From the IMG/VR virus record IMGVR_UViG_3300021963_009201, positions 1-64,000 of that record: a stretch of 64,000 bases of DNA; one strand, 5' to 3'. The position numbers were made by a program, and so were the translations under genes. The notes below the pieces were generated by a model that saw only the letters and a list, made by a program, of their open reading frames with translations, did no database searches and had not been told where the DNA came from. Below, piece after piece: positions 1 to 64,000 of this stretch. This stretch comes from a virus. Every line of letters begins with the position of its first letter. Positions within the stretch are counted from its first letter, which is position 1.

Positions 1-1890
1 CCGACAGGAGCAACCGGCGCAGCTTCTACTGTTACGGGTCCGACTGGGCCAACAGGCGCTACTGGAGCGGCTTCCACTGTTACAGGCCCTACCGGTCCAA
101 CAGGAGCGGCTGGCGAAGCCTCAACCGTGACAGGCCCAACAGGCGCAACTGGCGCAGCTTCTACAGTTACTGGACCAACTGGCCCCACTGGACCAATCGC
201 TAATATATCCGCTACCGATACGGTAGCCCAGGGTCGTCTTACGGGCGATCAATCAATCCCTGTCACTACGGACACTCTAATAAGTTTTGTTGATGACTTC
301 GACCCAAATAACTGGTGGGATGCAACCACAAAACGATTTACACCAAACATTGCGGGGTACTACAATGTCGCCCTAGAGGCATGGTGGGTGGCCGGTGGAG
401 CAACGACTAATCAATACAACCTTCAAATTCGAAAGAATGGCAACACTTTCGCTATTTTCCAGAATCAAATTACAACGTCTAATGGCCTATCTCAGGGTGG
501 GTCAAAACTTGTTTACTTGAATGGTTCCACCGATTATGTGGACTTTACGGCATATAACGGCGATTCCTCTTCGAGAAGTATTCAGTGGGGCGGGGGCGCT
601 ACTGGTCAAGGGACATGGTTCTCTGCCTCTTTAGTTACAGTCGGTACTGGACCAACGGGCGCAACTGGGGCATCAGGCCCTACTGGTCCAACGGGTGCTT
701 CAAACCTTGATGGATTAACAGATGTTGTTATAACAAGCGCGCAAAATGGTCAAATATTAGTTTACGATGGAACAAGTTGGATCAATACCGTTAGGTCTAG
801 TAATGAACCTATAGGTCATGAAGACCCAACGCAAAGTACGATGTCATTTAATGAGAGTACTAGGGAATTTTCTATATCCCCAGTATCTGCAAGTCATACA
901 GTTTGGTGTGTTGGAAAACGGTATATAAAAACAACAACAGAAACCATAACAATACCAGATACAAGTGGTCTTTATTATATTTATTATAATACATCAGGAA
1001 GCTTAGCTTATAAGACTACATTCTTTACCTGGGATCAAGATACGCCCACTGCCTACATTTACTGGAACGACTCTACAAACAAAGCTTACTTTTTTGCCGA
1101 TGAGCGTCACGGTATAACACTAGACTGGCAGACCCACGAATACCTTCATAGAACCAGGGGTGCAGTTATTGCTAGCGGCTTTGGTGCTAGCAATTATTCT
1201 ATCGTTGGTGATGGCTCATCGAATAGTCACGCGCAAATTGATATAGCTAATGGTACATTCTTCGATGAGGATCTACAGGTTGACATCGTACACTCCAATA
1301 CTCCAACAGCAAATACTTGGCAACAAGACTTGCAGGGTCCTGGTTTAATTCCTGTTTTTTATCGTTCCGGTTCTAGCTGGGTAAAAGATACAGCTACCAG
1401 CTACCCATTAAAGCAGGGTACGTCAAGAGCTCAATATAATCTTTACAGTGGCGGCACTTGGTCTGCTACCGATGTGACTCAGAACGGTAATTTTACAATT
1501 TCATGGATTGTTGCTACCAACAATTTGAATGAACCAGTCTTGGCAATCATGAACCAAAGTGAATATAACAATATCGGCCAAGCAGAAGCTGCTAAGTTTA
1601 GTGATTTAGACCTAACCGATTTGCCTATAGTTGAGTTCAGACTGCTTTATCGTGTAATTTTCCAAACTAGCTCTACCTACTCTAATACCCCAAAATCTCG
1701 ATTTGCGAACATAATAGACGAGAGGGTTGTATCAACATCGGTAACGGGCATATCTTCTACACCAGTAGCTGATCATGGGTCTCTAGTTGGTCTAGCTGAT
1801 GATGATCACACACAGTACCTGAATCAGACTAGGCATGATGTTCTTGACCACAGAAATGTAAAAATATATTTCTTTATGGAAGTGAATTAA
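1..1890 (+). CDS. Collagen-like fibre protein (5' truncated) with C1q/TNF-like domain and C-terminal globular domain
   Basis: Frame 1 is open from base 1 ([16 protein letters not shown]...), so the gene starts upstream of the window. G-P-T/G-A-T triplets, then a C1q-like segment (FDPNNWWDATTKRFTPNIAGYY...IRKNG...LNGSTDYV), a second short collagen stretch, and an HGSLVGLADDDHTQY motif near the C-terminus. Confidence 0.85.
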   Translation, partial: PTGATGAASTVTGPTGPTGATGAASTVTGPTGPTGAAGEASTVTGPTGATGAASTVTGPTGPTGPIANISATDTVAQGRLTGDQSIPVTTDTLISFVDDFDPNNWWDATTKRFTPNIAGYYNVALEAWWVAGGATTNQYNLQIRKNGNTFAIFQNQITTSNGLSQGGSKLVYLNGSTDYVDFTAYNGDSSSRSIQWGGGATGQGTWFSASLVTVGTGPTGATGASGPTGPTGASNLDGLTDVVITSAQNGQILVYDGTSWINTVRSSNEPIGHEDPTQSTMSFNESTREFSISPVSASHTVWCVGKRYIKTTTETITIPDTSGLYYIYYNTSGSLAYKTTFFTWDQDTPTAYIYWNDSTNKAYFFADERHGITLDWQTHEYLHRTRGAVIASGFGASNYSIVGDGSSNSHAQIDIANGTFFDEDLQVDIVHSNTPTANTWQQDLQGPGLIPVFYRSGSSWVKDTATSYPLKQGTSRAQYNLYSGGTWSATDVTQNGNFTISWIVATNNLNEPVLAIMNQSEYNNIGQAEAAKFSDLDLTDLPIVEFRLLYRVIFQTSSTYSNTPKSRFANIIDERVVSTSVTGISSTPVADHGSLVGLADDDHTQYLNQTRHDVLDHRNVKIYFFMEVN

Positions 1891-1892
1891 AA

Positions 1893-1922
1893 TTGCAATC
1901 CTATCATTAAAGTATGTATAAT
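1893..1922 (+). promoter_or_regulatory. Sigma70/SigA-like promoter
   Basis: TTGCAA (1893-1898), 18 nt spacer, TATAAT (1917-1922), 11 nt upstream of the ATG at 1934. Confidence 0.55.
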
Positions 1923-1933
1923 ACTTCAAATTT

Positions 1934-2527
1934 ATGATAGATAGGATTGTTTTGGATTATCCAAATTGGTTTGTAGCTGGCGGAGCTGAAGAGAATTTCA
2001 AGAAGTACTTGACGCCTTACGCCGGTAAAAAGATTAAAGCATTACAAATAGGCGCTTATACTGGCGATGCAACACTGTGGATGTTTGATAACATTCTAAA
2101 TAATTCGGAATCAACTTTAACAGATGTTGATACTTGGATGGGCTCGGATGAACCAGATCATAAGCCGCTTAATTGGAAAAGTGTTGAAGAGGTATATGAT
2201 AAGAGATTTTTAACTCAAATTTCTTCAGGTAATCTCTTGAAGATGAAAATGACTAGTGATGATTTTTTTCTTTCAAATAAAGAAATGTATGACTTCATTT
2301 ACGTGGATGGCGATCATAAGGCCGAAACTGTTCTACGTGACGGGGTCAATGCGGTACAATGTCTTAACCCTTATGGTATAATAGCATTTGATGATTATAT
2401 GTGGAGTCAGCACAAGGGTCCAGCACACGACCCTAAGGCGGCTATTGACGCAATAAGGCTCTGTTACTCTGATCAATTTACGGTTTTAGAAATTGGACTT
2501 CAAGTATGGATGATAAAAAACAGCTAA
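1934..2527 (+). CDS. Class I SAM-dependent methyltransferase (Methyltransf_24-like)
   Basis: LQIGAYTG SAM-binding motif, VDTW, DFIYVDGDH and GIIAFDDY motifs typical of small-molecule/sugar O-methyltransferases. Confidence 0.85.
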   Translation: MIDRIVLDYPNWFVAGGAEENFKKYLTPYAGKKIKALQIGAYTGDATLWMFDNILNNSESTLTDVDTWMGSDEPDHKPLNWKSVEEVYDKRFLTQISSGNLLKMKMTSDDFFLSNKEMYDFIYVDGDHKAETVLRDGVNAVQCLNPYGIIAFDDYMWSQHKGPAHDPKAAIDAIRLCYSDQFTVLEIGLQVWMIKNS

Positions 2528-3579
2528 AAATAGCAGTCTACTGCATAACTCTAAATGAGGAACAATTCATTGAAAGATGGTACGAATCTGCGAAAGACGC
2601 GGATGAATTAGTCATCGCTGATACTGGGTCTAACGATAATACTGTAAAAATAGCGAAAAAACTTGGTATTAAAGTTTATGATATCTCTGTAAAGCCCTGG
2701 CGATTTGATACTGCCAGGAATGCGTCATTATCACTCATATCTTCAGATATCGATTATTGTATAGCGCTTGATGCGGACGAAATATTAGTTGATGGGTGGC
2801 GTAAGCATTTAGAAGAAATAGACAGAACCCTAACTAGACCAAGATACAAATACACTTGGTCATGGAACCTTGATGGGAGTGAAGGGTTAGTTTACGGTGG
2901 CGATAAGATACACTCAAGGTTTGGTTATCGATGGAAACACCCTGTTCATGAGGTTTTAGTTAAAGATCCCGACTCCCAAGAGGTTCAGGGTTGGGTTGAT
3001 TTAGAAATCCATCACCATCCCGATCAATCTAAGAGTAGGGGCCAGTACGGACCAATGCTAGCTTTGGCAGCAAAAGAAGACCCAGACGATGATAGGGTTG
3101 CCTTTTATTATGGAAGGGAACTAGTTTATATGGGCTTATTTGATCAAGCTTACGATCAGCTTAAGCACCATCTTTCGCTTCCAACTGCAACATGGAAACC
3201 AGAACGTTCGGCTTCAAAAAGGCTTTTAGCAAAATGTAGGCCAGATGAATCCGAGTACTGGCTTTTAAGTGCTGCTGCTGAAGCCCCTGACAGACGAGAG
3301 GCTTGGGTTGATTTAGCTCAAATGTATTACGAAAAAGAAAAGTGGATAGAGTGTTATTCTGCAGCTACTAGGGCGCTTAGCATCATTGAAAAACCTCTAG
3401 AGTACATATGTGACGCAGAAGCATGGGGTGCTAAGCCTCATGATCTAGCTGCAATATCAAGCTTTAGACTAGGCAATAAAGATTGCATCCCTCACGGCAT
3501 AAATGCCTGCACTTTAGAACCAAGTGATGAAAGACTTGCGAAAAATTTACAGTTTTATAAAGAGTTAGCAGAGGATTAA
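2506..3579 (+). CDS. GT-A fold glycosyltransferase family 2 with C-terminal TPR repeats
   Basis: N-terminal YCITLNEE...ADTGSND, F..ARN.SL, LDADE (DxD), HE motif; helical TPR-like C-terminus (FYYGRELV...A.....P.RREAW..LA..YY). Confidence 0.88.
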   Translation: MDDKKQLKIAVYCITLNEEQFIERWYESAKDADELVIADTGSNDNTVKIAKKLGIKVYDISVKPWRFDTARNASLSLISSDIDYCIALDADEILVDGWRKHLEEIDRTLTRPRYKYTWSWNLDGSEGLVYGGDKIHSRFGYRWKHPVHEVLVKDPDSQEVQGWVDLEIHHHPDQSKSRGQYGPMLALAAKEDPDDDRVAFYYGRELVYMGLFDQAYDQLKHHLSLPTATWKPERSASKRLLAKCRPDESEYWLLSAAAEAPDRREAWVDLAQMYYEKEKWIECYSAATRALSIIEKPLEYICDAEAWGAKPHDLAAISSFRLGNKDCIPHGINACTLEPSDERLAKNLQFYKELAED

Positions 3580-3587
3580 GATTTATT

Positions 3588-3923
3588 ATGGCAGTTGGCG
3601 ATAGGTCAGAAAAAAGATTAGCAGGACCCTATACTTTAGGGACAACAAACTCGACTGTTGGTTCTGCTGTCCCAACTTCGAGGGTTTGGGTAACAAAACA
3701 AATTACAATAACTAATACGAATGCGCTTGATGCGACTTTCCGTTTAGCTATAGGTTCGGCCGTTACTGCGGGTAATTGTTTCTTTTACGACATGCCGATA
3801 GCGGCATATGACACTATGGTGTTTGACACATCTCTGGTTTTAATAGCAACTGAATATATCTCTGGTTATTCAAATAGGGGTGCCATTAATGTCGTAATAA
3901 CAGGCTGGGAAAAGGAAGTCTAA
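3588..3923 (+). CDS. Small beta-rich virion protein (fibre adaptor family, paralog of 21943-22272)
   Basis: Shares KRL.GP..L, KQI..TN, MP.AA..T..F, ATE and N..I.G.E with the 21943-22272 product. Confidence 0.65.
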   Translation: MAVGDRSEKRLAGPYTLGTTNSTVGSAVPTSRVWVTKQITITNTNALDATFRLAIGSAVTAGNCFFYDMPIAAYDTMVFDTSLVLIATEYISGYSNRGAINVVITGWEKEV

Positions 3924-4360
3924 TGCCAATAGATAGCGCATTGACTCGTTACAGTTATTTAAGCCCTTCTTCTGAGCCTATGTTTTCTGTGGCTAATGAA
4001 AATGGTTTGCAAGTTTCTGCAACATCAAAAGCATCCTTTAACTCTGTTCTAGTTAATCCCGAAAATGCATGGAGCACATCTTTAAATAGATTCGTTGTTC
4101 CAGCAACTGGTCTTTATGAGTTCAACGTAAGTCTATTGTCGGCTAGTCCTGATAACACTGGTTTTTATTACGAATTTCGCAAAAATGGATCAGCAATGAC
4201 TTTGGGCACCTATCCCAGGGGTTATACGCGAATGCAATATACAGCAAATACGGCAAGCGGCGTGATGCAACTCTTATCTTCAGACTATATAGAGGTATGG
4301 ATCACTGGGGGGACAATGCATTCCTATCACTGTTTCTTTAGTTGTAAGAAGGTCGGATAA
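3923..4360 (+). CDS. C1q/TNF-like domain protein
   Basis: FNSV..N...AW......FVVPATGLYEF...F.KNG...T.SG...L...DYIEVW pattern. Confidence 0.7.
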   Translation: MPIDSALTRYSYLSPSSEPMFSVANENGLQVSATSKASFNSVLVNPENAWSTSLNRFVVPATGLYEFNVSLLSASPDNTGFYYEFRKNGSAMTLGTYPRGYTRMQYTANTASGVMQLLSSDYIEVWITGGTMHSYHCFFSCKKVG

Positions 4361-5217
4361 TGGCATTATCTAACGCTCTTTCAAATTCAATTTTAAAACC
4401 CGGAGTTTGCACATCTTCCGCGAGACCAAGTAACCCTTATGAAGGTCAGTTTATATATGAGACAGATACAGATGCGTTACTAGTTTATAATGGTTCTTCT
4501 TGGATATGTCCTTCTGGCCCATCTTCCGACCCAACTTTGACAAACCAATTCACCCGCAAATCATATGTAGACTCTTTGCATACCACAGCTTACAACAGGG
4601 GTTCCTTAGGCGTGACCAATGCTGCTACAGCACAAACTGCAGCTAATAACGCACAGACTACGGCTAATGCAGCAATGCCTAAGGCTGGAGGTACATTCAC
4701 TGGTACAGTGAATATGGGTAGCCAAGTCTTATACCTTAGAAGTGGTTATAATTCTGAAAACTATTTATGGTGGCAGTCAGGCTCCAACTCAGCTGAGTTA
4801 GCAGGCTATTCTTCTGTTCGCATATACGTTTCTTCAACTGGGCAGTTATTTACCTTCAAGGACACTGGTGTAGCTACTGCCCCATCTTCATGGTATGATA
4901 GTTCATCGATTAGATTTAAAGAAAATATTTTAGAATTAGAACCTTCAGGTATATCTGATTCTATAGATCTTTTAAGACCAGTTTCGTATACTTACAAAGA
5001 AGAGCATAGTAAAAATTCAAGTAACCAAATTGGCTTTATAGCTGAAGAAGTAGCAGAAATAATTCCTGAGGTAGTAGAATATGATGAAGACGGTTTGCCA
5101 TGCGCGATTTCATATTCTCGTCTATCCGTGATCGCATTGTCAGAGATAAAAAGTCTTAGAGAAAGACTAAAAAAATTAGAAGAGAAAATTGATGAACTAT
5201 CTAGACGTGACAGTTAA
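4360..5217 (+). CDS. Tail fibre protein with C-terminal intramolecular chaperone (peptidase S74)
   Basis: SSIRFKENI...LRPVSYTYK...IGFIAEEVAEIIPEVV...ISYSRL...L coiled coil. Confidence 0.85.
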   Translation: MALSNALSNSILKPGVCTSSARPSNPYEGQFIYETDTDALLVYNGSSWICPSGPSSDPTLTNQFTRKSYVDSLHTTAYNRGSLGVTNAATAQTAANNAQTTANAAMPKAGGTFTGTVNMGSQVLYLRSGYNSENYLWWQSGSNSAELAGYSSVRIYVSSTGQLFTFKDTGVATAPSSWYDSSSIRFKENILELEPSGISDSIDLLRPVSYTYKEEHSKNSSNQIGFIAEEVAEIIPEVVEYDEDGLPCAISYSRLSVIALSEIKSLRERLKKLEEKIDELSRRDS

Positions 5218-5878
5218 TACTCCAGGTTCATTCCGTTTATGCAAGGCAGTGCACATACCCGACTATTCGAGGGAAGTTGATAGGCTCCGCTGCGATCATC
5301 ACGGTTGGGGTCCAGTTCCCGTAAACTGGAGTCACGATGCAGACCTTTTTGGCCTTGACTCCGTAAAAAATATTTATGACTTATTAAATTTCAATGTGGT
5401 TATTGATGCAGCTCCGTATTTTTATATAATTTATTCGGAAATATCCAATAACGACAGAACCCAGACTCCTCAAGATAGTCCGGAGAAACAGTACGAATGC
5501 TGGCTAGAAAGACCGGAGACAGTTGCCCCTACTCTTCCCCATTTATTTAGAATGATGATAGAATGGGATTATGTTTTTCATGAGCCTTTCTTTAATAGTG
5601 AACCGTCTGCACGATTAAGTCATGACGCTCTTAGTATTCTTGGTATGACATCATCTGTGAGGGGTTATTTTCTCAACAACTATCCGGATATGCCAGTAGC
5701 TAGGTACCTTAGGGACGATCCAGAAGCAAAAACATCACCAAATGATGGTAATATGATAAAGAGTATTGAAAATTATCTTCAAAAAGTACTAGCAGACTTT
5801 AGTCAAAGGCCAGCAAAAGAAGATATGTGGAACACAACGATAGAGCTACCAAGTTCTGGTCATGTAGATTTTTCTTAG
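5192..5878 (+). CDS. Hypothetical protein
   Basis: Long ORF overlapping the end of the fibre gene; ATG at 5192 (TTG at 5189 in the track); no motif recognised. Confidence 0.6.
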   Translation: MNYLDVTVNTPGSFRLCKAVHIPDYSREVDRLRCDHHGWGPVPVNWSHDADLFGLDSVKNIYDLLNFNVVIDAAPYFYIIYSEISNNDRTQTPQDSPEKQYECWLERPETVAPTLPHLFRMMIEWDYVFHEPFFNSEPSARLSHDALSILGMTSSVRGYFLNNYPDMPVARYLRDDPEAKTSPNDGNMIKSIENYLQKVLADFSQRPAKEDMWNTTIELPSSGHVDFS

Positions 5879-5888
5879 GAGGTGAAAA

Positions 5889-6047
5889 ATGTCGAATGAA
5901 ATAGGAAAAATTGTAATCAACATTAATGAAGATTCTGTAACATGGGAAACAGAAATGGAAATCCCAGAAGTTATCTTTTGGTTGGAAACAACAAAAGCGA
6001 TGGTTATCAATAGAACAATTTTTAGTGATTCTAAAGTAGAATCATAA
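5889..6047 (+). CDS. Small hypothetical protein (52 aa, not in ORF track)
   Basis: Strong Shine-Dalgarno AGGAGGTG (5877-5884), then ATG; translates MSNEIGKIVININEDSVTWETEMEIPEVIFWLETTKAMVINRTIFSDSKVES*. Confidence 0.7.
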   Translation: MSNEIGKIVININEDSVTWETEMEIPEVIFWLETTKAMVINRTIFSDSKVES

Positions 6048-6078
6048 ATTATATAGGTTGAAGTCCTTATTTTATATT

Positions 6079-6097
6079 GGCCTACTTTGTGTAGGCC
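6079..6097. terminator. Stem-loop, possible intrinsic terminator
   Basis: GGCCTAC-TTTGT-GTAGGCC perfect 7-bp inverted repeat in AT-rich intergenic DNA before the portal gene; only a weak U-tract. Confidence 0.35.
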
Positions 6098-6152
6098 TAT
6101 TTAGTTAATGTTACTAACTCATTATCATACATTTTTATAGGTTGGAGCCTTA

Positions 6153-7679
6153 ATGCGCATTAACGATTTTTTCCCAATTCTAAATGCACCTAGCAAAACA
6201 TCTAAAAAACAGGCAACAATTTTACCCGTTGATGATCAAAAAGGTTTATCTAGGGCATTTAGGGTCGCTGCACTGGCTCTTGGATTTCAAAATTTTTCTA
6301 CAAGATCTTATACTGGGGATACGTTTGAGCTTCCTCCTTTTGATTTTGATAGAATTATACAGGCAATAGATACTGATTCATATGCCAAACAAGCTTTTTC
6401 AAAGTATAAGGAATTATTTTGGAAAGAAGGTTGGAATATTGTATCGGAAAATTCTGAAGCTAGGGGATATATTCTTCAAAGAATCGACTTCATGGAAGCA
6501 GCAATGAAGCGTCCATTTCAGGATTTCCTTACTGATGTTGCAGACCAGCTTGTTAAGTTTGGTAATGTTTTTATAGTTAAGGCGCGCGGAGATCTGCAGG
6601 AATATTTTCCTAGCCCATTAAATACAGGGGATAACCAAAAACCATTAATAGGCTATTACATAATCCCGACTGAGCGAGTTGAGATTATGCGTAATAAAAA
6701 TAATAAAGTCTTATGGTATAGACAACGCACAGATATGACAGGGCTTGGCTCAACCGATATGTCGCCAAAATGGAAGGCAGATGATGTCATACACATTTCT
6801 GCGGACCGTAAACCAGGAAGAGTATTTGGGACTCCATTTGTAGTTTCAGCTATTGACGATCTAATTGCACTTCGTCAAATTGAGGAAGATATACAAAATT
6901 TGGTACATAGAGAACTTTTTCCTCTTTATAAGTTTAAGGTCGGAACTAATGATCAGCCCGCCACCGACGAAGAGTTGGATAAAGCCGCGAATGAAATAGA
7001 AGGCCTTAGATCTGAAGGCGCTTTAGTAATGTCAAATAGGCATGATGTAGAGGTGCTTGGGGCAGATGGTAATGTGCTAGATGCTTCGAAGTATTTGGAT
7101 CACTTCAAGGAACGAGTAGCTATTGGTCTTGGAGTCTATCCACACCACCTTGGCATGACATCAAATGCCTCTCAGGCAATGACCGATCGTTTAGATCGTG
7201 CCCTATATGATAAGATTAAAGAGTATCAAAGAAAGTTTGAAGACTCTATGCGATTGTTCATACTCAATGACTTGTTGATAGAGGGCGGATTCGATCCATA
7301 TACTAATCCTGAGGTTGACGGCGTTTCAGACCGTTGTTATTTTAAGTTTAGTGAAATAGATTCTGATACGGAAGTTAAAAAAGGCGCCTATGTAATACAG
7401 AAGGTTCTAGCAGGAATACAAACAATACCTGAAGGTAGGCTTGAATTGGGCATGAAGCCCGATATGGATGTCACTCAAGTTTCCCCAAAGGCTGAACCAC
7501 AACTTTCGACTGGGGCGCAGAACAGTGCTGGACCAAAAAACGGAAGAAAAGGTTCTGATAATATTATTAGGCCAGCAAACCAGTACGGTACAAGAACATC
7601 TCCGAATATTAGGAGATCAGAAAATTTTGAACTAATAAATGAGATAGCTAGATTAGTTGATGATAATATAGAGGAGTAG
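6153..7679 (+). CDS. Portal protein
   Basis: 508 aa, upstream of protease and capsid; QLVKFGNVFI..., IIPTERVEI, VIHI..DRKPG..FGTP motifs typical of phage portals. Confidence 0.8.
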   Translation: MRINDFFPILNAPSKTSKKQATILPVDDQKGLSRAFRVAALALGFQNFSTRSYTGDTFELPPFDFDRIIQAIDTDSYAKQAFSKYKELFWKEGWNIVSENSEARGYILQRIDFMEAAMKRPFQDFLTDVADQLVKFGNVFIVKARGDLQEYFPSPLNTGDNQKPLIGYYIIPTERVEIMRNKNNKVLWYRQRTDMTGLGSTDMSPKWKADDVIHISADRKPGRVFGTPFVVSAIDDLIALRQIEEDIQNLVHRELFPLYKFKVGTNDQPATDEELDKAANEIEGLRSEGALVMSNRHDVEVLGADGNVLDASKYLDHFKERVAIGLGVYPHHLGMTSNASQAMTDRLDRALYDKIKEYQRKFEDSMRLFILNDLLIEGGFDPYTNPEVDGVSDRCYFKFSEIDSDTEVKKGAYVIQKVLAGIQTIPEGRLELGMKPDMDVTQVSPKAEPQLSTGAQNSAGPKNGRKGSDNIIRPANQYGTRTSPNIRRSENFELINEIARLVDDNIEE

Positions 7680-7684
7680 GTTTT

Positions 7685-7975
7685 ATGGAAACACATTTAT
7701 TTGATCGGGGTGCTATGGAAAATCGGAATCAATCATTTATGCTAAATCAAGACAAAGAAGCTGGTCTCAAAAATTCTGTCAATAATGGGCAGGTAAGGCT
7801 TGCTCTCGAGTATGCTCAGTCAATTATTGTAGATTTAATTTCTCGTGTTTCGGAGCTAGAAGGAAAACTTGACTCAATGGCCGAAGGAACTACCGAGAAA
7901 AATAGCATTGAAACAAAAAAGACAACAAGGTCAGTTAAGGCTCCCGAAAAAAGTGGGCAAGTAACAACCGACTGA
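7685..7975 (+). CDS. Hypothetical coiled-coil protein
   Basis: GGAG RBS upstream; LISRVSELEGKL heptad segment. Confidence 0.6.
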   Translation: METHLFDRGAMENRNQSFMLNQDKEAGLKNSVNNGQVRLALEYAQSIIVDLISRVSELEGKLDSMAEGTTEKNSIETKKTTRSVKAPEKSGQVTTD

Positions 7976-8013
7976 GTTTAATCTTTTAGTTTAAATAGGT
8001 ATTAAATACATTT

Positions 8014-8802
8014 ATGAAAATATTAATTGGTAGCCCTGTATATCAGCGGTCATGGATTTTGCCAAAGTGGTTTGAGTGTATAGAGAATCAGTCTATGCCA
8101 TTAGAGGATATAGGTTTTATATTTGAACTTGGCCCTAATGACGATGAGACACATCAGATAATTTGGGACTGGCATATGCGTCATCCCGAAGTTGCATATT
8201 TTGATGCGGTAATACGGGAAGACTTGGGTCACTATACCCATCCAGATGGTCATAGGACGTGGACGAAAACCGCCTATTATAAAATGGTCGATTTAAGAAA
8301 TTCTTTGCTTGAAAAAGTTTCAGCAATAAAACCAGAAAAGTATTTTTCGTTAGATTCAGATTTAATACTTGAGGATACAACTACTCTAGAGAAATTGTAT
8401 CATTCTCTCAACCGCGACAGCGTTGATGCTGTTTCTCCTTTGTCGTACATGTTTCCAAAAGGAACCCAGTTTCCCAGTGTTATGACATGGATTGAGGGGC
8501 CGGGCAAAAGAGCTTCTAGGTCTTTAAACGATTATAAGATCGGAAGTAGTTTTAAGGCCGATGTGATTATGGCTGCAGTTATGATGAATCCAGATGTCTA
8601 CACTAATGTTAGGTACATATGGCATCCGCAAGGTGAAGATTTGGGTTGGTCAAGTGAGTGTCAGCGTAAGGGTTACAACCTTTACTGCATTTCCGATATA
8701 TATGTACCGCATATTATGCATAAGTGGATGCTCGAACAGTATGGGGCAATAGGTGACCCCAGAAAAGAAGAAGCATACAATAACGTTAATACCGCTTTAT
8801 AG
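8014..8802 (+). CDS. GT-A fold glycosyltransferase (GT2-like)
   Basis: KILIGSPVYQR N-terminus, LRN.LL, FSLDSD (DxD), GEDLGWS and C-terminal HIMH. Confidence 0.8.
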   Translation: MKILIGSPVYQRSWILPKWFECIENQSMPLEDIGFIFELGPNDDETHQIIWDWHMRHPEVAYFDAVIREDLGHYTHPDGHRTWTKTAYYKMVDLRNSLLEKVSAIKPEKYFSLDSDLILEDTTTLEKLYHSLNRDSVDAVSPLSYMFPKGTQFPSVMTWIEGPGKRASRSLNDYKIGSSFKADVIMAAVMMNPDVYTNVRYIWHPQGEDLGWSSECQRKGYNLYCISDIYVPHIMHKWMLEQYGAIGDPRKEEAYNNVNTAL

Positions 8803-8805
8803 CTT

Positions 8806-8816
8806 TTACTATATAG
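8806..8816 (+). promoter_or_regulatory. Recurrent TTACTATATAG promoter-like motif
   Basis: Identical 11-mer also at 13373-13383; the core TACTA(T/A) recurs upstream of several structural genes. Confidence 0.55.
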
Positions 8817-8849
8817 CGCACAAGATCTCTAACAAAGCGGAGTAAAATA

Positions 8850-11456
8850 GTGTCTATAAATTTTGTAGAAAACGTTACTTTATTTATCCCAGAAACAAAT
8901 TCTTTTGATATGTTTCAGGAAAACGATTTTAGCGAAAGTCATGGCTTAATTGTCGAGGTAGCGGCTATACACTCTGGTGTAACTGCAAATTATAATTTTT
9001 ACGGCGAAAATGAATTAGAGAAATCACTAGACTCATGGATTACGCCATATCCAAAGCCAATTATCATTAACCACGATGTGAATAGTGATCCAATAGGTAG
9101 AGTAATCGGCGCCAAAATGGATCGCGAACCAAATGGCATAGCTTTTGTTAGGCTCCAGGCGGCCATAACTGACCCAGTAGCAATCCAAAGAGTTATGGAC
9201 AAAAGATATTTGACCGGTTCTGTTGGGGGTAAAGCGGAAGAAGCGGTTTGCTCGGTTTGCGGTGTAGACTGGGCCGCTCCGATGAGGAGGTCTGGCGCTC
9301 CATGTTCTCATTCTAGGGGCGAGAGCTATAAGGGCAAAGTTGCAATGTTAGAAATGAGGAATATTGGTTTTAAGGAATATTCTTTTGTTAACGTCCCTGC
9401 CGATTCAAATTCGACTATTCGCCTTGTGTCTAGCAACGTACAGGAATCGCAAGAAGCAGATTCATACAAGCCTACCTCTGGGATGGTCAGCGAAGCTAGG
9501 AGGGGGCTTGAATGGAGAGACGAATTTAATAGGGGCGGAACAGGCATTGGTATAGCTAGGGCTCGCGATATCGTTAATGGTAAAAATCTTCCATTGGACA
9601 CAGTAAAAAGAATGTATTCATTTTTTTCGCGCCATGAGGTAGATAAAAAAGCAGAAGGTTTTAGTCCTGGCGAGAAAGGCTTCCCAAGTAATGGGAGGAT
9701 AGCATGGGCACTCTGGGGTGGAGACGCAGGATATTCTTGGTCGCGAAAAATTTCAACATCTTCTGCAAATGAGTTTAGTACAGAAGAAGCAAGCAATCTC
9801 TCTGTTGGGGATTACGTGAGTTGGAACTCTTCGGGCGGAACTGCAAGGGGTAAAATAACTCGAATCATACGTAATGGATCAATCAGTGTGCCTGACTCCA
9901 GTTTTAGGATTAACGGAACACCAGATGATCCCGCTCTGCTAATTGCGCTTTATAGGAAATCTGGCGATTCATGGCAGAGGACTGACACTAAGGTTGGGCA
10001 TAAGTCGTCCACTGTTAGGAAAATTGCACCACTAAAAGAAGACCACGGAATGCCTGATCCATTTGAATCTACGATTGGTTTATTTATTTTGGATCTAGAG
10101 AAAGAAAGTATTCTTAAATGCACCGAATCAGAAAATGTAGATATACTTTCTGATATGAAGAAAAAAGAAGCATCATCTTTCCATATGAAAATGAAAGGTG
10201 CTTTTATTGAGGCGCAGATTATAAATAAAATTTCCGAAGAAGTTGTAAAACGTAATATAAACGATACTAATCTAGTAGATGGTGTTGCAAACAACTCCGA
10301 GGAGAATTCTATGGCGTCAGAAGAGGCAAAGCCTGCAGTTTTGGAGGCTGTAACTAAGCGTGAAGATGGGGAAGATTTCCCAGCAGCGGCTTTTGCGTAT
10401 GTTCCAGACTCAGCTATGCCTTCGACATGGAAACTTCGCCTTTGGGACAGTATCGCGCAAAAAGAAACCGTCGCACAGGTATCCCGTGCCGTTTCAGCCT
10501 TAAGTTCTACAGGCTTTAGGGGCAACAGAGTTCAAGTACCTTCAGAGGATCTTTCAGCAGTTAAGAGGAAGGTTGCCTCCGCATGGAGGAAGGTAAATGG
10601 CTCAGATCGTCCACTACCAGACATTTTGAAAGAAAGCGCAGAATCCGAAATGGATGATTTTGAAGATGACATTCTCGATATAATTGAGAATTTAAATACA
10701 GATCTTTCTACAGTTTCCGATGATGATATCGAGGAAGATGTAGAAGAAGTCAATGATGACACCGTTGAAGATGTCGTTGAGGAAGAATTTGATTCCGAAG
10801 ACGCCGTTGAAGATGAGGCCGAAATTGACGAAGAGCAACCTGAAGATGTAGAAGAAGGTGAACGTCCCGAAGGTCAAGAAAAGTCGGGCAAAAAAGACGT
10901 TGATCCTGAAACATCCAAAGGTGCACCTGTCAGTAGGGAATCGGAAGATGAAGAGGCAGAGGCTGAAGCCGATGAAGCTCCTGAAGTCGAAGAATCTGCA
11001 GACAGCCAAGAACAACTGGTCGAAGAGGGCGAACTCACTAGTGAAGAAAATCTAGATGAGCTACGTATTTCTAATCTCGAAGCCAGGATTCTTGAACTAG
11101 AGGAAACCAACGCAAAGCTAAAGAAAGCACTTCATCGTACGCTTGTAGAGCGTGTCGTTGACGCAAAGATTTCGCTTGGTGTTGTGGAGCATGATGCAAG
11201 AGAATCTTCGATTGAAGAGCATGCCGACAGGACTGCAACTTCACTCGCGGACACTCTTCGCGATCTTGCTGAAATGCCACGGACAGAACTGAAGTCAACT
11301 AATGTTGATATCAATATGGAAGAGGCATTGCAGGCGGTTGGTGATGAGCCAAACGTCGTAACGGCAGAAAATATGGACCTTACCCCTGGCGTAAGCGCAG
11401 AGGAAAGGGCTGAGCAACTTTTTGTCGATATCCTTATGGGTAAAAGAAAAGCCTGA
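8850..11456 (+). CDS. Prohead (capsid maturation) protease fused to accessory modules and acidic scaffold
   Basis: N-terminal HK97/herpes-like protease signature (INHD...PIGRV...GSVG...CSVCG...CSH...EYSFVNVPAD); very acidic disordered segment and C-terminal coiled coil; immediately upstream of the capsid genes. Confidence 0.8.
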   Translation: MSINFVENVTLFIPETNSFDMFQENDFSESHGLIVEVAAIHSGVTANYNFYGENELEKSLDSWITPYPKPIIINHDVNSDPIGRVIGAKMDREPNGIAFVRLQAAITDPVAIQRVMDKRYLTGSVGGKAEEAVCSVCGVDWAAPMRRSGAPCSHSRGESYKGKVAMLEMRNIGFKEYSFVNVPADSNSTIRLVSSNVQESQEADSYKPTSGMVSEARRGLEWRDEFNRGGTGIGIARARDIVNGKNLPLDTVKRMYSFFSRHEVDKKAEGFSPGEKGFPSNGRIAWALWGGDAGYSWSRKISTSSANEFSTEEASNLSVGDYVSWNSSGGTARGKITRIIRNGSISVPDSSFRINGTPDDPALLIALYRKSGDSWQRTDTKVGHKSSTVRKIAPLKEDHGMPDPFESTIGLFILDLEKESILKCTESENVDILSDMKKKEASSFHMKMKGAFIEAQIINKISEEVVKRNINDTNLVDGVANNSEENSMASEEAKPAVLEAVTKREDGEDFPAAAFAYVPDSAMPSTWKLRLWDSIAQKETVAQVSRAVSALSSTGFRGNRVQVPSEDLSAVKRKVASAWRKVNGSDRPLPDILKESAESEMDDFEDDILDIIENLNTDLSTVSDDDIEEDVEEVNDDTVEDVVEEEFDSEDAVEDEAEIDEEQPEDVEEGERPEGQEKSGKKDVDPETSKGAPVSRESEDEEAEAEADEAPEVEESADSQEQLVEEGELTSEENLDELRISNLEARILELEETNAKLKKALHRTLVERVVDAKISLGVVEHDARESSIEEHADRTATSLADTLRDLAEMPRTELKSTNVDINMEEALQAVGDEPNVVTAENMDLTPGVSAEERAEQLFVDILMGKRKA

Positions 11457-11484
11457 TAATCTAAATATATAGAGAGGAACTTTA

Positions 11485-12234
11485 ATGAGTTTAGCAAAGT
11501 TTCGTAAGGTTGGCAGCAAAACTGGTTCTGGTCGTTTCGTAGTTTCTGAGGGTATCGCCCCCGCAACCTACCTTCTTCCTCACCCAGCACTTCCAACCTG
11601 GTACACAGATGACGAAGATGATCGCTTCGAAATCGTAATTCCAAAGGGCACCATCCTTTCTGTCGTCAAAGACAGCAATGATGATTCCCGCATTGTTCCA
11701 GCAAATGGTTCTGGCTCCAGCCAGGCCTGGGGCGACGCAGACACAATCGACCTGGAGACTGGTGCTACACCCACCAATGTCGCTGGTGATGAAGACACTG
11801 TAACCGTCGCTGCTGGTACTGTCCCGATCGGCTGTGCCCAGTATGACCTTTATCGTCCATTCGATAAGGGTACTTCACAGGGTGCCGGTTGGATCACACG
11901 TGGCTATGTTGAATGGCCACTAGTTAATGGTGTTAATGCGGATCTTGTCCCCGGTGACATTGTTCGTGCCGACAAACTCGGCCGTGCAGTCAAGTTCACT
12001 AAGGGCACAGATGCACATTACCTTGCTGTAGGTACCGTAATTGAAGTTGAGTATTTCGCTACCAACTTTGATGATGGACTTCTGTCCTACATGCAGCTTC
12101 CTTCGGATCCCGGTGCTCTTAAGGAAGTTTATGAACTGACCAAGACTGGCCCTTACAGTGGCAAGCTTGGTATCCGTTCAAACCTTGACACCGCCAATGT
12201 TGTCGGTGCAGTTCGCGTAAGCCTAACTCTATAA
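11485..12234 (+). CDS. Capsid-associated (decoration/cement-like) protein
   Basis: Lies between protease and major capsid gene, has GAGAGG RBS and high-expression codon bias; beta-rich. Confidence 0.6.
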   Translation: MSLAKFRKVGSKTGSGRFVVSEGIAPATYLLPHPALPTWYTDDEDDRFEIVIPKGTILSVVKDSNDDSRIVPANGSGSSQAWGDADTIDLETGATPTNVAGDEDTVTVAAGTVPIGCAQYDLYRPFDKGTSQGAGWITRGYVEWPLVNGVNADLVPGDIVRADKLGRAVKFTKGTDAHYLAVGTVIEVEYFATNFDDGLLSYMQLPSDPGALKEVYELTKTGPYSGKLGIRSNLDTANVVGAVRVSLTL

Positions 12235-12263
12235 AAAAGAAAGCACAGGAGGAAAGTCCTAAG

Positions 12264-13313
12264 ATGGCAAAACCAATTGAAGAACTCCTCGCGAATTATG
12301 ACGCCTGGGAATCTGTACTAACTGAAGATGGGTTCATCGATGATGACCAAAGAGTGACAGTAAAAGAAGCTTTTGCTTCTCCTGACGCTCCCATTCTTTT
12401 CCCCAAGGTTATTTCTCGCACTCTAAAGGAAGCGGCAGAACCACAATTACTGGTTACCCCTCTTCTTTCGGTTGTGCGTCTTGGGAAGGGACGCTCACTA
12501 GAGTTCCCTGCAGTTAACGCGATTCAGGCCGATGAAATTCCCGAAGGACAAGAATACCCAGAGCAAGCTCTTGCATTCGCAAAGCAGATCGAAGGTAAGG
12601 TCAGCAAGAAGGGCGTTAAAGTCGCCTTTACCGAAGAAGTTATCGCAGATAGCCTTTGGGACATTGTTGGTCTTCACGTTCGTGCTGCTGGCCGTGCAAT
12701 GGCTCGTCTTAAGGAGCAAATTGCTCTTTCGAGATTCGCTGGCGCTGCTACTGTAGTTTTCGATAATGACGACGCAGGTATTGCCGATACCACTGGTCTT
12801 GGTTCAGCTGGCACCGCCAATGACACCATTACCTGGGATGACGTCATTGAGATGGCTGCTGTACTTATGGCAGAAAACCATGTACCAACTGATTTCATTC
12901 TTCACCCACTTATGTGGAGCGTATTTGCTCGCAACTACGAATTCCGCATGGATGGCCAGCCTTGGCCAGCATGGAGCATGAGGGCTAATTCACGTGAGCA
13001 GGCAGCTAACGCTACCGCACCTCTCGGCCTTAACGTCCTTGTCTCCCCATTCGTTAGCTTCACCGCTAAGAATGGTTCAACTCCAGCTAAGAGCGATGTT
13101 TTCCTCATCGATCGCAATGAGGTTGGTGTTCTCCTTGTTAAGGATGATATGTCAACTGATGGTTGGAATGACCCAAGCCGTGACATCCAAGCTCTTAAGA
13201 TGAAAGAGCGCTATGACATCGTCATGATGGGTGACGGCGAAGGTATCACCGTAGCCAAGAATGTTAATCTTGCTAGGGCCTACGAAGTTGAGCTTAACAA
13301 GACTGTTAGCTGA
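12264..13313 (+). CDS. Major capsid protein (HK97 fold)
   Basis: 349 aa; GAGGA RBS; EIPEGQEYPE...KKGVKVAFTEEVIAD...A.RAMAR.KE, FILHPL, followed by a terminator. Confidence 0.88.
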   Translation: MAKPIEELLANYDAWESVLTEDGFIDDDQRVTVKEAFASPDAPILFPKVISRTLKEAAEPQLLVTPLLSVVRLGKGRSLEFPAVNAIQADEIPEGQEYPEQALAFAKQIEGKVSKKGVKVAFTEEVIADSLWDIVGLHVRAAGRAMARLKEQIALSRFAGAATVVFDNDDAGIADTTGLGSAGTANDTITWDDVIEMAAVLMAENHVPTDFILHPLMWSVFARNYEFRMDGQPWPAWSMRANSREQAANATAPLGLNVLVSPFVSFTAKNGSTPAKSDVFLIDRNEVGVLLVKDDMSTDGWNDPSRDIQALKMKERYDIVMMGDGEGITVAKNVNLARAYEVELNKTVS

Positions 13314-13344
13314 TCTTAACTAAGTCTTAGTCAGTAATTGAGCG

Positions 13345-13374
13345 AGGGATGGGCATAAAGCTCATCCCTTGTTT
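13345..13374 (+). terminator. Intrinsic terminator after major capsid gene
   Basis: AGGGATGGGC-ATAAA-GCTCATCCCT 10-bp stem (one G-U pair), then TGTTT. Confidence 0.65.
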
Positions 13375-13383
13375 ACTATATAG
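13373..13383 (+). promoter_or_regulatory. Recurrent TTACTATATAG promoter-like motif
   Basis: Identical to 8806-8816; overlaps the terminator U-tract; 26 nt upstream of GTG 13410. Confidence 0.55.
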
Positions 13384-13409
13384 CCGTAGACGTTTTAAAG
13401 GAGACGTAA

Positions 13410-14765
13410 GTGGCTGATTTGATAGATGAATATACTGTTACCGATGTTTATGTAAAAATTAAATTCGGAGTAACAGTTAAAGTCTCGACAATTATAAATG
13501 CAAACTTCACACTTAACAACACAGATGCGACGCCATCTGCTATTGCTAATCCTTTTCGAGCGATATCTTTAGTTCGTGACTATAATTCTATTTCACGTAT
13601 TCTGTATCTGTATTTTTCTGACGGCGTCTTACAAAATGATACCAATTACAGATTTACTGCACAAAACTTAACTGACGTTTTAGATAACTCTATACCAAGT
13701 CAGTATTTTGACTTTGCTACACAAACTCTAAACGTAGACATAACAACAACACCAGAATATATATATCCTGAACCTGTTATAGTCGACCATGCTATATCTG
13801 ATTCTATTTTTTCTGTTCCTTTAAATAATTCTAATAATACAACAATTTTAGGTTTTATTTCTTCCTACCCTGAAAATGATTCTTATTATTTGTTTGAAGA
13901 TGAAAATAACGGACGAATTGAATTAATGTTTAATTTTAGTCCACTTAGCGCATATTTAGTCTCGCCTCATATTAAGGTTCAGAAAAGAGAAATAAAAAAA
14001 GCACCATCTAGGTGGATAGACGTGAACGCGCAGATTACACTAGATGGATCTGATCCCATTGTTTATGTGGACTTACCTTCTGTAGACCATTATCCAGATG
14101 CAGCCACACCATCGACCACTACAGTGTATAACCAGTCTGGTTATACGTATTTTGAAAATAATTATAAGTATAGAATTTTGCTTTCAAAAACATTAACAGG
14201 ACTTAATGAGGATTCTACACCAACAGAACACGCAATGATTTCGGATATTGAGCTTATTTATTGTGGTGTACTTGACCCTATGTATATAGACGTAGATGAA
14301 ATAGCTAGCTCGTACCCTGACGCTACTAAGGTGGAAATATCTGAAAATATACATTTCTTTTCTCAAGAAGTATATAAACTTTTAGGCTTAACTGAAGAGC
14401 CTACAGAAATGCCATTTGTCGCAATAGAGTACATTAAGGCGGCAACTGCTTGTAGCTTAGACAAGATCTATTCAGTTGGTTCCGGTTTTGGGAACTCCTT
14501 TACACTTGGTGACCTTACGGTTAATAGGCCAAAATCTGGTGCCAAAACACTTAATCGCGGCAATGCAAATTCTTGGTGCGAACTATCTTCGGTGTTAAGA
14601 GCTGAACTTCTTTCATCTACATCTAGAGGCGGTTTCAGGTCTGTCGTTAAAGGCAGTAAATACGAAAATCCAATTCCAGTTCGAAAAATTCGTGATATTG
14701 ACGCAACTGACACGATTGCTTATAATGTCGCTAGAATTCAAGATAATTTAGATGTTAAATTATGA
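13410..14765 (+). CDS. Virion structural protein (Ig-like N-terminal domains plus probable head-tail adaptor C-terminus)
   Basis: Position directly after the capsid gene; beta-sandwich-like N-terminal half, helical C-terminal half with a ..SFTLGDLTV motif. Confidence 0.5.
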   Translation: MADLIDEYTVTDVYVKIKFGVTVKVSTIINANFTLNNTDATPSAIANPFRAISLVRDYNSISRILYLYFSDGVLQNDTNYRFTAQNLTDVLDNSIPSQYFDFATQTLNVDITTTPEYIYPEPVIVDHAISDSIFSVPLNNSNNTTILGFISSYPENDSYYLFEDENNGRIELMFNFSPLSAYLVSPHIKVQKREIKKAPSRWIDVNAQITLDGSDPIVYVDLPSVDHYPDAATPSTTTVYNQSGYTYFENNYKYRILLSKTLTGLNEDSTPTEHAMISDIELIYCGVLDPMYIDVDEIASSYPDATKVEISENIHFFSQEVYKLLGLTEEPTEMPFVAIEYIKAATACSLDKIYSVGSGFGNSFTLGDLTVNRPKSGAKTLNRGNANSWCELSSVLRAELLSSTSRGGFRSVVKGSKYENPIPVRKIRDIDATDTIAYNVARIQDNLDVKL

Positions 14766-15145
14766 GTAGCTTTAAATCTGAATTTGATCAAATTTTAATA
14801 AAATGGGGACATAATATATATATACAAAGGGTCAAAGATAGATTCAATGGTGAAAATTTTGTGTATGAAAATATTTTCGAGAGGCATACAGTCCGACATA
14901 TCTCTGCGTCAAGTTTGCAAAACTCGCAAAAAGAAAATATAGAAGGAATTGTTTTTGATTCGAGTATGATTTATTATATGAGGTATGATGCCCACCCTAT
15001 GCCTGGTGATCGCATATATGAAAATATAGAATATTATCCAAATAATACTGTAACATATATCGTCGAAAGCGCAGCGCCAATGAGGGGTGAGTCCGGCCAA
15101 ATATCGTACTGGTCTGTTGGGGCCACTAAAGAAAGTCCGGCATAG
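14762..15145 (+). CDS. Probable head closure / head-tail connector
   Basis: 127 aa, position, P..GDRI.E motif typical of stopper-like neck proteins. Confidence 0.5.
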   Translation: MSSFKSEFDQILIKWGHNIYIQRVKDRFNGENFVYENIFERHTVRHISASSLQNSQKENIEGIVFDSSMIYYMRYDAHPMPGDRIYENIEYYPNNTVTYIVESAAPMRGESGQISYWSVGATKESPA

Positions 15146-16812
15146 TGCGTACAATAGTTTATGGTAATGAGATTACATTTCAAAAAAATTTTATTGATTC
15201 AAATGGAATATATATTGATCCATTAAATATTAATTTTTCTATAGTTAGAAATATAAACACCATACTTTATGGACCTTTTGTTTATAGTACTAGTTCTACC
15301 CCTGTGACGATATCGGGCAATTTTGAAAAAGTTGGTATAGGTGTTTATAATTACACTCAATTTATTGAAGATGTCATTGTGCCAGGCATATATGCGGCAA
15401 AATGGATAGCGGACGTAGATGGAGTCGATGAGGTATACTACGAGAATTTCCAGGTAATCGAACCGGAAGTAAGCACAAATAGGATTATCGACCCATCCTC
15501 TCTTTATGGGAAGATAATTGAAAAGCCACTCTATAGTGATTTAAGCTTAGGGGAGACAGACAGGATAGCCCTTATAGGGCACGCAGATGGTTTAGAGCTG
15601 AATACTCCTCATAGAGTTATTGACATACAGGAAACAATCAATACTTTAGGGGCGGACGAGGATAGTCCCCTTTTGCGCGGGATGTTTGAGGCCTATAATA
15701 TGGGCGCAAAGGATATATGGTTAATAGCTTCTGCCCCTATGTCGGAATATGTGCCCTACGACCAGATTGATGGCACATCAAGGAAGACGGCAAGAGTTGA
15801 TCTAAATAATCTAACTTTTTATCAAAAATATTCACAAAGGTTAGATGCCACTTACAGGATTTTAATGGAAGAAGATTTTCCGGAAATAGTAGTTCCACTT
15901 GAAGCGCCATTCTTGGATGCGGGTGACGTAGATTTTTTAACGCCACTACTATCTAACTGTCTCCAGAGGTACAGGAAAACTGGTAATGTATCAATCGGTA
16001 TTTTAGGAACAAGAATCCCTGCTAATACCGAAAATGTTTTTGAAAAATTAAACACAGATATGAGAATTTCCAGATTTGAAGGTGATTCTTACGTATATTC
16101 AACTAAAACGTTATTCTCTATATTAAGATACCATTATGGTATAGACCTTTTTTCTACTAGTTCTGAAACAAATATTTTAGACGGTCAAGATATGGGCAAG
16201 TTTGGTATGGTGGTTGTCGGTGAGGGTTTGTCAAAAGCTCCGCAGTTAGGCTATCCATACACCACTTCTTTAGCTGCCACCGTAGCTGGCCTCATGGCCT
16301 CGATGCCGGAAAATCAAAGTATAGTTAACAAAAAACTTGCAAGGATATCAGGTTTGGTGGGATATATATTCACCAAAGAAGAAGTGCAGGAACTAGCGAG
16401 AAAACGCCTTAATGTGGCGACCCTCACCCCGCTAGGTAGACGCGGTACGTCTTATCAAACTTTTATCGCCACAGATAATAGCTTAGCAAATGGTTGGCCA
16501 GATACGAATACTGACGATCAAAGTGCTTTTTGGGCTGTATCTACCTTAAGGTTAGTCGGGAAAATAAGTCAGCAAATAGTTGCGCTTGGTAGGCGTAGCC
16601 TAGGCACTATCGAGTATGCAATGTTTAAAGACTCTATTTATAGTTACTTAGATTCCTTGCAGTCAGATGGATTGCTTAAGGATTATAGATTAAACATATA
16701 CAGAGAACAAGATGAAAATAGGACTGTTTACGTCGACTTAATGTTGTATCCATATTTTACTATTAGGGAAATTTACTTCACTGTAGAAGTAGGCCCGGGG
16801 ACTGGTGAGTAA
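15145..16812 (+). CDS. Tail sheath-like protein (paralog 1) with N-terminal Ig-like domain
   Basis: Sheath N-terminal pattern (IALIGHA...LLRGMFEAYNMGAKDI) and C-terminal pattern (STLRLV...SYLDSLQ..GLL.DY...VYVDL.LYPYF.IREIYFTV). Confidence 0.7.
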   Translation: MRTIVYGNEITFQKNFIDSNGIYIDPLNINFSIVRNINTILYGPFVYSTSSTPVTISGNFEKVGIGVYNYTQFIEDVIVPGIYAAKWIADVDGVDEVYYENFQVIEPEVSTNRIIDPSSLYGKIIEKPLYSDLSLGETDRIALIGHADGLELNTPHRVIDIQETINTLGADEDSPLLRGMFEAYNMGAKDIWLIASAPMSEYVPYDQIDGTSRKTARVDLNNLTFYQKYSQRLDATYRILMEEDFPEIVVPLEAPFLDAGDVDFLTPLLSNCLQRYRKTGNVSIGILGTRIPANTENVFEKLNTDMRISRFEGDSYVYSTKTLFSILRYHYGIDLFSTSSETNILDGQDMGKFGMVVVGEGLSKAPQLGYPYTTSLAATVAGLMASMPENQSIVNKKLARISGLVGYIFTKEEVQELARKRLNVATLTPLGRRGTSYQTFIATDNSLANGWPDTNTDDQSAFWAVSTLRLVGKISQQIVALGRRSLGTIEYAMFKDSIYSYLDSLQSDGLLKDYRLNIYREQDENRTVYVDLMLYPYFTIREIYFTVEVGPGTGE

Positions 16813-17521
16813 AGTGACTTTAGAATTTAACACCCCAATTAACGCATCTTCGCCACTTAAGTACCCTAGGGAGCCATTAAGGGCGGAAAGTAATTTAAGT
16901 TATCTAGAGTTTATAGCGCTACTCAGAAAGCTCTGGGAAGACTCACACCCAAGCATACCATTCAAGCCGGTACAGAGTCAGTCATATGCCTTCACCCAAA
17001 TAAACCCAGAATGGGAGTGGGCTAATGATACATCGAACCCAAACGCTACAGACCCGGACAGTGCGGGTGAAGCAAAATATATACCCCACGATTGTATGAT
17101 GGTGTACTCTTTAGAGTTAAGGAAGCCGAACGCAAATGAACCAAAAATGAGGGTTCGCGAAGAAGTGGCGACTGAAGGTGATGTCAACTATCTGATACAG
17201 GGCCAGAGGTTTGAGAACTTAATTATTTTTTCCGCTTTAAGTAAAGGTGGTCCAGAATTAGCTGAAAGCGTTATTGAAGCTTTTGAAGATTTTATGCTTG
17301 AGCATACTCCAATTTTTAAACGGTTAGGTGTTTCCGAAATACTCTATAGTAGGAGAACGCCAGACGATGAGCAATCACGTTTTTCTGAAGACCTAGATAA
17401 AAGATCGGTAGCATATGTGGTAGTAATAGAGAAAGTTAGGGCTACGGAGATCGCTAAGATACAAGAGATTATGTTGCATATTAGGCAGTTTTTGTCAACA
17501 AATGTTGTAGACCCGGTGTAA
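16805..17521 (+). CDS. Probable tail terminator / neck protein
   Basis: Position; GQRFENLIIFS...AE...EAFEDFM...F.RLGV motif. Confidence 0.5.
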   Translation: MSKVTLEFNTPINASSPLKYPREPLRAESNLSYLEFIALLRKLWEDSHPSIPFKPVQSQSYAFTQINPEWEWANDTSNPNATDPDSAGEAKYIPHDCMMVYSLELRKPNANEPKMRVREEVATEGDVNYLIQGQRFENLIIFSALSKGGPELAESVIEAFEDFMLEHTPIFKRLGVSEILYSRRTPDDEQSRFSEDLDKRSVAYVVVIEKVRATEIAKIQEIMLHIRQFLSTNVVDPV

Positions 17522-18042
17522 TGCAATTTAACTTAATCGATGACTATCAAAGCGAAAACATACCTGAACAAACGACTGCCCAGGTATCAAATGCTAATCT
17601 ATCGATCAATTTTGAGGATACGTTCATGGCAGGCCAGGGGATTCAAGTAGTCTTAGGTTCGACGCCAAGTTATGCTTTAGGGTTTACTCTAATGGATACG
17701 TATTCCAGTACTCCAACATCGCTTACTGGTTTTGTTCCGCATGTAGATTATGGCAAGATTAAATTGGGTCTTCTTGACGACTATCAATCGTTGTCAGTTA
17801 TAAGGGTAGAGCGCCAAAGCGTTGTGCTTAATCCAAATTTCATTCTTACATTAATAGATGAATATGGTTCAGCATTAACTTTTGGGGCTACGCCGCAAAG
17901 TGCTACTCCATCAACTTCTTTTATCGTTCATATAGTTGATGACTTTGGAGATACTCCAGATGAATGGGTACTAATAACTGAAGATGGTTTCATTATATCC
18001 CTTGAGCCAGAAGATGACGAATTTAGCATAACAGTGGAGTAG
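17521..18042 (+). CDS. Acidic repeat protein (6 x 26-27 aa), probable fibre-associated adaptor
   Basis: h-x-h-h-D-[DET]-[YF] at regular spacing; C-terminal LITEDG motif; directly upstream of the collagen fibre gene. Confidence 0.6.
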
Positions 18043-18047
18043 GTAAA

Positions 18048-21899
<3,852 letters not shown>

Positions 21900-21905
21900 T
21901 TATGG

Positions 21906-21914
21906 TACTATTAT
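21906..21914 (+). promoter_or_regulatory. TACTATTAT promoter-like motif
   Basis: Core TACTAT 28 nt upstream of ATG 21943. Confidence 0.4.
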
Positions 21915-21942
21915 GTTTATCTAAAATTGTTCGGAGATATTA

Positions 21943-22272
21943 ATGGCAATTACGCAAAAAAGATTAGGTGGCCCATCACAGCTGACAGCTTCCAGTGCAA
22001 CATATTACACAGTACCATCGGCTACCACAACAATTGTAAAGCAGATTCTATTAACGAATACTACAGGATCATCAAAGACTGTAACCGTTAGGCTTTACAC
22101 TACGGGGACAGAAAATAATACGTTTGATGTTTTAAGTGAAATGCCACTTGCGGCAAATGAGACCGTAGCATTTAATTGTTCGATGGTTATGGCGGCAACT
22201 GAAACTATTAAGGCATTTTGTTCATCTGCAACTTCTGTGAATATTAGCATTTTTGGTATAGAGGAAACTTGA
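21943..22272 (+). CDS. Small beta-rich virion protein (fibre adaptor family)
   Basis: Paralog of 3588-3923; follows a fibre gene ending in MEVI. Confidence 0.65.
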   Translation: MAITQKRLGGPSQLTASSATYYTVPSATTTIVKQILLTNTTGSSKTVTVRLYTTGTENNTFDVLSEMPLAANETVAFNCSMVMAATETIKAFCSSATSVNISIFGIEET

Positions 22273-24068
22273 TGACGGCTATTGTTAGGTACAACCCAGA
22301 GATACCACCACAGTTTAAAACCATTTCTGTTTCCGGACAGTCTGACGTCATTGCTGATTCGGTCGCTGACACACTTACCCTTTCCGGCATATCGAACGTA
22401 CAAATAATAACAAATGCCAGTACAGATACAATTTCATTTGGGGTCAATGAGGACCCATCTTTTCACGCCGTTACGGTTAATGGTGATGGGGATGATGTTA
22501 ATCTTCTGGCGCTTACTAACTCTCACTTTAATTCTCGAATCTCACTTGACAATACTGCAACAAATGGTCGTGAATATCGAATTCTTTCTACAGGAACTGG
22601 ATCATCTATTACCGCAGGATCACTAGCCATTTATGATGCTGATGCTTCCGCAGTAAGGCTGCGTATAGCTGATGATGGGACCGTTTATGTTGTAGGTACG
22701 CTAAATGCAAATGCTCTTGCTGTAACTTCTACATCGGTTGTAGCAAACTTAAATGCCGATCAGTTGGATGGTCAGCACGGTTCGCATTACTTGGACTGGA
22801 CAAACACAACCAACAAGCCTGATCCGACGATCACTCTCGATGGCGACCTCACTGGTTCTGTCACTCTTACCGACCTCGCGTCCGGCACGCTTACGGCCAC
22901 TATCGCAGCAAACTCAGTTACTCTCGGAAATGACACGACCGGTAACTACATTTCAACAATCGCCGGAACGGCAGATGAGATTGAGGTCACTGGTTCGGGT
23001 ACGGAAAGTGCAGCAGTAACACTAAGCCTGCCAGCAACAATCAATGCGAATACCACTGGTTCAGCAGCGACTTGGACAACTTCTAGAACGATCACTCTTG
23101 GTGGCGACCTTTCAGGTTCCGTATCAATCAACGGATCTGCTGATGCAACACTCACTGCAACTATTGCGGCCAACTCGGTTGCACTGGGAACCGACACAAC
23201 TGGCAACTATGTAGCAACCATTGCTGGCACTGCCGATCAGGTAAATGTAAGTGGTTCAGGTTCTGAAACGGCAGCGATCACGCTTTCGCTTCCGCAGAGC
23301 ATTGCCTCTACTTCTTCTCCCTCGTTTGCTGGGGTGACGCTTTCTGATGACCTTGCCGTCAATGGCGGGGACATCACTACGACCAGCACTGGCACTGCGA
23401 CTGTTTTCAACACGAATGCTACGACACTCAATATCGGTGGAGCAGCGACTGCCGTTGGTATTGGTGCTGCCACCGGAACCACGACAGTCAATAATACTCT
23501 TGTTGTCACGGGAAACTTGACGGTAAACGGAACTACGACAACAGTCAATACAACTACCGTTTCAGTAGACGACAAGAACATTGAACTCGGTGCCGTAGCA
23601 AGCCCGACAGACGTAACTGCCGACGGTGGCGGTATCACCCTCAAGGGCGCAACCGACAAAACCATCATCTGGGTAGATGCAACGGATTGTTGGACATTTA
23701 ATCAAGACGTTGATCTCGCCTCAGGCAAGGTCTACAAGATCAACGGAACTTCCGTTCTTTCCTCAACTACGCTCGGAAGCGGAGTCACCGGATCTTCACT
23801 TACGTCTGTGGGAACAATCGGCACCGGAACGTGGCAAGGCACATCAGTTGCCGGTGCCTACGGTGGCACTGGTGTCGCCAACACGGGCAAGACGATCACC
23901 ATCGGTGGCAACTTCTCCACCACAGGCGCTCACGCCCTAGACTTCACGCTCGCAGGTGCAACCTCAGTCGCTATGCCGACTTCAGGTACGATGATTTCCA
24001 CAACGAACCCGAACCTTATCGCTGATGACGATCAGTTGATTCTCGCATCACAAATCTTCGGAAGGTAA
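22272..24068 (+). CDS. Tail fibre / fibre shaft protein, Thr/Gly/Ala-rich, with internal 87-aa duplication
   Basis: TGATG overlap gives ATG at 22272; repeat TITL.GDL.GSV...TLTATIAANSV.LG.DTTGNY..TIAGTAD...SG...A.TLSLP occurs twice; LTVNGTTTTVNTTT...DKNIELG motif; ends DDDQLILASQIFGR. Confidence 0.75.
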   Translation: MTAIVRYNPEIPPQFKTISVSGQSDVIADSVADTLTLSGISNVQIITNASTDTISFGVNEDPSFHAVTVNGDGDDVNLLALTNSHFNSRISLDNTATNGREYRILSTGTGSSITAGSLAIYDADASAVRLRIADDGTVYVVGTLNANALAVTSTSVVANLNADQLDGQHGSHYLDWTNTTNKPDPTITLDGDLTGSVTLTDLASGTLTATIAANSVTLGNDTTGNYISTIAGTADEIEVTGSGTESAAVTLSLPATINANTTGSAATWTTSRTITLGGDLSGSVSINGSADATLTATIAANSVALGTDTTGNYVATIAGTADQVNVSGSGSETAAITLSLPQSIASTSSPSFAGVTLSDDLAVNGGDITTTSTGTATVFNTNATTLNIGGAATAVGIGAATGTTTVNNTLVVTGNLTVNGTTTTVNTTTVSVDDKNIELGAVASPTDVTADGGGITLKGATDKTIIWVDATDCWTFNQDVDLASGKVYKINGTSVLSSTTLGSGVTGSSLTSVGTIGTGTWQGTSVAGAYGGTGVANTGKTITIGGNFSTTGAHALDFTLAGATSVAMPTSGTMISTTNPNLIADDDQLILASQIFGR

Positions 24069-24075
24069 TAATGAC

Positions 24076-24104
24076 TTGCAATACAAAACTTATGATGTTA
24101 CTAT
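24076..24104 (+). promoter_or_regulatory. SigA-like promoter TTGCAA-N17-TACTAT
   Basis: TTGCAA 24076-24081, 17 nt spacer, TACTAT 24099-24104; AAGGAG RBS follows. Confidence 0.55.
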
Positions 24105-24126
24105 TTAATCATAAGGAGATGAGTTA

Positions 24127-24495
24127 ATGGCTACGTACGCTAAAACAATCCTAAGCGGCTCTATTGACGGTAAGGGTATAGATGTTACCGGCACTGCCAC
24201 TGCTACCGCTGTGACTATCCATACAGGATCGACAACTGCTGCAACTCTTCATGAGATTTGGCTTTACGCTGTAAACACGGACAGTGCTGGTGCTGCTATA
24301 AAACTCACCATTGAGTGGGGAGCAGCGAACTCCGCTAAAGACACTATTGAACTTACAGTTCAACCGGAATCTGGTCTTGTCCTTGTGGTCCCCGGCCTTC
24401 TGATCAAGGGCAACGCAACTCCGCTTGTCGTAGAGGCCTTTGCTGGCACTGCCAGTAAAATCTCAATCCACGGTTACGTCAACTCTATTGCCTGA
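24127..24495 (+). CDS. Small beta-rich virion protein (fibre adaptor-like)
   Basis: AAGGAG RBS; TIHTG...EIWLYAVN...LTIEWG...PGL.I.G...I..HGYVN pattern; same size class as 3588 and 21943. Confidence 0.6.
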   Translation: MATYAKTILSGSIDGKGIDVTGTATATAVTIHTGSTTAATLHEIWLYAVNTDSAGAAIKLTIEWGAANSAKDTIELTVQPESGLVLVVPGLLIKGNATPLVVEAFAGTASKISIHGYVNSIA

Positions 24496-24497
24496 TC

Positions 24498-25034
24498 ATG
24501 AGAGAAGTTAGCCAGTACGTTTCCGAACCCACACTGCAAGTGCCTGTCGGCATGATTGTTATGTATGGGTCAGTAACCACCATCCCTAGAGGTTGGTTGT
24601 TATGTGATGGAACGGGTTACGCAATCGCTACCTATCCCGCACTTTTTGCTGCGATCGGAAACACCTACGGCTCTTCGGGTGGTTTTCAAGTTCCAAACCT
24701 CACGGGTCGCATTCCCGTTGGGGCGGGTGGAACGGCAACTGGAGCCTTAGGGTCAGAACTTGGTCTTGGACGGGCAGTCGGTTCGACTGGAGGAGTCGCT
24801 ACGGTGACTCTGACTGCGGCTCAATCTGGAATGCCCGCACACACTCACACCTACGACGACAAATATCGGACCACGGGGGCCTTAGTGAGTTCGGGAGGTA
24901 CAGCCATCAACTCAAACTCTCAGACGGAAGTAACGAGATCGACAACCGGCAATCCGACTGATGCCACCGCAGTATCAAGCCATGACAACCTTATGCCCTA
25001 TTTGACTGTTGCTTTCATCATTAAGGCGACATGA
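24498..25034 (+). CDS. Phage tail collar domain protein 1
   Basis: PVGMIVMY...PRGWLLCDG..Y....YPALFAAIG..YG......VPNL.GR; C-terminal SHDNLMPY....FIIK. Confidence 0.85.
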   Translation: MREVSQYVSEPTLQVPVGMIVMYGSVTTIPRGWLLCDGTGYAIATYPALFAAIGNTYGSSGGFQVPNLTGRIPVGAGGTATGALGSELGLGRAVGSTGGVATVTLTAAQSGMPAHTHTYDDKYRTTGALVSSGGTAINSNSQTEVTRSTTGNPTDATAVSSHDNLMPYLTVAFIIKAT

Positions 25035-25528
25035 TGGACGAATACGTTTCTAATCCCGTTTCTCTTGATCGTTTTCTATTTCCAGTTGGAACTATTTTGA
25101 ACTGGACGACAACAACAGTCCCAAAGGGATGGCTTCTTTGTGACGGCACTGGATATGCAATAGCGACGTATCCCGAACTTTATGCAGCCATTTCAACCAA
25201 CTTTGGTTCTTCTGGTGGATTTCAAGTACCAAACTTCTCATCAAAAGTTCCATATGGTGGCACTGGAAGCATTGGTACAAGTGCAGGTGTGGCCACTGTT
25301 ACTCTTACGGGCGCTCAAACAGGGCTTAAGGGTCATACGCACAACACCTTTGACTTCAGTACTACAGGCTTCAATAATGCAAATACGGGAAGTAGTGCAT
25401 CCGCCGCTTACAACACCGTTGACGCTGGCGGGCCAACCAGTACCGTTTCTGCGGCGACTGCTGCTTCTTCTCACGACAATCTTCAACCGTACCGATCGTT
25501 AAGTTTTATTATTAAGGCTTTCGGATGA
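25031..25528 (+). CDS. Phage tail collar domain protein 2
   Basis: PVGTI...PKGWLLCDG...YPELYAAI...FQVPN; SHDNLQPY...FIIK. Confidence 0.85.
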   Translation: MMDEYVSNPVSLDRFLFPVGTILNWTTTTVPKGWLLCDGTGYAIATYPELYAAISTNFGSSGGFQVPNFSSKVPYGGTGSIGTSAGVATVTLTGAQTGLKGHTHNTFDFSTTGFNNANTGSSASAAYNTVDAGGPTSTVSAATAASSHDNLQPYRSLSFIIKAFG

Positions 25529-26046
25529 ACAGAAACCAAGCATCACGGCCCGTGTCCCAGCAAACCCGAAAGATACCCGCCGGACTTGTGGCTATTTGGC
25601 CGTCAGCGACCATTCCCGTGGGTTGGTTACTGTGCGATGGAACTGGATACGCAACTGCGACTTACCCAGCACTTTTTGCTGCGATCTCAACTACTTACGG
25701 TTCAAGTGGCGGTTTTCAAGTCCCAGACATGAGGACTTTTGTTCCTTATTACACCGGAGTGTTAAATGCCACCGCTGGTGTCAGTACCGTAACCTTGACG
25801 GCTGCCCAATCTGGACTAGTTTCTCACTCTCACACTTATGTTGATTTTTGGCCAAACACTCAATACACAAATGTCACAGATGATGCCGCAGGTGTTTCTG
25901 GAATCAGAACTGAAGGAACTACCATTGGGGAAACATCGTCTCACCTCATAATCAGTGGTACTACCTACGCCTCTGGCATTGGGGCCTCTGGAGCGCATAC
26001 AAATCTTCAGCCATACCTTCTAATCAACTTCATCATCAAAACCTGA
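25525..26046 (+). CDS. Phage tail collar domain protein 3
   Basis: PAGLV...PVGWLLCDG...YPALFAAI...FQVPD; AHTNLQPY...FIIK. Confidence 0.85.
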   Translation: MNRNQASRPVSQQTRKIPAGLVAIWPSATIPVGWLLCDGTGYATATYPALFAAISTTYGSSGGFQVPDMRTFVPYYTGVLNATAGVSTVTLTAAQSGLVSHSHTYVDFWPNTQYTNVTDDAAGVSGIRTEGTTIGETSSHLIISGTTYASGIGASGAHTNLQPYLLINFIIKT

Positions 26047-26055
26047 GGTAAAAAA

Positions 26056-26394
26056 ATGGATGACATACAACTACCAGATTCGCGACCACCAGAAATCTTT
26101 GGATTCAAACCAAACCAAATATTTGACAAGGATATTGGGGCGCAATCGTGTGGTTTTGAAAGCGAACTAGACTTACTTGAAAACGGTGATGACCGAGACA
26201 GAGTTCGCCTTGAACTTCACGCCGAGTCTTGGCAAAAGAACAATGACCAAATCACATCGTGGCTTGAGAATCACGTCAAAACCGCCGAAGCAGTAATCGC
26301 CCTAAATGATCAACTCAAGTCTCTTGAAGAACGATTCAGCGAACAATCAGCACGCTTGAGAGCATTAGAGGCCCAACTTGGGACTCAGGCGTAA
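26056..26394 (+). CDS. Hypothetical protein with C-terminal coiled coil (possible fibre chaperone)
   Basis: GAGG RBS; LNDQLKSLEERFSEQSARLRALEAQL heptads. Confidence 0.6.
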   Translation: MDDIQLPDSRPPEIFGFKPNQIFDKDIGAQSCGFESELDLLENGDDRDRVRLELHAESWQKNNDQITSWLENHVKTAEAVIALNDQLKSLEERFSEQSARLRALEAQLGTQA

Positions 26395-26549
26395 TGAACG
26401 ATTCTGCTGAGATGGTTCTAGTGGAATTTCCACGAGAACTTGTTGAGCGAATTGCATACCGCATGGAAGCAATTGATGATGATTTAGATTGGCACGCTAT
26501 CTATACCGCCTGTTTGGGGTCTTTAAGCAAGGAAAATAATGGACGTTAA
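26394..26549 (+). CDS. Small hypothetical protein (51 aa, not in ORF track)
   Basis: TAATG coupling to the upstream gene; MNDSAEMVLVEFPRELVERIAYRMEAIDDDLDWHAIYTACLGSLSKENNGR*. Confidence 0.5.
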   Translation: MNDSAEMVLVEFPRELVERIAYRMEAIDDDLDWHAIYTACLGSLSKENNGR

Positions 26550-26673
26550 TGTAGATTTAAATGAAGTAATAGATGAATTATTAGAAAAAAATAAAGCTCT
26601 CATATTAGAGAATATAGTCCTCAGAAAAGCTCTAGAAAAGAAAAATAATGAGGATAATTCCGAATTAGAGTGA
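26539..26673 (+). CDS. Small coiled-coil hypothetical protein (44 aa, not in ORF track)
   Basis: AAGGA upstream; MDVNVDLNEVIDELLEKNKALILENIVLRKALEKKNNEDNSELE*. Confidence 0.5.
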   Translation: MDVNVDLNEVIDELLEKNKALILENIVLRKALEKKNNEDNSELE

Positions 26674-26731
26674 GTTTTTAAAGCCTATATAAAATGATTT
26701 CGCCCAAAACTAAAGTTGTTTTGTAGGGAGG

Positions 26732-26740
26732 TTACTAATA
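26732..26740 (+). promoter_or_regulatory. TTACTAATA promoter-like motif
   Basis: Variant of the recurrent motif, upstream of the main sheath gene. Confidence 0.4.
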
Positions 26741-26791
26741 GGATAGGTTTAATTCCTTTCTCTATCAAATCCGTACACGGAGGTATTATTA

Positions 26792-28126
26792 GTGGCACTC
26801 CCCGGCGTTAATCTAGTTATCAAGGACCAGTTCCTTGGTGTATCTAGGACAGATATTCCAATCGGTCCTCGCGTAGCTATTATCGGTCGCAGAAAAGCGG
26901 CAGGTGAGTTAGCTACACCTAATACTGCAGGCACAAGCGCATTCTCAAACCCTGCATACCCATCTACCGTCAACCTTTCGGCAAATGTTGCCGACCTTGA
27001 CCCAGTTAGTCCAACCACGGAGCAGGAAGTTATCAACTACTTCGGTATTGGTTCGGACCTTCACCGTGGTTACATCGAGGCGCAGCGCGGCGGTGCATCT
27101 TTTATTACTTGCATTGCACTTCCTTCCGACACTGTTTACAACAATAATAGCGGAACAATCACAAGTGCATCCTACACTGCCTTAGGTGGAACAGACCTCT
27201 TTGCAGATGCGTTTTCTGCAGCAGAGGTTGCCCGTGCTGACATCATAGTTCCTTGGGGTCGCGGTTCTGGTCCAAATGATTTTCAGGATCCAGCAACACC
27301 TGGCGATGATGATCTTCATTACGGTTTCTTCGCAGATAACTCTGCAACTGTTGCTAATAGTTGGGCCTACAAGGTTGCTACACAATGTGCACGTATTACC
27401 GCTGATTCGCACCCATGTTTTGCAGTACTTGGCGTAAAGCCATATATCGGCATTTCAACCGTTGATGGCGGCATGACTCCTGCACAGGTGGTTACACACC
27501 TTACCCTTCCAAACTTGGCTGACAGGAATGGTACCGAATCTGCAATTCTTCTTGGACACTATGTTACTGTAGTGGCTACAGAAATTGAACCACTCAGGTA
27601 CAACCAATATGTGAACTTTGGTTTTGCAAACGGAGCTGCAAGCTATGCTGGTGCAGTTACCAAGCTCGACTCATGGTCAGCACCAACTGCAAAAACTATC
27701 TTCAATGTACAGCGCGTACGTTATAACCCAACTCGGACAAGCCAAACGAACCTAGTTGACCTTGGCGTAGTCCCTGTTGCGATTAACTTCAATCGTGTTC
27801 CTAACTGGATTGACGGCCAAACGTTTGCCAAGGATGGCTCAGACTACCGTAGGCTTACCACGCTTCGCATCGTTTATGATGCAGTTCTCCTGATCCGTCA
27901 AATCTCCCAAAAGTTTATCGGCGAAAGCGCAAGCACAGCAACTCGCAATGCCCTTGAAACGGCAGTAACATCTGGCCTTCGTGGCATGCAGCAGATGGGC
28001 GCACTACTTGCTAGCGATTTCACGGTAACATATATCGGACTAGAGAATAGGGCTATTATTGACCTTGTTCTTCAGCCGGCATTCGAACTTCGTAATATTG
28101 AAGTTCGCGTATCTGTACAACTATAG
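26792..28126 (+). CDS. Tail sheath protein (main paralog)
   Basis: GGAGG RBS plus GTG; IIGR...FG..SDLHRGY.EA; C-terminal RLTTLRIV...KFIGE...L.GMQQMG.L...F.V....IDLVLQPAFELRNIEVRV. Confidence 0.85.
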   Translation: MALPGVNLVIKDQFLGVSRTDIPIGPRVAIIGRRKAAGELATPNTAGTSAFSNPAYPSTVNLSANVADLDPVSPTTEQEVINYFGIGSDLHRGYIEAQRGGASFITCIALPSDTVYNNNSGTITSASYTALGGTDLFADAFSAAEVARADIIVPWGRGSGPNDFQDPATPGDDDLHYGFFADNSATVANSWAYKVATQCARITADSHPCFAVLGVKPYIGISTVDGGMTPAQVVTHLTLPNLADRNGTESAILLGHYVTVVATEIEPLRYNQYVNFGFANGAASYAGAVTKLDSWSAPTAKTIFNVQRVRYNPTRTSQTNLVDLGVVPVAINFNRVPNWIDGQTFAKDGSDYRRLTTLRIVYDAVLLIRQISQKFIGESASTATRNALETAVTSGLRGMQQMGALLASDFTVTYIGLENRAIIDLVLQPAFELRNIEVRVSVQL

Positions 28127-28179
28127 TTACTTTTAACCTTAAGATGCGAGCCTAAAAGTTCGCGGCAAGGAGAATCATA

Positions 28180-28854
28180 ATGCCAGCATCACAAACAAGT
28201 GGGACTAACCAAATTGGTCGTTTCACAGATACTTACACAACATTCTCTGGCGCAGATATAGTATGCTGCTTCGATTCCGTACCTATCGGTACGCTTTCTG
28301 GCATCACCTATTCGGTAACCAGAGAAAAGGCACCAATTTACACAATGGGATCCCCAAACCCTCGTTCATTCTCTCGTGGAAAACGCGGTATTGCAGGATC
28401 TCTTATTTTCACGGTTTTTGATCGTCCATCACTTTACAACCTTCTTCTTAAGAATGTTGATAACGACTCCATGAAATACTTTACTCGTTCATCGAACGTA
28501 CTTCCTGGTTTCGACAGTAATGGCAACATCACTCACCGAGGAATTACCCCACCAGACTATCAGACCCGAGACATTCGGTCGGCATTCCCTTACTATGCAG
28601 ACCAGATTCCTCCATTTGATGTTACCGTAACATTCGCCAACGAATACGGGCAAGCTGCCGTTCGTAGCATCTACGGTGTTGAACTTCTAAATGAAGGATC
28701 AGGTGCTTCTATGGATGACATAGTCATCGAGGAGACCATGACGTATGTCGCTCGCGACGTTGGTCCAATGTATGCGACTGGGCAGCCTCGCGATGGTGTC
28801 CTTGACTTTGCAGGTGTCGATTCCTCTATCAATACCAATATCATCGTTCCTTAA
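28180..28854 (+). CDS. Tail tube protein
   Basis: Directly after sheath; FSGADI...IG.L.GITYSV.REK.P...G......RG.RGIAGSLIF..FDR...PPFDVT..F.NE.G. Confidence 0.8.
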   Translation: MPASQTSGTNQIGRFTDTYTTFSGADIVCCFDSVPIGTLSGITYSVTREKAPIYTMGSPNPRSFSRGKRGIAGSLIFTVFDRPSLYNLLLKNVDNDSMKYFTRSSNVLPGFDSNGNITHRGITPPDYQTRDIRSAFPYYADQIPPFDVTVTFANEYGQAAVRSIYGVELLNEGSGASMDDIVIEETMTYVARDVGPMYATGQPRDGVLDFAGVDSSINTNIIVP

Positions 28855-28877
28855 TTTATATTAAGTTTCAGATTATG

Positions 28878-28912
28878 AAAAAGGGAGTACTATATAAAGT
28901 GCTCCCTTTTTT
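28878..28912. terminator. Bidirectional-type intrinsic terminator after tube gene
   Basis: AAAAA-GGGAGTAC-TATATAAA-GTGCTCCC-TTTTTT. Confidence 0.75.
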
Positions 28913-28929
28913 ATGTTTATGGAGATACT

Positions 28930-30096
28930 ATGCCAGATGAAGAGAGACCGTACACATGGTTTCCAACCTCAACTGAAGAAGCTATAGCGATCAATGAAGA
29001 ACCAACTTCATTGCCTGACTGGTATGACCCGCCGCCAAATACGCTCCCGATAAATACCCCGCCAATAAATCGGGAAAGCGAATACACGCTTCCAAAATGG
29101 TATGAAAATACTGATGTTTCTGCAATAATAAATGAGAACCAGTATAATCAGTCTTTGGCTAATCCAATTAAAGTTGGCGGTAAATTAAATAAGGTTAACG
29201 ATTACGGCGCTACGGGATTGTATACATCCTATGCAGGTGTCGATATAGTGGCAACTATGGTCATACCCGGCCAAACAGAGCCAATTGACATTGGTGAACT
29301 CCAAACTATTTCTTATTCGATCCATAGGGAAAATGTACCTGTTAGGGTCTTGGGTAGGGTTGGACCAAGAGGTTTCGTTAAGGGTCCGCGAACTATAGCT
29401 GGAAGCTTAATTTTTACTCAGTTTGATAAATATTTCTTTTATAAATTAAGTACTTTTAAAAATCATTTGGCCAATAACCTATACCCACTTTCGGATATGC
29501 TTCCGCCATTTGACGTAACTATTTCTTTTTCGAATGAAAGCGGTTCTTTTTCGAAGCTTAAAATATATGGAATTACAATAGTTGACGAAGGTTCAACTAT
29601 GTCGGTTGATGACCTTATTACAGAACAAACTTTTACTTACATGGCGCGCGGAATACAGCCTTTGGTCAGCTATTTGCCAAATGATATTAAAGAAATTATA
29701 GATAGAGACTATTTAACTGATCCTGAAAAACGTAGCGATATATTGGTTATAGGCGGGGGCAGTCCAGGTGCTCCATCTATTCAAGTTCCTGCTGATGGAG
29801 GATCTCAATATCTCATTAAGCTGGCTCAATTGAGAAGTGAAAAGAATGAATTGATTAGGTCTCAAGGGGATACCCAGTATCAGTTTAATACATTTATAGG
29901 GCTCATGGCCGAATTGGGCGGAGAATACGTAGGTGATCTAGATAACCCAATTTATCTTGATAAGAAAGCCTACTATGAATATGAGATAGCACAACTACAG
30001 AATGACTTGAATTACTATGCTTTACGTATAGATGAAAAAGATAATCAAATTTTTGAATTTATAGCAAAAATGAAAGAATTAGGCATAGAAGAATAA
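28930..30096 (+). CDS. Tail tube paralog 2 with Pro-rich N-terminal and coiled-coil C-terminal extensions
   Basis: YAGVDI...IGELQTISYSIHRE..P...G...G.RTIAGSLIF..FD...PPFDVT.SF.NE.G aligns with 28180-28854. Confidence 0.75.
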   Translation: MPDEERPYTWFPTSTEEAIAINEEPTSLPDWYDPPPNTLPINTPPINRESEYTLPKWYENTDVSAIINENQYNQSLANPIKVGGKLNKVNDYGATGLYTSYAGVDIVATMVIPGQTEPIDIGELQTISYSIHRENVPVRVLGRVGPRGFVKGPRTIAGSLIFTQFDKYFFYKLSTFKNHLANNLYPLSDMLPPFDVTISFSNESGSFSKLKIYGITIVDEGSTMSVDDLITEQTFTYMARGIQPLVSYLPNDIKEIIDRDYLTDPEKRSDILVIGGGSPGAPSIQVPADGGSQYLIKLAQLRSEKNELIRSQGDTQYQFNTFIGLMAELGGEYVGDLDNPIYLDKKAYYEYEIAQLQNDLNYYALRIDEKDNQIFEFIAKMKELGIEE

Positions 30097-30968
30097 TGGC
30101 GATTTCAAGAGACACTAGAGACATTGAGCAAAGGAATGGCGCGATACAAAATCGTATGCCAACGGAGAGTATCCGCCGTAGAACGACTAGTAACGCACTA
30201 GCGTTAAGCCGCTCAAGTGAGCTAGATATATTAAATAGTGAGATAGATCTTCAGTGGGCATCTGCTTTTGGCGGGGCATCTGACAAATTCAATACTTATT
30301 ATGATTACTATTATTCGGGCCAAGATATTCAGGTATACATCGATGGCGCTCAGTCTCAATCGACTGGTGGGGCAATACCCATTGTAAGCTTTGGTTTTAA
30401 TATCAAGCAAGAAAAGCAGCCTCTATACGGTTTTTGGAGTTATACTTTTGATGCTATAATGCGCGGTAATCGTATAGTTAATGGCACTTTTACAGTGGCT
30501 ACAACATCTTTAAACTACATAAAAGATTTGTTAACTGAAGCTGCAGTCACCAGGAAGAAGGGAACTGAAAGTCTTTATCCGATAAGAAATTTAAATAAAG
30601 ATGAAGAAAATATAGAAAAATATTGGAGCCTTAACGTAGACTCCTCTTTGGTTGGTGTTACAGTGGATAACCAGCGTAATTTATGGAGTTCGCATCCGCC
30701 TTTCAATTTTGTTATAGTATATGGTATGCAGGACATTAGTATATCTGATTATACCTCAGGAAATTTAAAGAGGCTTAAAAATCCACAAAATCTTTTGGTA
30801 GATACTAATGATAGATTAGTTTCGGAGAATATAACTCCTACACGTCATGTGATAGAGAATGTTGAATTGACAAGCATGCAGGTAGAGTATACACCAGATG
30901 GTCAGCCAGTAGGTGAAACTTATACCTTCTTAGCTAGAGATTTGTTTAGTTATCAAGAAAAGGAATAA
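30096..30968 (+). CDS. Tail tube paralog 3 (tube initiator-like)
   Basis: YSGQDIQVYID...Q.K.PLYG...G.RIV.G.FTV...PPFN....YG...ETYTFLARD. Confidence 0.65.
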   Translation: MAISRDTRDIEQRNGAIQNRMPTESIRRRTTSNALALSRSSELDILNSEIDLQWASAFGGASDKFNTYYDYYYSGQDIQVYIDGAQSQSTGGAIPIVSFGFNIKQEKQPLYGFWSYTFDAIMRGNRIVNGTFTVATTSLNYIKDLLTEAAVTRKKGTESLYPIRNLNKDEENIEKYWSLNVDSSLVGVTVDNQRNLWSSHPPFNFVIVYGMQDISISDYTSGNLKRLKNPQNLLVDTNDRLVSENITPTRHVIENVELTSMQVEYTPDGQPVGETYTFLARDLFSYQEKE

Positions 30969-30973
30969 ATTAA

Positions 30974-31519
30974 ATGGCAGATAAAAAAGTGACAATGGGT
31001 GCATCAGATCTTGATGAACCTATTTTTGAAAATACAGAAACTATTGAAGAAATATTTGAAGAAGCAGCCGCAGCAGGTGAGGGCGATGCTGTTATTGAGG
31101 TGTTAGACGCTGATGAAGCGTATGAAGATGGTGTAGCCTTGACAGTTGAGGATCTTGATCCAGCAGAAGAATTGTGGCCCGGTGGCCCTACAGCAGCCAA
31201 GATTATTTCTTGGAAACAGGAGCATGGCGACGTATATGTAACCTCTATAACTATGGATCAACATATTGTTTGGCGCACCATGAACAGGTTTGAGTATAAA
31301 AACCATGTCAAGAATATCGAAAGACTTGGTCAGAACGGTCAAATTAGCCAAGCTGATGTATCAATGTTGAATGAAGAGCTGATTGCAGAGATGTGCATTC
31401 TTTTCCCCAAGTTTGATAGAAATCAACTCAACGGTGAGTTAGCCGGAGTTCCGTCGATTATTGCTCAAGAAGTAATGGAAGCTTCAGGGTTCGTCGCCCT
31501 AGAGGTGCGACAGCTCTGA
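30974..31519 (+). CDS. Tail assembly chaperone-like protein 1
   Basis: Between tube and tape measure; acidic N-terminus; WKQEHGDVY...WR.MNR.EY...C.LFP...AG.P..I...VME.SGF. Confidence 0.65.
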   Translation: MADKKVTMGASDLDEPIFENTETIEEIFEEAAAAGEGDAVIEVLDADEAYEDGVALTVEDLDPAEELWPGGPTAAKIISWKQEHGDVYVTSITMDQHIVWRTMNRFEYKNHVKNIERLGQNGQISQADVSMLNEELIAEMCILFPKFDRNQLNGELAGVPSIIAQEVMEASGFVALEVRQL

Positions 31520-32109
31520 TGCCAGAAGGTCTTGATGAATTAATTAAAATTCATAAAGAAAAATATGGCAAAGTTTTTTCTGTACCAATAAACGCAAAAG
31601 TAGAATGTGTATTTCGCCCCTTAACTGTTCATGAATACGAAAGAATAGAAGGAGATAATACTTTAAGTACGACAGAAGTGGAAGATCGTATTGTTTCTAC
31701 TTGCGTTTTTTGGCCGTTAAATTTTAATATCAATGACTTGCAGGCGGGTATCATAACATCTCTTTCCGAAGAGATATTGGAGAGTTCCAGTTTTTCTGAT
31801 GCACGAGTTGCGCAGCAGGCTCTGATGTCTGCCCGTAGCAAGGCAAACACTATTACTAGTATCATGAAAACGGCAGTTCTAGCATTGAAAGATACAATTG
31901 GTTATACGTTAGACGATTTAAATAATATGACTTTTGAGCAGCTTTGTGACGCAGTCACTCTTGCGGAACAAATTATTAAAATAAAGAAAACAATTTACGA
32001 TCCATCTGTAGAACTAGAGATATCCTTTGGTATTGAAGAAGAAGCGGAAAGCGTCCCATCTGAAGATTTAACTGCGCTAAAACTTCAACAAGCTTTATAC
32101 GGCGGCTAA
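31519..32109 (+). CDS. Tail assembly chaperone-like protein 2 (paralog of 1)
   Basis: KEKYGKVF...FRPL...EY...CV.WP...AG.I..L...I...S.F aligns with chaperone 1. Confidence 0.65.
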   Translation: MPEGLDELIKIHKEKYGKVFSVPINAKVECVFRPLTVHEYERIEGDNTLSTTEVEDRIVSTCVFWPLNFNINDLQAGIITSLSEEILESSSFSDARVAQQALMSARSKANTITSIMKTAVLALKDTIGYTLDDLNNMTFEQLCDAVTLAEQIIKIKKTIYDPSVELEISFGIEEEAESVPSEDLTALKLQQALYGG

Positions 32110-32119
32110 GGAGTAGCCC

Positions 32120-35100
32120 GTGATTAGAGATCAGGGCCCGATATACAACTTAGGATACGGTGTCAACAGTAGGAGCCTCCCAAGATGGGAGGGCTCTGAA
32201 GAAGAACAACGTGGCGCCAACCCAAATTCGGGCGTAATCTCAAAGATGTTGAACAAAAACCCTGCCATGAAGTTTGTCGCGGCGAGTGCTGCGACAATGC
32301 TTGTGGGAGCGGTCGCAACCAGTGTTGTTCGTGGTAGTGGTGTAAAATTATTCTCTAAATTAGAAGATATCAATAAGCCTTGGGCTTCACAGATGATATC
32401 GGACATGAAGAGCGTCAGGGAGCAGTTGGACGCGTTCCAGGGCGTTACTAGGTCCTATGGCCAGGGTGATCCATTGCCTGGTCAGCTTTATGGTCGCAAG
32501 ATCCTTGATAATGGATCAACAGCGATAGATACTGGCGAAGTTAATAAGACAAGTTCTTATTTTATAACAAGGGACGAAAGGTTAAAGGCCCTTCGAACCG
32601 GCAGGACGCCACCTGCGGCCTGGAGCATGGCCGATGAGATACAATCGAGATTGGTTGCATCTGCGCGCAGAATGCCTTATGAACTTCCGGCATTTTATCT
32701 AGCGCACAAGACTGTCGTCAACCCACTAATGGGTGGAGAGCAGGACCCAAAAAAGAAAGTTAACTGGTTTAATCCATTAGATGTGGTTTCTGACTTCTTT
32801 GTCGAAAGCGCTAAGATGGCCACAACAATGATGTTGCCATTTGAGGCTGGAACTGCAGCTTCTAAGCAGGGTTGGCGCAGGTTTATGACTTACGGCGATG
32901 ATCTCGCCCAGCCAACGGCATCTCAACAAACGTTTAGGACCGGCGTGCTTTCTATGAAGGCGCTACTCGGGCAGGTTGGTGCGGATGCTGTTGATGTAAC
33001 TAATAAAGTACTAAACTTTTCATCAAGGTCGACTGGCGCACTTTCGGCTGGCCTCAATGCTGCGGCTGGCACAGAAAAAGGCTTAGTACAGTACTTTCAT
33101 AGCATTAGGCATGGTACCACCGATTGGGCCCAGTTATCTGCCGTTCAGAAGGCCAAGAATCTTGTCACAAACGCTTCCCTTATGGATGCAGCACCCGGGC
33201 CATTCAAGGGCTTCACAACGGGATTAAGGGCCGCTGACCAAGAGTACAAGAAAATACTAGCCTCACAGGAAGCTTATAAGCAGTTTCTTTCACTTGGGCC
33301 TAGAGGCTTTGACAGTGTTGCCGGAAATCCGGTTACTGCTGCGAGAAAAAACTTTTTTGCTAAAAAATTAGAAACATTAGGAGTACTTCAAACCTCATCA
33401 AATCCGTATGGCTCCATGAAGGAAGCACTATCTGAGCATCTTTCTAAGACTAGCCATGGTATGCAGAGTACCGTGCGGGAGTGGGGGTTGTTTAAGCACG
33501 GTCGCCCCGCGCTAACACCTAGCGCAAATACCGGAATCAAGAACGGAACATTCTACAAGAATGCGATTGATGGTGAATATACGCGACTACTTAAGAGTAG
33601 ACTTATGCGTGGCCCTGGTGGTTTGGATCAAAAGTCTGCAGATGCGTTTGCTGCAAGCTTCAGGGTGGCAAGTCCGAAATCTGGGGCTGTAGATGACGCA
33701 TTAAGTTTGACACAAAGAATTAAACCTCACGGTAAGGGTGAACTTGGCGGAAATACTGAAGATGAATTTTTTGATAATCTTTTAAAACATCTGCGCAATA
33801 GATTACCGGAAGGCCAAGTAGGCCCATCGGCCAGGCAGTTAAAAGACGCTATTGCAAAAACTGATGCTACGTTTATGGATCAAGGCGTCCGCAAAATACT
33901 TGATGCAAAAGTCGGTGCACAGTTTAAGGCAATAGAGGACCAGATTCTGCCAAATATTGCCAAGGGTCAATTGAAGAGATTGCCTACTCCTTACGACTCC
34001 TTTAACCATTCGTACTTAAGTCCAGACGAAATTGCGTTTATGCAAAAAAACGTTGCAAGGTTGACAGGTTTAAACCTTGTCGCTCAGAATGGTCAACCAA
34101 TTTCGCATGATCTTGTAATTAGTCATCTCAGAAGTGCCAAGCTTGACCCTGAAAATATGTCAGTATTAAAGGGTATTCTTATAGATAAGAAGGTCATTAG
34201 CAAACCGTGGCAGCGGGATGGCAGAAATATATTTGGGCTTAAAAGACTTACTCTTGATAAGTCTGTAGAAAAAGGTATATTTAGAAATGGCCAATATGAT
34301 GAGTCTGATGCAAGAGACATAATCTCACGTATAGCTGCGGGAGACCCGCTTGCCGGTGCGGGGCAGTATGGTCTGCGCGGTGCCTGGGAGTCACAAACTG
34401 GGCAGGTACTTGACTTAAGCATTATTAAGCGTGGTATTACCAGGGCCGTAAATACGTTTGCTTCCGATTATCACATACCATTACTTAAGTTTAATCCGCT
34501 ACAAATGGCAAATTGGGTCGGTTCGCAAGAGATGCGGGATAAGGCTATGTTCCAGTTTATACCTGGGATGTCGAATCAGCCATTCTTGCGTGGGGCAAAA
34601 GAGACTGACGATTTTTACCTTTGGATGAAATCTGGACATAGGGGGTCTAAGGGTAAAGTATTCTCGATGTCGACCGGTAACGGTCAGCCGTTAATAAACG
34701 AACTTCAGGGGACATATAAGCCAAACTCAGCGACTAGGGGCGTAGTTGCAAAGCATGCTAGGTACGCTATAAAAGATGAGGGTTTCTCTCCAAACGGTAC
34801 TGGTCCAAATTCGACTATGGGAAGAATTAAAAAATTCTTTGATGTGTCAGAAGACGCCCAGGATTCGATATTTGGATATTTCTCTAGAGCTAGGAATAGA
34901 AGGTTTGATTTAAATAATAGGCAAACTTTCGCAAGACTATTGAGCGATGGGCAAATACCGGCGAAAGGCGGGGGAAGCTTAACACTTCAGCAAGCGATGC
35001 AGGACTCGGTGGCTTTCGAGGGCGCGGCAAAAGGCTTCATCGCAGAAATGGGTGCAGCTAATCTTTCTGACGATGTAGTAAATGCACTGAAAAACGCACG

Positions 35101-38100
35101 GACTGCTGCAGGTGAAGAATTCGCATTTACGAAAGCTTTGTCTTATGATGTAAGGGGGGGAGGTGCACAATTCCTTCCGGACGAGGTTGTATCCTTAACT
35201 TCGCTTAAGTCTTCAGGTCAACTAGAAGAATTTGGTCAGTTAATTTCTTCTGGCGACAAAGCATTGATGGGCTCATTAACTCAGGAGCAAAGACGCGTAC
35301 TCCAGTCCGCAAAGTCTGCGTACATAGATAGGTACTTAAAGAACGCCTATGGTCCCGGATACTGGGATAAAGTAGTAGGTAAAGGGACTAGCAGTAGGCT
35401 GGATGCGTATAAGAGGGATTTAGCCAAATACTTAACAGTTAGGCAAAATACCTTAAATAACCAAGAGTTTGGCGAACAACTCCCAGAGCTTTTGACTCAA
35501 ATACAAAGACTAAAAGGCACGGGTGCCTTTAATGCCTCACAAGCCACAGAGGCTAGGGCTGCACTCATGTCTATCCAGTATGACCTAACTGCTGCAAGCA
35601 CTTATGCTCGGAGTAACACGACCTACCAAAACCTTCGGGGCGCAATTGACAGGTTTGTTGCGGACGCACCAGTTTTGGGTACTCAAAGAGTTTTGCAAGA
35701 AATATCTTCAGGAAAACTTGGCACTTCGGGGGGCTTGCTTGGTAGGGTTCAGCCAATACTGCGTTCGCGGCTCGGCGCTTCTTCTTACGACTACGATGGA
35801 ATTGTTTTTAACCCATTTGCTAGTGATACTCTCCTTACCCCAACATTTTCTTCTACATTTTTACCATCACAAGGCGGCAATCCCTTTCGGGCATTAAAGA
35901 GCGTATCTGGAGTTAGTACTTATTCTGATCCGCAATCTTTTTCTGGCGCATCAGTTATACAGTCCCATTTAATTAGCCGCTTAAACAAACCATTTAGCGC
36001 TTTAGGGATAGGTGTAGACCCAACTGCCAATTATAAAGGCGCTTTAGACCTATACGCCCGTGGGCTTGTCGGCAAGAGGGTGTTGCCTATTGTTGCTGGT
36101 GGTACAGCCCTACTTACAGCTGATAGGACTATAGGCGGTTACGCAAATGGTAAGGACCAGTATGGGGATAGGGTTTATAGTCCGTTCTTCTTGGGTAAGG
36201 CGGCAGACGCGTATGTTGGTATGGGGTCTATTTTTGCGGGTATCACACCTGGCGGCGAAACTTCCGAAGATTATAAAAAGCGGATGGAGACTGGCGAGGT
36301 GCCAATCCGCGCTGGTCGCTGGTGGGCATTGGGAAATACCCCATTCAAAGGCGGAAGGATTCAGTATTATAGGCCGAACTGGTATAGGAGACTAAAGTCT
36401 GGATATACCTATACGGACCAAACATACGGCACTCCGATGGAGAGGGCTCTATACGGTTACGACTTCTCTCCGCTTCGTGCCATTGATCCGTACAGGTTCG
36501 AGCGTAAGCACTACTATGATCGCCCATATCCAGAAACTGGAGAATACTTTACTGGACCTTGGGGTCCGCTTACCTCCGCATTAAATATGACGGTGGGCAA
36601 AGTCTTAAAGCCTACCAAAATGATGCATGAGCAAGAAGTTGCTACTGGCTTAGCAAAATATGCACCAGTAGGTGATGCGGGCGCATACATACCACCAACC
36701 ACACAGTTTGCTTTAAATTCGGTTGGGTCTGGTTCCGGCTTTAGCTACGGTGGCACCACAATGGGTAGCACTACGGTTGGCGTAGGTGGGGCTAGAATAA
36801 CTGGATTTTCGTCAACAGTAAAAACCAATGCTCCAACAACTGGTTCAACGGGCGGCTCTGTGGGGTTGACTAGATCTTTCAACGCCCGACTCCAACAGGC
36901 GGGGCAATATTCACTATCTACAGGATCTGTTCAAGCAGCGCAAATGGTTGCAAACATAAACCAGCAATATGCGCAAGCAGCTTACTCCCCCGCTTATGGA
37001 ACCGTCAAACAAGAGGGGTTAATGGACCCAAGGATTATTGCAGGGGCACCACCCATTAGTCGCTCATCGCTGAAATTCCAGTCTTCTCAGCTAGCTTACG
37101 AAGCTCAAGAGTTGGCGGGTATTTATGGTTTTGCGTTCGGAGGTATACGTAGAGAATTAGGTCTTGGGACTCAAGATTACTCGCCAGATAGACCGGTCCT
37201 AGCGAGCGCGGGCAAAGCTTATGGGTCAACTAGGGCTTTCTGGGACCTTAATATAGGTGGTGTCGGAGATTTCCCTCTACCTATTGAAGGGAATATGTCT
37301 AACCTAGAGTTTTCGGAAATTGCACGAAGATTCATACCCAAAGAAAGAAAAGATGTTCAATACGTAAATCCTATTAAGAATGATATGGGAATTATGTATC
37401 CATGGTTGCCTGGAAGTGACTACTTTATAAATTTCAAAGAAGGCGATCCATACACCCACGTTCCTGAGGGCGAAATGCGGTTACCAGGTAAAGGTTATGA
37501 AAGATTTCATCGATTGAATTCTGACGCAACCGGTAAGTATGGCTTGGTTGACCAGTTTAAAGTCCTTGGTGATGTTGCACCATGGTCTCAAGAGTACCGG
37601 GAGCTTGATTCTGTTTTAGATAAAATGAATCTTGGTTCTAGGCAGCGCGAGATTATTCAGACTACTCGTGAACAAGTTGAAGCTAAAAAAGTAACCAATG
37701 AATTTACGCCGTATAAACACACTTACAATAATGACCCCACTGATAGCTTATTGAAAAATGTGGTAGGGCGGGTAAAAGAAAAAATTGAGCACTCGGATAC
37801 TTATTTTAATACGAAGTTCCTCCAAAAAAGGACAGCAGTAGAAGATTGGGAAAGAGATAACGTTTATGGCGCAACATTCCCGGAGTGGCAAAACCCGATA
37901 GACGATTTCTTGCAACCAATGATGAATAAGTCGACGCAGAGAGGACCGTTCCTTGCGGCAACAACGATGGGATTTGTTGGTTCGCTTTTTGGTAAAGGAC
38001 CTAAAGCTAAGGCTATTGGCGCATTTATTGGTGGTAGCGCAGGCTTTGCCGCAGGGTCCTATGGTAAAGCTTATGAAGCTATTACCGGTCGGCAGTTTAT

Positions 38101-38758
38101 GCCCGCAAGCCGTAAAAAAGAAATAGCCTTGGATGAATATACTGATATTTTGACATATGTTAAGAACATGCATTTGTCTGCTGCGGCCGAATCATCTGGG
38201 AATCAAGATTTAGCTGCGCAATTCATGAATGAAGCTAAACAAACAATGTATGGCGCAGATATATATCAAGGTAATCTTTCTCAGATAGCGCAAGCAATAC
38301 CAAAAAGGAAAAGGGAGCATTTTAAAGCAATGTTGGCTGCTCCTGTCGAAGAGCGTAAGCGAATACTTGATACTTCCGGAAGATTGGAACGCAGAATTTA
38401 TCAGGCCGCATGGGGAATGCCCGTAGAGAAGAGGCCAGACTTGGAAGAGTATTTCTCCGAAAGGGAACTACCTGAAGCTGGCTGGGAAGGATACAACCCT
38501 TCAACCTCCATGGATCAAATTAAAGTAAAGATTGGTCAAAGCATGGGTTTGGATTTATCAGAAATGGGTTACTATCCACAACAGATTAAGGAAGCTAATT
38601 TAGTTAATGCTTCCTACCCATCCTTCCGTTCCAACACCACAGGGACTGCTCAGAGGTTGCGTGAATTGATGAGAGCGCAAAATATTCAAGGGGATGTTAT
38701 TCCCGTGTTGACACCTTACGCCGGAGATCGGATTGAGTTACAGGCAGGGTTGAGGTAA
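32120..38758 (+). CDS. Tape-measure-like giant protein (2212 aa)
   Basis: Position right after the chaperones; Gly/Ala/Lys-rich and largely helical; hydrophobic Gly-rich segments (e.g. FLAATTMGFVGSLFG...AIGAFIGGSAGFAAG). Confidence 0.6.
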   Translation: MIRDQGPIYNLGYGVNSRSLPRWEGSEEEQRGANPNSGVISKMLNKNPAMKFVAASAATMLVGAVATSVVRGSGVKLFSKLEDINKPWASQMISDMKSVREQLDAFQGVTRSYGQGDPLPGQLYGRKILDNGSTAIDTGEVNKTSSYFITRDERLKALRTGRTPPAAWSMADEIQSRLVASARRMPYELPAFYLAHKTVVNPLMGGEQDPKKKVNWFNPLDVVSDFFVESAKMATTMMLPFEAGTAASKQGWRRFMTYGDDLAQPTASQQTFRTGVLSMKALLGQVGADAVDVTNKVLNFSSRSTGALSAGLNAAAGTEKGLVQYFHSIRHGTTDWAQLSAVQKAKNLVTNASLMDAAPGPFKGFTTGLRAADQEYKKILASQEAYKQFLSLGPRGFDSVAGNPVTAARKNFFAKKLETLGVLQTSSNPYGSMKEALSEHLSKTSHGMQSTVREWGLFKHGRPALTPSANTGIKNGTFYKNAIDGEYTRLLKSRLMRGPGGLDQKSADAFAASFRVASPKSGAVDDALSLTQRIKPHGKGELGGNTEDEFFDNLLKHLRNRLPEGQVGPSARQLKDAIAKTDATFMDQGVRKILDAKVGAQFKAIEDQILPNIAKGQLKRLPTPYDSFNHSYLSPDEIAFMQKNVARLTGLNLVAQNGQPISHDLVISHLRSAKLDPENMSVLKGILIDKKVISKPWQRDGRNIFGLKRLTLDKSVEKGIFRNGQYDESDARDIISRIAAGDPLAGAGQYGLRGAWESQTGQVLDLSIIKRGITRAVNTFASDYHIPLLKFNPLQMANWVGSQEMRDKAMFQFIPGMSNQPFLRGAKETDDFYLWMKSGHRGSKGKVFSMSTGNGQPLINELQGTYKPNSATRGVVAKHARYAIKDEGFSPNGTGPNSTMGRIKKFFDVSEDAQDSIFGYFSRARNRRFDLNNRQTFARLLSDGQIPAKGGGSLTLQQAMQDSVAFEGAAKGFIAEMGAANLSDDVVNALKNARTAAGEEFAFTKALSYDVRGGGAQFLPDEVVSLTSLKSSGQLEEFGQLISSGDKALMGSLTQEQRRVLQSAKSAYIDRYLKNAYGPGYWDKVVGKGTSSRLDAYKRDLAKYLTVRQNTLNNQEFGEQLPELLTQIQRLKGTGAFNASQATEARAALMSIQYDLTAASTYARSNTTYQNLRGAIDRFVADAPVLGTQRVLQEISSGKLGTSGGLLGRVQPILRSRLGASSYDYDGIVFNPFASDTLLTPTFSSTFLPSQGGNPFRALKSVSGVSTYSDPQSFSGASVIQSHLISRLNKPFSALGIGVDPTANYKGALDLYARGLVGKRVLPIVAGGTALLTADRTIGGYANGKDQYGDRVYSPFFLGKAADAYVGMGSIFAGITPGGETSEDYKKRMETGEVPIRAGRWWALGNTPFKGGRIQYYRPNWYRRLKSGYTYTDQTYGTPMERALYGYDFSPLRAIDPYRFERKHYYDRPYPETGEYFTGPWGPLTSALNMTVGKVLKPTKMMHEQEVATGLAKYAPVGDAGAYIPPTTQFALNSVGSGSGFSYGGTTMGSTTVGVGGARITGFSSTVKTNAPTTGSTGGSVGLTRSFNARLQQAGQYSLSTGSVQAAQMVANINQQYAQAAYSPAYGTVKQEGLMDPRIIAGAPPISRSSLKFQSSQLAYEAQELAGIYGFAFGGIRRELGLGTQDYSPDRPVLASAGKAYGSTRAFWDLNIGGVGDFPLPIEGNMSNLEFSEIARRFIPKERKDVQYVNPIKNDMGIMYPWLPGSDYFINFKEGDPYTHVPEGEMRLPGKGYERFHRLNSDATGKYGLVDQFKVLGDVAPWSQEYRELDSVLDKMNLGSRQREIIQTTREQVEAKKVTNEFTPYKHTYNNDPTDSLLKNVVGRVKEKIEHSDTYFNTKFLQKRTAVEDWERDNVYGATFPEWQNPIDDFLQPMMNKSTQRGPFLAATTMGFVGSLFGKGPKAKAIGAFIGGSAGFAAGSYGKAYEAITGRQFMPASRKKEIALDEYTDILTYVKNMHLSAAAESSGNQDLAAQFMNEAKQTMYGADIYQGNLSQIAQAIPKRKREHFKAMLAAPVEERKRILDTSGRLERRIYQAAWGMPVEKRPDLEEYFSERELPEAGWEGYNPSTSMDQIKVKIGQSMGLDLSEMGYYPQQIKEANLVNASYPSFRSNTTGTAQRLRELMRAQNIQGDVIPVLTPYAGDRIELQAGLR

Positions 38759-41700
38759 TGGTAGATTATAGCGATTTTGACCCAAGGATTTTACGTCAGA
38801 CACTATCTAAGATTAGTCAAAAGTATCCAACTTTTCAGTTCGATTTTCAAAACAATGTACCAACTATTCGTGTTGGTTCTGAAACTTATAATACCCCAGC
38901 GGAAGCGCTTGAGTATATTAAAAAAATTAATTTAACCCAATATGACGTATTTGACTCAACAATACCAAGCTATCTTAAGTCGGGGCAAGGTGCAAATAAT
39001 TTCTTAATGCTAGAGGAGTTATCTGAAACACTTGGCGTGCGCATAGAGCGCTTAGGCATGAAGTCGGCAAGCGTTAAGCAGATTGAAGCTATTAATGAAG
39101 TCTTTTCTACCGGAATGGATAGAGAAGGGCTTTTCTACGCAAAGAACGATAATGTTACAGGTTTAATATTTCATCAAAATGGTAAAAAATTAAAATTAAA
39201 TGAAATCCTAGATTTACTAGAAAACAAAGGTATCCATTTTGATGTTAGCCAAAAAACTTTTAAGCGTTTACGATTCTTGGGTAATGATTATAAGTTTAGT
39301 GCTTCTGGCCTAGATTTAAACGCTTACTTTTTTGAAGCCGCAAAGACGCAACGTGGCATGGATTTAATGAACAAGGCTGGTTATACTTTTTCTGATGGCG
39401 GATACAAGGTAGCTTCAAGTAGGCGTATAGGAGATATGAGCAACCTTGTCGGGAACGTAAGTGCCGAGTATTCTGGTCTGCCATCTGAAATGTCTATCAA
39501 AACGCAAAAAAATGTCTTAAAAGCATATAAGGAGTTAAACCTTGGCGGTGCCTTAAACACTATTCAAGATATATCGTCCTTAAGCGATTCAGACGTAACT
39601 AGGTATATGCTTCAATTAAGTAGTGATGAGATATTAGAGTCAGGTAAGTACATTGATTCGCTAAATATGGTGAGGCGCGCATTCGACGGCGCAGTTTACG
39701 CTAGGTCAAGCTTGGCTGGCAAGGTTGCTGAGCAGGCTATGCAAAGAGCCGCAAAAATGACTCAAGATATGAGTGACGACATCAAATCGGGCCGTCTGAT
39801 AGAAGGTAGTGTTGAGCACAAGTCGGCACTAAGAAAAATTGCTGCAACAAAAAGAAGTGCCGCAGAACTTGACCCAATAGTGAAGCATGGTGGTGTCTTC
39901 AATGTGAGGATAATGGGCTTCAATGACGTAAGTGCGGAAGATGAATTTGTAAATGCGATTTTTGGAGAAAATGTATCAAAAAAAGGCTTCTCGGGCCAGG
40001 TTAAAGGTAATGTTTACTTTGAGCCAGATAAACAGTTTGAAGAAGCGCTTATGTCACAGATGAAGGGTTACAACCAAGATCTTGTTGAGTATAGGGGTAA
40101 GCTTTACTCGATGGACGAAATGATAGCTACCCATAAAAACCTTGGTTTAGGGACAGTTATTACGGACGCCGGTATGTCAGGTCGGAATAGAAAACTTGTA
40201 CTAGATGAAATAGAACGCAAAGGTGGGACGGTTCTAAGTCCACGCTCAATAGATGTTGTCACCTCTAAGGAGGCTAGAACAGTAGAGGTTGGTTTCAGGC
40301 AGGGTAGCGCAATGGCCAACAGGGGCGCAGCTCTATCGATGGAGGTGCAAGCTTCTGGCACTAAAGTTTTTTCTGAAGCCCAGTCATTTTTTGCCGATTT
40401 TGAACTTTATGATATGGACGCAATACGTAGAACTAACATGCAATACGTCCAAAAGCAAATTGATTATGTTAAGACTGATAAGATATTAGACGACTATGCA
40501 AGATTTAGGACTACAGGGGAAAGCTCCGGTATACTTCGGCAGCTAGTAGATCAAGCTGACGGCATCCCTGGCGAAGCTAGTACTGTTAGGGCACAACAGT
40601 TATTGGACATGCTTGATCAGGGTATAGCGCCGTCGAAAAATCCGCTTTTTGCACAAATGTATACAAGTGCGGTTAATGAGTTTAATCCTCGTAAAGATAT
40701 GTTCCATCTTCTAATGCCAAACGTTTACCAGGCGCAATTCACTAATGAGCTTGGAAGGTCGTCTCAGGTAACGCGTGGTAGTATTTCTTATAAGAAAAAT
40801 CTTGGTTTCATACTTAACGATTTAGATTATGATAAATATTACAATGCATTTGGCGGTCCTGACTTTGACGATTTGCTCAGATCTCATCTAAAATGGGATC
40901 GTGGATCAGATTCTTTAATTGCAATAATGAAAAGAACGCCAAGTGCCTTAGGTGAAATAGGTGTTTTTAGCGTAGATCAAAATGATCAATTAATGGATGA
41001 GGTACTCAAGAATGCTGCTGAAGTAGACGATGCGATAAAGGGTCACATCGATAGCGTAAAATTGCTTGATGCTAAAATAAATATTAAAAGCTCTTTACAA
41101 GCAAGCGCTAATTCGGCGACTGGTGTAACTGGCGCAAATGCAATGCAAAACTTAAAAAGTTTATCAGCAGTTTCTGACATTGTTGCTAGCCCAGAAGTTG
41201 ACGCGCAAAGACTCGCTTCAATTATGGATGAAATAGATACTTTGGGCAGCCCAACAGATGATTCACTTCGCTATATTAACGATGCAATTGATTCCTTGGG
41301 AATAGGTGGTCAAACAGTTGAGGACCTAGAAGCAGAAAAAGCATTGTTACGTGGTGGTACAAGAAAAGATATTTTAAGAGATTATTTCGAGCGAACACAT
41401 AGCGCTATGGAATCTTCTGAAATAAATAAGATAAGGAATAGGAGTTTAGCTTTATCTGATGAAGCTTTGCAGGGAATAGCTAAATATGGTTCTGTTGATG
41501 AGCTGCTGGCAAATAGAATGTCTAGAATGAGCAACCAATTGATCACCGGTATTGGTGATGATTTTGGTTCCTTAACAGATGAGTCGATTGAGGCTCTTAC
41601 TAAAAGTTTTGGTGTTCTTGGCGAATATTCGAATCTCCGTATGGTCTTAGACTCCATGAAGCGAGTAAGTGACGAATTAGGTAACGCGCCAAATTTCGGT

Positions 41701-43083
41701 GATGACGCCATAAAAATATTAAGACAAGAAGATGTAATTGATGCTTTAACTAAAGAAGGCGGGGCACTCGCGGAGGAGATTCGCGGCATTAATGACAATA
41801 TTGTAAGCTTTATATCGGATTACTTACTGCAAGGCGGGAAGATAGATAAGTTTGTTATAGACAATGAATTTGGGGAAAAGACAAGACTTAGTAAAGAGCA
41901 TGTAAATAGGATTAATCAAAAACTTATACAAAGTGGCAGAACTTTAGACGAGTTTACTGTGGAGGGTCCGCTCACGCAACGCGCACAAGCCGCATCAAGG
42001 ATTATGGAAGATATTGGAGATCAATATCGGATGATGAGGAGAGACATAGGTTTAGTTGATGGTTTAAAAAATCAACTTTTTGATTTAGATATAGAACGCG
42101 AAGCTGACGAGTTGATGACAATCGCTCGTGAAACTTACAAGGTTGATGACATTAGTTTCAGGTCAGCTTCGGCCTTAAATGACGCTATGGACTTGTTCGG
42201 TGAAATCCCAGATTTTAACGAAGTTTCAGATAGGGTCGGAAGAGCTCAAACTGAGTTTTTTAGGACCTTTACAGAAAGGTACGGGACAAGGTTAGATGAT
42301 GAAACTTTAGAGATTTCTGAACGCGGCCAAAAAGTGCTTGGTTCAATGATAAAGAGGCATAGCCTAACACCTTTAGGTGAGGGTTCTGGTAGTCTTTTTG
42401 GCGGCAATCTTAGTGGCGTTTTTAATAGCACACTACAATGGTATGACAATCTTGGTAGGGGAAATGTAGCAGGGGTTTCGGGCCAGCTAACGGTAGACAA
42501 TAAACTTGGTGCGATGCTAGAGGAAATTGATTCATACGATCGCCCGCAAGCTGTTTCAGAAGCAATTGATGCTGCAACCGGAGATATAGGTTCGGGACAG
42601 AGATCATTGATCAGATCCCGCGCTGCACGCAGGGCTTCAGAAGGTGTTTCGGATTTTGCTTCAAACACTAAAACAAAACTTCCTAAGATTTTAAGCCAGG
42701 AAGGATTAAACCTATTTAAGAATCAAACTTTCAAGAGGGGTGCGATAGCACTTGGTGGGTTGATGACATTTTCTGCTATATATAGGAAAATGAAAGACAG
42801 GACCCCCGAAGACATGCAGGGCCCACCAATGCTCCCCGGTGGCTCTTTTTATGACAATAATGCTGGCATGTACAGTCAGCAAATAATTAATAGTCCACAA
42901 AACAACCAAGGTGGCGGTACTACATATAAGATAAGGGCTTCAGGTAGTTTTGACGTAGATGCTTTATCTGGCGATATGGAAAACTTAACGGGTGCTCAAG
43001 TAAGGTCTAATAAATACGAGTCTCGCGGCTATCAGAATAAAAGCTCTAATATCGAACGTGTTATAAACGATTCTTTTAGGTGA
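38758..43083 (+). CDS. 1441-aa virion-module protein; putative two-barrel RNA polymerase-like
   Basis: Coupled by TAATG to the tape-measure-like gene; motifs FDG (aa 309-311), FNVR...GQVKG (aa 381-417), FGGPDFDD (aa 698-705), KRTP (aa 725-728). The CDS is certain; the function is inferred. Confidence 0.45.
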   Translation: MVDYSDFDPRILRQTLSKISQKYPTFQFDFQNNVPTIRVGSETYNTPAEALEYIKKINLTQYDVFDSTIPSYLKSGQGANNFLMLEELSETLGVRIERLGMKSASVKQIEAINEVFSTGMDREGLFYAKNDNVTGLIFHQNGKKLKLNEILDLLENKGIHFDVSQKTFKRLRFLGNDYKFSASGLDLNAYFFEAAKTQRGMDLMNKAGYTFSDGGYKVASSRRIGDMSNLVGNVSAEYSGLPSEMSIKTQKNVLKAYKELNLGGALNTIQDISSLSDSDVTRYMLQLSSDEILESGKYIDSLNMVRRAFDGAVYARSSLAGKVAEQAMQRAAKMTQDMSDDIKSGRLIEGSVEHKSALRKIAATKRSAAELDPIVKHGGVFNVRIMGFNDVSAEDEFVNAIFGENVSKKGFSGQVKGNVYFEPDKQFEEALMSQMKGYNQDLVEYRGKLYSMDEMIATHKNLGLGTVITDAGMSGRNRKLVLDEIERKGGTVLSPRSIDVVTSKEARTVEVGFRQGSAMANRGAALSMEVQASGTKVFSEAQSFFADFELYDMDAIRRTNMQYVQKQIDYVKTDKILDDYARFRTTGESSGILRQLVDQADGIPGEASTVRAQQLLDMLDQGIAPSKNPLFAQMYTSAVNEFNPRKDMFHLLMPNVYQAQFTNELGRSSQVTRGSISYKKNLGFILNDLDYDKYYNAFGGPDFDDLLRSHLKWDRGSDSLIAIMKRTPSALGEIGVFSVDQNDQLMDEVLKNAAEVDDAIKGHIDSVKLLDAKINIKSSLQASANSATGVTGANAMQNLKSLSAVSDIVASPEVDAQRLASIMDEIDTLGSPTDDSLRYINDAIDSLGIGGQTVEDLEAEKALLRGGTRKDILRDYFERTHSAMESSEINKIRNRSLALSDEALQGIAKYGSVDELLANRMSRMSNQLITGIGDDFGSLTDESIEALTKSFGVLGEYSNLRMVLDSMKRVSDELGNAPNFGDDAIKILRQEDVIDALTKEGGALAEEIRGINDNIVSFISDYLLQGGKIDKFVIDNEFGEKTRLSKEHVNRINQKLIQSGRTLDEFTVEGPLTQRAQAASRIMEDIGDQYRMMRRDIGLVDGLKNQLFDLDIEREADELMTIARETYKVDDISFRSASALNDAMDLFGEIPDFNEVSDRVGRAQTEFFRTFTERYGTRLDDETLEISERGQKVLGSMIKRHSLTPLGEGSGSLFGGNLSGVFNSTLQWYDNLGRGNVAGVSGQLTVDNKLGAMLEEIDSYDRPQAVSEAIDAATGDIGSGQRSLIRSRAARRASEGVSDFASNTKTKLPKILSQEGLNLFKNQTFKRGAIALGGLMTFSAIYRKMKDRTPEDMQGPPMLPGGSFYDNNAGMYSQQIINSPQNNQGGGTTYKIRASGSFDVDALSGDMENLTGAQVRSNKYESRGYQNKSSNIERVINDSFR

Positions 43084-43087
43084 TATA

Positions 43088-43525
43088 ATGTTACAGAACC
43101 AATTAAATAAATATAAAAACGCAGTCGGTAAACCAAATGTTGGTTCAAAAATTTTTTCAAATGAACTTCCAAGGGTCCAGGAAATGTCGCGAAATTCTGC
43201 TAATTCTGGCTCTGTTAGGAATTTTGCTATCACTAAACAAAATAGCGCCCAGATTTCGGAAAGTATTATGGCTAGCCGTGGGCCTATGTCTAATGGCTCT
43301 GCTGCAGGGTTTAAGGGTGGAAAATCTGCACACTTAGAGATAAACGGCGGGGGTTACAGTGGCGCTAGTAGAAGGTTTCATTCGGTTGGGGGGATAGATT
43401 CGGTTGGAACTGGAATTATTCCTGCTAAAAAGATGAGAAAAGCAGTTACTAGAGATGTAGGTCGACTTTCCGAGACCTCTATGTCTAGGATGTCGAAGTT
43501 AAAAGTCTTAAATAGATTGGTGTAA
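43088..43525 (+). CDS. Basic Gly/Ser/Arg-rich, probably disordered protein
   Basis: Fills the gap between two giant genes; low-complexity basic composition. Confidence 0.6.
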   Translation: MLQNQLNKYKNAVGKPNVGSKIFSNELPRVQEMSRNSANSGSVRNFAITKQNSAQISESIMASRGPMSNGSAAGFKGGKSAHLEINGGGYSGASRRFHSVGGIDSVGTGIIPAKKMRKAVTRDVGRLSETSMSRMSKLKVLNRLV

Positions 43526-43526
43526 A

Positions 43527-46500
43527 TTGTCTGAATACAGTGCTGAAGATGTAATTGATGTCCTGATTATTGCGTTTGAATTTCCTCCTAGTGACGTTTA
43601 TGGGCCTATGGAGCGATACCTGCTTTCTATAGGTAAGGTGTGGATTCAGAGTGAGGATCCAATTGGCGCATCTATTAAGCTTACAGAAACCCAGGCGCTT
43701 AATGCTGTAAAGCATTTCTTAAAGAATAGAGAAGTAGTAGCAGGTGGAACCTCGGATGGTTCAGACTACGATAGTTCCTTACCTTACGACGAAGAAGTGG
43801 TAAAGAAAGCCTTAAGCGAGGCTAACAGGACTTCTCTAAGTGGACAAAGTTCAGATTCAATTAAACGAATTATACAAAATTTAGATGATTTATTTGGCTT
43901 TGGTGTTATTCTGAGGGAGAAAGAATCAATTGAAGGCATAGTATCTTTCCTACAGAGTCCTGAAGGAATAGGAAATTTTTCAAAACTTTCATATGACGCA
44001 AGGGTTGCCCTCAACAACTTACTGAGCTTAAGAGATAATGGAGATTTCCATTCGAAAAGACTTTATAACTTGGCGCTTTCTGTTCTACCCCAGCTTAATA
44101 GGCTTTTAGATTCTTATGTTGATCTTCAAAAAAAGGAAGAGCAGTACGTAAAAGATAATGGCGTAGATCCGACTACACTATTCGCCAACTCTTTTATGTC
44201 GGTTTTCAGTGAAAAACCGTTGCAGATGGCGCTTTTTTATAAGGAAAATACTCAAAGAAGAATTAGTGAAGCATTTGCGCAACAATTCCAAAGGCCAAAC
44301 AATGATCCGCAGCCCGTACAGCCTTGGGAAATGAGAATTGGCGGGTCAAAGTTTTTCGTGCCACCAATTGATGTGAAAGTTTCCCAATTTTTTAAAACTG
44401 GCAGCTTAACGGGTGGAGCTATACGTCAAGCTTCATCACCAAAGTTTAATTCGGGCCACAGCGAAACCGCCATACAAACAACTATCTATTTCCCTAGTTT
44501 AGAGTCAATATGGGGAATTATAACGAGTGAAGAAAAACCAGAAGTATTTTTAAATTTTGATGACATTAATAAAACGAGCGATAAAGATGTAGACTATTTC
44601 CTTTCATCGTTAAGGGGCTTAATAGCTCAATTTAAATATGCGCCATTCCTTCCTGTCCGGAATCAATACTTAAATCAAGCATGGGGGATTACTGGCGTTA
44701 CGCTCAACAGTATGACTATATCTACTGTAGAAAATTATCCTTTCTGTGTTGCTGTAACGCTTAATATGATGAAGTTTAACCATAAAGTTTACCTTCCAAT
44801 GGTTGAAGATTTTAATCAGGCGGTCCACTGGGGCAGGTTTAGGCAGTACATGGGCAGGGCCGCTATGGCAATGCAAAATTCTTATAATCTAGGATTTTTA
44901 ACTGAGAGTTTGTTTGGCGACATTTGGGATAAAATTCCTTTTATAAATAGAGACAAACCAAAACCAGATCAAGATACCTTTGATACATCGGACGTATCTT
45001 TTTCTAGGCCAACGAAAGAAGGTTGGGCAAAAGATCCTACTAGAATTAAGTTCTACTACCCGTCAAAAACACCAATGGAGATTTTTGCACCAGATGACTC
45101 TATGTTTAGGCAAGAGCGGGAAGATGAAACTGTTGGTAGTTCTGATTACGAAAGAGATAAATCCGCATGGGAGTTGCTCCTTGGTAAGCTAGGTATTGAC
45201 GTTGACGTATACCCAGAAAGCGTTTATGACAACGTAAAAAACTACTCTCAAAGATTTACAACTTACCAAAACGAATGGACATACCTGGGCCAGTATCTAA
45301 AGTTTAATAGTCTCGTTGTCTTAAATATGACTCAGGATAAATTAATCAAATACCTGAACGAAAGAATATCTACCTTAGAAAAAGAGGGTACGATTAAAAA
45401 TGACGCAGACAAAAATAATTATACTTCAGCAATCGTGCAACGTTGGTACGATTTTATGTTCGGTGGATTTAAAGACACTGTATTCTATAGGAAGCTTTTA
45501 GAAAATACCCAATACAGAAATGGCAGTTTTACCATTAACGAGTGGGACGTCCCGATGGAAGAAATGGCGTTTGACGCTAAAAGCGTTTTCGTACAAGGTA
45601 TCTCTGTATCGCTTTCTAATAACTTTGCGAAACACCAAGTACAACTCCAGGATGAGCCTACTTATCAACATATTGGCGGCGGTGATAATAGAGTCGATAT
45701 ATCAATGATCGTTGTAGGTGAAGATAATCTTATCAGAATTCGCAGGATGTTTGATAAAATTGGTGGACTAGCAAGGCTAGAGCACGCCCACGGTGTGCTT
45801 GGTTTCCTTGGTGTTAAAAATGAACTAACCGCACTTGCCGGTATGAAGTATCTAATGCCGCTGACTTATGAGGTTGACACTATACCTGGTTACCCACGCG
45901 TATATAATGTTAGGTTGTCTTTTATAGACTTTGACATTTTTCAGCAGAAAAGAGAAAAACTCTCTTCTGATCTCCAGGTTGGGCTCAAAGACCTTTTTGG
46001 TAAGCGCAACCCATTCCTCAGGGTAAAGCAAGTCTGGAGCAGGTTTAACGCCTATCCGGATTTCCCTCTTACAATTAGGGACGAAAAAGACGACAAAGTT
46101 ATTGGGACGATTGATCCAGATTTTTATTTCCGGGCTTTTACTACATTTGATGATGATTTAACGTATTGGGGGAGTCTTCCAAAAGGTGAAGAAAGCCCGA
46201 TTGCATCAATGAACTCTGATGGAACTTTTCAGATTAACCCAAAGAAGGATGATGTAACTGCAAAATTAGCACAAGCTTCAGGAGAGGTAAAAACTGAACA
46301 GTATACGGTTAACAAGAAAAATACTGTATCGACCTACCCATTAGAACTGTACTTTAATATGCTAACTACTGGTGACGGTCAGGATACGAGTGCAATCGTT
46401 AAGTTAGCAAACGCTGGTGAGCTTATAGTTGGGACCCAACAGCAAAACGAAGACCCTAAGTTCCCAACTACAGGGAAACCAGTAAAGATGACAGAAGACA

Positions 46501-49500
46501 CCGCTGTCGCTACACAAACTGAACCATCAATTGCTGGGTTAACGCCTGGAGCGCAGATACAAAACCCTTACGCTAATGCTACAAATGACCCCTCCACTCA
46601 ATATGAGTTAATCATGAATGACGCAAAGTACCGCGACATTAACGGTAGGATGATTAGGGCATTCCCAACCTACATGTTGTGGCTCATAGATGAGGGCGGC
46701 AGGTTTGGCGGTGTAAAGTTGTTTGATAATTTTTATGGTCTTCAATCAGTTGTTGATTTTTCCATTAATCGTTCTGAGGATGTGCTTGGCGATACGCTCG
46801 TGCTTCGATTGTCAAATCTTTATTCAAAATTGTCGACACAATATAAGGGCTTTGTTAAGAGGCAGGATGGAACTGAAAATATTGTTTTAGATGACGATAA
46901 TGGAAATACAATAGAATCAGTCGCAGATATTCCTGAGTATTTAATACAAACTCAAGAGAATATTAACAGCGGTATGGACGATACCTATATCGTTGAATTA
47001 GACAGCATCAGATTGAAGCCTGGGGTTCGTGTACATATGCGTATGGGTTACGGCGCTAACCCAAATTCTCTAGAGACTGTTTTTAATGGTGTAATAACAC
47101 AGGTTCAGGCTGGGGATATTGTAGAGGTTATTGCACAATCAGACGCGATCGAATTAAGTCAGTATATCAACACGACCAACAAGAAGGGTCACTCCGGTGA
47201 CATCGATGGGGCAATTGGTACGGGTTTTTGGCTTTCTGAGCCAAGGGACCTTATGGTTCGACTACTGTCTATGGGTTCATCTCGCTTCAAAGAGGGTTTT
47301 GCTCATGCTACTCGTGGGCAGATTTTCTCTGAAAGCAGATTTGGTATTCGTCATTTTGGAACAATTCTTTATGAAGCATTAACGCCAAACGAAAAAGAAA
47401 GGCACGACAAAAGGTATCAAGCAGTCACAAGCAGACTTCAGGCTGTTGCGGGGTCTGATAGCGTATCTAAAGTTCTTGGGGCATCTGCTGGTACCATCTA
47501 CGACACGACGGCGAGTGATAATGAGGATAGTAAAAACAGTTTAATAGGCGGAAGTTTCAGCGGGTTCTTAGGGCAAGGTGCTGTGCGGACTAGCACCGAT
47601 GAAAGCGGGAAGGTAAGCATGCCACTACTTGGCCTTATGCAGAGTATGTGGACTAATTTCTTTACAAAAAGAGATTTTGAAATTTATAAAAGGAATATTT
47701 ATCCAGGCAACGGAACTGGTGTAGCCCAGTATCTCGGTGGGGATCTATTGGATTCTGGCCCAGTTTTACTTGAGGCTGCAGGTAGCCAGGCCGCAACTGA
47801 CACTTTCTTTAACAAGGATGCTAAGAGCATTTTCAGTCAGTTTAAGAGTGGGGAGCCAGGAAAAGACTCAAGGGATCAAGTTATCCAAAACACTATACTA
47901 AACCTTTCGCTTAGTGGTGAACGAATTGAGGATCAAGTGAGTCCGCAGAATAACGCGGCGCCAAGTAATTCTGATCCCAATGCGCCAGCAAATCAGGGTG
48001 CAAGTGGTCGCGACCCTTCTAGCGTTACGGCCGCTACCTTGCTTCTAGGGTCTGTTGGGGAAGCCGTCTTGATGAAAAGGGGCGCGCTAAAAAACAATCC
48101 ACTTTTACAGGCTCTTGGACTGATACAAGGTGGGGAAGCAGACTCTGACTTAAATGGTTTTGATGAGGTATCCTTTAGGGCCCAAACCTACATGAAGACT
48201 GTTTGGGATATGTTTAAGTTATGTGCGGCACTACTTCCCAACTACATCGTAGCGGTCCGGCCTTTCGAGGATAGGTCAACGGTCTTTTACGGTAAACCTC
48301 ATTGGCTGTATACCTCCGGAGTGATACCGCTTTCTACAGGTGTGCCGAAGGACGATGATAAGGTAAAACCAGAAGGGCCAGACGCAGAGCTAGAGAGAAT
48401 AATGAGGGAAGCAACAAATCTTGCTAATCCTTTGGCGGATTTAGAAAACCAAATGAAGTTTGTTAAGGATATTTCTTCATCAAATCCATTCACAAGTTTT
48501 ACTGGAACTCAAGCACCAGGGACAACTAATACTCCTGATTCATCCAGCGAAGTCATGACGCTTCCACTGGAGTCGGGCGGTGCAAAAATTCCAATTAGGT
48601 CCGGTAAAGTTGTAATGGGCAAACATTTAGAAGGTTATAACTATAATGCACCAGAATCGAACCTAAGCGATGCGATAAGTCGTATGACCATTTCGGAAAA
48701 AGCAGAAATAGTTACCGAGTACGCTACAGCGCAAAAGGATGAACTGGCAAAAAATAGTTCAAGAGATCCATTAACTGGGGAATTTTCGCAAGAGTACATA
48801 AGAAGAATGAATGCCCTTGACGAAATTCTAAAGAATGCAATTGACGAAGAAGAAGAGAAAATTGACGACTTCATTAAAGATCCAGTCAATTCTGGGATAA
48901 GAGGAAGATTTTTATCGGATGCTAGTTCAGTACATATAGAGCTACCCCAACTGCCAGACGTCCACAAATATGCAAATTTTAGAGCTGGAAGTTTATTCGT
49001 CGGTTTTGAAAATGGCACCCCACAAATCACCCCTGAAGGTGAACAGTGGTATATAAGAATGCGTTGGCCTTACATAAATTGGCAAGATTACCTTAAAAGG
49101 CAATGGGAAAGCCCCGAATCTGGTACTGGCGATCCAAGTAAATATTGGGGTAAAAAAGTTGCAGTATCTTTACCTGATTCTGGCAAGGTGGTCGTATGCT
49201 ACGCCATAGATGGCGGTCCTATGGATCCGGCTTTTAGGGCTGAAGTTTCTCCAGATGTTTATTACGCTTTAGATTTAGCAGGATATCCACAGAAAGATTG
49301 CTATTTTGGTTTTGTAGATGACAATGTAAGACTTGGTCCGGTTGGTGGGTCGTTAAGCACAGAGACTGGACGTAGACTTGATGTGTCAAGTATACCAGTT
49401 CCAACAAGAGCAATAGTTGATGGCAGGTCTTACGAAACAATAGTTGACCCTGATCAGGCTTTTGAACGACTAACATCGGACACTAATGCAGAAACACTTT

Positions 49501-52500
49501 TTGGTGAGCAATACTACTTTATAAATTCATTCTTGTATGGCTGGCTTGCTGGTGGCGGAAATAATAACCCTAGGGCGTCAGGCTATTACGGGAACTTCGA
49601 CGATGCAAACAAGGAAAACGACGCCCAGTTTGCCGATAAGTATATCTCCCTTTTAGATAACGGAATAAAAGGTAGTATAAGGGCTGACGATAATGCTATT
49701 GGTGCCTTTGATATTGTTGGCGAAATAGCGAGGCGAATTTACGATGTGGACTACAATGAGCGTAGACTTGAACTATTGAAAGATTCGGACATAGCCAGTA
49801 ATTACCTTCGTGATACTGGCTTAACTTTCGACAAGCTAGTAGAAAAAGCCAATGCCAATTACGAAGCATTCAACAACGCCCGAAAATTTTATGGAGATTA
49901 TAAAGGGGATACTGAAACGACCGCAGAAGAAATTTGGGATATATTCAGAAAACAATGGCATATCAGAACTGATAAGGAATATCTAGAGGTTAAGGAAGCG
50001 GCAATTGAATTTATTAACCAAATCGGCTTACCTATAAATGATCCAAATAATGCTTTAGGTTTTGACGAAAATTGGTATGATGGTTCTACATCGGGTCAAG
50101 GTTTTGATAGCAGCGCTGAAAGTGAAGCTGTTGACAAGGTTATATTTAGCACTAATATGACAAAGATTGTTAATAATTTTAAAATGCTTATGTGGCGTCT
50201 CCCCTACGCCAGGGCTTGGCTAGTTATTACTACGGGAAGAACGCCAGATACTGGTGAGTTACTTGCCGCTAGTGTTGGGGCTTCAGTCGTTACCCTCAAC
50301 CCAGTTCCAGCAGTTGCTGCGTTAGCTACTGATGCTTTAGATGATAATCCTTTTGACTTTAAAAATAGTGATATTACAAAGCTATGGAGATGGTATTTAG
50401 GGCTTAATGCAGATGGGTATAAGAAAAACGATACTGCTGTTTCTGCGTTAATAAATGCGGCAGCATTAGATAATGAAAATAGCTTTAATGGTTTTAGTTC
50501 ACAGATTAATCTTTCCCCAGATGCAAAAACCGGCGCAAGTATATTTGCAAATGAAGCTTTAGTTGGTAGATTTATCGAGGCCTTAAAACACTACAAGAGG
50601 GTCGGTCTTAAGGGTAATGGAGCTCAGCAGGCAATTGAGAGAATTGGTCAAGTTTGGAACCAAACAATAGGAGCATTCTTTACATTAGTTAGTAGCGCAT
50701 TAAGCGGAGTTGTGGCAACATTCAGACTATCCCTAATGCAGATGGGCTATGGCATGGGAATGCTTGGAGCTATGCAACAGCAAGCTAATATCTTAAATCG
50801 TGCTTTAAATGACTCTATTTATTATAGTCTCGGCGAACCTGGTTCTGCGATATGGCTTGCGGACAATCCATTCACTAGAGAGTATGGGGAACCGGTTATT
50901 GAGATTAGGGAGCCATTCCAAAGATTCCATTACATTAATTCTTTTCAAGATATTATTGATAATGGGATTCAAGAAAAACTTGATAATATACCAACTGTGG
51001 TCACAGCTAGTTCGGATGGCAAGTACCCTGTTACGGTTTATTTCGATAAGGGAACTTCTCCCGAGAAGCAGTTTGAAGTGGGAATTGAGACAGGACTTTT
51101 TTGGGACAATGCAAGAGGCAGTGGTTTTTTCGGTTTCCTGCATCCTCTCTTGCACCCGTTTGAAACAATGCGCGGTTTAGCTAAAAGCGCAAGCGGCTCA
51201 TCTGACGAAATCCTTTCGAGAAGAGTTGGGCTATCGTATCTCAAAGAATCCCTAAAAGACATTTATGGAGGCGAAGTTGTAATCATTGGTAGGGCCGATA
51301 TACGTCCGCACGACCTTGTGTACCTCGCCGATACGTACGAGCGGATGTACGGAATATTCGAGGTAGAGGCTGTTACACACCATTTTACTAGCGACATGGG
51401 TTTTGTGACAGCAATTACACCAAACGCTGTTGTTACAGTAAATGACCCTGCGCGCTGGGTGTACCAATCCTGGATCTGGGGTCTTTTTGGGGTGCAGAAT
51501 ACAAGGAATCATGTAAGGCACCTTCTCTCGGTAACGGCCGATAGGTCTTCAAGAGTTTACAACGATGTTCTTGCTTTCGTAGACAGTAATGGGGAAGTTG
51601 ACATGAGCGGCTTCGCCGAATCGATTGAGGACACAATCCGCGGTAGTGTCCAGTTTACTGGTGGAAATTCTGGGCTAGTAAAAGATATAGCTTCTCATGC
51701 CGCCGCAGGCTACGCGGTTCCTAGTGGTTCTTCTTACAGTATAGCTCCAGATAGTTGGGAGCAAAGCGCCCAAAATATAGGAAGCCTTTTTTCAAGTCCG
51801 GGAGCAACTTTTGCGTCTTGGATTCCCGGAGTGAATAAGTTGCTTGACGTAGCTTGGGAGGGTTGGACATGGGTTAGGGATAATCTCCTTGACCAGCATG
51901 GGTGCTATATACAGTATTTAAGCAAAGATGGGCAACCAATGGATGCAGGCCTCAGTTTCAATCAGGGTGTCGCGGTTGGTCATCATCACTCGATTAATTT
52001 ATTACCTGGAATACTTGGGGTTGAAGTTGACACGACCGAAAATGGTCATAGGCGTATTACAATTAACGACCTTATGGGTTCACTTGGTTGGAGTGAGTTA
52101 GAGATATCCAGTATTCAGCGGCAGGTTAGCTGGTGGAACAATTATTGGAATGCGCGCGTGCTAGATTATGCTGGCAAGGGACCAGACCCTGTTACTCTTA
52201 CTCGCCCTAATGCCTATTTAGCAAAGGTTATAGCTATGAGTACCGACGATGATGACGGTAATGGCATAGTCGACGGCGATACGTTCTCTTGCCAAAAGCT
52301 AGACGCCGATGGCAACCTAACTGGGTCTACATTTAAGATTCGTTTAGCGGGTATTGATACTGCAGAGCTTGATTTCAAGCAAGATATCCAGAGAAATGAT
52401 TCGTCGCAAAAAGCCTATATTGCACGGCAATTTTTGGAGAAACGTTTGATTACGGATCAAGTAGCAAATGGCCTTGAGCCAATTGTCGCAGTTAGGGAGT

Positions 52501-52817
52501 CTATTGGTGCGGGTGTGGATGGAAGATTTGGTTCTAAGGATAAGTACGGCCGAACGCTTGCTGTCGTATTTCATAATGGTGATTACGACAAATTGGCATC
52601 AAGCGCCGAAAAAGAAAGGCAGAGAAGAGATTCTCTACTAAGAAACGCTTCTTCGTGGCCTTTGATTCCCTGGGATTCATTTACCGCAGATGGTAGGACT
52701 TACACTGTTAATTGGGAAATAGTTGTTTCTGGATTAGCTTATACAGATATGGGCGGAGTTAAGGCTGGGGACCCTGACGCTAGGTATAGTTCGGGAAACT
52801 TTACTGGGGGTAATTGA
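43527..52817 (+). CDS. Giant baseplate hub (gp27/gpD-like) with internal RlpA-like barrel and C-terminal thermonuclease domain, 3096 aa
   Basis: TTG start; hub motifs VHMRMGYG...VFNG.IT.V....VEVIAQS and IIGRADIRPHD.V.L.D....YG.FEVE.VTH.F....GFVT.ITP; SNase motifs near the C-terminus. Confidence 0.75.
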   Translation: MSEYSAEDVIDVLIIAFEFPPSDVYGPMERYLLSIGKVWIQSEDPIGASIKLTETQALNAVKHFLKNREVVAGGTSDGSDYDSSLPYDEEVVKKALSEANRTSLSGQSSDSIKRIIQNLDDLFGFGVILREKESIEGIVSFLQSPEGIGNFSKLSYDARVALNNLLSLRDNGDFHSKRLYNLALSVLPQLNRLLDSYVDLQKKEEQYVKDNGVDPTTLFANSFMSVFSEKPLQMALFYKENTQRRISEAFAQQFQRPNNDPQPVQPWEMRIGGSKFFVPPIDVKVSQFFKTGSLTGGAIRQASSPKFNSGHSETAIQTTIYFPSLESIWGIITSEEKPEVFLNFDDINKTSDKDVDYFLSSLRGLIAQFKYAPFLPVRNQYLNQAWGITGVTLNSMTISTVENYPFCVAVTLNMMKFNHKVYLPMVEDFNQAVHWGRFRQYMGRAAMAMQNSYNLGFLTESLFGDIWDKIPFINRDKPKPDQDTFDTSDVSFSRPTKEGWAKDPTRIKFYYPSKTPMEIFAPDDSMFRQEREDETVGSSDYERDKSAWELLLGKLGIDVDVYPESVYDNVKNYSQRFTTYQNEWTYLGQYLKFNSLVVLNMTQDKLIKYLNERISTLEKEGTIKNDADKNNYTSAIVQRWYDFMFGGFKDTVFYRKLLENTQYRNGSFTINEWDVPMEEMAFDAKSVFVQGISVSLSNNFAKHQVQLQDEPTYQHIGGGDNRVDISMIVVGEDNLIRIRRMFDKIGGLARLEHAHGVLGFLGVKNELTALAGMKYLMPLTYEVDTIPGYPRVYNVRLSFIDFDIFQQKREKLSSDLQVGLKDLFGKRNPFLRVKQVWSRFNAYPDFPLTIRDEKDDKVIGTIDPDFYFRAFTTFDDDLTYWGSLPKGEESPIASMNSDGTFQINPKKDDVTAKLAQASGEVKTEQYTVNKKNTVSTYPLELYFNMLTTGDGQDTSAIVKLANAGELIVGTQQQNEDPKFPTTGKPVKMTEDTAVATQTEPSIAGLTPGAQIQNPYANATNDPSTQYELIMNDAKYRDINGRMIRAFPTYMLWLIDEGGRFGGVKLFDNFYGLQSVVDFSINRSEDVLGDTLVLRLSNLYSKLSTQYKGFVKRQDGTENIVLDDDNGNTIESVADIPEYLIQTQENINSGMDDTYIVELDSIRLKPGVRVHMRMGYGANPNSLETVFNGVITQVQAGDIVEVIAQSDAIELSQYINTTNKKGHSGDIDGAIGTGFWLSEPRDLMVRLLSMGSSRFKEGFAHATRGQIFSESRFGIRHFGTILYEALTPNEKERHDKRYQAVTSRLQAVAGSDSVSKVLGASAGTIYDTTASDNEDSKNSLIGGSFSGFLGQGAVRTSTDESGKVSMPLLGLMQSMWTNFFTKRDFEIYKRNIYPGNGTGVAQYLGGDLLDSGPVLLEAAGSQAATDTFFNKDAKSIFSQFKSGEPGKDSRDQVIQNTILNLSLSGERIEDQVSPQNNAAPSNSDPNAPANQGASGRDPSSVTAATLLLGSVGEAVLMKRGALKNNPLLQALGLIQGGEADSDLNGFDEVSFRAQTYMKTVWDMFKLCAALLPNYIVAVRPFEDRSTVFYGKPHWLYTSGVIPLSTGVPKDDDKVKPEGPDAELERIMREATNLANPLADLENQMKFVKDISSSNPFTSFTGTQAPGTTNTPDSSSEVMTLPLESGGAKIPIRSGKVVMGKHLEGYNYNAPESNLSDAISRMTISEKAEIVTEYATAQKDELAKNSSRDPLTGEFSQEYIRRMNALDEILKNAIDEEEEKIDDFIKDPVNSGIRGRFLSDASSVHIELPQLPDVHKYANFRAGSLFVGFENGTPQITPEGEQWYIRMRWPYINWQDYLKRQWESPESGTGDPSKYWGKKVAVSLPDSGKVVVCYAIDGGPMDPAFRAEVSPDVYYALDLAGYPQKDCYFGFVDDNVRLGPVGGSLSTETGRRLDVSSIPVPTRAIVDGRSYETIVDPDQAFERLTSDTNAETLFGEQYYFINSFLYGWLAGGGNNNPRASGYYGNFDDANKENDAQFADKYISLLDNGIKGSIRADDNAIGAFDIVGEIARRIYDVDYNERRLELLKDSDIASNYLRDTGLTFDKLVEKANANYEAFNNARKFYGDYKGDTETTAEEIWDIFRKQWHIRTDKEYLEVKEAAIEFINQIGLPINDPNNALGFDENWYDGSTSGQGFDSSAESEAVDKVIFSTNMTKIVNNFKMLMWRLPYARAWLVITTGRTPDTGELLAASVGASVVTLNPVPAVAALATDALDDNPFDFKNSDITKLWRWYLGLNADGYKKNDTAVSALINAAALDNENSFNGFSSQINLSPDAKTGASIFANEALVGRFIEALKHYKRVGLKGNGAQQAIERIGQVWNQTIGAFFTLVSSALSGVVATFRLSLMQMGYGMGMLGAMQQQANILNRALNDSIYYSLGEPGSAIWLADNPFTREYGEPVIEIREPFQRFHYINSFQDIIDNGIQEKLDNIPTVVTASSDGKYPVTVYFDKGTSPEKQFEVGIETGLFWDNARGSGFFGFLHPLLHPFETMRGLAKSASGSSDEILSRRVGLSYLKESLKDIYGGEVVIIGRADIRPHDLVYLADTYERMYGIFEVEAVTHHFTSDMGFVTAITPNAVVTVNDPARWVYQSWIWGLFGVQNTRNHVRHLLSVTADRSSRVYNDVLAFVDSNGEVDMSGFAESIEDTIRGSVQFTGGNSGLVKDIASHAAAGYAVPSGSSYSIAPDSWEQSAQNIGSLFSSPGATFASWIPGVNKLLDVAWEGWTWVRDNLLDQHGCYIQYLSKDGQPMDAGLSFNQGVAVGHHHSINLLPGILGVEVDTTENGHRRITINDLMGSLGWSELEISSIQRQVSWWNNYWNARVLDYAGKGPDPVTLTRPNAYLAKVIAMSTDDDDGNGIVDGDTFSCQKLDADGNLTGSTFKIRLAGIDTAELDFKQDIQRNDSSQKAYIARQFLEKRLITDQVANGLEPIVAVRESIGAGVDGRFGSKDKYGRTLAVVFHNGDYDKLASSAEKERQRRDSLLRNASSWPLIPWDSFTADGRTYTVNWEIVVSGLAYTDMGGVKAGDPDARYSSGNFTGGN

Positions 52818-53728
52818 TGGCCCACTTTGATTTTTCTTTAAATGATTTCACTAATGAGAAAAATATCTCTAATGCCGTAATTAATAAGTCAAAAAATTAC
52901 ACACCAAATGGACAGGCTAAAGCGATAAAAACATCTTTTTCTCAACTTCCCTTAGACAAGCAAAGGCCTTTAACAACTACTAACGTTTCAGATATGCTCC
53001 AGGGCACAACGGTCTATAAGCCAATGGGTTTGATATACAATTCCTTTAATGATGTTTTGTCTAGGGATATACAGCTGGCAAGGAATGTGAAAGTTGGCGA
53101 TAGGTTGCTGTCTATGGATAAAGCCCATACAGGGCTGTTGCCTTACGATTCGAATAAGAGGGACGCTTCAATAGATATAGCTTCTAGCGTAAATGCCTTG
53201 ACAACCAGTGCGGGGTCAACTGGAACACCAGCAGCCGCAGACAATGGAACCACAACTTCTGCGGGAGGCCAAGGCTCTGGCCCCGGAACCGAGATATTTG
53301 TCCCGCCCGCTGGTAAATCGTGGCCTAAGGGCACACTTTCTATCGACGACGTTGCTAAACTAGTCATTGAAGTTGGAATTTCTGAAGACGCCCAAGCTGT
53401 ATTGGTAGCCATTTCTCATCGAGAGTCTAGCTTTAGGACTGGAGCCTATAATCCTGTTGGACTAGATAATTCTTGGGGTCTATGGCAGATTAATACTATT
53501 GACGGGGCAAGCCCGCAGTATCGACGTTATGACCTAACCGATCCTTATACAAATGCAAGAGTTATGGCTATCATGTCCGGTAGTGGGGCCAATCTGCATC
53601 CCTGGTATACCCAGCACGATGGCAGCAATGAACCTGGCTACAGTAGCGCATATAGTGTTCAAGACTTTTTGCCAGAAGCTATTGCCGCAGTTCAGAGGGT
53701 TAAGGCGCAGGGTTATAGGGCTGGGTAG
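52817..53728 (+). CDS. Lysozyme-like lytic transglycosylase (SLT/Rpf-like) with shared N-terminal domain
   Basis: TGATG overlap gives ATG 52817; AISHRESS (catalytic Glu), SWGLWQIN, L.DP..NA..M, HPW. Confidence 0.85.
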   Translation: MAHFDFSLNDFTNEKNISNAVINKSKNYTPNGQAKAIKTSFSQLPLDKQRPLTTTNVSDMLQGTTVYKPMGLIYNSFNDVLSRDIQLARNVKVGDRLLSMDKAHTGLLPYDSNKRDASIDIASSVNALTTSAGSTGTPAAADNGTTTSAGGQGSGPGTEIFVPPAGKSWPKGTLSIDDVAKLVIEVGISEDAQAVLVAISHRESSFRTGAYNPVGLDNSWGLWQINTIDGASPQYRRYDLTDPYTNARVMAIMSGSGANLHPWYTQHDGSNEPGYSSAYSVQDFLPEAIAAVQRVKAQGYRAG

Positions 53729-53759
53729 TCCAAATTGATACACAACCTGTTAATAACTA

Positions 53760-53768
53760 TTACTATAT
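53760..53768 (+). promoter_or_regulatory. TTACTATAT promoter-like motif
   Basis: Recurrent motif in the 122-nt intergenic gap before the amidase; a second TTACTAA lies at 53827. Confidence 0.45.
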
Positions 53769-53850
53769 CCAGTAGGGATTAGATGAATAAAGTAAAGAAC
53801 GTCAATATAAAAATTATTACATTTTCTTACTAAGATTGGCATAGAGACTG

Positions 53851-54855
53851 ATGGCCCACTTTGATTTTTCTTTAAATGATTTTACTAATGGGAAAAATAT
53901 TTCTAATGCTATTATTGGAGGAACTAAGAGTTACACGCCAACCGGAGAGGCAAAATGGTTGAGGACTACGTATTCCATGGTAGACGCAAAAGCTCAACAG
54001 TCTTTAACAACCGCGTCTGTTTCGGATATACTTCAGGGAAATTTGCTACTTAAACCTGTTGCCCTTAATTATACGCAGTTTAATGAAGTTACTTCTAGTA
54101 TATCGAAAGTCGCTAATACTACTAAAGTTCAAGATAAGGTTGGAGCGCTTGGTTATAGGAAATACCTTGCTGGATTCGACACGGTCGGCGCCGTAAATAG
54201 TCTTATTAATCTTAATATTAATACTACAACATCGCCTAATAGTATTACGCCAACATCTCCAAGCCCAACTGGTGCATCAAGTATCCGCCCTATTGCGGGC
54301 GGTTACTACCTAATTAACCACCCACCTGCAAGTCCGCAATTCCACGAAAGTAGGAATAACGGCCTTAGTGGCGGTGTGGTTTTGCACACCACCGAAGGTG
54401 GCGGAGGTTATCAGTCGGCGGAAGCAACGGCAGCCTTTATATCGCGCAGATCAGACCCTGGATCGTACCATTGCATAGTGGATTCCGAACCAAATACGGC
54501 TGTCTATATGATGCCAGACAATTATACAGCCTTTGGTGTAGCTACTCCCGGATTTAATAGTAGGTGCTGGAATATCGCAATAGCGGCAAATTCTGCAGAT
54601 TTGAACCCAAGTAGCCCAGAAACATTAACCGAAATCGACAATATGGGTAGAGAAATTGTTGCGTTCTGGGCTAGGAATAGTATAGACCCAACACAGGGTG
54701 TCAGGTTTGTCGGGAATGGAGTTAAAGATGGGCCAGGTCTTGCACATCACGGGGATGTTCAGCCGGGAGACAGGTCAGACGCATGGGCTCGCCGAGAAGA
54801 TAGGGAGCTTTTTGATGCTTTATTATTGCAGGCTATAGCTCGCCATGCTATTTAG
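53851..54855 (+). CDS. N-acetylmuramoyl-L-alanine amidase (Amidase_2-like) with shared N-terminal domain
   Basis: VVLHTTEG (Zn-binding His), SYHCIVD, LAHHGDV...DRSD. Confidence 0.82.
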   Translation: MAHFDFSLNDFTNGKNISNAIIGGTKSYTPTGEAKWLRTTYSMVDAKAQQSLTTASVSDILQGNLLLKPVALNYTQFNEVTSSISKVANTTKVQDKVGALGYRKYLAGFDTVGAVNSLINLNINTTTSPNSITPTSPSPTGASSIRPIAGGYYLINHPPASPQFHESRNNGLSGGVVLHTTEGGGGYQSAEATAAFISRRSDPGSYHCIVDSEPNTAVYMMPDNYTAFGVATPGFNSRCWNIAIAANSADLNPSSPETLTEIDNMGREIVAFWARNSIDPTQGVRFVGNGVKDGPGLAHHGDVQPGDRSDAWARREDRELFDALLLQAIARHAI

Positions 54856-54868
54856 GTAGGTTGATATA

Positions 54869-55702
54869 ATGGCACACTTTAATTTTAGTTTAAAAGATTT
54901 TGCCAACGGTAAGAATATTAGTAATTCTATTATCGATAATCAAAAAAACTATACTCCAAGCGGTGAAGCTAAATGGTTGAGTACTACCTACTCAAAAACC
55001 CCGGTCAAAGCTAACACTTCAATGACTACAGCAAATATCTCCGATATATTACAGGGGCAACTCTTGTATAAGGATCCTGGATTAGTTGCTACTCAGTTTA
55101 ATGAAGTTTTATCTTCAGATATGGCAAAATTGCTCAGCGCCAGTGTGGACGGTAAAAATACTTACATTACCAAACCTATGGCACAGTTAGTTGGATACGA
55201 TATACCGGCACAGTCCGATATTGGTTCTATTATCGTGAACAATATAGGTACGGCCTCAGCAGGGACTAATGCATCGAGATCTCCTGCTACTGGCGCCCCA
55301 AATACTGGAGGTGGTCAGACGGGGGTACCGACCCCAATTCCAGAAAGTGGTACTGCGGTAGAATTCGCCCTTTCTCGTATAGGTTGCAGGTATGTTTGGG
55401 CGGCAGAAGGTCCCGATACTTTTGACTGCTCGGGTTTAGTAACTTGGTCTTATAGGAAGGTCGGGATAAATCTGCCCCATTACAGCGGTGCCCAATACAA
55501 TATAACCCAAAGGATAACTGAAGAGCAGCTTCAGTCGGGAGACCTGATTTTCTGGGGGGGGAATGGAAGTGAGCATTGTTCCATCTATATTGGGAACAAT
55601 GAGATGGTTCACGCTTTTGATGGCGTGCAAAAAACGCTTTTTATATTTTCTTATGGATACTGGTGGAAAAAGCCGTCTGGATATGGTCGAGTTGTAAGAT
55701 AG
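54869..55702 (+). CDS. NlpC/P60 peptidoglycan endopeptidase with shared N-terminal domain
   Basis: YVW..EGP..FDCSGL...LPHYS..Q...GDLIFW....HCSIYIG...MVHA. Confidence 0.9.
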   Translation: MAHFNFSLKDFANGKNISNSIIDNQKNYTPSGEAKWLSTTYSKTPVKANTSMTTANISDILQGQLLYKDPGLVATQFNEVLSSDMAKLLSASVDGKNTYITKPMAQLVGYDIPAQSDIGSIIVNNIGTASAGTNASRSPATGAPNTGGGQTGVPTPIPESGTAVEFALSRIGCRYVWAAEGPDTFDCSGLVTWSYRKVGINLPHYSGAQYNITQRITEEQLQSGDLIFWGGNGSEHCSIYIGNNEMVHAFDGVQKTLFIFSYGYWWKKPSGYGRVVR

Positions 55703-55728
55703 TTTATTCGGATAATACAATTACAACT

Positions 55729-55737
55729 TTACTATAA
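55729..55737 (+). promoter_or_regulatory. TTACTATAA promoter-like motif
   Basis: 22 nt upstream of ATG 55760; GGAG RBS in between. Confidence 0.45.
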
Positions 55738-55759
55738 GTAAGAGCCTAGTGGAGAAGTT

Positions 55760-56137
55760 ATGAATATCGCGAACAATCCAAAATTTAACCAATATATAGA
55801 TTCCAAAATTCAAACTTCTGATGAAACAAGGAATATAGATAGGTTCGGTGTTGTTTTATCGTACAATGGCGTGACTAATACGGCTACTGTATTGATGTCT
55901 TCGCCTAGTACTGAATCGGCTGGCGATATAATAGAAAATGTACCGTGCCCTGTGTTGATGGGTATACAGATGGCAGCCCCAGAGCCAGGCCGTCCGTGTT
56001 GGGTTTGCTTTAAAGGTAATCGCGGAGAAAAGTATCCAATGATCAGCCATTTTTTTAACCATGATTTTGAAAAGTACGACTACCAAAGGCACACGGCAGC
56101 TTCTACTGGTATCCCCTTCTATATGTTGAGTATGTGA
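55760..56137 (+). CDS. Baseplate spike OB-fold protein (gp5/gpV N-terminal-like)
   Basis: GVV.SY....TATV...IENVP.P...G....P.PG..CWV.F..N...YP.I pattern. Confidence 0.65.
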   Translation: MNIANNPKFNQYIDSKIQTSDETRNIDRFGVVLSYNGVTNTATVLMSSPSTESAGDIIENVPCPVLMGIQMAAPEPGRPCWVCFKGNRGEKYPMISHFFNHDFEKYDYQRHTAASTGIPFYMLSM

Positions 56138-56490
56138 TGACTACATTTAATCGGCCTAATGAGGCTTTATTTCAGAAAAGTAAATATAGCCCTACCGAAG
56201 TTGGTATAACACACCAAGCAGTACCAGCATATATACGACTTTGTGATAATGGCGATATAGAAATCATGGCTGGTGAGGGGATAGGGCTTGTCTTGCATGC
56301 AGCTAATAAAAGTGTCACTATCATAGCCGATAGTATTAAGATGATGACGAAAGAGGACGGTTTAAGGTGGAATGATCACCACTTCAACCCAAATGGCTCA
56401 GAATGGACAGAGCCTGCCCTTCTCAAAAAAGATTTACAGCAAATGCGCGGAGTGTTTGACGGTATTGAAGATTACATTGGCGGCCAATGA
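56137..56490 (+). CDS. Probable baseplate spike beta-stranded part
   Basis: Alternating beta pattern YIRLCDNGDIEI.AG..G..L......VTI.AD.I; lies between the OB-fold and gp25-like genes. Confidence 0.45.
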   Translation: MTTFNRPNEALFQKSKYSPTEVGITHQAVPAYIRLCDNGDIEIMAGEGIGLVLHAANKSVTIIADSIKMMTKEDGLRWNDHHFNPNGSEWTEPALLKKDLQQMRGVFDGIEDYIGGQ

Positions 56491-56870
56491 TGGACCTTTA
56501 TTTTTCTGAATCTGGTGATCTAAAACTGTCCCCAACTAGAGATTTAGCCCTTACCGACACCGGGTGGAGAGAGAAGGCACAAACCGCATACATGATAGTT
56601 CAGACTGAGCCGGGCGATTTTACGCTTTATCCAAGGTTTGGGGCAAATTTGTCGGAACTTTATGGAATGCCACAATCTGCAGAAACTGGCGAGTACGGTA
56701 AAAAAATTATCGAAGATGCTTTAACTAGATACAACTCGTTTAAAAATTCGGAAATTAATGTGGTGGCAATTCCAACTGGTCCACAAACTATAAGATTTGA
56801 CATTTATATTATTAATGGTTCTAAAAAACAAATGACTATCTCTGTCGAGCAAAAACTAGGATTGACATAA
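56487..56870 (+). CDS. Baseplate wedge gp25-like (sheath initiator)
   Basis: DLYF...GDL...DLAL...TE.GD...YP.FG.NL.EL.G...I..AL. Confidence 0.75.
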   Translation: MMDLYFSESGDLKLSPTRDLALTDTGWREKAQTAYMIVQTEPGDFTLYPRFGANLSELYGMPQSAETGEYGKKIIEDALTRYNSFKNSEINVVAIPTGPQTIRFDIYIINGSKKQMTISVEQKLGLT

Positions 56871-56871
56871 A

Positions 56872-58014
56872 ATGGCTGTTTATTTTAAAAAAACAAGAGA
56901 TCAAATTTTACAAGAAGCTTTAGCAAAAATAAAAGATAGGACATTAATAAGTGCAACAAATCCAGGTTCGGTAACAAGGGCAATTACCGAAGCTATAACA
57001 ACAGAGCTTGGTGATTTCTACGATATCTTGGACGCAAATATAAGTCAGTCTCTTATATCGACCGCCTCTGGTCGGGCCTTGGATAGCCTTGGGTCTATTT
57101 ATGATATAAAAAGAAAAACTCTTAGTGATATAGCAAAAGCTGATCAAAGAATTGGATCATTTTATTTCTATGTCGAAAATACTCATGAGTCACCAATTAT
57201 TATCCCATCAGGTACAAAAGTGTTTACTAGTTCCGTAGGTTATGTTGGTAGGCAACTTGCTTTTTCTACAGATTATGAGGTAACTATTCCGGTTGGGTCA
57301 CTGCGTGCGTATGTTTCTATAACTCCTCTTTTTTCTGATAATATTTTTACAGCTCCTAAAGGGACCTTGATATCTAACGATTACATAAGTCCGACAAATA
57401 CGCTGGTTAAGTGCACAAACCCGAAACAGATCGCGGCATCAGATGCTTATGAGACTGACGCGGACTACCGTGCAAGAATCATTAAGGGTATTAGGGTGGC
57501 ATCTTCCGGGACAATTGAAGCTGTCAGGTTCGCCGGACTGAACGTTGAGGGTGTAAGAGATATTAAAATACGTCAATCCCCATATGGCCTGGGCTCTTTT
57601 GAGGTTATGGTTGTTTCAGAGCAGGAGAATATAGCTGCAACAGTAACCCGACAAGTTAGAACTGTGATAGAGAATGTAAGGCCTGTTGGTGTTACTATGT
57701 TCGTTAGGTCTCCTGTCCTCAGACCTCTAGACATGAGCGTCTCAGTTATGAGTAACGTTGTTAATTCGCCTGAATACGCTAATTTACGTGACCGAATTAG
57801 GATAGCAATTACAAGATATTTGAATACACTAATGCCTGGTGATACTATAGTCTACAATAAGATGATACAGGAAATGATGGATTCATCTGGTATAATAAAA
57901 GATATTCAAGTTTTGAGATATGCGCCAAATGGCGTTGATTCTATAAGGAGAAATTACACTCCTAAAGAATATGAGCAAGTAGTTCCAGGTAATATTCAGG
58001 TTTCAATATCCTAA
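56872..58014 (+). CDS. Baseplate J-like wedge protein
   Basis: PGSVTRAI...TASG.ALD.LG...I.R...ETDADYRARI...GT.EA...A...V.GV..RPVGV. Confidence 0.88.
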   Translation: MAVYFKKTRDQILQEALAKIKDRTLISATNPGSVTRAITEAITTELGDFYDILDANISQSLISTASGRALDSLGSIYDIKRKTLSDIAKADQRIGSFYFYVENTHESPIIIPSGTKVFTSSVGYVGRQLAFSTDYEVTIPVGSLRAYVSITPLFSDNIFTAPKGTLISNDYISPTNTLVKCTNPKQIAASDAYETDADYRARIIKGIRVASSGTIEAVRFAGLNVEGVRDIKIRQSPYGLGSFEVMVVSEQENIAATVTRQVRTVIENVRPVGVTMFVRSPVLRPLDMSVSVMSNVVNSPEYANLRDRIRIAITRYLNTLMPGDTIVYNKMIQEMMDSSGIIKDIQVLRYAPNGVDSIRRNYTPKEYEQVVPGNIQVSIS

Positions 58015-58028
58015 GGATGGTTTTGTAA

Positions 58029-59210
58029 GTGAGAGTTTGCGCAGGGCCGGACTGTACCGACGAGTTCGAACCGGTAGTTCATAACCAAAAGTATTGTGGT
58101 CCAGTATGTAAAAGGGCCGCAGAAAATGCGGCAAAAAGAAAAGCTTTTACCGAAGATGTGGCACAGGCAGTAGTTAAGAGTGTCGCACCTGCATACATTG
58201 AACTAGATGATGAAGAGGAAAGAATTGATTTCCTTCAGAAAGAAGTATTGAGGCTATCAAGATTAGCAGATAAAAGAAAATCAGCTAAAAATGAAATTGT
58301 CGACGTAACATACCAGGCAGCGTTTGATGCATTTTCAGATTTTCAACTACCATCAATATCTAAACCCTCATATCGCAAATCTGGTCCAGGCGACGAAGAG
58401 GTTGCGGTAGCAGTCTGTGCTGACTGGCAGCTCGGAAAGGTTACTCCTAGTTATAATTCCGAAGTATGTAGGGAAAGGATTGAGCTTTTTGGCGACAAGA
58501 TACTTTCTATTACAGAAATGCAGAGGGCAGATCACCCGGTAAAAGATATTCACCTTTGGTTCCTTGGGGATATAGTTGAGGGTGAAGAGATTTTTGCTGG
58601 ACAAAGCCATTTATTAGATTCTGGCATATATAGGCAGGTGGGCGTTAACGGTCCAGAAATTATATCAGATCTAATCCTTAAGCTACTGACCGGTTTTGAG
58701 AATGTTCATGTTGTAGGCGTTATAGGTAACCATGGATCTATAGGTGGGCGTGGCCGAAGAGATTATAACGGCGAAACAAATATGGATCGCCTACTCTATA
58801 AGATAGTTCAGTATATCTTTAAGGATGAAAAAAGAGTAACGTTTAACATACCCGATGGTCATGGTGAAAGACATTTTTATGCAATTGACTCAATTGGCGA
58901 GTATGAAACACTCCTAATTCATGGCGACCAATTCCCTCCGCCAACCACAACGCACGCATATTACAAGAAAGTAATGGGCTGGAAAGACGGTGCAATACCA
59001 GAAAGTTTCCAAGATGTTTACATGGGGCATTACCACCAAAATGCTAAGATGACACTCGGCAACACTATTTTACGGGTATCTGGTTCACCAGAAAGCTATA
59101 ACACATATGCTCAGGAAGTTCTTGCTGCAATGGGTAGGCCGTCACAAAATTTGCAATTCATACACCCAATTAACGGTGTAACAGGTGAGTATACTGTTTG
59201 GCTAGACTGA
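58029..59210 (+). CDS. Calcineurin-like metallophosphoesterase with N-terminal C4 zinc finger
   Basis: C-x4-C...C-x3-C at the N-terminus; ADWQLG, GDIVEG, GNHG, IHGD and GHYH motifs. Confidence 0.85.
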   Translation: MRVCAGPDCTDEFEPVVHNQKYCGPVCKRAAENAAKRKAFTEDVAQAVVKSVAPAYIELDDEEERIDFLQKEVLRLSRLADKRKSAKNEIVDVTYQAAFDAFSDFQLPSISKPSYRKSGPGDEEVAVAVCADWQLGKVTPSYNSEVCRERIELFGDKILSITEMQRADHPVKDIHLWFLGDIVEGEEIFAGQSHLLDSGIYRQVGVNGPEIISDLILKLLTGFENVHVVGVIGNHGSIGGRGRRDYNGETNMDRLLYKIVQYIFKDEKRVTFNIPDGHGERHFYAIDSIGEYETLLIHGDQFPPPTTTHAYYKKVMGWKDGAIPESFQDVYMGHYHQNAKMTLGNTILRVSGSPESYNTYAQEVLAAMGRPSQNLQFIHPINGVTGEYTVWLD

Positions 59211-59220
59211 TAAGGGTTGG

Positions 59221-62200
59221 ATGAAAACTTATTTTTTACGACTAAAAAATAGTGATTTTACGCTTGTTGATAACCAATTGGTTACGGGTGTTATCGACCT
59301 GTACGACAACACTAATTCGGCGATGGCGACACCATCTTATGTTAATTATGTTACCGAAAGGACCACTTATGGAACTGACCTTTTGGGCGACAATACTTGG
59401 ACTGGTTTTAACGTAATAGATGATTCTTCTAGCCCATCTATAGTGACAGAATCAGGCTATGTTAAAGATGGTAGGTTTGTTGATACTACAGCTAAAATTG
59501 ATATATCAACTTGGGAAATTAATTTTATTAATACGCCTTTTGACATCAGTCCTTATCTTACATTTTACTATAACGATGTTTCAACATTAAATTTCCCTGA
59601 CGAGTGGCTATCTACTGATCGCGCCGGCAGGAACGATGGGTTATATTTACCGGATAGCCCAAGATACTGTAAGCTTGTATTAGATCTAGAATCTCAGTCT
59701 GACACTTCTTCGGTAGATTTTAATTTATTTATTAGGGTAAGAATTGGCAAGCCTGTAATAGCTCCACTCTACGATAGAACTCGTGGGATTTTGCGGAAAT
59801 TTCCTGAATGGATGGAATTACGGAATGATTCCGTAACCCAGGCAACACCTAGCCTTGCTACACCAAACACTATCGCTGGTTCATTTATTAATGCATTAGC
59901 AGGCGAATGGTTAGAGGATATATCTCGCGATTTAAGCTATATCCAAATTCAAAAGTTTATTGAGGAAGCGGATATCACTCAGCTTGCCTGGGCATATATA
60001 TGCAATGGCGTCCCAGACACTTTTGCAAGCGTTTCTGGTGATGGTGTAATGCTTTCTCGCGTCGCAACCGCAGAGGATTTTGTTGAGTTACTAGAAAGCG
60101 ATGATGCATTTTTCTGGGATGAAGACAGTAGTATAGTCTACACCCGAAAAGTTTATACGACCCTACAAATCGATGACTCAATTTATGCCCAGAATATTAC
60201 CCATATATGGAATTGGTTTGACGAGCACGGGCTAACTGTAGACCTAGAGCGCCATAAGGGTGAATCAAATGATTCTTTTAAGAAGAGAATCTTAGATGTA
60301 TACAAGAACAAGCCAGGCGTAGGTATTGAGTCGTTCAAGCTAGCCTTAAGGCGAGAGCTGAACTTGTGGCTATACGAGGGCGCAACGCCGGATTCATCCT
60401 ATGTTGGTGCAACACCCGAAGTCCTAGAAATTAGAGATATATTCGATCACACCGATTATGTAGGTTATGACGGGCTTCCTACTGATAAACTTAAGTATTT
60501 AATTTCGTATCTTTCGGATAAGTATCCAACAACATGGGGTTATTTCAGGTGGAATGAAGCTTATTGGGACATTGATGGGGAAAATTCAAAAGGTTTTACC
60601 TATATCCCAGGTAAATACGACGCAAATTTGTCGCCAGAAAATAGTTTATATTCTGGCGTGGGCGATGATTTAGACCTTTATATTCATAAACCGGATTATT
60701 TAACTGGCCCACAAAGTTTCAGTATTAGCGCAACTGCACGTGGTTTTGAAAAAAGTTCTATTACAGATTATTCCCCCATTAACCTCGATATAGAGATATA
60801 CGGAACTGCAGAAAAAAACGCCTACGTTAAGCAGGGTGTTGACACGTGGATTAACGCAAAAGCAACATCGTCGAGTGGTCGTGTTTACAGGGCAAATACC
60901 CTGATTGATATAGACCCAGAAACCCTACCATATAGCGGAAGTACACCAAACACTTATAGCGCATCTAGAAGACTGCCTATAGCTGATTACGAAAAGTTGA
61001 TACCTCAGCTTAATTGGTTTGATATTGAGCTTGAGCGGAGTATTGGTACATACATTAAGAGCCTGCAAATAAAGATAGCAGATATTACTGGCGATTATGT
61101 TTTTCAAATGCCAAGAGGATCAGTTTACAATTCTGAAAATCCATCTTTTGTTGTCGGTAATCAAATAACGCTTTATGCAGGTGACGCCTATATTTTTGGT
61201 ACAATTAAAGAAATATCTCAAACCTCTAATGTATATAACGACGAAATTGATTGGTTTGACTATTTAACAGTAACTAATACCACTAGCTACGGCAACATAA
61301 CTAGGCAAGATTGGACGATACCGAATTTACTTTACCTAGTAAACGAAGAAGCGACACCATCATTCCTTTTGGATTCGTTGGAAGTTGGTTTTGGAAAATA
61401 CAATCTAATACCTAACGATGTTATACAGAGTAATGAATCTGTTATTTTTTCTACTGTAACAACTGGCGCCACGCCAGTTACTCTCTATTATGGGGTTTAT
61501 GGTTTTGGCAGTGGAACAATATCTTCAGCGACTCCTGCAATTTCTATTGATCAAGAAATAGTTCTACATAGAACTTACTCCACTATTCATGGAACAGTTT
61601 ATTATGTGGATACTAATGTTTCCGGCGCAGCTCCTAATTCCTTAATTGAGGAAGCAAAGGGTATTGCTACAGAAAATGGCTTCGATGAATATATATTAGT
61701 CGAGATCTCTACCCTTACCGATGGGTGGCAGGAGACTGATGGCTGGGAAATATGGCTAGGCGGGTATTATGGGTTGAGTGATTATCCGACAGATAATTTT
61801 TCCCTATACCTTAATGACAATGTAGAATCAGCAACGCCAACGGACTATATATCATCTATCGCTGCAACACCGGGGACTATCTTGTCGTCCGATTTGCAAG
61901 GCAACCCTGAAGTTTTTGTTTCTTCTCAGGAGTTTACCGAAATAAATGATTATAGGTGGTATTCTGACAAGTTTAAATATAGTGTCACTTTAAACCGCGG
62001 GGATGCCCCCGCTAATCAATCTAGCTGGGTTATACCAACTCCAGATATCTTTTGGGATCCGTATATATCCACTCCATCTACAAAAGATATATTTATAGAA
62101 CTTATTACCTCTGACGATGAAGGAAATTTTGGGGCTTTTACAGTTGATTCGTTAGGTAATGAGATTTTTATACCTAAAGAAAATATATTAGTAAATGGAA

Positions 62201-64000
62201 CTAGTAACTGGGTAGATAAAAGCAGCCTATCACTAAATAGCGCATACTCAATCGGGGATACTGGACCAAGTGGTGGGATCATATTCTTAACACCCAATAC
62301 GCCAGGTAACACTACTGGTAGATATTTTGAGGCGGCACCAGTTTCGTCTGAGACAATTGCCTTACCCCCAGCGTTAGGGGGTGGAAGTGTAAATACGGTT
62401 GAATGGGCTCAGTCTGCCTTTTATGGTGAGTTGGTAGACGGCGCAAACTTAATAGATTTGTCGTCTGGACTTCAAAATACTGTAGATATTGTTGCTCAAG
62501 GTAATACAGAATTTTCCGCCGCCCAGTATTGTTACGGTACGACTATAGGTGGCAATTCAGATTGGTATCTACCATCTTTGGGAGAAATGCAATTTGTTTT
62601 AGATAACATTCTTTCTGGCGATCTTAGCGGAAAGACTTATTGGACTTCAACTCAGTACAGTGCCACAGAGGCGTATAGTATTCACTCCGTAAATGGTCAG
62701 CAGACGGGACTCAAAGACGAAAACAATTATGTTCGTCCAATCCGTAGTTTTGAACTTGTAACTCCGCAATACACGGAGGAAAGTGGATACGTACATGTCA
62801 TCGATTATTCTACCGACACTATAGAAATATCGTTAGATTTAACAGGTTTAACAAATTACCCAACTCAACGCGTTATTTATTCATCTTTTGAGGAAACAAT
62901 ACCGGATGTTGCTTCTGGGGTGGTGGATGAAAATGGGCCGTGGGTTAATGGGATAAAGCCAAGAAAAAACTCTGATAACTACAATTTTAAAACTTTAGAA
63001 TTTTCTAGGTCAGATTTTGGAATACCAAATGACGAAAACCACATAGTTACGTGGATTGGGGTAAGTTCTAGTAATGATTTAGTTGTTGTGTGGACCGACA
63101 ACAATACAGTTAAACCGGCTTTTGACGTCGCCTGGAAAAATAATAGTTCTTTTGCCCCTAATAGCATTATTGAATCGGGCAGCGGTTCTTACACTTACTC
63201 TAGTTTTACCGTAAGGGCAAAATTAAAGGTAGACGTAAATGTCCAATGGAACCCAAAAATGCATAGCGGTTGGTTTTTTGATGCAGGACGTGAATACTAT
63301 TCGTATGCCGACCCCATTGAAGAAATAGCGTCACCAGGCTTAGACGGTGCGACATTAAATAGTTTCTACGCTAGAAGTGTTGTGCGCCAGGGTGCGCCAG
63401 TAATCGCAAAAGCCTTAAGTGCTACTCCAGTTGATTTAAGGAGAGTTTCATTCTTTGATGACGATATTAACTTAACGCTTAAAAATAGGCAATATTTGTA
63501 CGGGAATGATAGTGACACTCTGTATCTGGCTTACGACGACGTTTACGATGCAACCGTTTCTGACGTAACTTCAGGAACTGTTTTGGGTACTAATTACTCA
63601 ACTTCTACTAATCAAATCAACATTGGTACAACGTCTTCTAAAGAAAATATTTACGAAATTCAATATAAGTTGAAAAACTCTTATTATGTAGATAATGAGT
63701 CTATTAGTCCGAACGGAAATTTGGTTTCTAAATTTGTGTTTGATAGCACACCTTCGGATGCAACCCCATATAGTATTACCTACGAAAATTCAATTAGAGA
63801 CAGCTCGACACCCATAGATATTCCATTAAACCCAAATTATACAAGTATTGAAGAAGGGTTTATCTTTTTAAGCTTCAATGAATATGAGGCTTCAACACCT
63901 ATTGTAAGAGTTAGTCCCGGAACGTTAGTTGCTGACGGTGAAGATTATGCGTTAGTGACTATTCATTCGGTAGATGTGAATGGCAACCCTAAACCAAATC
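59221..64000 (+). CDS. Large baseplate wedge / fibre-anchor protein (3' truncated, at least 1593 aa; absent from ORF track)
   Basis: I translated 59221-64000 with no stop codon. W.WFDEHGL...R..GESN..FK.RILDV...PG.G wedge motif; internal DUF1566/Lcl-type domain (62242-62751); Ig-like Big_1 start (LVADG...VTIHSVDVNGNP) at the window edge. Confidence 0.85.
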   Translation, partial: MKTYFLRLKNSDFTLVDNQLVTGVIDLYDNTNSAMATPSYVNYVTERTTYGTDLLGDNTWTGFNVIDDSSSPSIVTESGYVKDGRFVDTTAKIDISTWEINFINTPFDISPYLTFYYNDVSTLNFPDEWLSTDRAGRNDGLYLPDSPRYCKLVLDLESQSDTSSVDFNLFIRVRIGKPVIAPLYDRTRGILRKFPEWMELRNDSVTQATPSLATPNTIAGSFINALAGEWLEDISRDLSYIQIQKFIEEADITQLAWAYICNGVPDTFASVSGDGVMLSRVATAEDFVELLESDDAFFWDEDSSIVYTRKVYTTLQIDDSIYAQNITHIWNWFDEHGLTVDLERHKGESNDSFKKRILDVYKNKPGVGIESFKLALRRELNLWLYEGATPDSSYVGATPEVLEIRDIFDHTDYVGYDGLPTDKLKYLISYLSDKYPTTWGYFRWNEAYWDIDGENSKGFTYIPGKYDANLSPENSLYSGVGDDLDLYIHKPDYLTGPQSFSISATARGFEKSSITDYSPINLDIEIYGTAEKNAYVKQGVDTWINAKATSSSGRVYRANTLIDIDPETLPYSGSTPNTYSASRRLPIADYEKLIPQLNWFDIELERSIGTYIKSLQIKIADITGDYVFQMPRGSVYNSENPSFVVGNQITLYAGDAYIFGTIKEISQTSNVYNDEIDWFDYLTVTNTTSYGNITRQDWTIPNLLYLVNEEATPSFLLDSLEVGFGKYNLIPNDVIQSNESVIFSTVTTGATPVTLYYGVYGFGSGTISSATPAISIDQEIVLHRTYSTIHGTVYYVDTNVSGAAPNSLIEEAKGIATENGFDEYILVEISTLTDGWQETDGWEIWLGGYYGLSDYPTDNFSLYLNDNVESATPTDYISSIAATPGTILSSDLQGNPEVFVSSQEFTEINDYRWYSDKFKYSVTLNRGDAPANQSSWVIPTPDIFWDPYISTPSTKDIFIELITSDDEGNFGAFTVDSLGNEIFIPKENILVNGTSNWVDKSSLSLNSAYSIGDTGPSGGIIFLTPNTPGNTTGRYFEAAPVSSETIALPPALGGGSVNTVEWAQSAFYGELVDGANLIDLSSGLQNTVDIVAQGNTEFSAAQYCYGTTIGGNSDWYLPSLGEMQFVLDNILSGDLSGKTYWTSTQYSATEAYSIHSVNGQQTGLKDENNYVRPIRSFELVTPQYTEESGYVHVIDYSTDTIEISLDLTGLTNYPTQRVIYSSFEETIPDVASGVVDENGPWVNGIKPRKNSDNYNFKTLEFSRSDFGIPNDENHIVTWIGVSSSNDLVVVWTDNNTVKPAFDVAWKNNSSFAPNSIIESGSGSYTYSSFTVRAKLKVDVNVQWNPKMHSGWFFDAGREYYSYADPIEEIASPGLDGATLNSFYARSVVRQGAPVIAKALSATPVDLRRVSFFDDDINLTLKNRQYLYGNDSDTLYLAYDDVYDATVSDVTSGTVLGTNYSTSTNQINIGTTSSKENIYEIQYKLKNSYYVDNESISPNGNLVSKFVFDSTPSDATPYSITYENSIRDSSTPIDIPLNPNYTSIEEGFIFLSFNEYEASTPIVRVSPGTLVADGEDYALVTIHSVDVNGNPKPN

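Follow-up and report, generated by a model that had tools for sequence, protein, structure and literature searches.

A candidate single-chain two-barrel RNA polymerase with a D-x-D-D loop encoded in the tail module of an uncultured phage

Results

An uncultured phage of 190 kb encodes, in its tail module, a 1441-aa protein (P0001), the gene of which lies within a window of 64,000 nucleotides (the whole stretch of DNA to which the original prediction refers). We found that this protein is very probably a homologue of two-barrel (double-psi beta-barrel, DPBB) polymerases with an intact active site. Our best explanation, which we consider rather likely when taken as a whole, is that the protein represents a single-chain DNA-dependent two-barrel RNA polymerase (RNAP) of an undescribed GG-x-D-x-D-D clade, which would be packaged in the tail, ejected, and would start early transcription. 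The coordinates of the gene, its conserved elements and its neighbours are reported in Table 1.

Table 1. Location of the candidate polymerase gene, its conserved elements and related genes. Coordinates refer to the window, except for the last line.
Feature	Coordinates	Strand	Description
2212-aa protein, upstream	32120..38758	+	0305phi8-36 gp145 homologue (blastp 1.8e-54, five collinear segments); stop overlaps start of the candidate
Candidate polymerase, 1441 aa	38758..43083	+	N-terminal two-barrel core, helical C-terminal part, hydrophobic helix, invariant C-terminal motif
K169-R170, N-terminal domain	39262..39267	+	hhalign match to the 876-aa paralogue begins here
D310-G311	39685..39690	+	[DE]-G, G311 invariant; aligns with invariant DGMF of the paralogue; first DPBB-B strand
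GGVFNVR (aa 378-384)	39889..39909	+	DPBB-B strand; R384 aligned to invariant NVR of the paralogue
QVKGN (aa 414-418)	39997..40011	+	DPBB-B strand; aligns with GFIKGN of the paralogue
Pre-loop element (aa 648-654)	40699..40719	+	Consensus P-R-x-x-x-P (H650 in this protein), P654 near-invariant; aligns with HPRFPLP of the paralogue
FGGPDFDD (aa 698-705)	40849..40872	+	Candidate Mg-binding loop of DPBB-A, 71/71 conserved; aligns with FGGHDGDD of the paralogue
RTPSALGE (aa 726-733)	40933..40956	+	Post-loop R-x-P...GE; R726, P728, E733 invariant; in the paralogue family as WRMP or CRSPN.LGEY
LGEYSN (aa 954-959) to QEDVID (aa 990-995)	41617..41742	+	N959, E991 near-invariant; D995 70/71
Moderately hydrophobic helix (aa 1326-1345)	42733..42792	+	Hydrophobic in all relatives
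DRTPEDMQGPPMLPGGSFY (aa 1347-1365)	42796..42852	+	Most conserved stretch of the family; P1360, G1361, G1362, Y1365 71/71
145-aa protein	43088..43525	+	Kept between polymerase and hub genes in relatives (105-168 aa)
3096-aa giant protein	43527..52817	+	0305phi8-36 gp147 baseplate hub homologue (1.4e-23, five collinear segments)
876-aa RNAP candidate, paralogue	genome 157657-160287	-	Outside the structural module

Gene and motif conservation

The reading frame was open throughout its length, and all the motif strings quoted in the original prediction were recovered in it: RAFDGAVYARSSLA at aa 307-320 (D310 at nt 39685), VFNVR at aa 380-384, SGQVKGNVYF at aa 412-421 (K416 at nt 40003), YNAFGGPDFDDLL at aa 695-707 (DFDD at nt 40861-40872) and RTP at aa 726-728 (nt 40933-40941). 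The start codon is preceded by GAGG and overlaps the upstream stop (TAATG). Taken alone, the sequence carries motif counts at chance level: since Asp makes up 8% of the residues, ~0.7 D-x-D-D are expected and 1 was observed, R-x-P occurs 2 times, and a literal DLDYD (aa 688-692) is not conserved in the family. The motifs rise above chance because they are conserved across relatives.

A profile search of IMG/VR, started from a 7-sequence alignment, recovered 51 loci. Some contigs carry the gene in split form, through either genuine splits or faulty assembly. We assessed conservation in 36 representatives (mean column identity 18%) and in 71 non-identical members, with counts for the latter taken from the profile alignment. 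K416, G699, D702, D704, D705, R726, P728 and E733 were invariant among the 36 representatives, in which R384 was near-invariant; all of these invariant residues were also present in 71/71 members, except for K416, which was near-invariant in the larger set. R170 was near-invariant in the family (60/60 of the aligned members). The homologue alignment proposed with the original prediction thereby left D702, D704, D705 and R726 unchanged and R384 and K416 near-invariant, and both the two-barrel reading and the D-x-D-D loop are supported because these residues are unchanged or nearly so across the 71 relatives. In the literature, a D-x-D-x-D magnesium loop is the defining feature of two-barrel RNA polymerases. 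For our protein a D-F-D-D loop had been predicted in place of DFDGD, and D-x-D-D was indeed found in 71/71 members and in the paralogue family described below, literal D-x-D-x-D spacing being absent from the loop in all of them.

Nothing relevant was returned when the protein and the family profile were searched against Pfam, PHROGs and PDB sequences. PF05183 (RdRP) and PF00623 (RNA_pol_Rpb1_2) matched neither the protein nor any of the 36 members, and PF00623 was absent from the whole genome (positive controls worked). Searches of 50,697 phage records by megablast and tblastn gave no match to the protein or to a typical IMG/VR member; no match to the protein was found in the literature, and a weak search for fused longer forms (2523-5000 aa) found none.

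Predicted fold and polymerase core

The predicted model contained two beta-rich domains located exactly at the motifs, in the order basic-residue barrel, connector and catalytic barrel, and was superposable on a solved member. Long structural alignments came only from two-barrel RdRPs, with QDE-1 (2J7N, 7Y7P-T, 5FSW) and RDR2 (7ROZ, 7RQS, 7EU1, 7W82, 7W84) as the best matches. These are cellular enzymes acting on RNA or ssDNA, with ~10-14% identity to our protein, which lacks a match to their Pfam family, and their loop is DxDGD whereas ours is D-x-D-D. Judged by alignment ranges, the loop position matches that of the DxDGD loop of QDE-1 and RDR2, and the alignments stop 8-14 residues beyond those loops, as in our protein. 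In the proposed Foldseek check RdRPs ranked first, but PDB E-values were above 0.1, with no PDB match at E <= 0.001 for either model, and none of phi14:2 gp66, YonO and cellular beta/beta-prime was among the structural matches listed.

We place the polymerase core at about aa 130-1040. The basic residues R384 and K416 would lie in a barrel made up of residues ~300-425 (DPBB-B), and D702, D704 and D705 in the catalytic barrel made up of residues ~646-745. A connector of ~220 residues separates the two, and a helical region that may house the bridge helix follows. As expected of the two-barrel superfamily, a single loop of the catalytic barrel holds the three invariant carboxylates, and conserved basic residues are found in the second barrel. 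K416 and R384 align with the invariant K207 and R198 of the 876-aa paralogue, and K416 is a candidate NTP/RNA-binding lysine. The region of aa 954-995 is possibly the bridge-helix/trigger-loop region; past the catalytic barrel, hhalign gave a weak match (E 0.02). The R-x-P that follows the loop had been taken as a sign of a permuted or rewired barrel, a proposal that is not supported: the alignments are collinear, and the post-loop R-x-P is a clade feature common to the paralogue. The pre-loop element (aa 648-654) is probably the counterpart of the canonical R-x-P strand of DPBB-A.

A second, paralogous polymerase

The homology between the 1441-aa protein and the 876-aa RNAP candidate was visible by profiles only: hhalign between the two families gave an E-value of 4.3e-16 with the same motif order, whereas direct blastp was not significant (E 1.6). 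The paralogue and its 858-889-aa relatives share ~350 homologous columns with our protein, and the motif order, the GG-x-D-x-D-D loop and the post-loop R-x-P are common to both. Absent from the paralogue, however, are the ~200-aa insertion that follows the catalytic barrel and the entire C-terminal module with the hydrophobic helix and the GPP-LPGGS-Y motif. The two genes co-occurred consistently, with a second polymerase accompanying the first in 6/6 near-complete genomes. A polymerase gene in the late/structural block together with a separate polymerase, or that of the host, for later gene classes is the layout of virion RNAPs, and it is found in this genome.

Tail module and C-terminal part

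The gene lies in a structural block on one strand (127 to ~105,000), and synteny is conserved, its position in the tail module being kept in distant relatives. It had been described as encoded between tape measure and hub; the hub stands, as the gp147 homologue, but the label tape measure is doubtful for the 2212-aa protein, a homologue of gp145, which is annotated as a virion protein by mass spectrometry in 0305phi8-36. In that Bacillus phage the same slot, between gp145 and gp147, is held by gp146 (EF583821), which bears the annotation 'hypothetical tape measure protein' and was identified in virions by mass spectrometry. It has no sequence similarity to the family: hmmsearch of the family profile against gp145, gp146 and gp147 gave no match, and no polymerase motifs were found there. 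Packaging of our protein is suggested by its context, in the late tail module between homologues of virion proteins. No similarity to any tape measure was found in Pfam, PHROGs or the 0305phi8-36 proteins. When intergenic 10-mers were crudely scanned for over-representation, in search of candidate promoters, no clear motif emerged; the top 10-mer was a tRNA T-loop-like element.

The C-terminal half of the protein is helical, and the last ~400 residues, with a helical part, the hydrophobic helix and the invariant GPP-LPGGS-Y motif, would be a non-polymerase part. A C-terminal hydrophobic helix had been predicted and is present, but it falls below the Kyte-Doolittle 1.6/19-aa cut-off. The DRTPEDMQGPPMLPGGSFY stretch has no other copy in this genome and is a candidate docking or processing signal. 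ESM Atlas scores for the C-terminal 400 residues were all < 0.9, and one weak neighbour (0.85) bears the label tail tape measure. Because the gene sits at the putative tape measure position of 0305phi8-36, we infer that the last ~400 residues tie the enzyme to the tail.

Discussion

The mechanism that we propose supposes polymerase activity on a DNA template, packaging, ejection and a division of labour between the two polymerases. The enzyme would be synthesised late, together with the tail proteins, and incorporated in the tail or its lumen. Expelled into the cell before the DNA or along with it, the enzyme would there transcribe the first phage genes, including that of the 876-aa paralogue, which would then take over transcription.

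Fold and motif evidence is silent on location, and an active two-barrel polymerase could also be made late and work unpackaged in the infected cell (for example on late transcripts, replication primers or RNAs of another kind); its location in the tail operon would then reflect gene order only. We regard this as unlikely, given the overlapping stop and start codons, the slot between virion protein and hub homologues that is kept in distant relatives, the ~400 non-polymerase C-terminal residues with their hydrophobic helix and invariant motif, and the separate 876-aa polymerase already present outside the structural module. Quite unlikely, in our judgement, is an injected, active enzyme that is no promoter-dependent transcriptase but an RNA-templated polymerase, a primase-like enzyme or a maker of anti-defence short RNAs or nucleotides. 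The characterised phage members, YonO and phi14:2 gp66, are DNA-dependent, which counts against it; the strict pairing with a paralogous polymerase fits a transcription cascade, and the phage genome is DNA. Both P23-45 enzymes have likewise been shown to be DNA-dependent (PMC10770324). In favour of such an enzyme, RNA-dependent RNA polymerases gave the best structural matches, and QDE-1 uses DNA as well as RNA templates (PMC9508822).

The tape-measure slot, the helical C-terminal half and the ESM Atlas neighbour labelled tail tape measure would be compatible with a structural tail-lumen or tape-measure-like protein that keeps an ancestral polymerase domain as a non-catalytic scaffold. A dead domain would not, however, retain three Asp, R726, P728, E733 and K416 across 71 sequences at ~18-20% identity, and the paralogue family has retained these residues too; we consider a scaffold very unlikely. 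Motifs that arose by chance in a helical protein devoid of a polymerase fold, the scenario by which the original prediction would have fallen, are disfavoured and barely credible: single-sequence motif counts at chance level and the high Foldseek PDB E-values agree with it, but the profile-profile match joins the protein to a family with the same motif order, the two beta-rich domains fall exactly at the motifs, and only two-barrel RdRPs align at length.

Returning to the packaged, DNA-dependent RNAP, we propose tentatively that in a widespread, uncultured aquatic clade of ~190-215-kb contractile-tailed phages a D-x-D-D polymerase holds the tape-measure position, travels down the tail, starts a cascade independent of host RNAP and hands over to its paralogue. 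If true, this would be the first two-barrel polymerase clade building its Mg site from a four-residue D-x-D-D loop, and the invariant D-x-D-D in two paralogous families offers a natural test of a loop change compatible with catalysis. A function is hereby proposed for an unannotated giant gene of dozens of IMG/VR genomes, a ~1000-residue single-chain polymerase is on offer for biochemistry, and these phages are predicted to need no host RNA polymerase when infection begins.

Among known systems, the gene of phi14:2 gp66 belongs to a block coding for giant virion proteins, and its product enters the host by ejection. Both gp66 (a crAss-like phage virion RNAP, 6VR4) and SPbeta YonO (PMC5467207) are phage single-chain two-barrel RNAPs, as predicted for our protein, but they are described with DxDxD loops and showed no sequence similarity to it by any search. 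The phiKZ-type jumbo phages, which are large myoviruses, work on the logic proposed here, with the early genes served by a packaged polymerase and the later genes by a second one (PMC7598289); their RNAPs are multisubunit and split from beta/beta-prime, whereas our candidate is single-chain, and no beta-prime domain was detectable in this genome.

Thermus phage P23-45 encodes, as here, two paralogous single-chain two-barrel RNAPs, the tape-measure-fused virion RNAP gp96 and the non-virion gp64 (PMC10770324), the first linked to the tail/tape-measure position within the late module and the second located among the early genes. In both gp96 and our protein, the polymerase part is N-terminal, and the long remainder, which is not polymerase, contains a hydrophobic segment. 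By hhalign, our protein showed no relationship to gp96 (1-1200; E 0.031, in an unrelated stretch) or gp64 (E 0.55). Packaging and activity are proven for P23-45 (Chaban et al. 2024, PMC10770324), whereas we infer them for our candidate. P23-45 is a siphovirus whose fusion protein has 5,002 aa and the canonical DFDGD loop; our phage, of ~190 kb, bears a sheath, and its protein has 1441 aa and a D-x-D-D loop. If our reading is true, this would be a second, independent origin of the union of tail tape and polymerase, otherwise known only from P23-45, and its confirmation would extend the polymerase-tail strategy of one thermophilic siphovirus to a large, apparently common contractile-tailed group without a cultured member.

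Conservation of the target family

The target ORF, a candidate two-barrel RNA polymerase, is open throughout its 1441 residues, and its start codon, which follows a GAGG, shares the TAATG with the stop codon of the 2212-aa gene upstream. All the motif strings quoted in the original prediction were found at the residues and nucleotides given there. Asp accounts for 8% of the residues, one D-x-D-D is about the chance expectation, and R-x-P occurs twice. The motif observation from one sequence is real but weak; the motifs are at chance level in a single sequence, and what raises them above it is their conservation in relatives.

Searches of Pfam, PHROGs and PDB sequences with the target gave no matches, and 50,697 phage genome records also gave none. 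A word-index search recovered only three relatives; an exhaustive HMMER search recovered 34 representatives (1150–1550 aa), whose best-matching stretch was nearly always residues ~520–780, at its narrowest 670–760, the DFDD/RTP region. We also found 51 further loci in IMG/VR, with members typically of 1550–1850 aa that read LGGFDLDDK, then RQP 22–27 residues on, and have a GPPLLPGGSAYE C-terminus.

The 36-sequence family alignment has a mean column identity of 18%; among its invariant columns are R170, G311, K416, G699, D702, D704, D705, R726, P728, E733 and D995, and R384, G417 and G700 are near-invariant. When 71 non-identical members were aligned by profile, G699, D702, D704, D705, R726, P728 and E733 were each present in 71/71. 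The conservation of DFDD, RTP and KG among homologues, on which the original prediction had been made to depend, was thus observed. A literal D-x-D-x-D (DLDYD, aa 688–692) lies ten residues ahead of DFDD; relatives in the 36-sequence alignment do not keep it except for D690, so, judged from the alignment, it would mislead motif-based searches.

Conservation in the family is highest in the C-terminal motif DRTPEDMQGPP[LM]LPGGS.Y, directly after the hydrophobic helix, with P1360, G1361, G1362 and Y1365 in 71/71 members and a single copy in this genome; the motif might serve as a signal for docking, processing or membrane insertion. In some IMG/VR loci (L013, L024, L025/L026, L029, L030, L037, L050 and L058), the family gene was broken at differing positions into two or three overlapping-frame ORFs, and two loci from different samples (L029:6048-10402 and L030:6048-10402) had an identical three-way split (628 + 421 + 437 aa). 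Those could be real splits, programmed frameshifts or shared assembly errors.

Homology to a second candidate polymerase, and loop architecture

The same genome encodes a second, 876-aa two-barrel candidate with GGHDGDD. Plain blastp of the two proteins was not significant (E 1.6); hhalign of the two families gave a probability of 98.7% (E 4.3e-16, 348 columns), pairing target 157–728 with paralogue 92–452. The motifs were paired as follows: DG with DGMF, FNVR with NVR, GQ.KG with GFIKG, P-x-x-x-x-P with HPRFPLP, FGG.D.DD with FGGHDGDD, and R.P with WRMP. We regard this profile match as decisive for the predicted homology. Beyond the catalytic barrel, LG.Y.N and DV[IV]D were collinear, though at E 0.02 this is suggestive only. 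A second-polymerase homologue of 858–889 aa was present in 5/5 records at least 90% complete that carry a family member (6/6 including this genome); the family-member records without it are fragments of 48–69% completeness. No beta-prime domain was detectable in this genome, and the positive controls worked. Three intergenic gaps of the genome contain the word GGTATATAAA, which is too rare for a promoter call; one of these gaps lies just upstream of the gene for the 876-aa polymerase.

The original prediction had proposed a permuted barrel, with the R-x-P strand following the loop. This was not supported, as all the alignments are collinear and a conserved pre-loop element (aa 648–654, family consensus P-R-x-x-x-P, with H650 in the target) aligns with PRFPLP of the paralogue and, by these alignments, sits at the place of the canonical R-x-P strand. 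The post-loop R-x-P...GE comes in addition to this and is common to the paralogue family, where it reads WRMP, or CRSPN.LGEY in other phages. The unusual feature is the metal loop, which is one residue shorter than canonical in both families.

Predicted fold

Residues 296–790, folded with the family alignment (pLDDT 81.9, pTM 0.74), gave a model whose beta-rich domains coincide exactly with the motif clusters. Foldseek against PDB returned no significant E-value, with RDR2 and QDE-1 as the best rows. Their matched chain ranges stop 8–14 residues past the DxDGD loops, which we take to be residues 830–834 in RDR2 and 1007–1011 in QDE-1, and the matched model range stops 8–12 residues past DFDD. 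In BFVD, significant matches were to uncharacterised phage proteins of ~850–1140 aa (E 5e-11 to 2e-5), and some weak rows carried the annotation RNA-dependent RNA polymerase. The structural matches of this predicted model exceed background by a modest margin; even so, the fold and the profile match to the paralogue, as two separate kinds of evidence, point the same way.

In the literature we found neither a D-x-D-D two-barrel polymerase nor the target family described, and we found no cultured phage carrying the family. We classed the family as a new clade among the single-chain two-barrel RNAPs of phages; its metal loop is altered and it has a tail-module position.

Genomic context

The window as a whole is a late module on a single strand, in the order portal, two sheath-like genes, collagen-like fibre, sheath, three tube-like paralogues, two small paralogues, giants and three lysins.

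Features of the target and its surroundings (window positions unless marked as genome)
Feature	Position	Strand	Remarks
Collagen-repeat tail-fibre protein, 1283 aa	18048-21899		G+C island, 0.59 vs ~0.40-0.45 elsewhere in window
Three consecutive paralogous genes after sheath	28180-30968		all match phrog_9206 ('major head protein')
2212-aa protein	32120-38758		gp145 homologue
Target	38758-43083	+	
DLDYD	40819-40833		
C-terminal motif	42796-42852		
3096-aa protein	43527-52817		gp147 homologue
Three consecutive lysin genes	52814-55702		SLT lysozyme, Amidase_2, NlpC/P60 domains
876-aa paralogue	genome 157657-160287	minus	93.6 kb beyond window
Starts of gaps with GGTATATAAA	genome 103214, 160288, 163782		outside window

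The upstream 2212-aa protein, with one hydrophobic segment (N-terminal, aa 52–70), is a homologue of gp145 of the Bacillus jumbo myophage 0305phi8-36 (blastp 1.8e-54), and the downstream 3096-aa protein of its hub gp147 (1.4e-23), each in five collinear segments. Of the original neighbour labels, 'hub' is supported for the latter, and 'tape measure' is doubtful for the former, which is homologous to gp145 and not to gp146, the annotated tape measure of that phage. The target occupies the tape-measure slot, because the gene between gp145 and gp147 in the 0305phi8-36 genome record is gp146, a putative tape measure; target and gp146 have no sequence similarity. Both gp145 and gp146 are marked in that record as virion proteins by mass spectrometry. 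Relatives at ~20% identity preserve the order giant, family member, ~105–168 aa, ~3000-aa giant.

The hub homologue also matches phrog_20474 (E 3e-123, PHROG label endolysin) and, near its C-terminus (aa 2912–3021, adjoining a DDDD run), the endonuclease phrog_452 (E 2e-4), and has a hydrophobic segment at aa 2381–2399. The position of the phrog_9206 genes suggests tail-tube paralogues, and their PHROG label is probably misleading here.

Proposed role

We infer polymerase activity, template, packaging and timing for the target as follows. It would be made late in infection, built in via its C-terminal helical/hydrophobic/GPP-LPGGS-Y module, and ejected; it would then transcribe the first phage genes, after which the 876-aa enzyme would take over. 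The closest precedent is gp96/gp64 of Thermus phage P23-45, where the N-terminal part of gp96, the tape measure, forms a virion RNAP; this enzyme transcribes the pre-early genes, among them the one encoding its paralogue gp64 (PMC10770324). The target and paralogue families have no detectable relationship to the P23-45 enzymes, and therefore, if the proposal holds, this arrangement would have originated independently in the two systems.

Follow-up and report, generated by a model that had tools for sequence, protein, structure and literature searches.

Three tandem peptidoglycan hydrolases with a shared N-terminal module, putative hub-docked entry lysins of an uncultured contractile-tailed phage

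Introduction

Why should a phage encode, directly behind its baseplate hub, three separate wall hydrolases that begin alike and end in three different catalytic domains? Wall hydrolases at phage tail tips are known, but nearly all of them are built into structural proteins, whereas here they occur as free proteins with a dedicated, uncharacterised module. The genes lie in a window of 64,000 nucleotides (positions 1 to 64,000 of IMG/VR record IMGVR_UViG_3300021963_009201) from an uncultured, ~190-kb contractile-tailed phage whose host is probably an actinobacterium and whose distant relatives include the lineage of Bacillus phage 0305phi8-36. An actinobacterial host had been guessed in an earlier note on the window and is supported by two WhiB genes in the phage genome and by the RipA/RipB-like NlpC/P60 domain of one of the hydrolases. 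We infer, for virion presence, docking and docking partner alike, that the trio is likely to consist of virion-borne, baseplate-hub-associated stand-alone peptidoglycan hydrolases, docked non-covalently by a new anchor module.

Three lysins and their common module

Lysin 1 (303 aa; 52817..53728, + strand) comprises the module (52817-53146), a Pro/Ser/Thr/Gly linker (residues 116-180) and an SLT_3/SLT lytic transglycosylase-like domain (residues 181-265); its start is placed at the ATG at 52817 and not at the TTG at 52814, because all homologues begin MAHF. Lysin 2 (334 aa; 53851..54855, +) combines the module (53851-54180) with a linker at residues 112-150 and an Amidase_2 domain at residues 151-333, and lysin 3 (277 aa; 54869..55702, +) combines it (54869-55198) with a linker at residues 116-165 and an NlpC/P60 endopeptidase domain at residues 172-254. 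The earlier note had described three tandem genes with a common N-terminal stretch of ~100 aa, the first two nearly identical over ~60 nt, and this description held: the open reading frames are present, the proteins can be aligned over about the first 110 residues, and the SLT and amidase genes agree at 56/60 positions in their first 60 nt. The linkers that it noted are 69-74% P/S/T/G/A/N in composition.

All three catalytic domains, which it had recognised as different, exceed their Pfam cut-offs, and the motif positions that it quoted are exact. In lysin 1, SLT_3 (PF18896) scores 41.7 bits (cut-off 27) and SLT (PF01464) 22.4 bits (cut-off 21.3), with the candidate catalytic Glu203 (nt 53423) in HRESS, an E-S motif; because a search by sequence gave no solved homologue of this domain, the catalytic role of Glu203 is assigned by motif only. 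Lysin 2 matches Amidase_2 (PF01510; cut-off 26) at 28.8 bits, and at 30.3 bits when the genome was scanned, and carries HTTE (nt 54385) and AHHGD as candidate Zn-binding motifs, both kept in an endolysin paralogue described below, with no solved homologue alignable by sequence. Lysin 3 matches NLPC_P60 (PF00877) at 89.2 bits (cut-off 23), with catalytic-motif residues Cys187 in DCSG (nt 55424) and His in SEH and VHA; its domain is nearest to mycobacterial RipA/RipB, and the alignment to RipB (2xiv) preserves the FDCSGLV and GS.H..IY.G motifs. Each protein has three parts, with the Pro/Ser/Thr/Gly linker as a flexible leash between the module and a single catalytic domain; these domains are predicted to act as lytic transglycosylase (lysin 1), MurNAc-L-Ala amidase (lysin 2) and D-Glu-mDAP-type NlpC/P60 endopeptidase (lysin 3).

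The module, ~110 aa long and N-terminal in all three lysins, has 23 invariant columns within residues 1-82 and a strongly conserved extreme N-terminus (MAHF-D/N-F). Matches between the modules within the genome, where it has only three copies, reach E values of 1e-30 to 1e-70, a similarity far beyond chance. Searches of Pfam, PHROGs and NCBIfam gave no match to it and nothing that resembled a known cell-wall-binding domain, in line with the earlier reading of the module as something else. Neither a signal peptide nor a transmembrane segment was found in it, and its best PDB profile match (E 0.015) is to coiled-coil HR1 segments. When isolated, it gave a poor AlphaFold2 model (pLDDT 63, pTM 0.27) of short helices without a compact fold, and fold searches with this low-confidence model matched no known fold (Z <=3.0, E >=0.12). 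Judged by sequence, the module is a previously undescribed domain of ~110 residues; because its model is poor and no known fold was matched, its function is read from context.

A gene slot between hub and spike

The gene upstream of lysin 1 encodes a baseplate hub (3096 aa; 43527..52817, +), homologous to gp147 of 0305phi8-36 (T4 gp27-type), whose C-terminal domain in the window is staphylococcal-nuclease-like; Pfam recognises no hydrolase domain in this hub. The hub matches phrog_20474 at E 2.9e-123 and phrog_452 over residues 2912-3021, and aligns with gp147 in five colinear BLASTP blocks of 24-30% identity; tblastn also matches gp147 and its relatives. The hub stop codon, TGA (52815-52817), overlaps the lysin 1 ATG by 1 nt, and the same overlap recurs wherever the junction was read. 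Downstream of the lysins lie genes for a P2 gpV-like protein, the OB-fold spike base (125 aa; 55760..56137, +; 27% identity, E 7e-5, to 0305phi8-36 gp148), a conserved 118-aa protein (56134..56490, +) that is always the second gene after the lysins and has no family match in Pfam, PHROGs or NCBIfam, a gp25-like baseplate wedge or sheath initiator (127 aa; 56487..56870, +; weak Pfam matches to GPW_gp25 and Sheath_initiator, and PHROG baseplate wedge matches), and a Baseplate_J wedge protein (380 aa; 56872..58014, +; PF04865 at E 8.4e-18, phrog_6 at E 8.6e-42).

This arrangement is fixed: all 10 of the related contigs examined have one to three module-bearing lysin genes between a ~3000-aa hub and the gpV-like, 118-aa, gp25-like and Baseplate_J genes. 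The gpV-like gene directly follows the lysins in all related loci, and its product may lie next to the lysins, or bind them, within the hub complex. One enzyme per symmetry position, or a heterotrimer, may apply as the earlier note proposed, but with between one and three lysin genes per locus three separate positions cannot be a general requirement. The possibility that the enzymes are fused to the hub or spike was rejected, since a stop codon parts the hub from lysin 1 and the module is essentially only N-terminal in proteins of 260-340 aa.

A separate endolysin

A canonical endolysin, with Amidase_2 and two PG_binding_1 repeats, is encoded elsewhere, at genome position 103,325-104,398. Its catalytic domain shares 75% identity over 183 aa with that of lysin 2, so one catalytic domain bears two alternative targeting parts; it would be used twice per genome, with the putative anchor for entry and with PG_binding_1 for lysis. 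The gene after the endolysin encodes a protein without family that has one hydrophobic segment (Kyte-Doolittle 1.57), a weak candidate for a holin. The earlier note had argued for an entry role from the lack of a holin; that lack reflected only the limits of the window, and the entry role is better backed by the separate endolysin.

Across the ORF list, Pfam and PHROGs, the trio showed no holin-like neighbour gene, wall-binding domain, signal or transmembrane segment, and with neither holin neighbour nor wall-binding domain nor secretion signal its members were rejected as canonical endolysins. Each has a hydrolase domain with its motif, lies in the baseplate module and is distinct from the endolysin, a combination that would class them as tail-associated lysins.

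It is improbable that the trio instead forms a multi-enzyme endolysin set acting from within late in infection, its module having a regulatory, oligomerisation or wall-targeting role and its position beside the hub reflecting late co-expression. All three domains are common in endolysins, the PHROG matches include phrog_12609 and phrog_700, labelled 'endolysin', and actinophage lysis cassettes often contain several enzymes. Stand-alone lysins just downstream of the hub in the BtI1 prophage-like element look like classical endolysins (PMC2147016), so a hub-adjacent position is not by itself proof of a virion role. Against such a set stand the complete endolysin elsewhere in the genome, whose neighbouring gene product has a single hydrophobic segment, the lack of any holin-like gene beside the trio, its strictly conserved place among hub, spike and wedge genes across 10 loci, the overlap of the first start codon with the hub stop, and the N-terminal placement of a module that matched no known wall-binding domain.

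Docking at the hub is not the only way in which the enzymes could travel with the virion, and we give a low probability to a version in which the module serves as a loading or ejection signal, the enzymes residing in the tail lumen or hub chamber with the tape measure and an RNA-polymerase-like 1441-aa protein and being expelled before the DNA. The poor predicted structure of the isolated module, with short helices and no compact fold, and the strongly conserved residues at its very beginning would suit a signal of this kind, but the long Pro/Ser/Thr/Gly leashes fit an externally tethered enzyme. The favoured reading is a non-covalent anchor: through the module, each enzyme would most likely be attached to the hub/spike complex of the tail tip, and upon tail contraction the tethered enzymes would open the wall locally for DNA entry.

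Distribution of the module and its fused enzymes

When 1.84 billion representative proteins were searched with a profile (HMM) of the module, no more than 61 matched; almost all of these are 260-340 aa long and have the module from residue 1. The sole matches outside this gene slot, partial and internal, were in proteins of 903 and 1048 aa and were judged spurious. As the earlier note had supposed in speaking of interchangeable enzymes, the fusion partners are all wall hydrolases that can stand in for one another, and they span at least 10 families: VanY (13), M23 (9), NlpC/P60 (7), SLT_3 (6), M15_4 (3) and GDSL (3) are joined by the rarer Phage_lysozyme2, Amidase_2 and Amidase_5 (2 each), CHAP (1) and Glucosaminidase (1). 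About 60 sequence clusters and at least 10 hydrolase families in one fixed gene slot would amount to a natural entry-enzyme cassette system, in which a common anchor lets the catalytic domains be copied, swapped and recombined as units.

A module always paired with wall hydrolases could also be a new cell-envelope-binding domain that concentrates the enzymes on the host through wall polymers (teichoic- or arabinogalactan-type ligands), with any virion attachment through another part, but this is very improbable, given that the module resembles no known binding domain, that PG_binding_1 is what this phage employs where it evidently needs to bind the wall (on its endolysin and, in relatives, also on a ~2000-aa fibre protein), that a start fixed at residue 1 and strict hub-adjacent synteny are unexpected for a wall-binding domain, and that only the two spurious matches fall outside the slot. 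If docking at the hub is correct, the module would represent a new family of virion-attachment domains; it would also give a simple means of equipping phage tails with enzymes of choice and could be used to recognise entry lysins among uncultured actinophages.

Relation to known tail-tip hydrolases

The closest comparison is with gp147 of 0305phi8-36, a 'hyperplastic' T4 gp27-type baseplate hub with peptidoglycan hydrolase domains (Hardies et al. 2007, PMC2147016), including an N-terminal transglycosylase (PMC2147016); NlpC/P60 and M23 domains are fused at its C-terminus. The two systems share a homologous hub, the same order of TMP-like giants, hub, gpV-like, gp25-like and gpJ-like genes, and a tail-tip toolkit of transglycosylase, NlpC/P60 and M23, and the hub of BtI1 has a staphylococcal-nuclease domain, as does the hub in the window. 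They differ in that the enzymes of gp147 are covalent parts of the hub, while here they are one to three separate proteins of ~300 aa, each with the module. In KLEB27-3, the hub is followed by a separate LT-like 'structural protein'. Nothing similar to the module could be detected at the hub-to-lysin junction of gp147 or in the stand-alone lysins of KLEB27-3 or a Moorella phage, and a simple origin by gene fission is therefore not supported.

T4 gp5, phi29 gp13, lactococcal Tal and the diffocin Hub-Hydrolase CD1368 (PDB 8v3w) likewise place a wall hydrolase at the hub or spike for local opening during entry, and the NlpC/P60 domain of lysin 3 matches the hub-hydrolase domain of CD1368 at E 3.3e-16. 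In these systems a structural spike or hub protein carries the hydrolase as one of its domains, with one or at most two chemistries, in contrast to the free-standing paralogues, putative common anchor and three chemistries seen here. Conserved N-terminal attachment or adaptor parts with exchangeable C-terminal domains, and recombination at the conserved part, are familiar from phage tailspikes and fibres (e.g. CBA120 TSP1-4, the N-domain of T7 gp17), polymorphic toxins and the effectors of contractile injection systems. The likeness to the module is one of logic, an analogy with no sequence or fold similarity found, and the cargo here is wall hydrolases rather than receptor-binding or toxin domains. 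A wall hydrolase as a separate protein has a precedent in Gp255 of the jumbo Bacillus phage vB_BpuM_BpSp, a stand-alone GH25 that was found in the virion by proteomics and zymogram and interacts with a baseplate protein (Yuan & Gao 2016, PMC4870245). Gp255 differs in being a single, endolysin-like GH25 with three LysM repeats, which belongs to no array of paralogues and lacks a shared module at its N-terminus.

Recombination among the lysin genes

The mechanics of recombination are visible in the related loci, as catalytic-domain swaps behind a constant module and as gene conversion at the 5' end. One locus (L007) has separate module-tagged genes for exactly SLT, M23 and NlpC/P60, the amidase being replaced by M23 behind a module that is 79-81% identical. 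Within the clade of the window, residues 53-110 are position-specific (70-100% identity between orthologues vs 33-46% between paralogues), and they are retained even where M23 replaces the amidase, a pattern that would fit an ordered heteromer in which every paralogue occupies its own position. It is conceivable, if on balance unlikely, that the paralogous modules co-assemble (e.g. through an amphipathic helix at residues ~70-90) into a trimeric stalk on the three-fold hub/spike axis, such that the virion would carry a defined heterotrimer with three bond specificities and phages with one gene a homotrimer; the module would then offer a handle, portable and programmable, by which a phage tail could be made to display selected enzymes.

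Comparison of the paralogues indicates that their 5' ~150 nt are homogenised by gene conversion. In one locus (L005), a tract of ~150 nt records the copying of the 5' end of the amidase gene into the SLT gene. In another (L004), the first 52 residues are 85-94% identical among its three paralogues and only 54-67% identical to the modules of the window.

Three tandem lysins with a common N-terminal module

All genes of the window, which covers the first 64 kb of a virus record of 190,033 bp with an estimated completeness of 90%, are carried on the + strand, including three tandem ORFs that encode lysin 1 (52817-53728, +, 303 aa), lysin 2 (53851-54855, +, 334 aa), and lysin 3 (54869-55702, +, 277 aa). 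Pfam assigns a different catalytic domain to each above cut-off: SLT_3 (plus SLT; E 1.6e-10), Amidase_2 (E 1.8e-6), and NlpC/P60 (E 2e-25), respectively. The N-terminal modules of the trio share 23 invariant positions within residues 1-82 and can be aligned to about residue 110 (E 1e-30 to 1e-70 between modules of the genome), the linkers C-terminal to the module consist of 69-74% P/S/T/G/A/N, and the first two genes are identical at 56/60 nt at the 5' end. Conserved motifs of the module are MAHF-F-L-D, LTT-VSDILQG, and FN-LS. The invariant positions and the three Pfam domains bear out the three tandem ORFs with a common N-terminus described in an earlier note, and the catalytic-motif coordinates reported there were exact on re-reading of the sequence. 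Between 52,500 and 56,200, scanning for promoters and terminators gave nothing above the shuffle level. The trio probably represents virion-borne entry lysins, putatively docked to the hub/spike complex via a new N-terminal anchor module, with enzymes that would function as exchangeable cassettes. Tail-associated lysins as a kind are already known; what is new is the module family and the form of these lysins, which are split, module-tagged, and polymorphic.

The module has no match in Pfam, PHROGs, or NCBIfam, no relatives among 50,697 phage records (near and protein-level searches), no fourth copy in the genome, and no confirmed match in a single-sequence pattern scan of IMG/VR. No hydrophobic segment is present in the module, which is therefore neither a signal peptide nor a SAR anchor. 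In a PDB profile search, the only matches were at chance level and paired positions 63-98 with HR1 coiled coils of coronaviruses (E 0.015-3), which at most hints at a heptad-like helix. The AlphaFold2 model (67-row alignment) is low-confidence and non-compact (pLDDT 63, pTM 0.27), with helices at 8-24 and 70-90, and fold searches (Foldseek against the PDB and BFVD, VIA-align wide) yielded nothing credible (E ≥0.12, Z ≤3.0). The ESM Atlas gave no feature match, and the best structural row there, a 'collagen-like repeat preface domain' at TM 0.50, was set aside because the model has a pLDDT of only 0.55.

Enzymes fused to the module

A search of 1.84 billion representative proteins with a profile built from 12 modules recovered 61 proteins at E ≤1e-3 (22 at ≤1e-10), almost all of which are 260-340 aa in length and begin with the module at residue 1. 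Based on Pfam scans of these 61 proteins, the domains behind the module are VanY (13 members), Peptidase_M23 (9), NlpC/P60 (7), SLT_3 (6), Peptidase_M15_4 and GDSL lipase/esterase (3 each), Phage_lysozyme2, Amidase_2, and Amidase_5 (2 each), and CHAP, Glucosaminidase, and Phosphatase (1 each). This tally and the placement at residue 1 identify the module as an N-terminal partner dedicated to exchangeable wall hydrolases, which is the kind of result sought by the HMM check proposed in the earlier note. In two long Big/LVIVD-domain proteins the match is partial, internal only, and probably spurious. The GDSL/SGNH-type esterases (L011:3649-4581, on a related contig, and family proteins P0024, P0046, and P0058) are not peptidoglycan hydrolases and could be de-O-acetylases or envelope lipid esterases. 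One family member has a DSP-phosphatase-like domain.

Position next to the baseplate hub

The giant protein upstream of the trio (43527-52817, +, 3096 aa) matches phrog_20474 (E 2.9e-123) and is identified as the baseplate hub. Five colinear alignment blocks link it to gp147 of Bacillus phage 0305phi8-36, which Hardies et al. 2007 classed as a hyperplastic homologue of T4 gp27 with an N-terminal transglycosylase (PMC2147016). At its C-terminus gp147 is fused to NlpC/P60 (residues 1633-1741) and M23 (residues 1796-1880), and the gene that follows is gpV-like and matches the 125-aa ORF of the window. The window hub has no hydrolase domain. With a colinear hub and a matching gpV-like neighbour, the enzyme set that is covalent in the hub of 0305phi8-36 thus appears here as separate module-tagged proteins in the same genomic place, and the lysins of one related contig, L007, belong to the same three families as gp147. 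In hhalign comparisons of the module profile with the C-terminal third of gp147, KLEB27-3 gp036, and Moorella phage CDS0037, the probability stayed <1%, and an origin by gene fission that left a linker behind was therefore rejected. Stand-alone precedents include KLEB27-3 gp036, a hub-adjacent LT-like protein annotated as 'structural protein', and BpSp Gp255, a hydrolase shown in virions and binding a baseplate protein (PMC4870245).

Aligning the hub to itself revealed no internal repeats as candidates for three docking sites. Its C-terminus has a staphylococcal-nuclease-like domain (residues ~2912-3021, window 52230-52750; phrog_452, E 2.4e-4) with an RLAGIDTAE motif, in parallel with the SNase domain reported for the hub of BtI1, a relative of 0305phi8-36 (PMC2147016). 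In a related phage, the hub gene (L012:476-10000) has a LAGLIDADG_2 match, a possible intein or homing-endonuclease insertion.

Gene order was read in ten related contigs and, wherever the contig reaches far enough, always runs from a ~3000-aa giant through one to three module-bearing lysins to a ~123-aa and a ~118-aa protein, followed by a gp25-like protein, Baseplate_J (~380 aa), a ~393-aa protein, and giants with Big_1/Invasin_D3 and PG_binding_1. The window, L004, and L005 have SLT, Amidase_2, and NlpC/P60 lysins in that order, the third gene of L005 being cut by the contig end with a module 96-100% identical to that of the window NlpC/P60 lysin. The set is SLT, M23, and NlpC/P60 in L007; M23 and NlpC/P60 in L006, which begins within the M23 gene; VanY, a weak GDSL match, and M23 in L011; two lysins without an assigned family and then Amidase_2 in L009; VanY alone in L012; and one 333-aa protein with no Pfam match in L017. 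The ATG of the first lysin in the window shares one base with the hub stop codon, an overlap that recurs in the gene coordinates of L004, L005, L009, and L017 and therefore suggests that lysin translation is coupled to the hub.

The 393-aa protein of the window (58029-59210) is metallophosphatase-like, matches the PHROG 'exonuclease' phrog_284 (E 2.4e-40), and has a Cys-rich zinc-ribbon-like motif at the N-terminus. It lies among the baseplate genes and is kept there in all related loci, but its place in L012 is held by an RNase_H_2-type protein of 304 aa.

Recombination within the module

The module falls into two parts in the clade of the window: residues 1-52 are homogenised within a genome, and residues 53-110 are specific to position. 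Across residues 1-52, the three paralogues of L004 are 85-94% mutually identical, versus only 54-67% to the window modules. The SLT gene of L005 is identical to the window amidase gene at 147/150 of nt 1-150 and to the window SLT gene at 179/180 of nt 151-330, its 5' part being a clean gene-conversion tract. For residues 53-110, orthologues are 70-100% and paralogues 33-46% identical, and 79-81% identity is kept in L007, where M23 occupies the amidase's place; an ordered heteromer is possible in this clade. In the more distant lineages L009 and L011 the three modules are alike along their full length, and L012 and L017 have a single gene. Non-equivalence of three positions is therefore not general, and a universal model of three distinct slots is rejected. 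These patterns fit equivalent docking sites that would be filled by one to three gene products.

A separate endolysin and the role of the trio

Outside the window, the genome encodes a classical endolysin (103,325-104,398; L008:3326-4399 in a fetched stretch of the same genome) with Amidase_2 plus two PG_binding_1 repeats. Over 183 aa, its catalytic domain and that of lysin 2 share 75% identity. A single amidase domain therefore serves the phage in two forms, one with a C-terminal wall-binding part, for lysis, and the other with the N-terminal module and encoded among the baseplate genes. BLAST of the genome with each catalytic domain known from the family recovered the trio and the endolysin but no further wall hydrolase, and no Amidase_3, Phage_lysozyme, or GH25 genes were found. 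The gene 3' of the endolysin (104,543-104,980; L008:4544-4981) is a weak holin candidate; its 145-aa product has a single hydrophobic segment at the N-terminus, a coiled-coil-like tail, and no family match beyond a weak IcmG/DotF-like one. The earlier note had argued for entry from the lack of a visible holin, which reflected only how far the window extends. The endolysin and the lack of other wall hydrolases are stronger support for entry than that absence.

An endolysin set is an unlikely description of the trio, and a signal for lumen loading or ejection is an equally improbable function for the module. That the module is a new wall-binding domain is the least probable reading. Entry lysins anchored at the hub/spike complex remain the favored interpretation.

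Immediately upstream of the endolysin (L008:1695-3214, ~101,694-103,213) are genes for a 224 aa Mtd_N plus collagen-repeat protein and a 281 aa Gly_rich_2 protein, both fibre-like and far from the main structural block.

Two WhiB-family genes outside the window (126,232-126,414, -, 55.6 bits; 144,119-144,286, -, 35.6 bits), a lysin 3 NlpC/P60 domain closest to mycobacterial RipA, RipB, and RipC, and, as a third pointer, PG_binding_1 on the endolysin together suggest an actinobacterial host, supporting what had earlier been assumed. The phage G+C of about 42% is unusually low for such a host. In contrast, the cultured relatives of the hub are from phages of Bacillus and Moorella.

Other structural genes in the window

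A 1283-aa collagen-like fibre protein (18048-21899; G-X-Y, GPTG-rich), with triple-helix repeats broken by short globular inserts, accounts for a local G+C of 0.59 versus about 0.41 elsewhere. Separate genes at 15145-16812 and 26792-28126 have tail-sheath-like C-terminal halves (phrog_279 and phrog_16991) and may be two sheath paralogues. Three consecutive paralogues (28180-28854, 28930-30096, and 30096-30968), located between the sheath-like gene and the tail giants, match phrog_9206 ('major head protein') over its N-terminal ~165 positions, a doubtful annotation for what may be tube or tail-associated paralogues.

Follow-up and report, generated by a model that had tools for sequence, protein, structure and literature searches.

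An uncultured phage with a 190-kb genome encodes a giant baseplate wedge-like protein crowded with the tripeptide Ala-Thr-Pro (ATP), which likewise abounds in several of its other virion proteins and in about a hundred related protein clusters. On balance, we favour reading the underlying motif, [A>S]-[T>S]-P, as a sequon for O-linked modification, most probably glycosylation, in loops of virion proteins, with the glycosyltransferase gp8014 as its most likely writer. In the window, i.e., the whole stretch of 64,000 nucleotides that was analysed, and in related phages, the motif is enriched, obeys a three-residue grammar, is spread over unrelated proteins, has repeatedly been lost in a concerted manner and is co-distributed with gp8014. 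That it is selected at the protein level and is sequon-like in nature is well supported. If confirmed by experiment, it would be a defined O-glycosylation sequon in a phage, of which no earlier example is known to us. The features discussed are listed in Table 1.

Table 1. Motif sites, motif-bearing proteins and candidate modification genes, with positions in the window.
Feature	Position	Strand	Remarks
Giant baseplate-wedge-like protein, motif carrier (ORF 59221)	59221..64000 in window; ORF end 65085 outside window	+	1954 aa full length
17 [AS]TP starts in window, first half	59326, 59842, 59857, 60382, 60409, 60940, 61351, 61468, 61528	+	
17 [AS]TP starts in window, second half	61831, 61864, 62068, 63421, 63745, 63760, 63805, 63892	+	
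Paired conserved sites A208-T209-P210 and A213-T214-P215 (ATPSLATP)	59842..59865	+	Homologue conservation
Paired conserved sites A388-T389-P390 and A397-T398-P399	60382..60417	+	Homologue conservation
gp8014, candidate motif writer	8014..8802	+	262-aa GT-A glycosyltransferase; between portal and scaffold-like genes
Portal protein, anchor of GT-presence versus ATP test	6153..7679	+	Pfam Phage_portal
gp11485, capsid-module protein	11485..12234	+	One ATP in each of six genomes; orthogroup ATP 6 vs 0.57
gp13410, virion-module protein	13410..14765	+	Directly after major capsid gene; second most enriched family
gp15145, sheath-like	15145..16812	+	PHROG tail sheath; family enriched
gp16805, virion structural protein	16805..17521	+	PHROG 20284; family enriched
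gp17521, 173 aa	17521..18042	+	2 ATP + 2 STP, expected 0.12; 0/2000 shuffles reach 4
gp26792, "main sheath" of the initial annotation	26792..28126	+	2 ATP; orthogroup ATP 8 vs 1.3
Methyltransferase and GT2 cassette	1934..3579	+	Pfam Methyltransf_24, Glycos_transf_2

The wedge protein was assigned as a virion structural protein by PHROG and contains a baseplate J/gp47-like region at residues 171-526 (tblastn) and an Lcl_C-like domain at residues 1098-1175. The initial annotation had counted 12 ATP and 5 Ser-Thr-Pro (STP) in the 1593 residues encoded in the window (59221..63999), and all counts were reproduced, with the coordinates and codons as it had given them. The expected values are 0.35 and 0.69, respectively, and the enrichment survives shuffling, as none of 2000 shuffles reached 17 [AS]TP. 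In the full-length protein, ATP occurs 17 times against 0.54 expected (Poisson P 4e-20) and is far ahead as the top tripeptide, while STP occurs 5 times. The earlier claim of selection on the protein rather than a DNA repeat holds as well: in the wedge gene, all 17 occurrences of GCNACNCCN are in frame 0 of the + strand, the remaining five frames having none, and since it is confined to the coding frame, the signal lies at the protein level. The ATP codons are mixed, with variable wobble positions.

The ATP enrichment is a family trait. Among 113 proteins sharing the wedge N-terminal domain, ATP occurs 1251 times (54 expected) and STP 306 times (74 expected), and ATP ranks first among the tripeptides of every homologue from P0001 to P0024. 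The enrichment is conserved down to approximately 33% identity and is absent from neighbouring genes of the same composition. The grammar is strictly [A>S]-[T>S]-P (observed/expected): at position -1, Ala (961/41) and Ser (228/55) are enriched, all other residues being at or below expectation except Trp (25/13); at position 0, Thr (961/41) and Ser (130/40) are enriched and all others are at about 1x; at position +1, only Pro (961/41) is, the others again being at about 1x (Val 85/53). As position 0 is enriched for Thr and Ser alone, a hydroxyl residue is required, with Thr strongly preferred over Ser. A search for extended sequence context around the sites found none, and lineage-specific insertions also carry the motif (7 vs 0.7 expected).

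In the first conserved pair, T209 is kept in 18 of 24 homologues and T214 in 21, and in the second, T389 is kept in 22 and T398 in all 24. Six wedge homologues have only 0-1 ATP, the ATP-poor lineages being the contigs of P0065, P0069, P0070, P0080 and P0087. At the T209/T214 pair, ATP-poor homologues have exchanged Thr and retained Pro, and at the second site of the T389/T398 pair, which is otherwise invariant, they show ALP, AYP, AHP or SDP. Four or five lineages have independently lost all of their sites, with Thr replaced and Pro often kept; a single ATP-poor clade is rejected by the AU test (delta lnL 158, p 2e-53), and the ATP-rich neighbours of these lineages retain ATP at the ancestral columns. 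The motif is thus dispensable for the fold, and what requires it is probably a trans-acting factor.

In the predicted structure of residues 1-1000, all 12 motif sites lie in coil or loops with a pLDDT below the protein average, in line with the proposed loop placement, although 82% of the other Pro residues are also in coil and loop placement is expected for any motif that contains Pro. The segment of the T209/T214 pair is modelled as a low-pLDDT loop, and the T389/T398 pair as coil between helices 382-385 and 404-407.

Outside the wedge, the sites named in the initial annotation are all present: GATPT in gp11485, DATPS and AATPS in gp13410, NATPL in gp24127, LATPN and PATPG in gp26792, GSTPA in the capsid protein, STP in gp15145 and the site quoted for gp17521. 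Its claim of an enrichment throughout the outer virion stands for the wedge, gp17521, gp13410 and the pool of six genomes, whereas for the remaining proteins the signal in this genome alone is weak and becomes significant only when orthologues are pooled over the six genomes. In this genome, the rest of the proteome contains 13 ATP against 10.5 expected and the virion module minus the wedge 16 [AS]TP against 14.0, and only gp17521 and gp13410 (3 [AS]TP, P 0.003) stand out. In the pool, the families of gp13410 (ATP 13 vs 0.43, P 2e-15), gp16805 (9 vs 0.41, P 7e-10; none in this genome's copy), gp15145 (7 vs 0.57; 1 STP only in this genome's copy) and gp11485 are enriched. gp26792 has just a weak DUF2586 match under the Pfam cut-off. 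The internal giant proteins and the non-virion proteins show no enrichment in the pooled genomes. The flanking giant baseplate proteins contain 36 ATP against 44.6 expected overall and 15 against 27.6 in ORFs of at least 800 aa, and, as previously noted for the tape-measure-like, 1441-aa and hub proteins, the 2212-, 1441- and 3096-aa proteins have 0 ATP. The suggestion that glycan coats the whole particle is not borne out, as the motif is found chiefly on the baseplate wedge protein, with no enrichment in the major capsid protein.

gp8014 carries the invariant residues DSD (D114/D116), E208-D209 and H233. Its profile matches the GT1 domain of COLGALT1 (E 5e-9) and its precomputed annotation is PF13704; the Pfam and PHROGs scans run here gave no significant match. 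The gp8014 model (pLDDT 91.8) has COLGALT1 (E 3e-17, TM 0.72), LH3 and Mimivirus R699 as its top Foldseek matches. The COLGALT1 GT1 domain binds UDP-galactose and is non-catalytic in the human enzyme (PMC12003778). Each of the six records with a completeness of at least 90% has the gene, and it is absent from the syntenic slot in the ATP-free relatives G013 and G014. Based on a portal alignment (A5, 80 portal loci), 41 non-identical loci were compared: in their non-wedge virion genes, gp8014-positive loci contain 72 ATP against 9.9 expected and gp8014-negative loci 9 against 10.5, and an unbiased tripeptide scan places ATP on top in the positive loci. Relatives lacking gp8014 thus also lack the enrichment. 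On the portal tree, this co-distribution maps to a single change and therefore represents one evolutionary event, common to at least 15 other family-specific genes. The distribution of gp8014 does not track that of collagen-like genes, and two complete relatives have gp8014 without a collagen-like gene.

The glycosyltransferases of the window had been proposed as writers; of the two, only gp8014 is plausible as a family-wide writer. The GT2 at 2506-3579 and the methyltransferase beside it were set aside, as both are singletons of this genome among the seven compared. Their cassette adjoins a GPT collagen-like gene and, being specific to this genome, cannot explain a family-wide ATP motif. The GPT-rich collagen-like protein itself contains 0 ATP (2.1 expected), because the G-X-Y periodicity of collagen excludes the tripeptide. 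The glycosylation interpretation of the initial annotation is thus partly supported.

In the favoured mechanism, the motif would be a short linear recognition motif for O-linked modification of the Thr hydroxyl, and the modified sites would lie in loops of a specific group of virion proteins, chiefly the giant wedge. As a cytoplasmic, metal-dependent (DxD) GT-A enzyme, gp8014 would be expressed together with its substrates and would use a nucleotide sugar to glycosylate Thr, either ahead of assembly or in the course of it. Modification of Thr, a sugar as the modifying group and gp8014 as the enzyme responsible are all inferred; the outcome would be glycan decoration of the baseplate periphery and of some head and tail proteins.

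The best surviving alternative, which we nevertheless consider unlikely, keeps the sequon and assigns it to another phage GT2 (86-88.5 kb cluster) or to a cytoplasmic host glycosyltransferase, in which case host switches or disappearance of the other enzyme would account for the concerted losses. All 16 large records hold 2-4 GT2 genes, the six ATP-rich genomes share the GT2 86081 family as part of their core, five of them also have 87202, and the link between gp8014 and ATP has a single origin; the three to four further GT2 genes in these genomes are possible writers or may serve to extend the glycan. However, GT2 genes, including an 86081 homologue, also occur in G013 and G014, so their presence does not discriminate, and of the family-specific core genes missing from the ATP-free relatives, gp8014 alone is recognisable as a transferase.

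Less probable again is an unmodified structural or assembly element that sets a loop conformation or docks a family-specific partner such as a fibre or decoration protein. Approximately 10 wedge sites are almost invariant, many family-specific genes are of unknown function, and several sites precede helices or strands (e.g., T398-P-E-V before helix 404-407), Ser/Thr followed by Pro being a common helix N-cap. However, the tripeptide also turns up in folds unrelated to that of the wedge and in lineage-specific insertions, and in homologues that lack the Thr, both the fold and the A-x-P skeleton persist. Capping or docking does not predict Ala/Ser at -1 and a hydroxyl at 0 and nothing else, and 17 docking sites per subunit are implausible.

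Phosphorylation of Thr by a proline-directed Ser/Thr kinase of phage or host, or attachment of another O-linked group, ranks lower still and appears doubtful. The motif core, [ST]-P, is the minimal consensus of such kinases, but Thr exceeds Ser about sevenfold (961 vs 130), a preference unlike most kinases and like many O-glycosyltransferases, and no kinase was recognised among the family-specific core genes scanned. These genes include a ubiquitin-like operon with a JAB-domain protein, which would allow the speculative variant of ester-linked tagging; ubiquitin-like conjugation, however, normally targets Lys.

It is highly improbable that Pro is the target, hydroxylated or isomerised as in the Ala-Pro, Ser-Pro and Thr-Pro glycomodules of plant arabinogalactan proteins. 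In favour of this reading are the strict requirement for Pro (961/41) and the collagen-like proteins that the phage encodes; however, no hydroxylase was seen among the scanned family-specific core genes and no 2OG-oxygenase in the proteins scanned, other residues x in A-x-P are not enriched, and ATP-poor lineages often keep Pro and drop Thr, which points to Thr as the functional residue. An artefact of composition, a DNA-level motif or an internal repeat is refuted by the shuffles (0/2000), the in-frame occurrence with variable wobble positions, the lack of extended context and the conservation to approximately 33% identity with absence from same-composition neighbour genes, and nothing was found in its favour.

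The proposed O-glycosylation by gp8014 can be compared with several known systems. According to the summary in PMC11256854 of work on the mycobacteriophages Che8 and Rita (Freeman et al. 2023), their virion proteins are thought to be covalently glycosylated in the host cytoplasm by phage-encoded enzymes, forming a glycan shield; the glycosyltransferases lie near the genome 3' end and the named targets are the major capsid proteins. A phage-encoded enzyme and a covalent glycan on virion proteins would be shared with the system proposed here. In contrast, the gene for the candidate enzyme here sits between those for the portal and the scaffold, a baseplate protein carries most of the motif, ATP is not enriched in the major capsid protein and the acceptor is predicted to be a strict tripeptide. 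The phage group is also an unrelated one, uncultured, of approximately 160-230 kb and distantly related to Bacillus phage 0305phi8-36. The tail tube is also a target of mycobacteriophage glycosylation, for which we know of no defined short sequon.

The closest sequence and structure matches of gp8014 are COLGALT1/GLT25D1 (GT25), the LH3 GT domain and Mimivirus R699. Collagen glycosyltransferases have a GT-A fold whose DxD binds UDP-sugar and metal (PMC12003778), and they modify a protein side-chain oxygen, R699 being virus-encoded (PMC9546862). However, gp8014 consists of one domain of 262 aa and COLGALT1 of two domains, and the collagen enzymes act on hydroxylysine in collagen, whereas the phage collagen-like regions contain no Lys.

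Known sequons include N-X-S/T for N-glycans and D-(S/T)-(A/I/L/V/M/T) for Bacteroidetes O-glycans, and mucin-type GalNAc transferases use Thr with neighbouring Pro. The ATP motif resembles them in its three residues, its hydroxyl (or amide) acceptor, its location in loops that would be exposed and its occurrence in unrelated proteins; no description of A-T-P as the sequon of any enzyme was found in the literature searched. Bacteroidetes and PglL-type systems differ in that their site of action is the periplasm, a compartment from which phage virion proteins are absent. In BclA of Bacillus anthracis, GPT collagen-like repeats are glycosylated, and this genome likewise encodes GPT-rich collagen-like proteins next to a GT2 and a methyltransferase; however, that cassette is confined to this genome, whereas the ATP motif is family-wide.

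The virus record comprises 190,033 bp with a GC content of 0.418, and its first 64 kb, the window, hold a structural module with every gene on the + strand. For the wedge protein, a giant baseplate-wedge-like protein of this module, the initial annotation had claimed a strong enrichment of the tripeptide Ala-Thr-Pro (ATP), together with Ser-Thr-Pro (STP). Every one of its counts was correct on recount: the part of the protein encoded in the window contains 12 ATP and 5 STP as opposed to 0.35 and 0.69 expected, and none of 2000 shuffles of this part reached its 17 [AS]TP. In the full protein, 17 ATP were found as opposed to 0.54 expected (Poisson P 4e-20), with the other tripeptides far behind, and Ala or Ser precedes 17 of the 22 Thr-Pro (TP) dipeptides of the window part. 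A motif at the DNA level is ruled out, because all 17 occurrences of GCNACNCCN are in the coding frame, with none in the other five frames, and the codons at the ATP sites are mixed, with varying wobble bases. An internal repeat or domain is likewise ruled out as the source, as there is no shared context outside the three residues. The wider enrichment proposed for outer virion proteins is weak in this genome alone, in which only gp17521 and gp13410 (proteins are named after the start of their gene) are individually enriched, and the rest of the proteome contains 13 ATP as opposed to 10.5 expected; a general proteome- or virion-wide composition effect is thus unsupported by the counts.

Features of the structural module, the candidate enzyme and further protein families enriched in ATP
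Feature	Position	Strand	ATP (observed vs expected)	Remarks
Collagen-like fibre genes, sheath-like genes, giant tail proteins	window structural module	+		
Portal	6153	+		
gp8014 (candidate glycosyltransferase)	8014-8802	+		between portal and gp8850
Major capsid	12264	+		
Wedge protein	59221..65085	+		1954 aa, among giant tail genes
gp13410 family			13 vs 0.43	six genomes pooled
gp16805 family			9 vs 0.41	six genomes pooled
gp15145 family (sheath-like)			7 vs 0.57	six genomes pooled
gp187485 family			5 vs 0.24	six genomes pooled
gp11485 family			6 vs 0.57	six genomes pooled, one site per genome
gp26792 family			8 vs 1.3	six genomes pooled

Residues 171-526 of the wedge protein are similar to a region of Bacillus phage vB_BceM_WH1 (tblastn, 25% identity, E 5e-17), which is annotated partly as a hypothetical protein and partly as 'baseplate J/gp47 family protein', and they also resemble ORF162 of phage 0305phi8-36; the 50,697 deposited phage records yielded no closer relative. 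This similarity and the position in the baseplate module agree in marking the carrier as a predicted baseplate J/gp47 (T4 gp6-like) wedge protein. The protein also contains an Lcl_C/DUF1566-like domain (window 62200-62760, residues about 1000-1180) with 35-48% identity to dozens of otherwise unrelated proteins, and which has the look of a mobile module of the adhesin type. Where proteins share nothing but this domain with the wedge protein, the ATP excess is at most 2-fold (37 vs 18).

In a first search, all 24 true homologues (33-99% identity) contained 10-21 ATP each, and ATP was the top tripeptide in every one of them. An exhaustive search yielded about 100 clusters at 50% identity that have the N-terminal 550 residues in common; in 113 wedge homologues, 1251 ATP were counted as opposed to 54 expected, and 306 STP as opposed to 74. 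The relatives in viral contigs were ATP-rich without exception (80 of 80). About ten sites are near-invariant (T398 in 24 of 24 sequences; T389, T214 and T1402 in 21-22), and many others are lineage-specific. Even alignment columns occupied in at most 3 of 18 sequences show a 10-fold excess (7 vs 0.7). One ATP-rich homologue is encoded on a phage-sized contig (CAZBTQ010000001.1, 210,765 bp) whose assignment to a MAG with the label 'uncultured Iamiaceae bacterium' is either a binning artefact or a hint at the host.

Across the wedge family, position -1 of the motif is enriched in Ala (23-fold), Ser (4-fold) and Trp (about 2-fold), with the remainder at most 1-fold; position 0 in Thr (23-fold) and Ser (3.2-fold), with the remaining residues at about 1-fold; and at position +1 Pro alone is strongly enriched, next to a small excess of Val. 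The positions flanking the tripeptide carry almost no information. The grammar is strict, [A>S]-[T>S]-P, with a hydroxyl residue as the acceptor, and the motif needs no further sequence around it. Since a hydroxyl residue is needed and Thr is far preferred to Ser, this is as predicted by an O-linked modification. Proline-directed Ser/Thr phosphorylation of [ST]-P would address the same hydroxyl residues, but Ser would then be expected to serve at least as well as Thr, as opposed to the 961 Thr and 130 Ser observed, and no cognate kinase was found among the scanned family-specific genes, a subset of the ORFs. Among the scanned family-specific core genes, neither a kinase nor a hydroxylase was seen. 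O-glycosylation is the most likely modification, as judged from the sequences. The location of the sites in surface loops, also proposed in the initial annotation, agrees with a structure model of wedge residues 1-1000 (mean pLDDT 74.7) as far as secondary structure is concerned: all 12 ATP/STP sites lie in coil, compared with 60% of the other Thr and 82% of the other Pro. Model confidence at these 12 sites is lower, and their position in the model is compatible with accessible loops without being decisive.

For a comparison of whole genomes, five more ATP-rich genomes and the distant ATP-free genome G013 were placed beside this genome. The wedge protein is the top ATP outlier in each ATP-rich genome, and G013 contains 9 ATP in total as opposed to 9.8 expected. 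When orthologues of the six ATP-rich genomes were pooled, further enriched families emerged (see table), all in the head-tail module. In 48 non-identical loci, the neighbours of the wedge gene show no ATP enrichment (36 vs 44.6), and flanking ORFs of at least 800 aa are even mildly depleted (15 vs 27.6, P 0.007). Two lineage-specific carriers have no orthologue in this genome, namely a 1618-aa protein with 11 ATP as opposed to 0.8 (G001, 202772-207628) and a 925-aa protein with 8 as opposed to 0.45 (G004, 101457-104234). The motif recurs in unrelated proteins, in new insertions and, according to the model, in loops, as a short linear modification motif should, and we regard it as well supported and highly probable that [A>S]-[T>S]-P is sequon-like.

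Six wedge homologues (P0065, P0069, P0070, P0080, P0082 and P0087) contain only 0-1 ATP within 1446-2343 residues. At the otherwise invariant G-A-T-P-E site they carry ALP, AYP, AHP or SDP, and at other conserved sites AEP, SRP, AVP or AKP, so that Thr is gone and Pro is often kept, from which it follows that the fold does not need Thr. In trees of the N-terminal domain, these proteins take at least three positions, and their monophyly was rejected by the AU test (delta lnL 158, p 2e-53). ATP-rich proteins interleaved with them retain ATP at ancestral columns, which argues for retention in the interleaved proteins and 4-5 separate losses around them. L236 has 4 ATP in 479 residues, yet is 67% identical to the ATP-poor P0065. 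Concerted and repeated loss of all sites is the signature expected if the value of the motif depends on a trans-acting factor. TP is itself rare in some ATP-poor wedge proteins, including P0065 and P0080 (2 in 1552 aa vs 6.6; 2 in 1458 aa vs 3.9), which hints that the motif was actively purged rather than merely decayed. The ATP-poor wedge proteins come from Logan and ENA assemblies only; none was found in viral contigs, in one GTDB scan or in one metagenome (JGI) scan.

The six ATP-rich genomes have 36 gene families in common, 16 of which are without a BLAST hit in G013, and gp8014 is among these. Its residues D114-S115-D116, E208-D209 and H233 are invariant in 37 sequences, and profile comparison gave a match to the human COLGALT1 GT1 domain (E 5e-9), in which the DxD motifs align. 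Our own Pfam scans gave nothing at E ≤0.01, and precomputed annotation lists PF13704 for all homologues. The structure model (pLDDT 91.8) gave at least 500 Foldseek matches at E ≤0.001, with only glycosyltransferases and collagen-modifying enzymes that contain GT-A domains among those listed; closest of these are COLGALT1 (E 3e-17, TM 0.72), LH3 and Mimivirus R699, followed by GnT-I, Mnn9, SpsA, TarP and GalNAc-T2. The model thus predicts a GT-A Rossmann-like fold with a DxD metal/nucleotide-binding motif and conserved acidic and His residues. In a tblastn search of the 50,697 phage records, the sole match was a putative glycosyltransferase of Methanobacterium virus PhiF1 (24% identity); no cultured relatives were found. 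The other annotatable clade-specific core genes encode an AAA+ ATPase, a JAB-domain protein and an SSB; outside the window, the ATPase and the JAB-domain protein of the ubiquitin-like operon (116962-118542 and 122482-123753 of this genome) belong to the core of the ATP-rich clade and gave no BLAST hit in G013. The 868-aa protein that follows gp8014 (window 8850-11456) has a Hva1_TUDOR domain and corresponds to two ORFs of 309 and 382 aa in G013.

The initial annotation had assigned the modification to the glycosyltransferases of the window in general, of which gp8014 is the most likely candidate. This genome has four Pfam GT2 genes, and the presence or absence of any GT2 (PF00535) is uninformative as a discriminator, as it occurs in 16 of 16 large related records, including ATP-free ones. 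The GT2 and methyltransferase genes at 1934-3579 are ruled out as a family-wide writer, as both are unique to this genome. gp8014 is found in 12 of the 16 large records, among them each of the six with a completeness of 90% or more. The ATP-rich records G008 and G009, which lack it, are no counter-examples, since these contigs are truncated, with the portal missing too and the head modules cut off. In the ATP-free G013 and G014, the portal is present and gp8014 is missing; in G013, the gp8850 homologue starts 12 bp after the portal, with no glycosyltransferase between.

To extend this comparison, 80 portal-anchored loci were fetched, ranked towards G013, and the glycosyltransferase was scored by an HMM built from the gp8014-family alignment. 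ATP was counted in the + strand genes that follow the portal; the wedge gene lies outside this region. Retained were 41 non-identical loci in which 1000 aa or more follow the portal. The 20 loci with a gp8014 homologue contain 72 ATP as opposed to 9.9 expected (7.3-fold, P 6e-37), and the 21 loci without it contain 9 as opposed to 10.5; STP is enriched in neither set. In an unbiased tripeptide scan, ATP ranked first in the former and outside the top tripeptides in the latter. Five further records without gp8014 (about four lineages) encode baseplate J homologues of 290-373 aa, which span the same core as wedge residues 171-526 and have 0-1 ATP, without the sites. The expectation that relatives lacking the enzyme would also lack the enrichment was thus borne out for gp8014, as one evolutionary event only: its state changes once on the portal tree, and the perfect association therefore cannot single out gp8014 among the clade-specific genes. 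Dependence on a writer is addressed by this perfect co-distribution over 41 loci, although of single origin, and by the 4-5 concerted losses of the motif.

A role of gp8014 as a collagen-modifying enzyme was rejected, since G001 and G003, both complete, encode gp8014 and an ATP-rich wedge protein and no collagen-like ORF. As the phage collagen-like regions also contain essentially no Lys (one, in a short Gly-rich run), collagen is not a likely substrate. Collagen-like proteins that consist of G-P-T, G-A-T and G-S-T triplets and are free of Lys are encoded at 18048-21899 and 127-1890 in the window and at 101694-102368 and 188384-190033 of this genome, the largest with 981 aa of repeat; of the six ATP-rich genomes compared, no more than three have such genes. 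A plausible second glycosylation target lies in the Thr-rich Y positions of these proteins, on which the adjacent GT2 and methyltransferase cassette (1934-3579) possibly acts. Directly 3' of this cassette lie genes for a small C1q-domain protein and a fibre with an endosialidase-chaperone (Peptidase_S74) C-terminus (window 3923-5217).

gp8014 remains the most likely writer, as an unproven candidate. The combination of an [A>S]-[T>S]-P sequon, O-glycosylation and gp8014 as its writer is the reading towards which we lean, by a modest degree. More tentatively, and somewhat less likely than not, A-T-P could be a genuine O-glycosylation sequon of three residues, with gp8014 as the small, soluble GT-A enzyme of the phage that reads it. 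On this reading, the enzyme would work in the cytoplasm, on virion proteins that are folded or still folding, and the system would serve a large clade of uncultured phages with genomes of about 160-230 kb. Its repeated discarding as a whole would suggest a role in an arms race, e.g. in shielding the baseplate from host or environmental factors.

Sequence data alone yield a strict acceptor grammar of three residues and predicted sites in the hundreds, with the motif-free homologues as a natural control set and one small candidate enzyme, so that the question can be put to a direct test without a cultured phage. If the prediction is true, sequon-directed cytoplasmic O-glycosylation exists in bacterial viruses, the baseplate periphery is indicated as the part of the particle in need of modification, and a minimal pair of enzyme and tag becomes available for glyco-engineering and site-specific glycosylation in bacteria.

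Glycosylated phage particles are known only from a few mycobacteriophages, for which we are aware of no defined acceptor rule; to our knowledge, no sequon-directed system of O-glycosylation has been described in a phage, and the one proposed here would, if true, be the first. Searches of the literature for Ala-Thr-Pro as a sequon gave nothing relevant. Among the structural neighbours of gp8014, Mimivirus R699 is a collagen glucosyltransferase (PMC9546862), and in human COLGALT1 the DxD motif of the GT1 domain binds UDP-galactose, yet GT1 is not the catalytic domain (PMC12003778). The GT25 enzyme COLGALT1 consists of two domains, GT1 and GT2, with the catalytic EDD motif in GT2, whereas gp8014 is a single domain of 262 aa that matches GT1 only; the acceptor of COLGALT1, hydroxylysine in the collagen triple-helix repeat, does not apply to gp8014. 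Virion glycosylation as such has been described in mycobacteriophages (PMC11256854); here, a putative glycosyltransferase gene lies in the structural module of an uncultured phage. New would be an acceptor defined as a tripeptide, the enzyme family of gp8014, a modification aimed mainly at the baseplate, and the clade of phages concerned.
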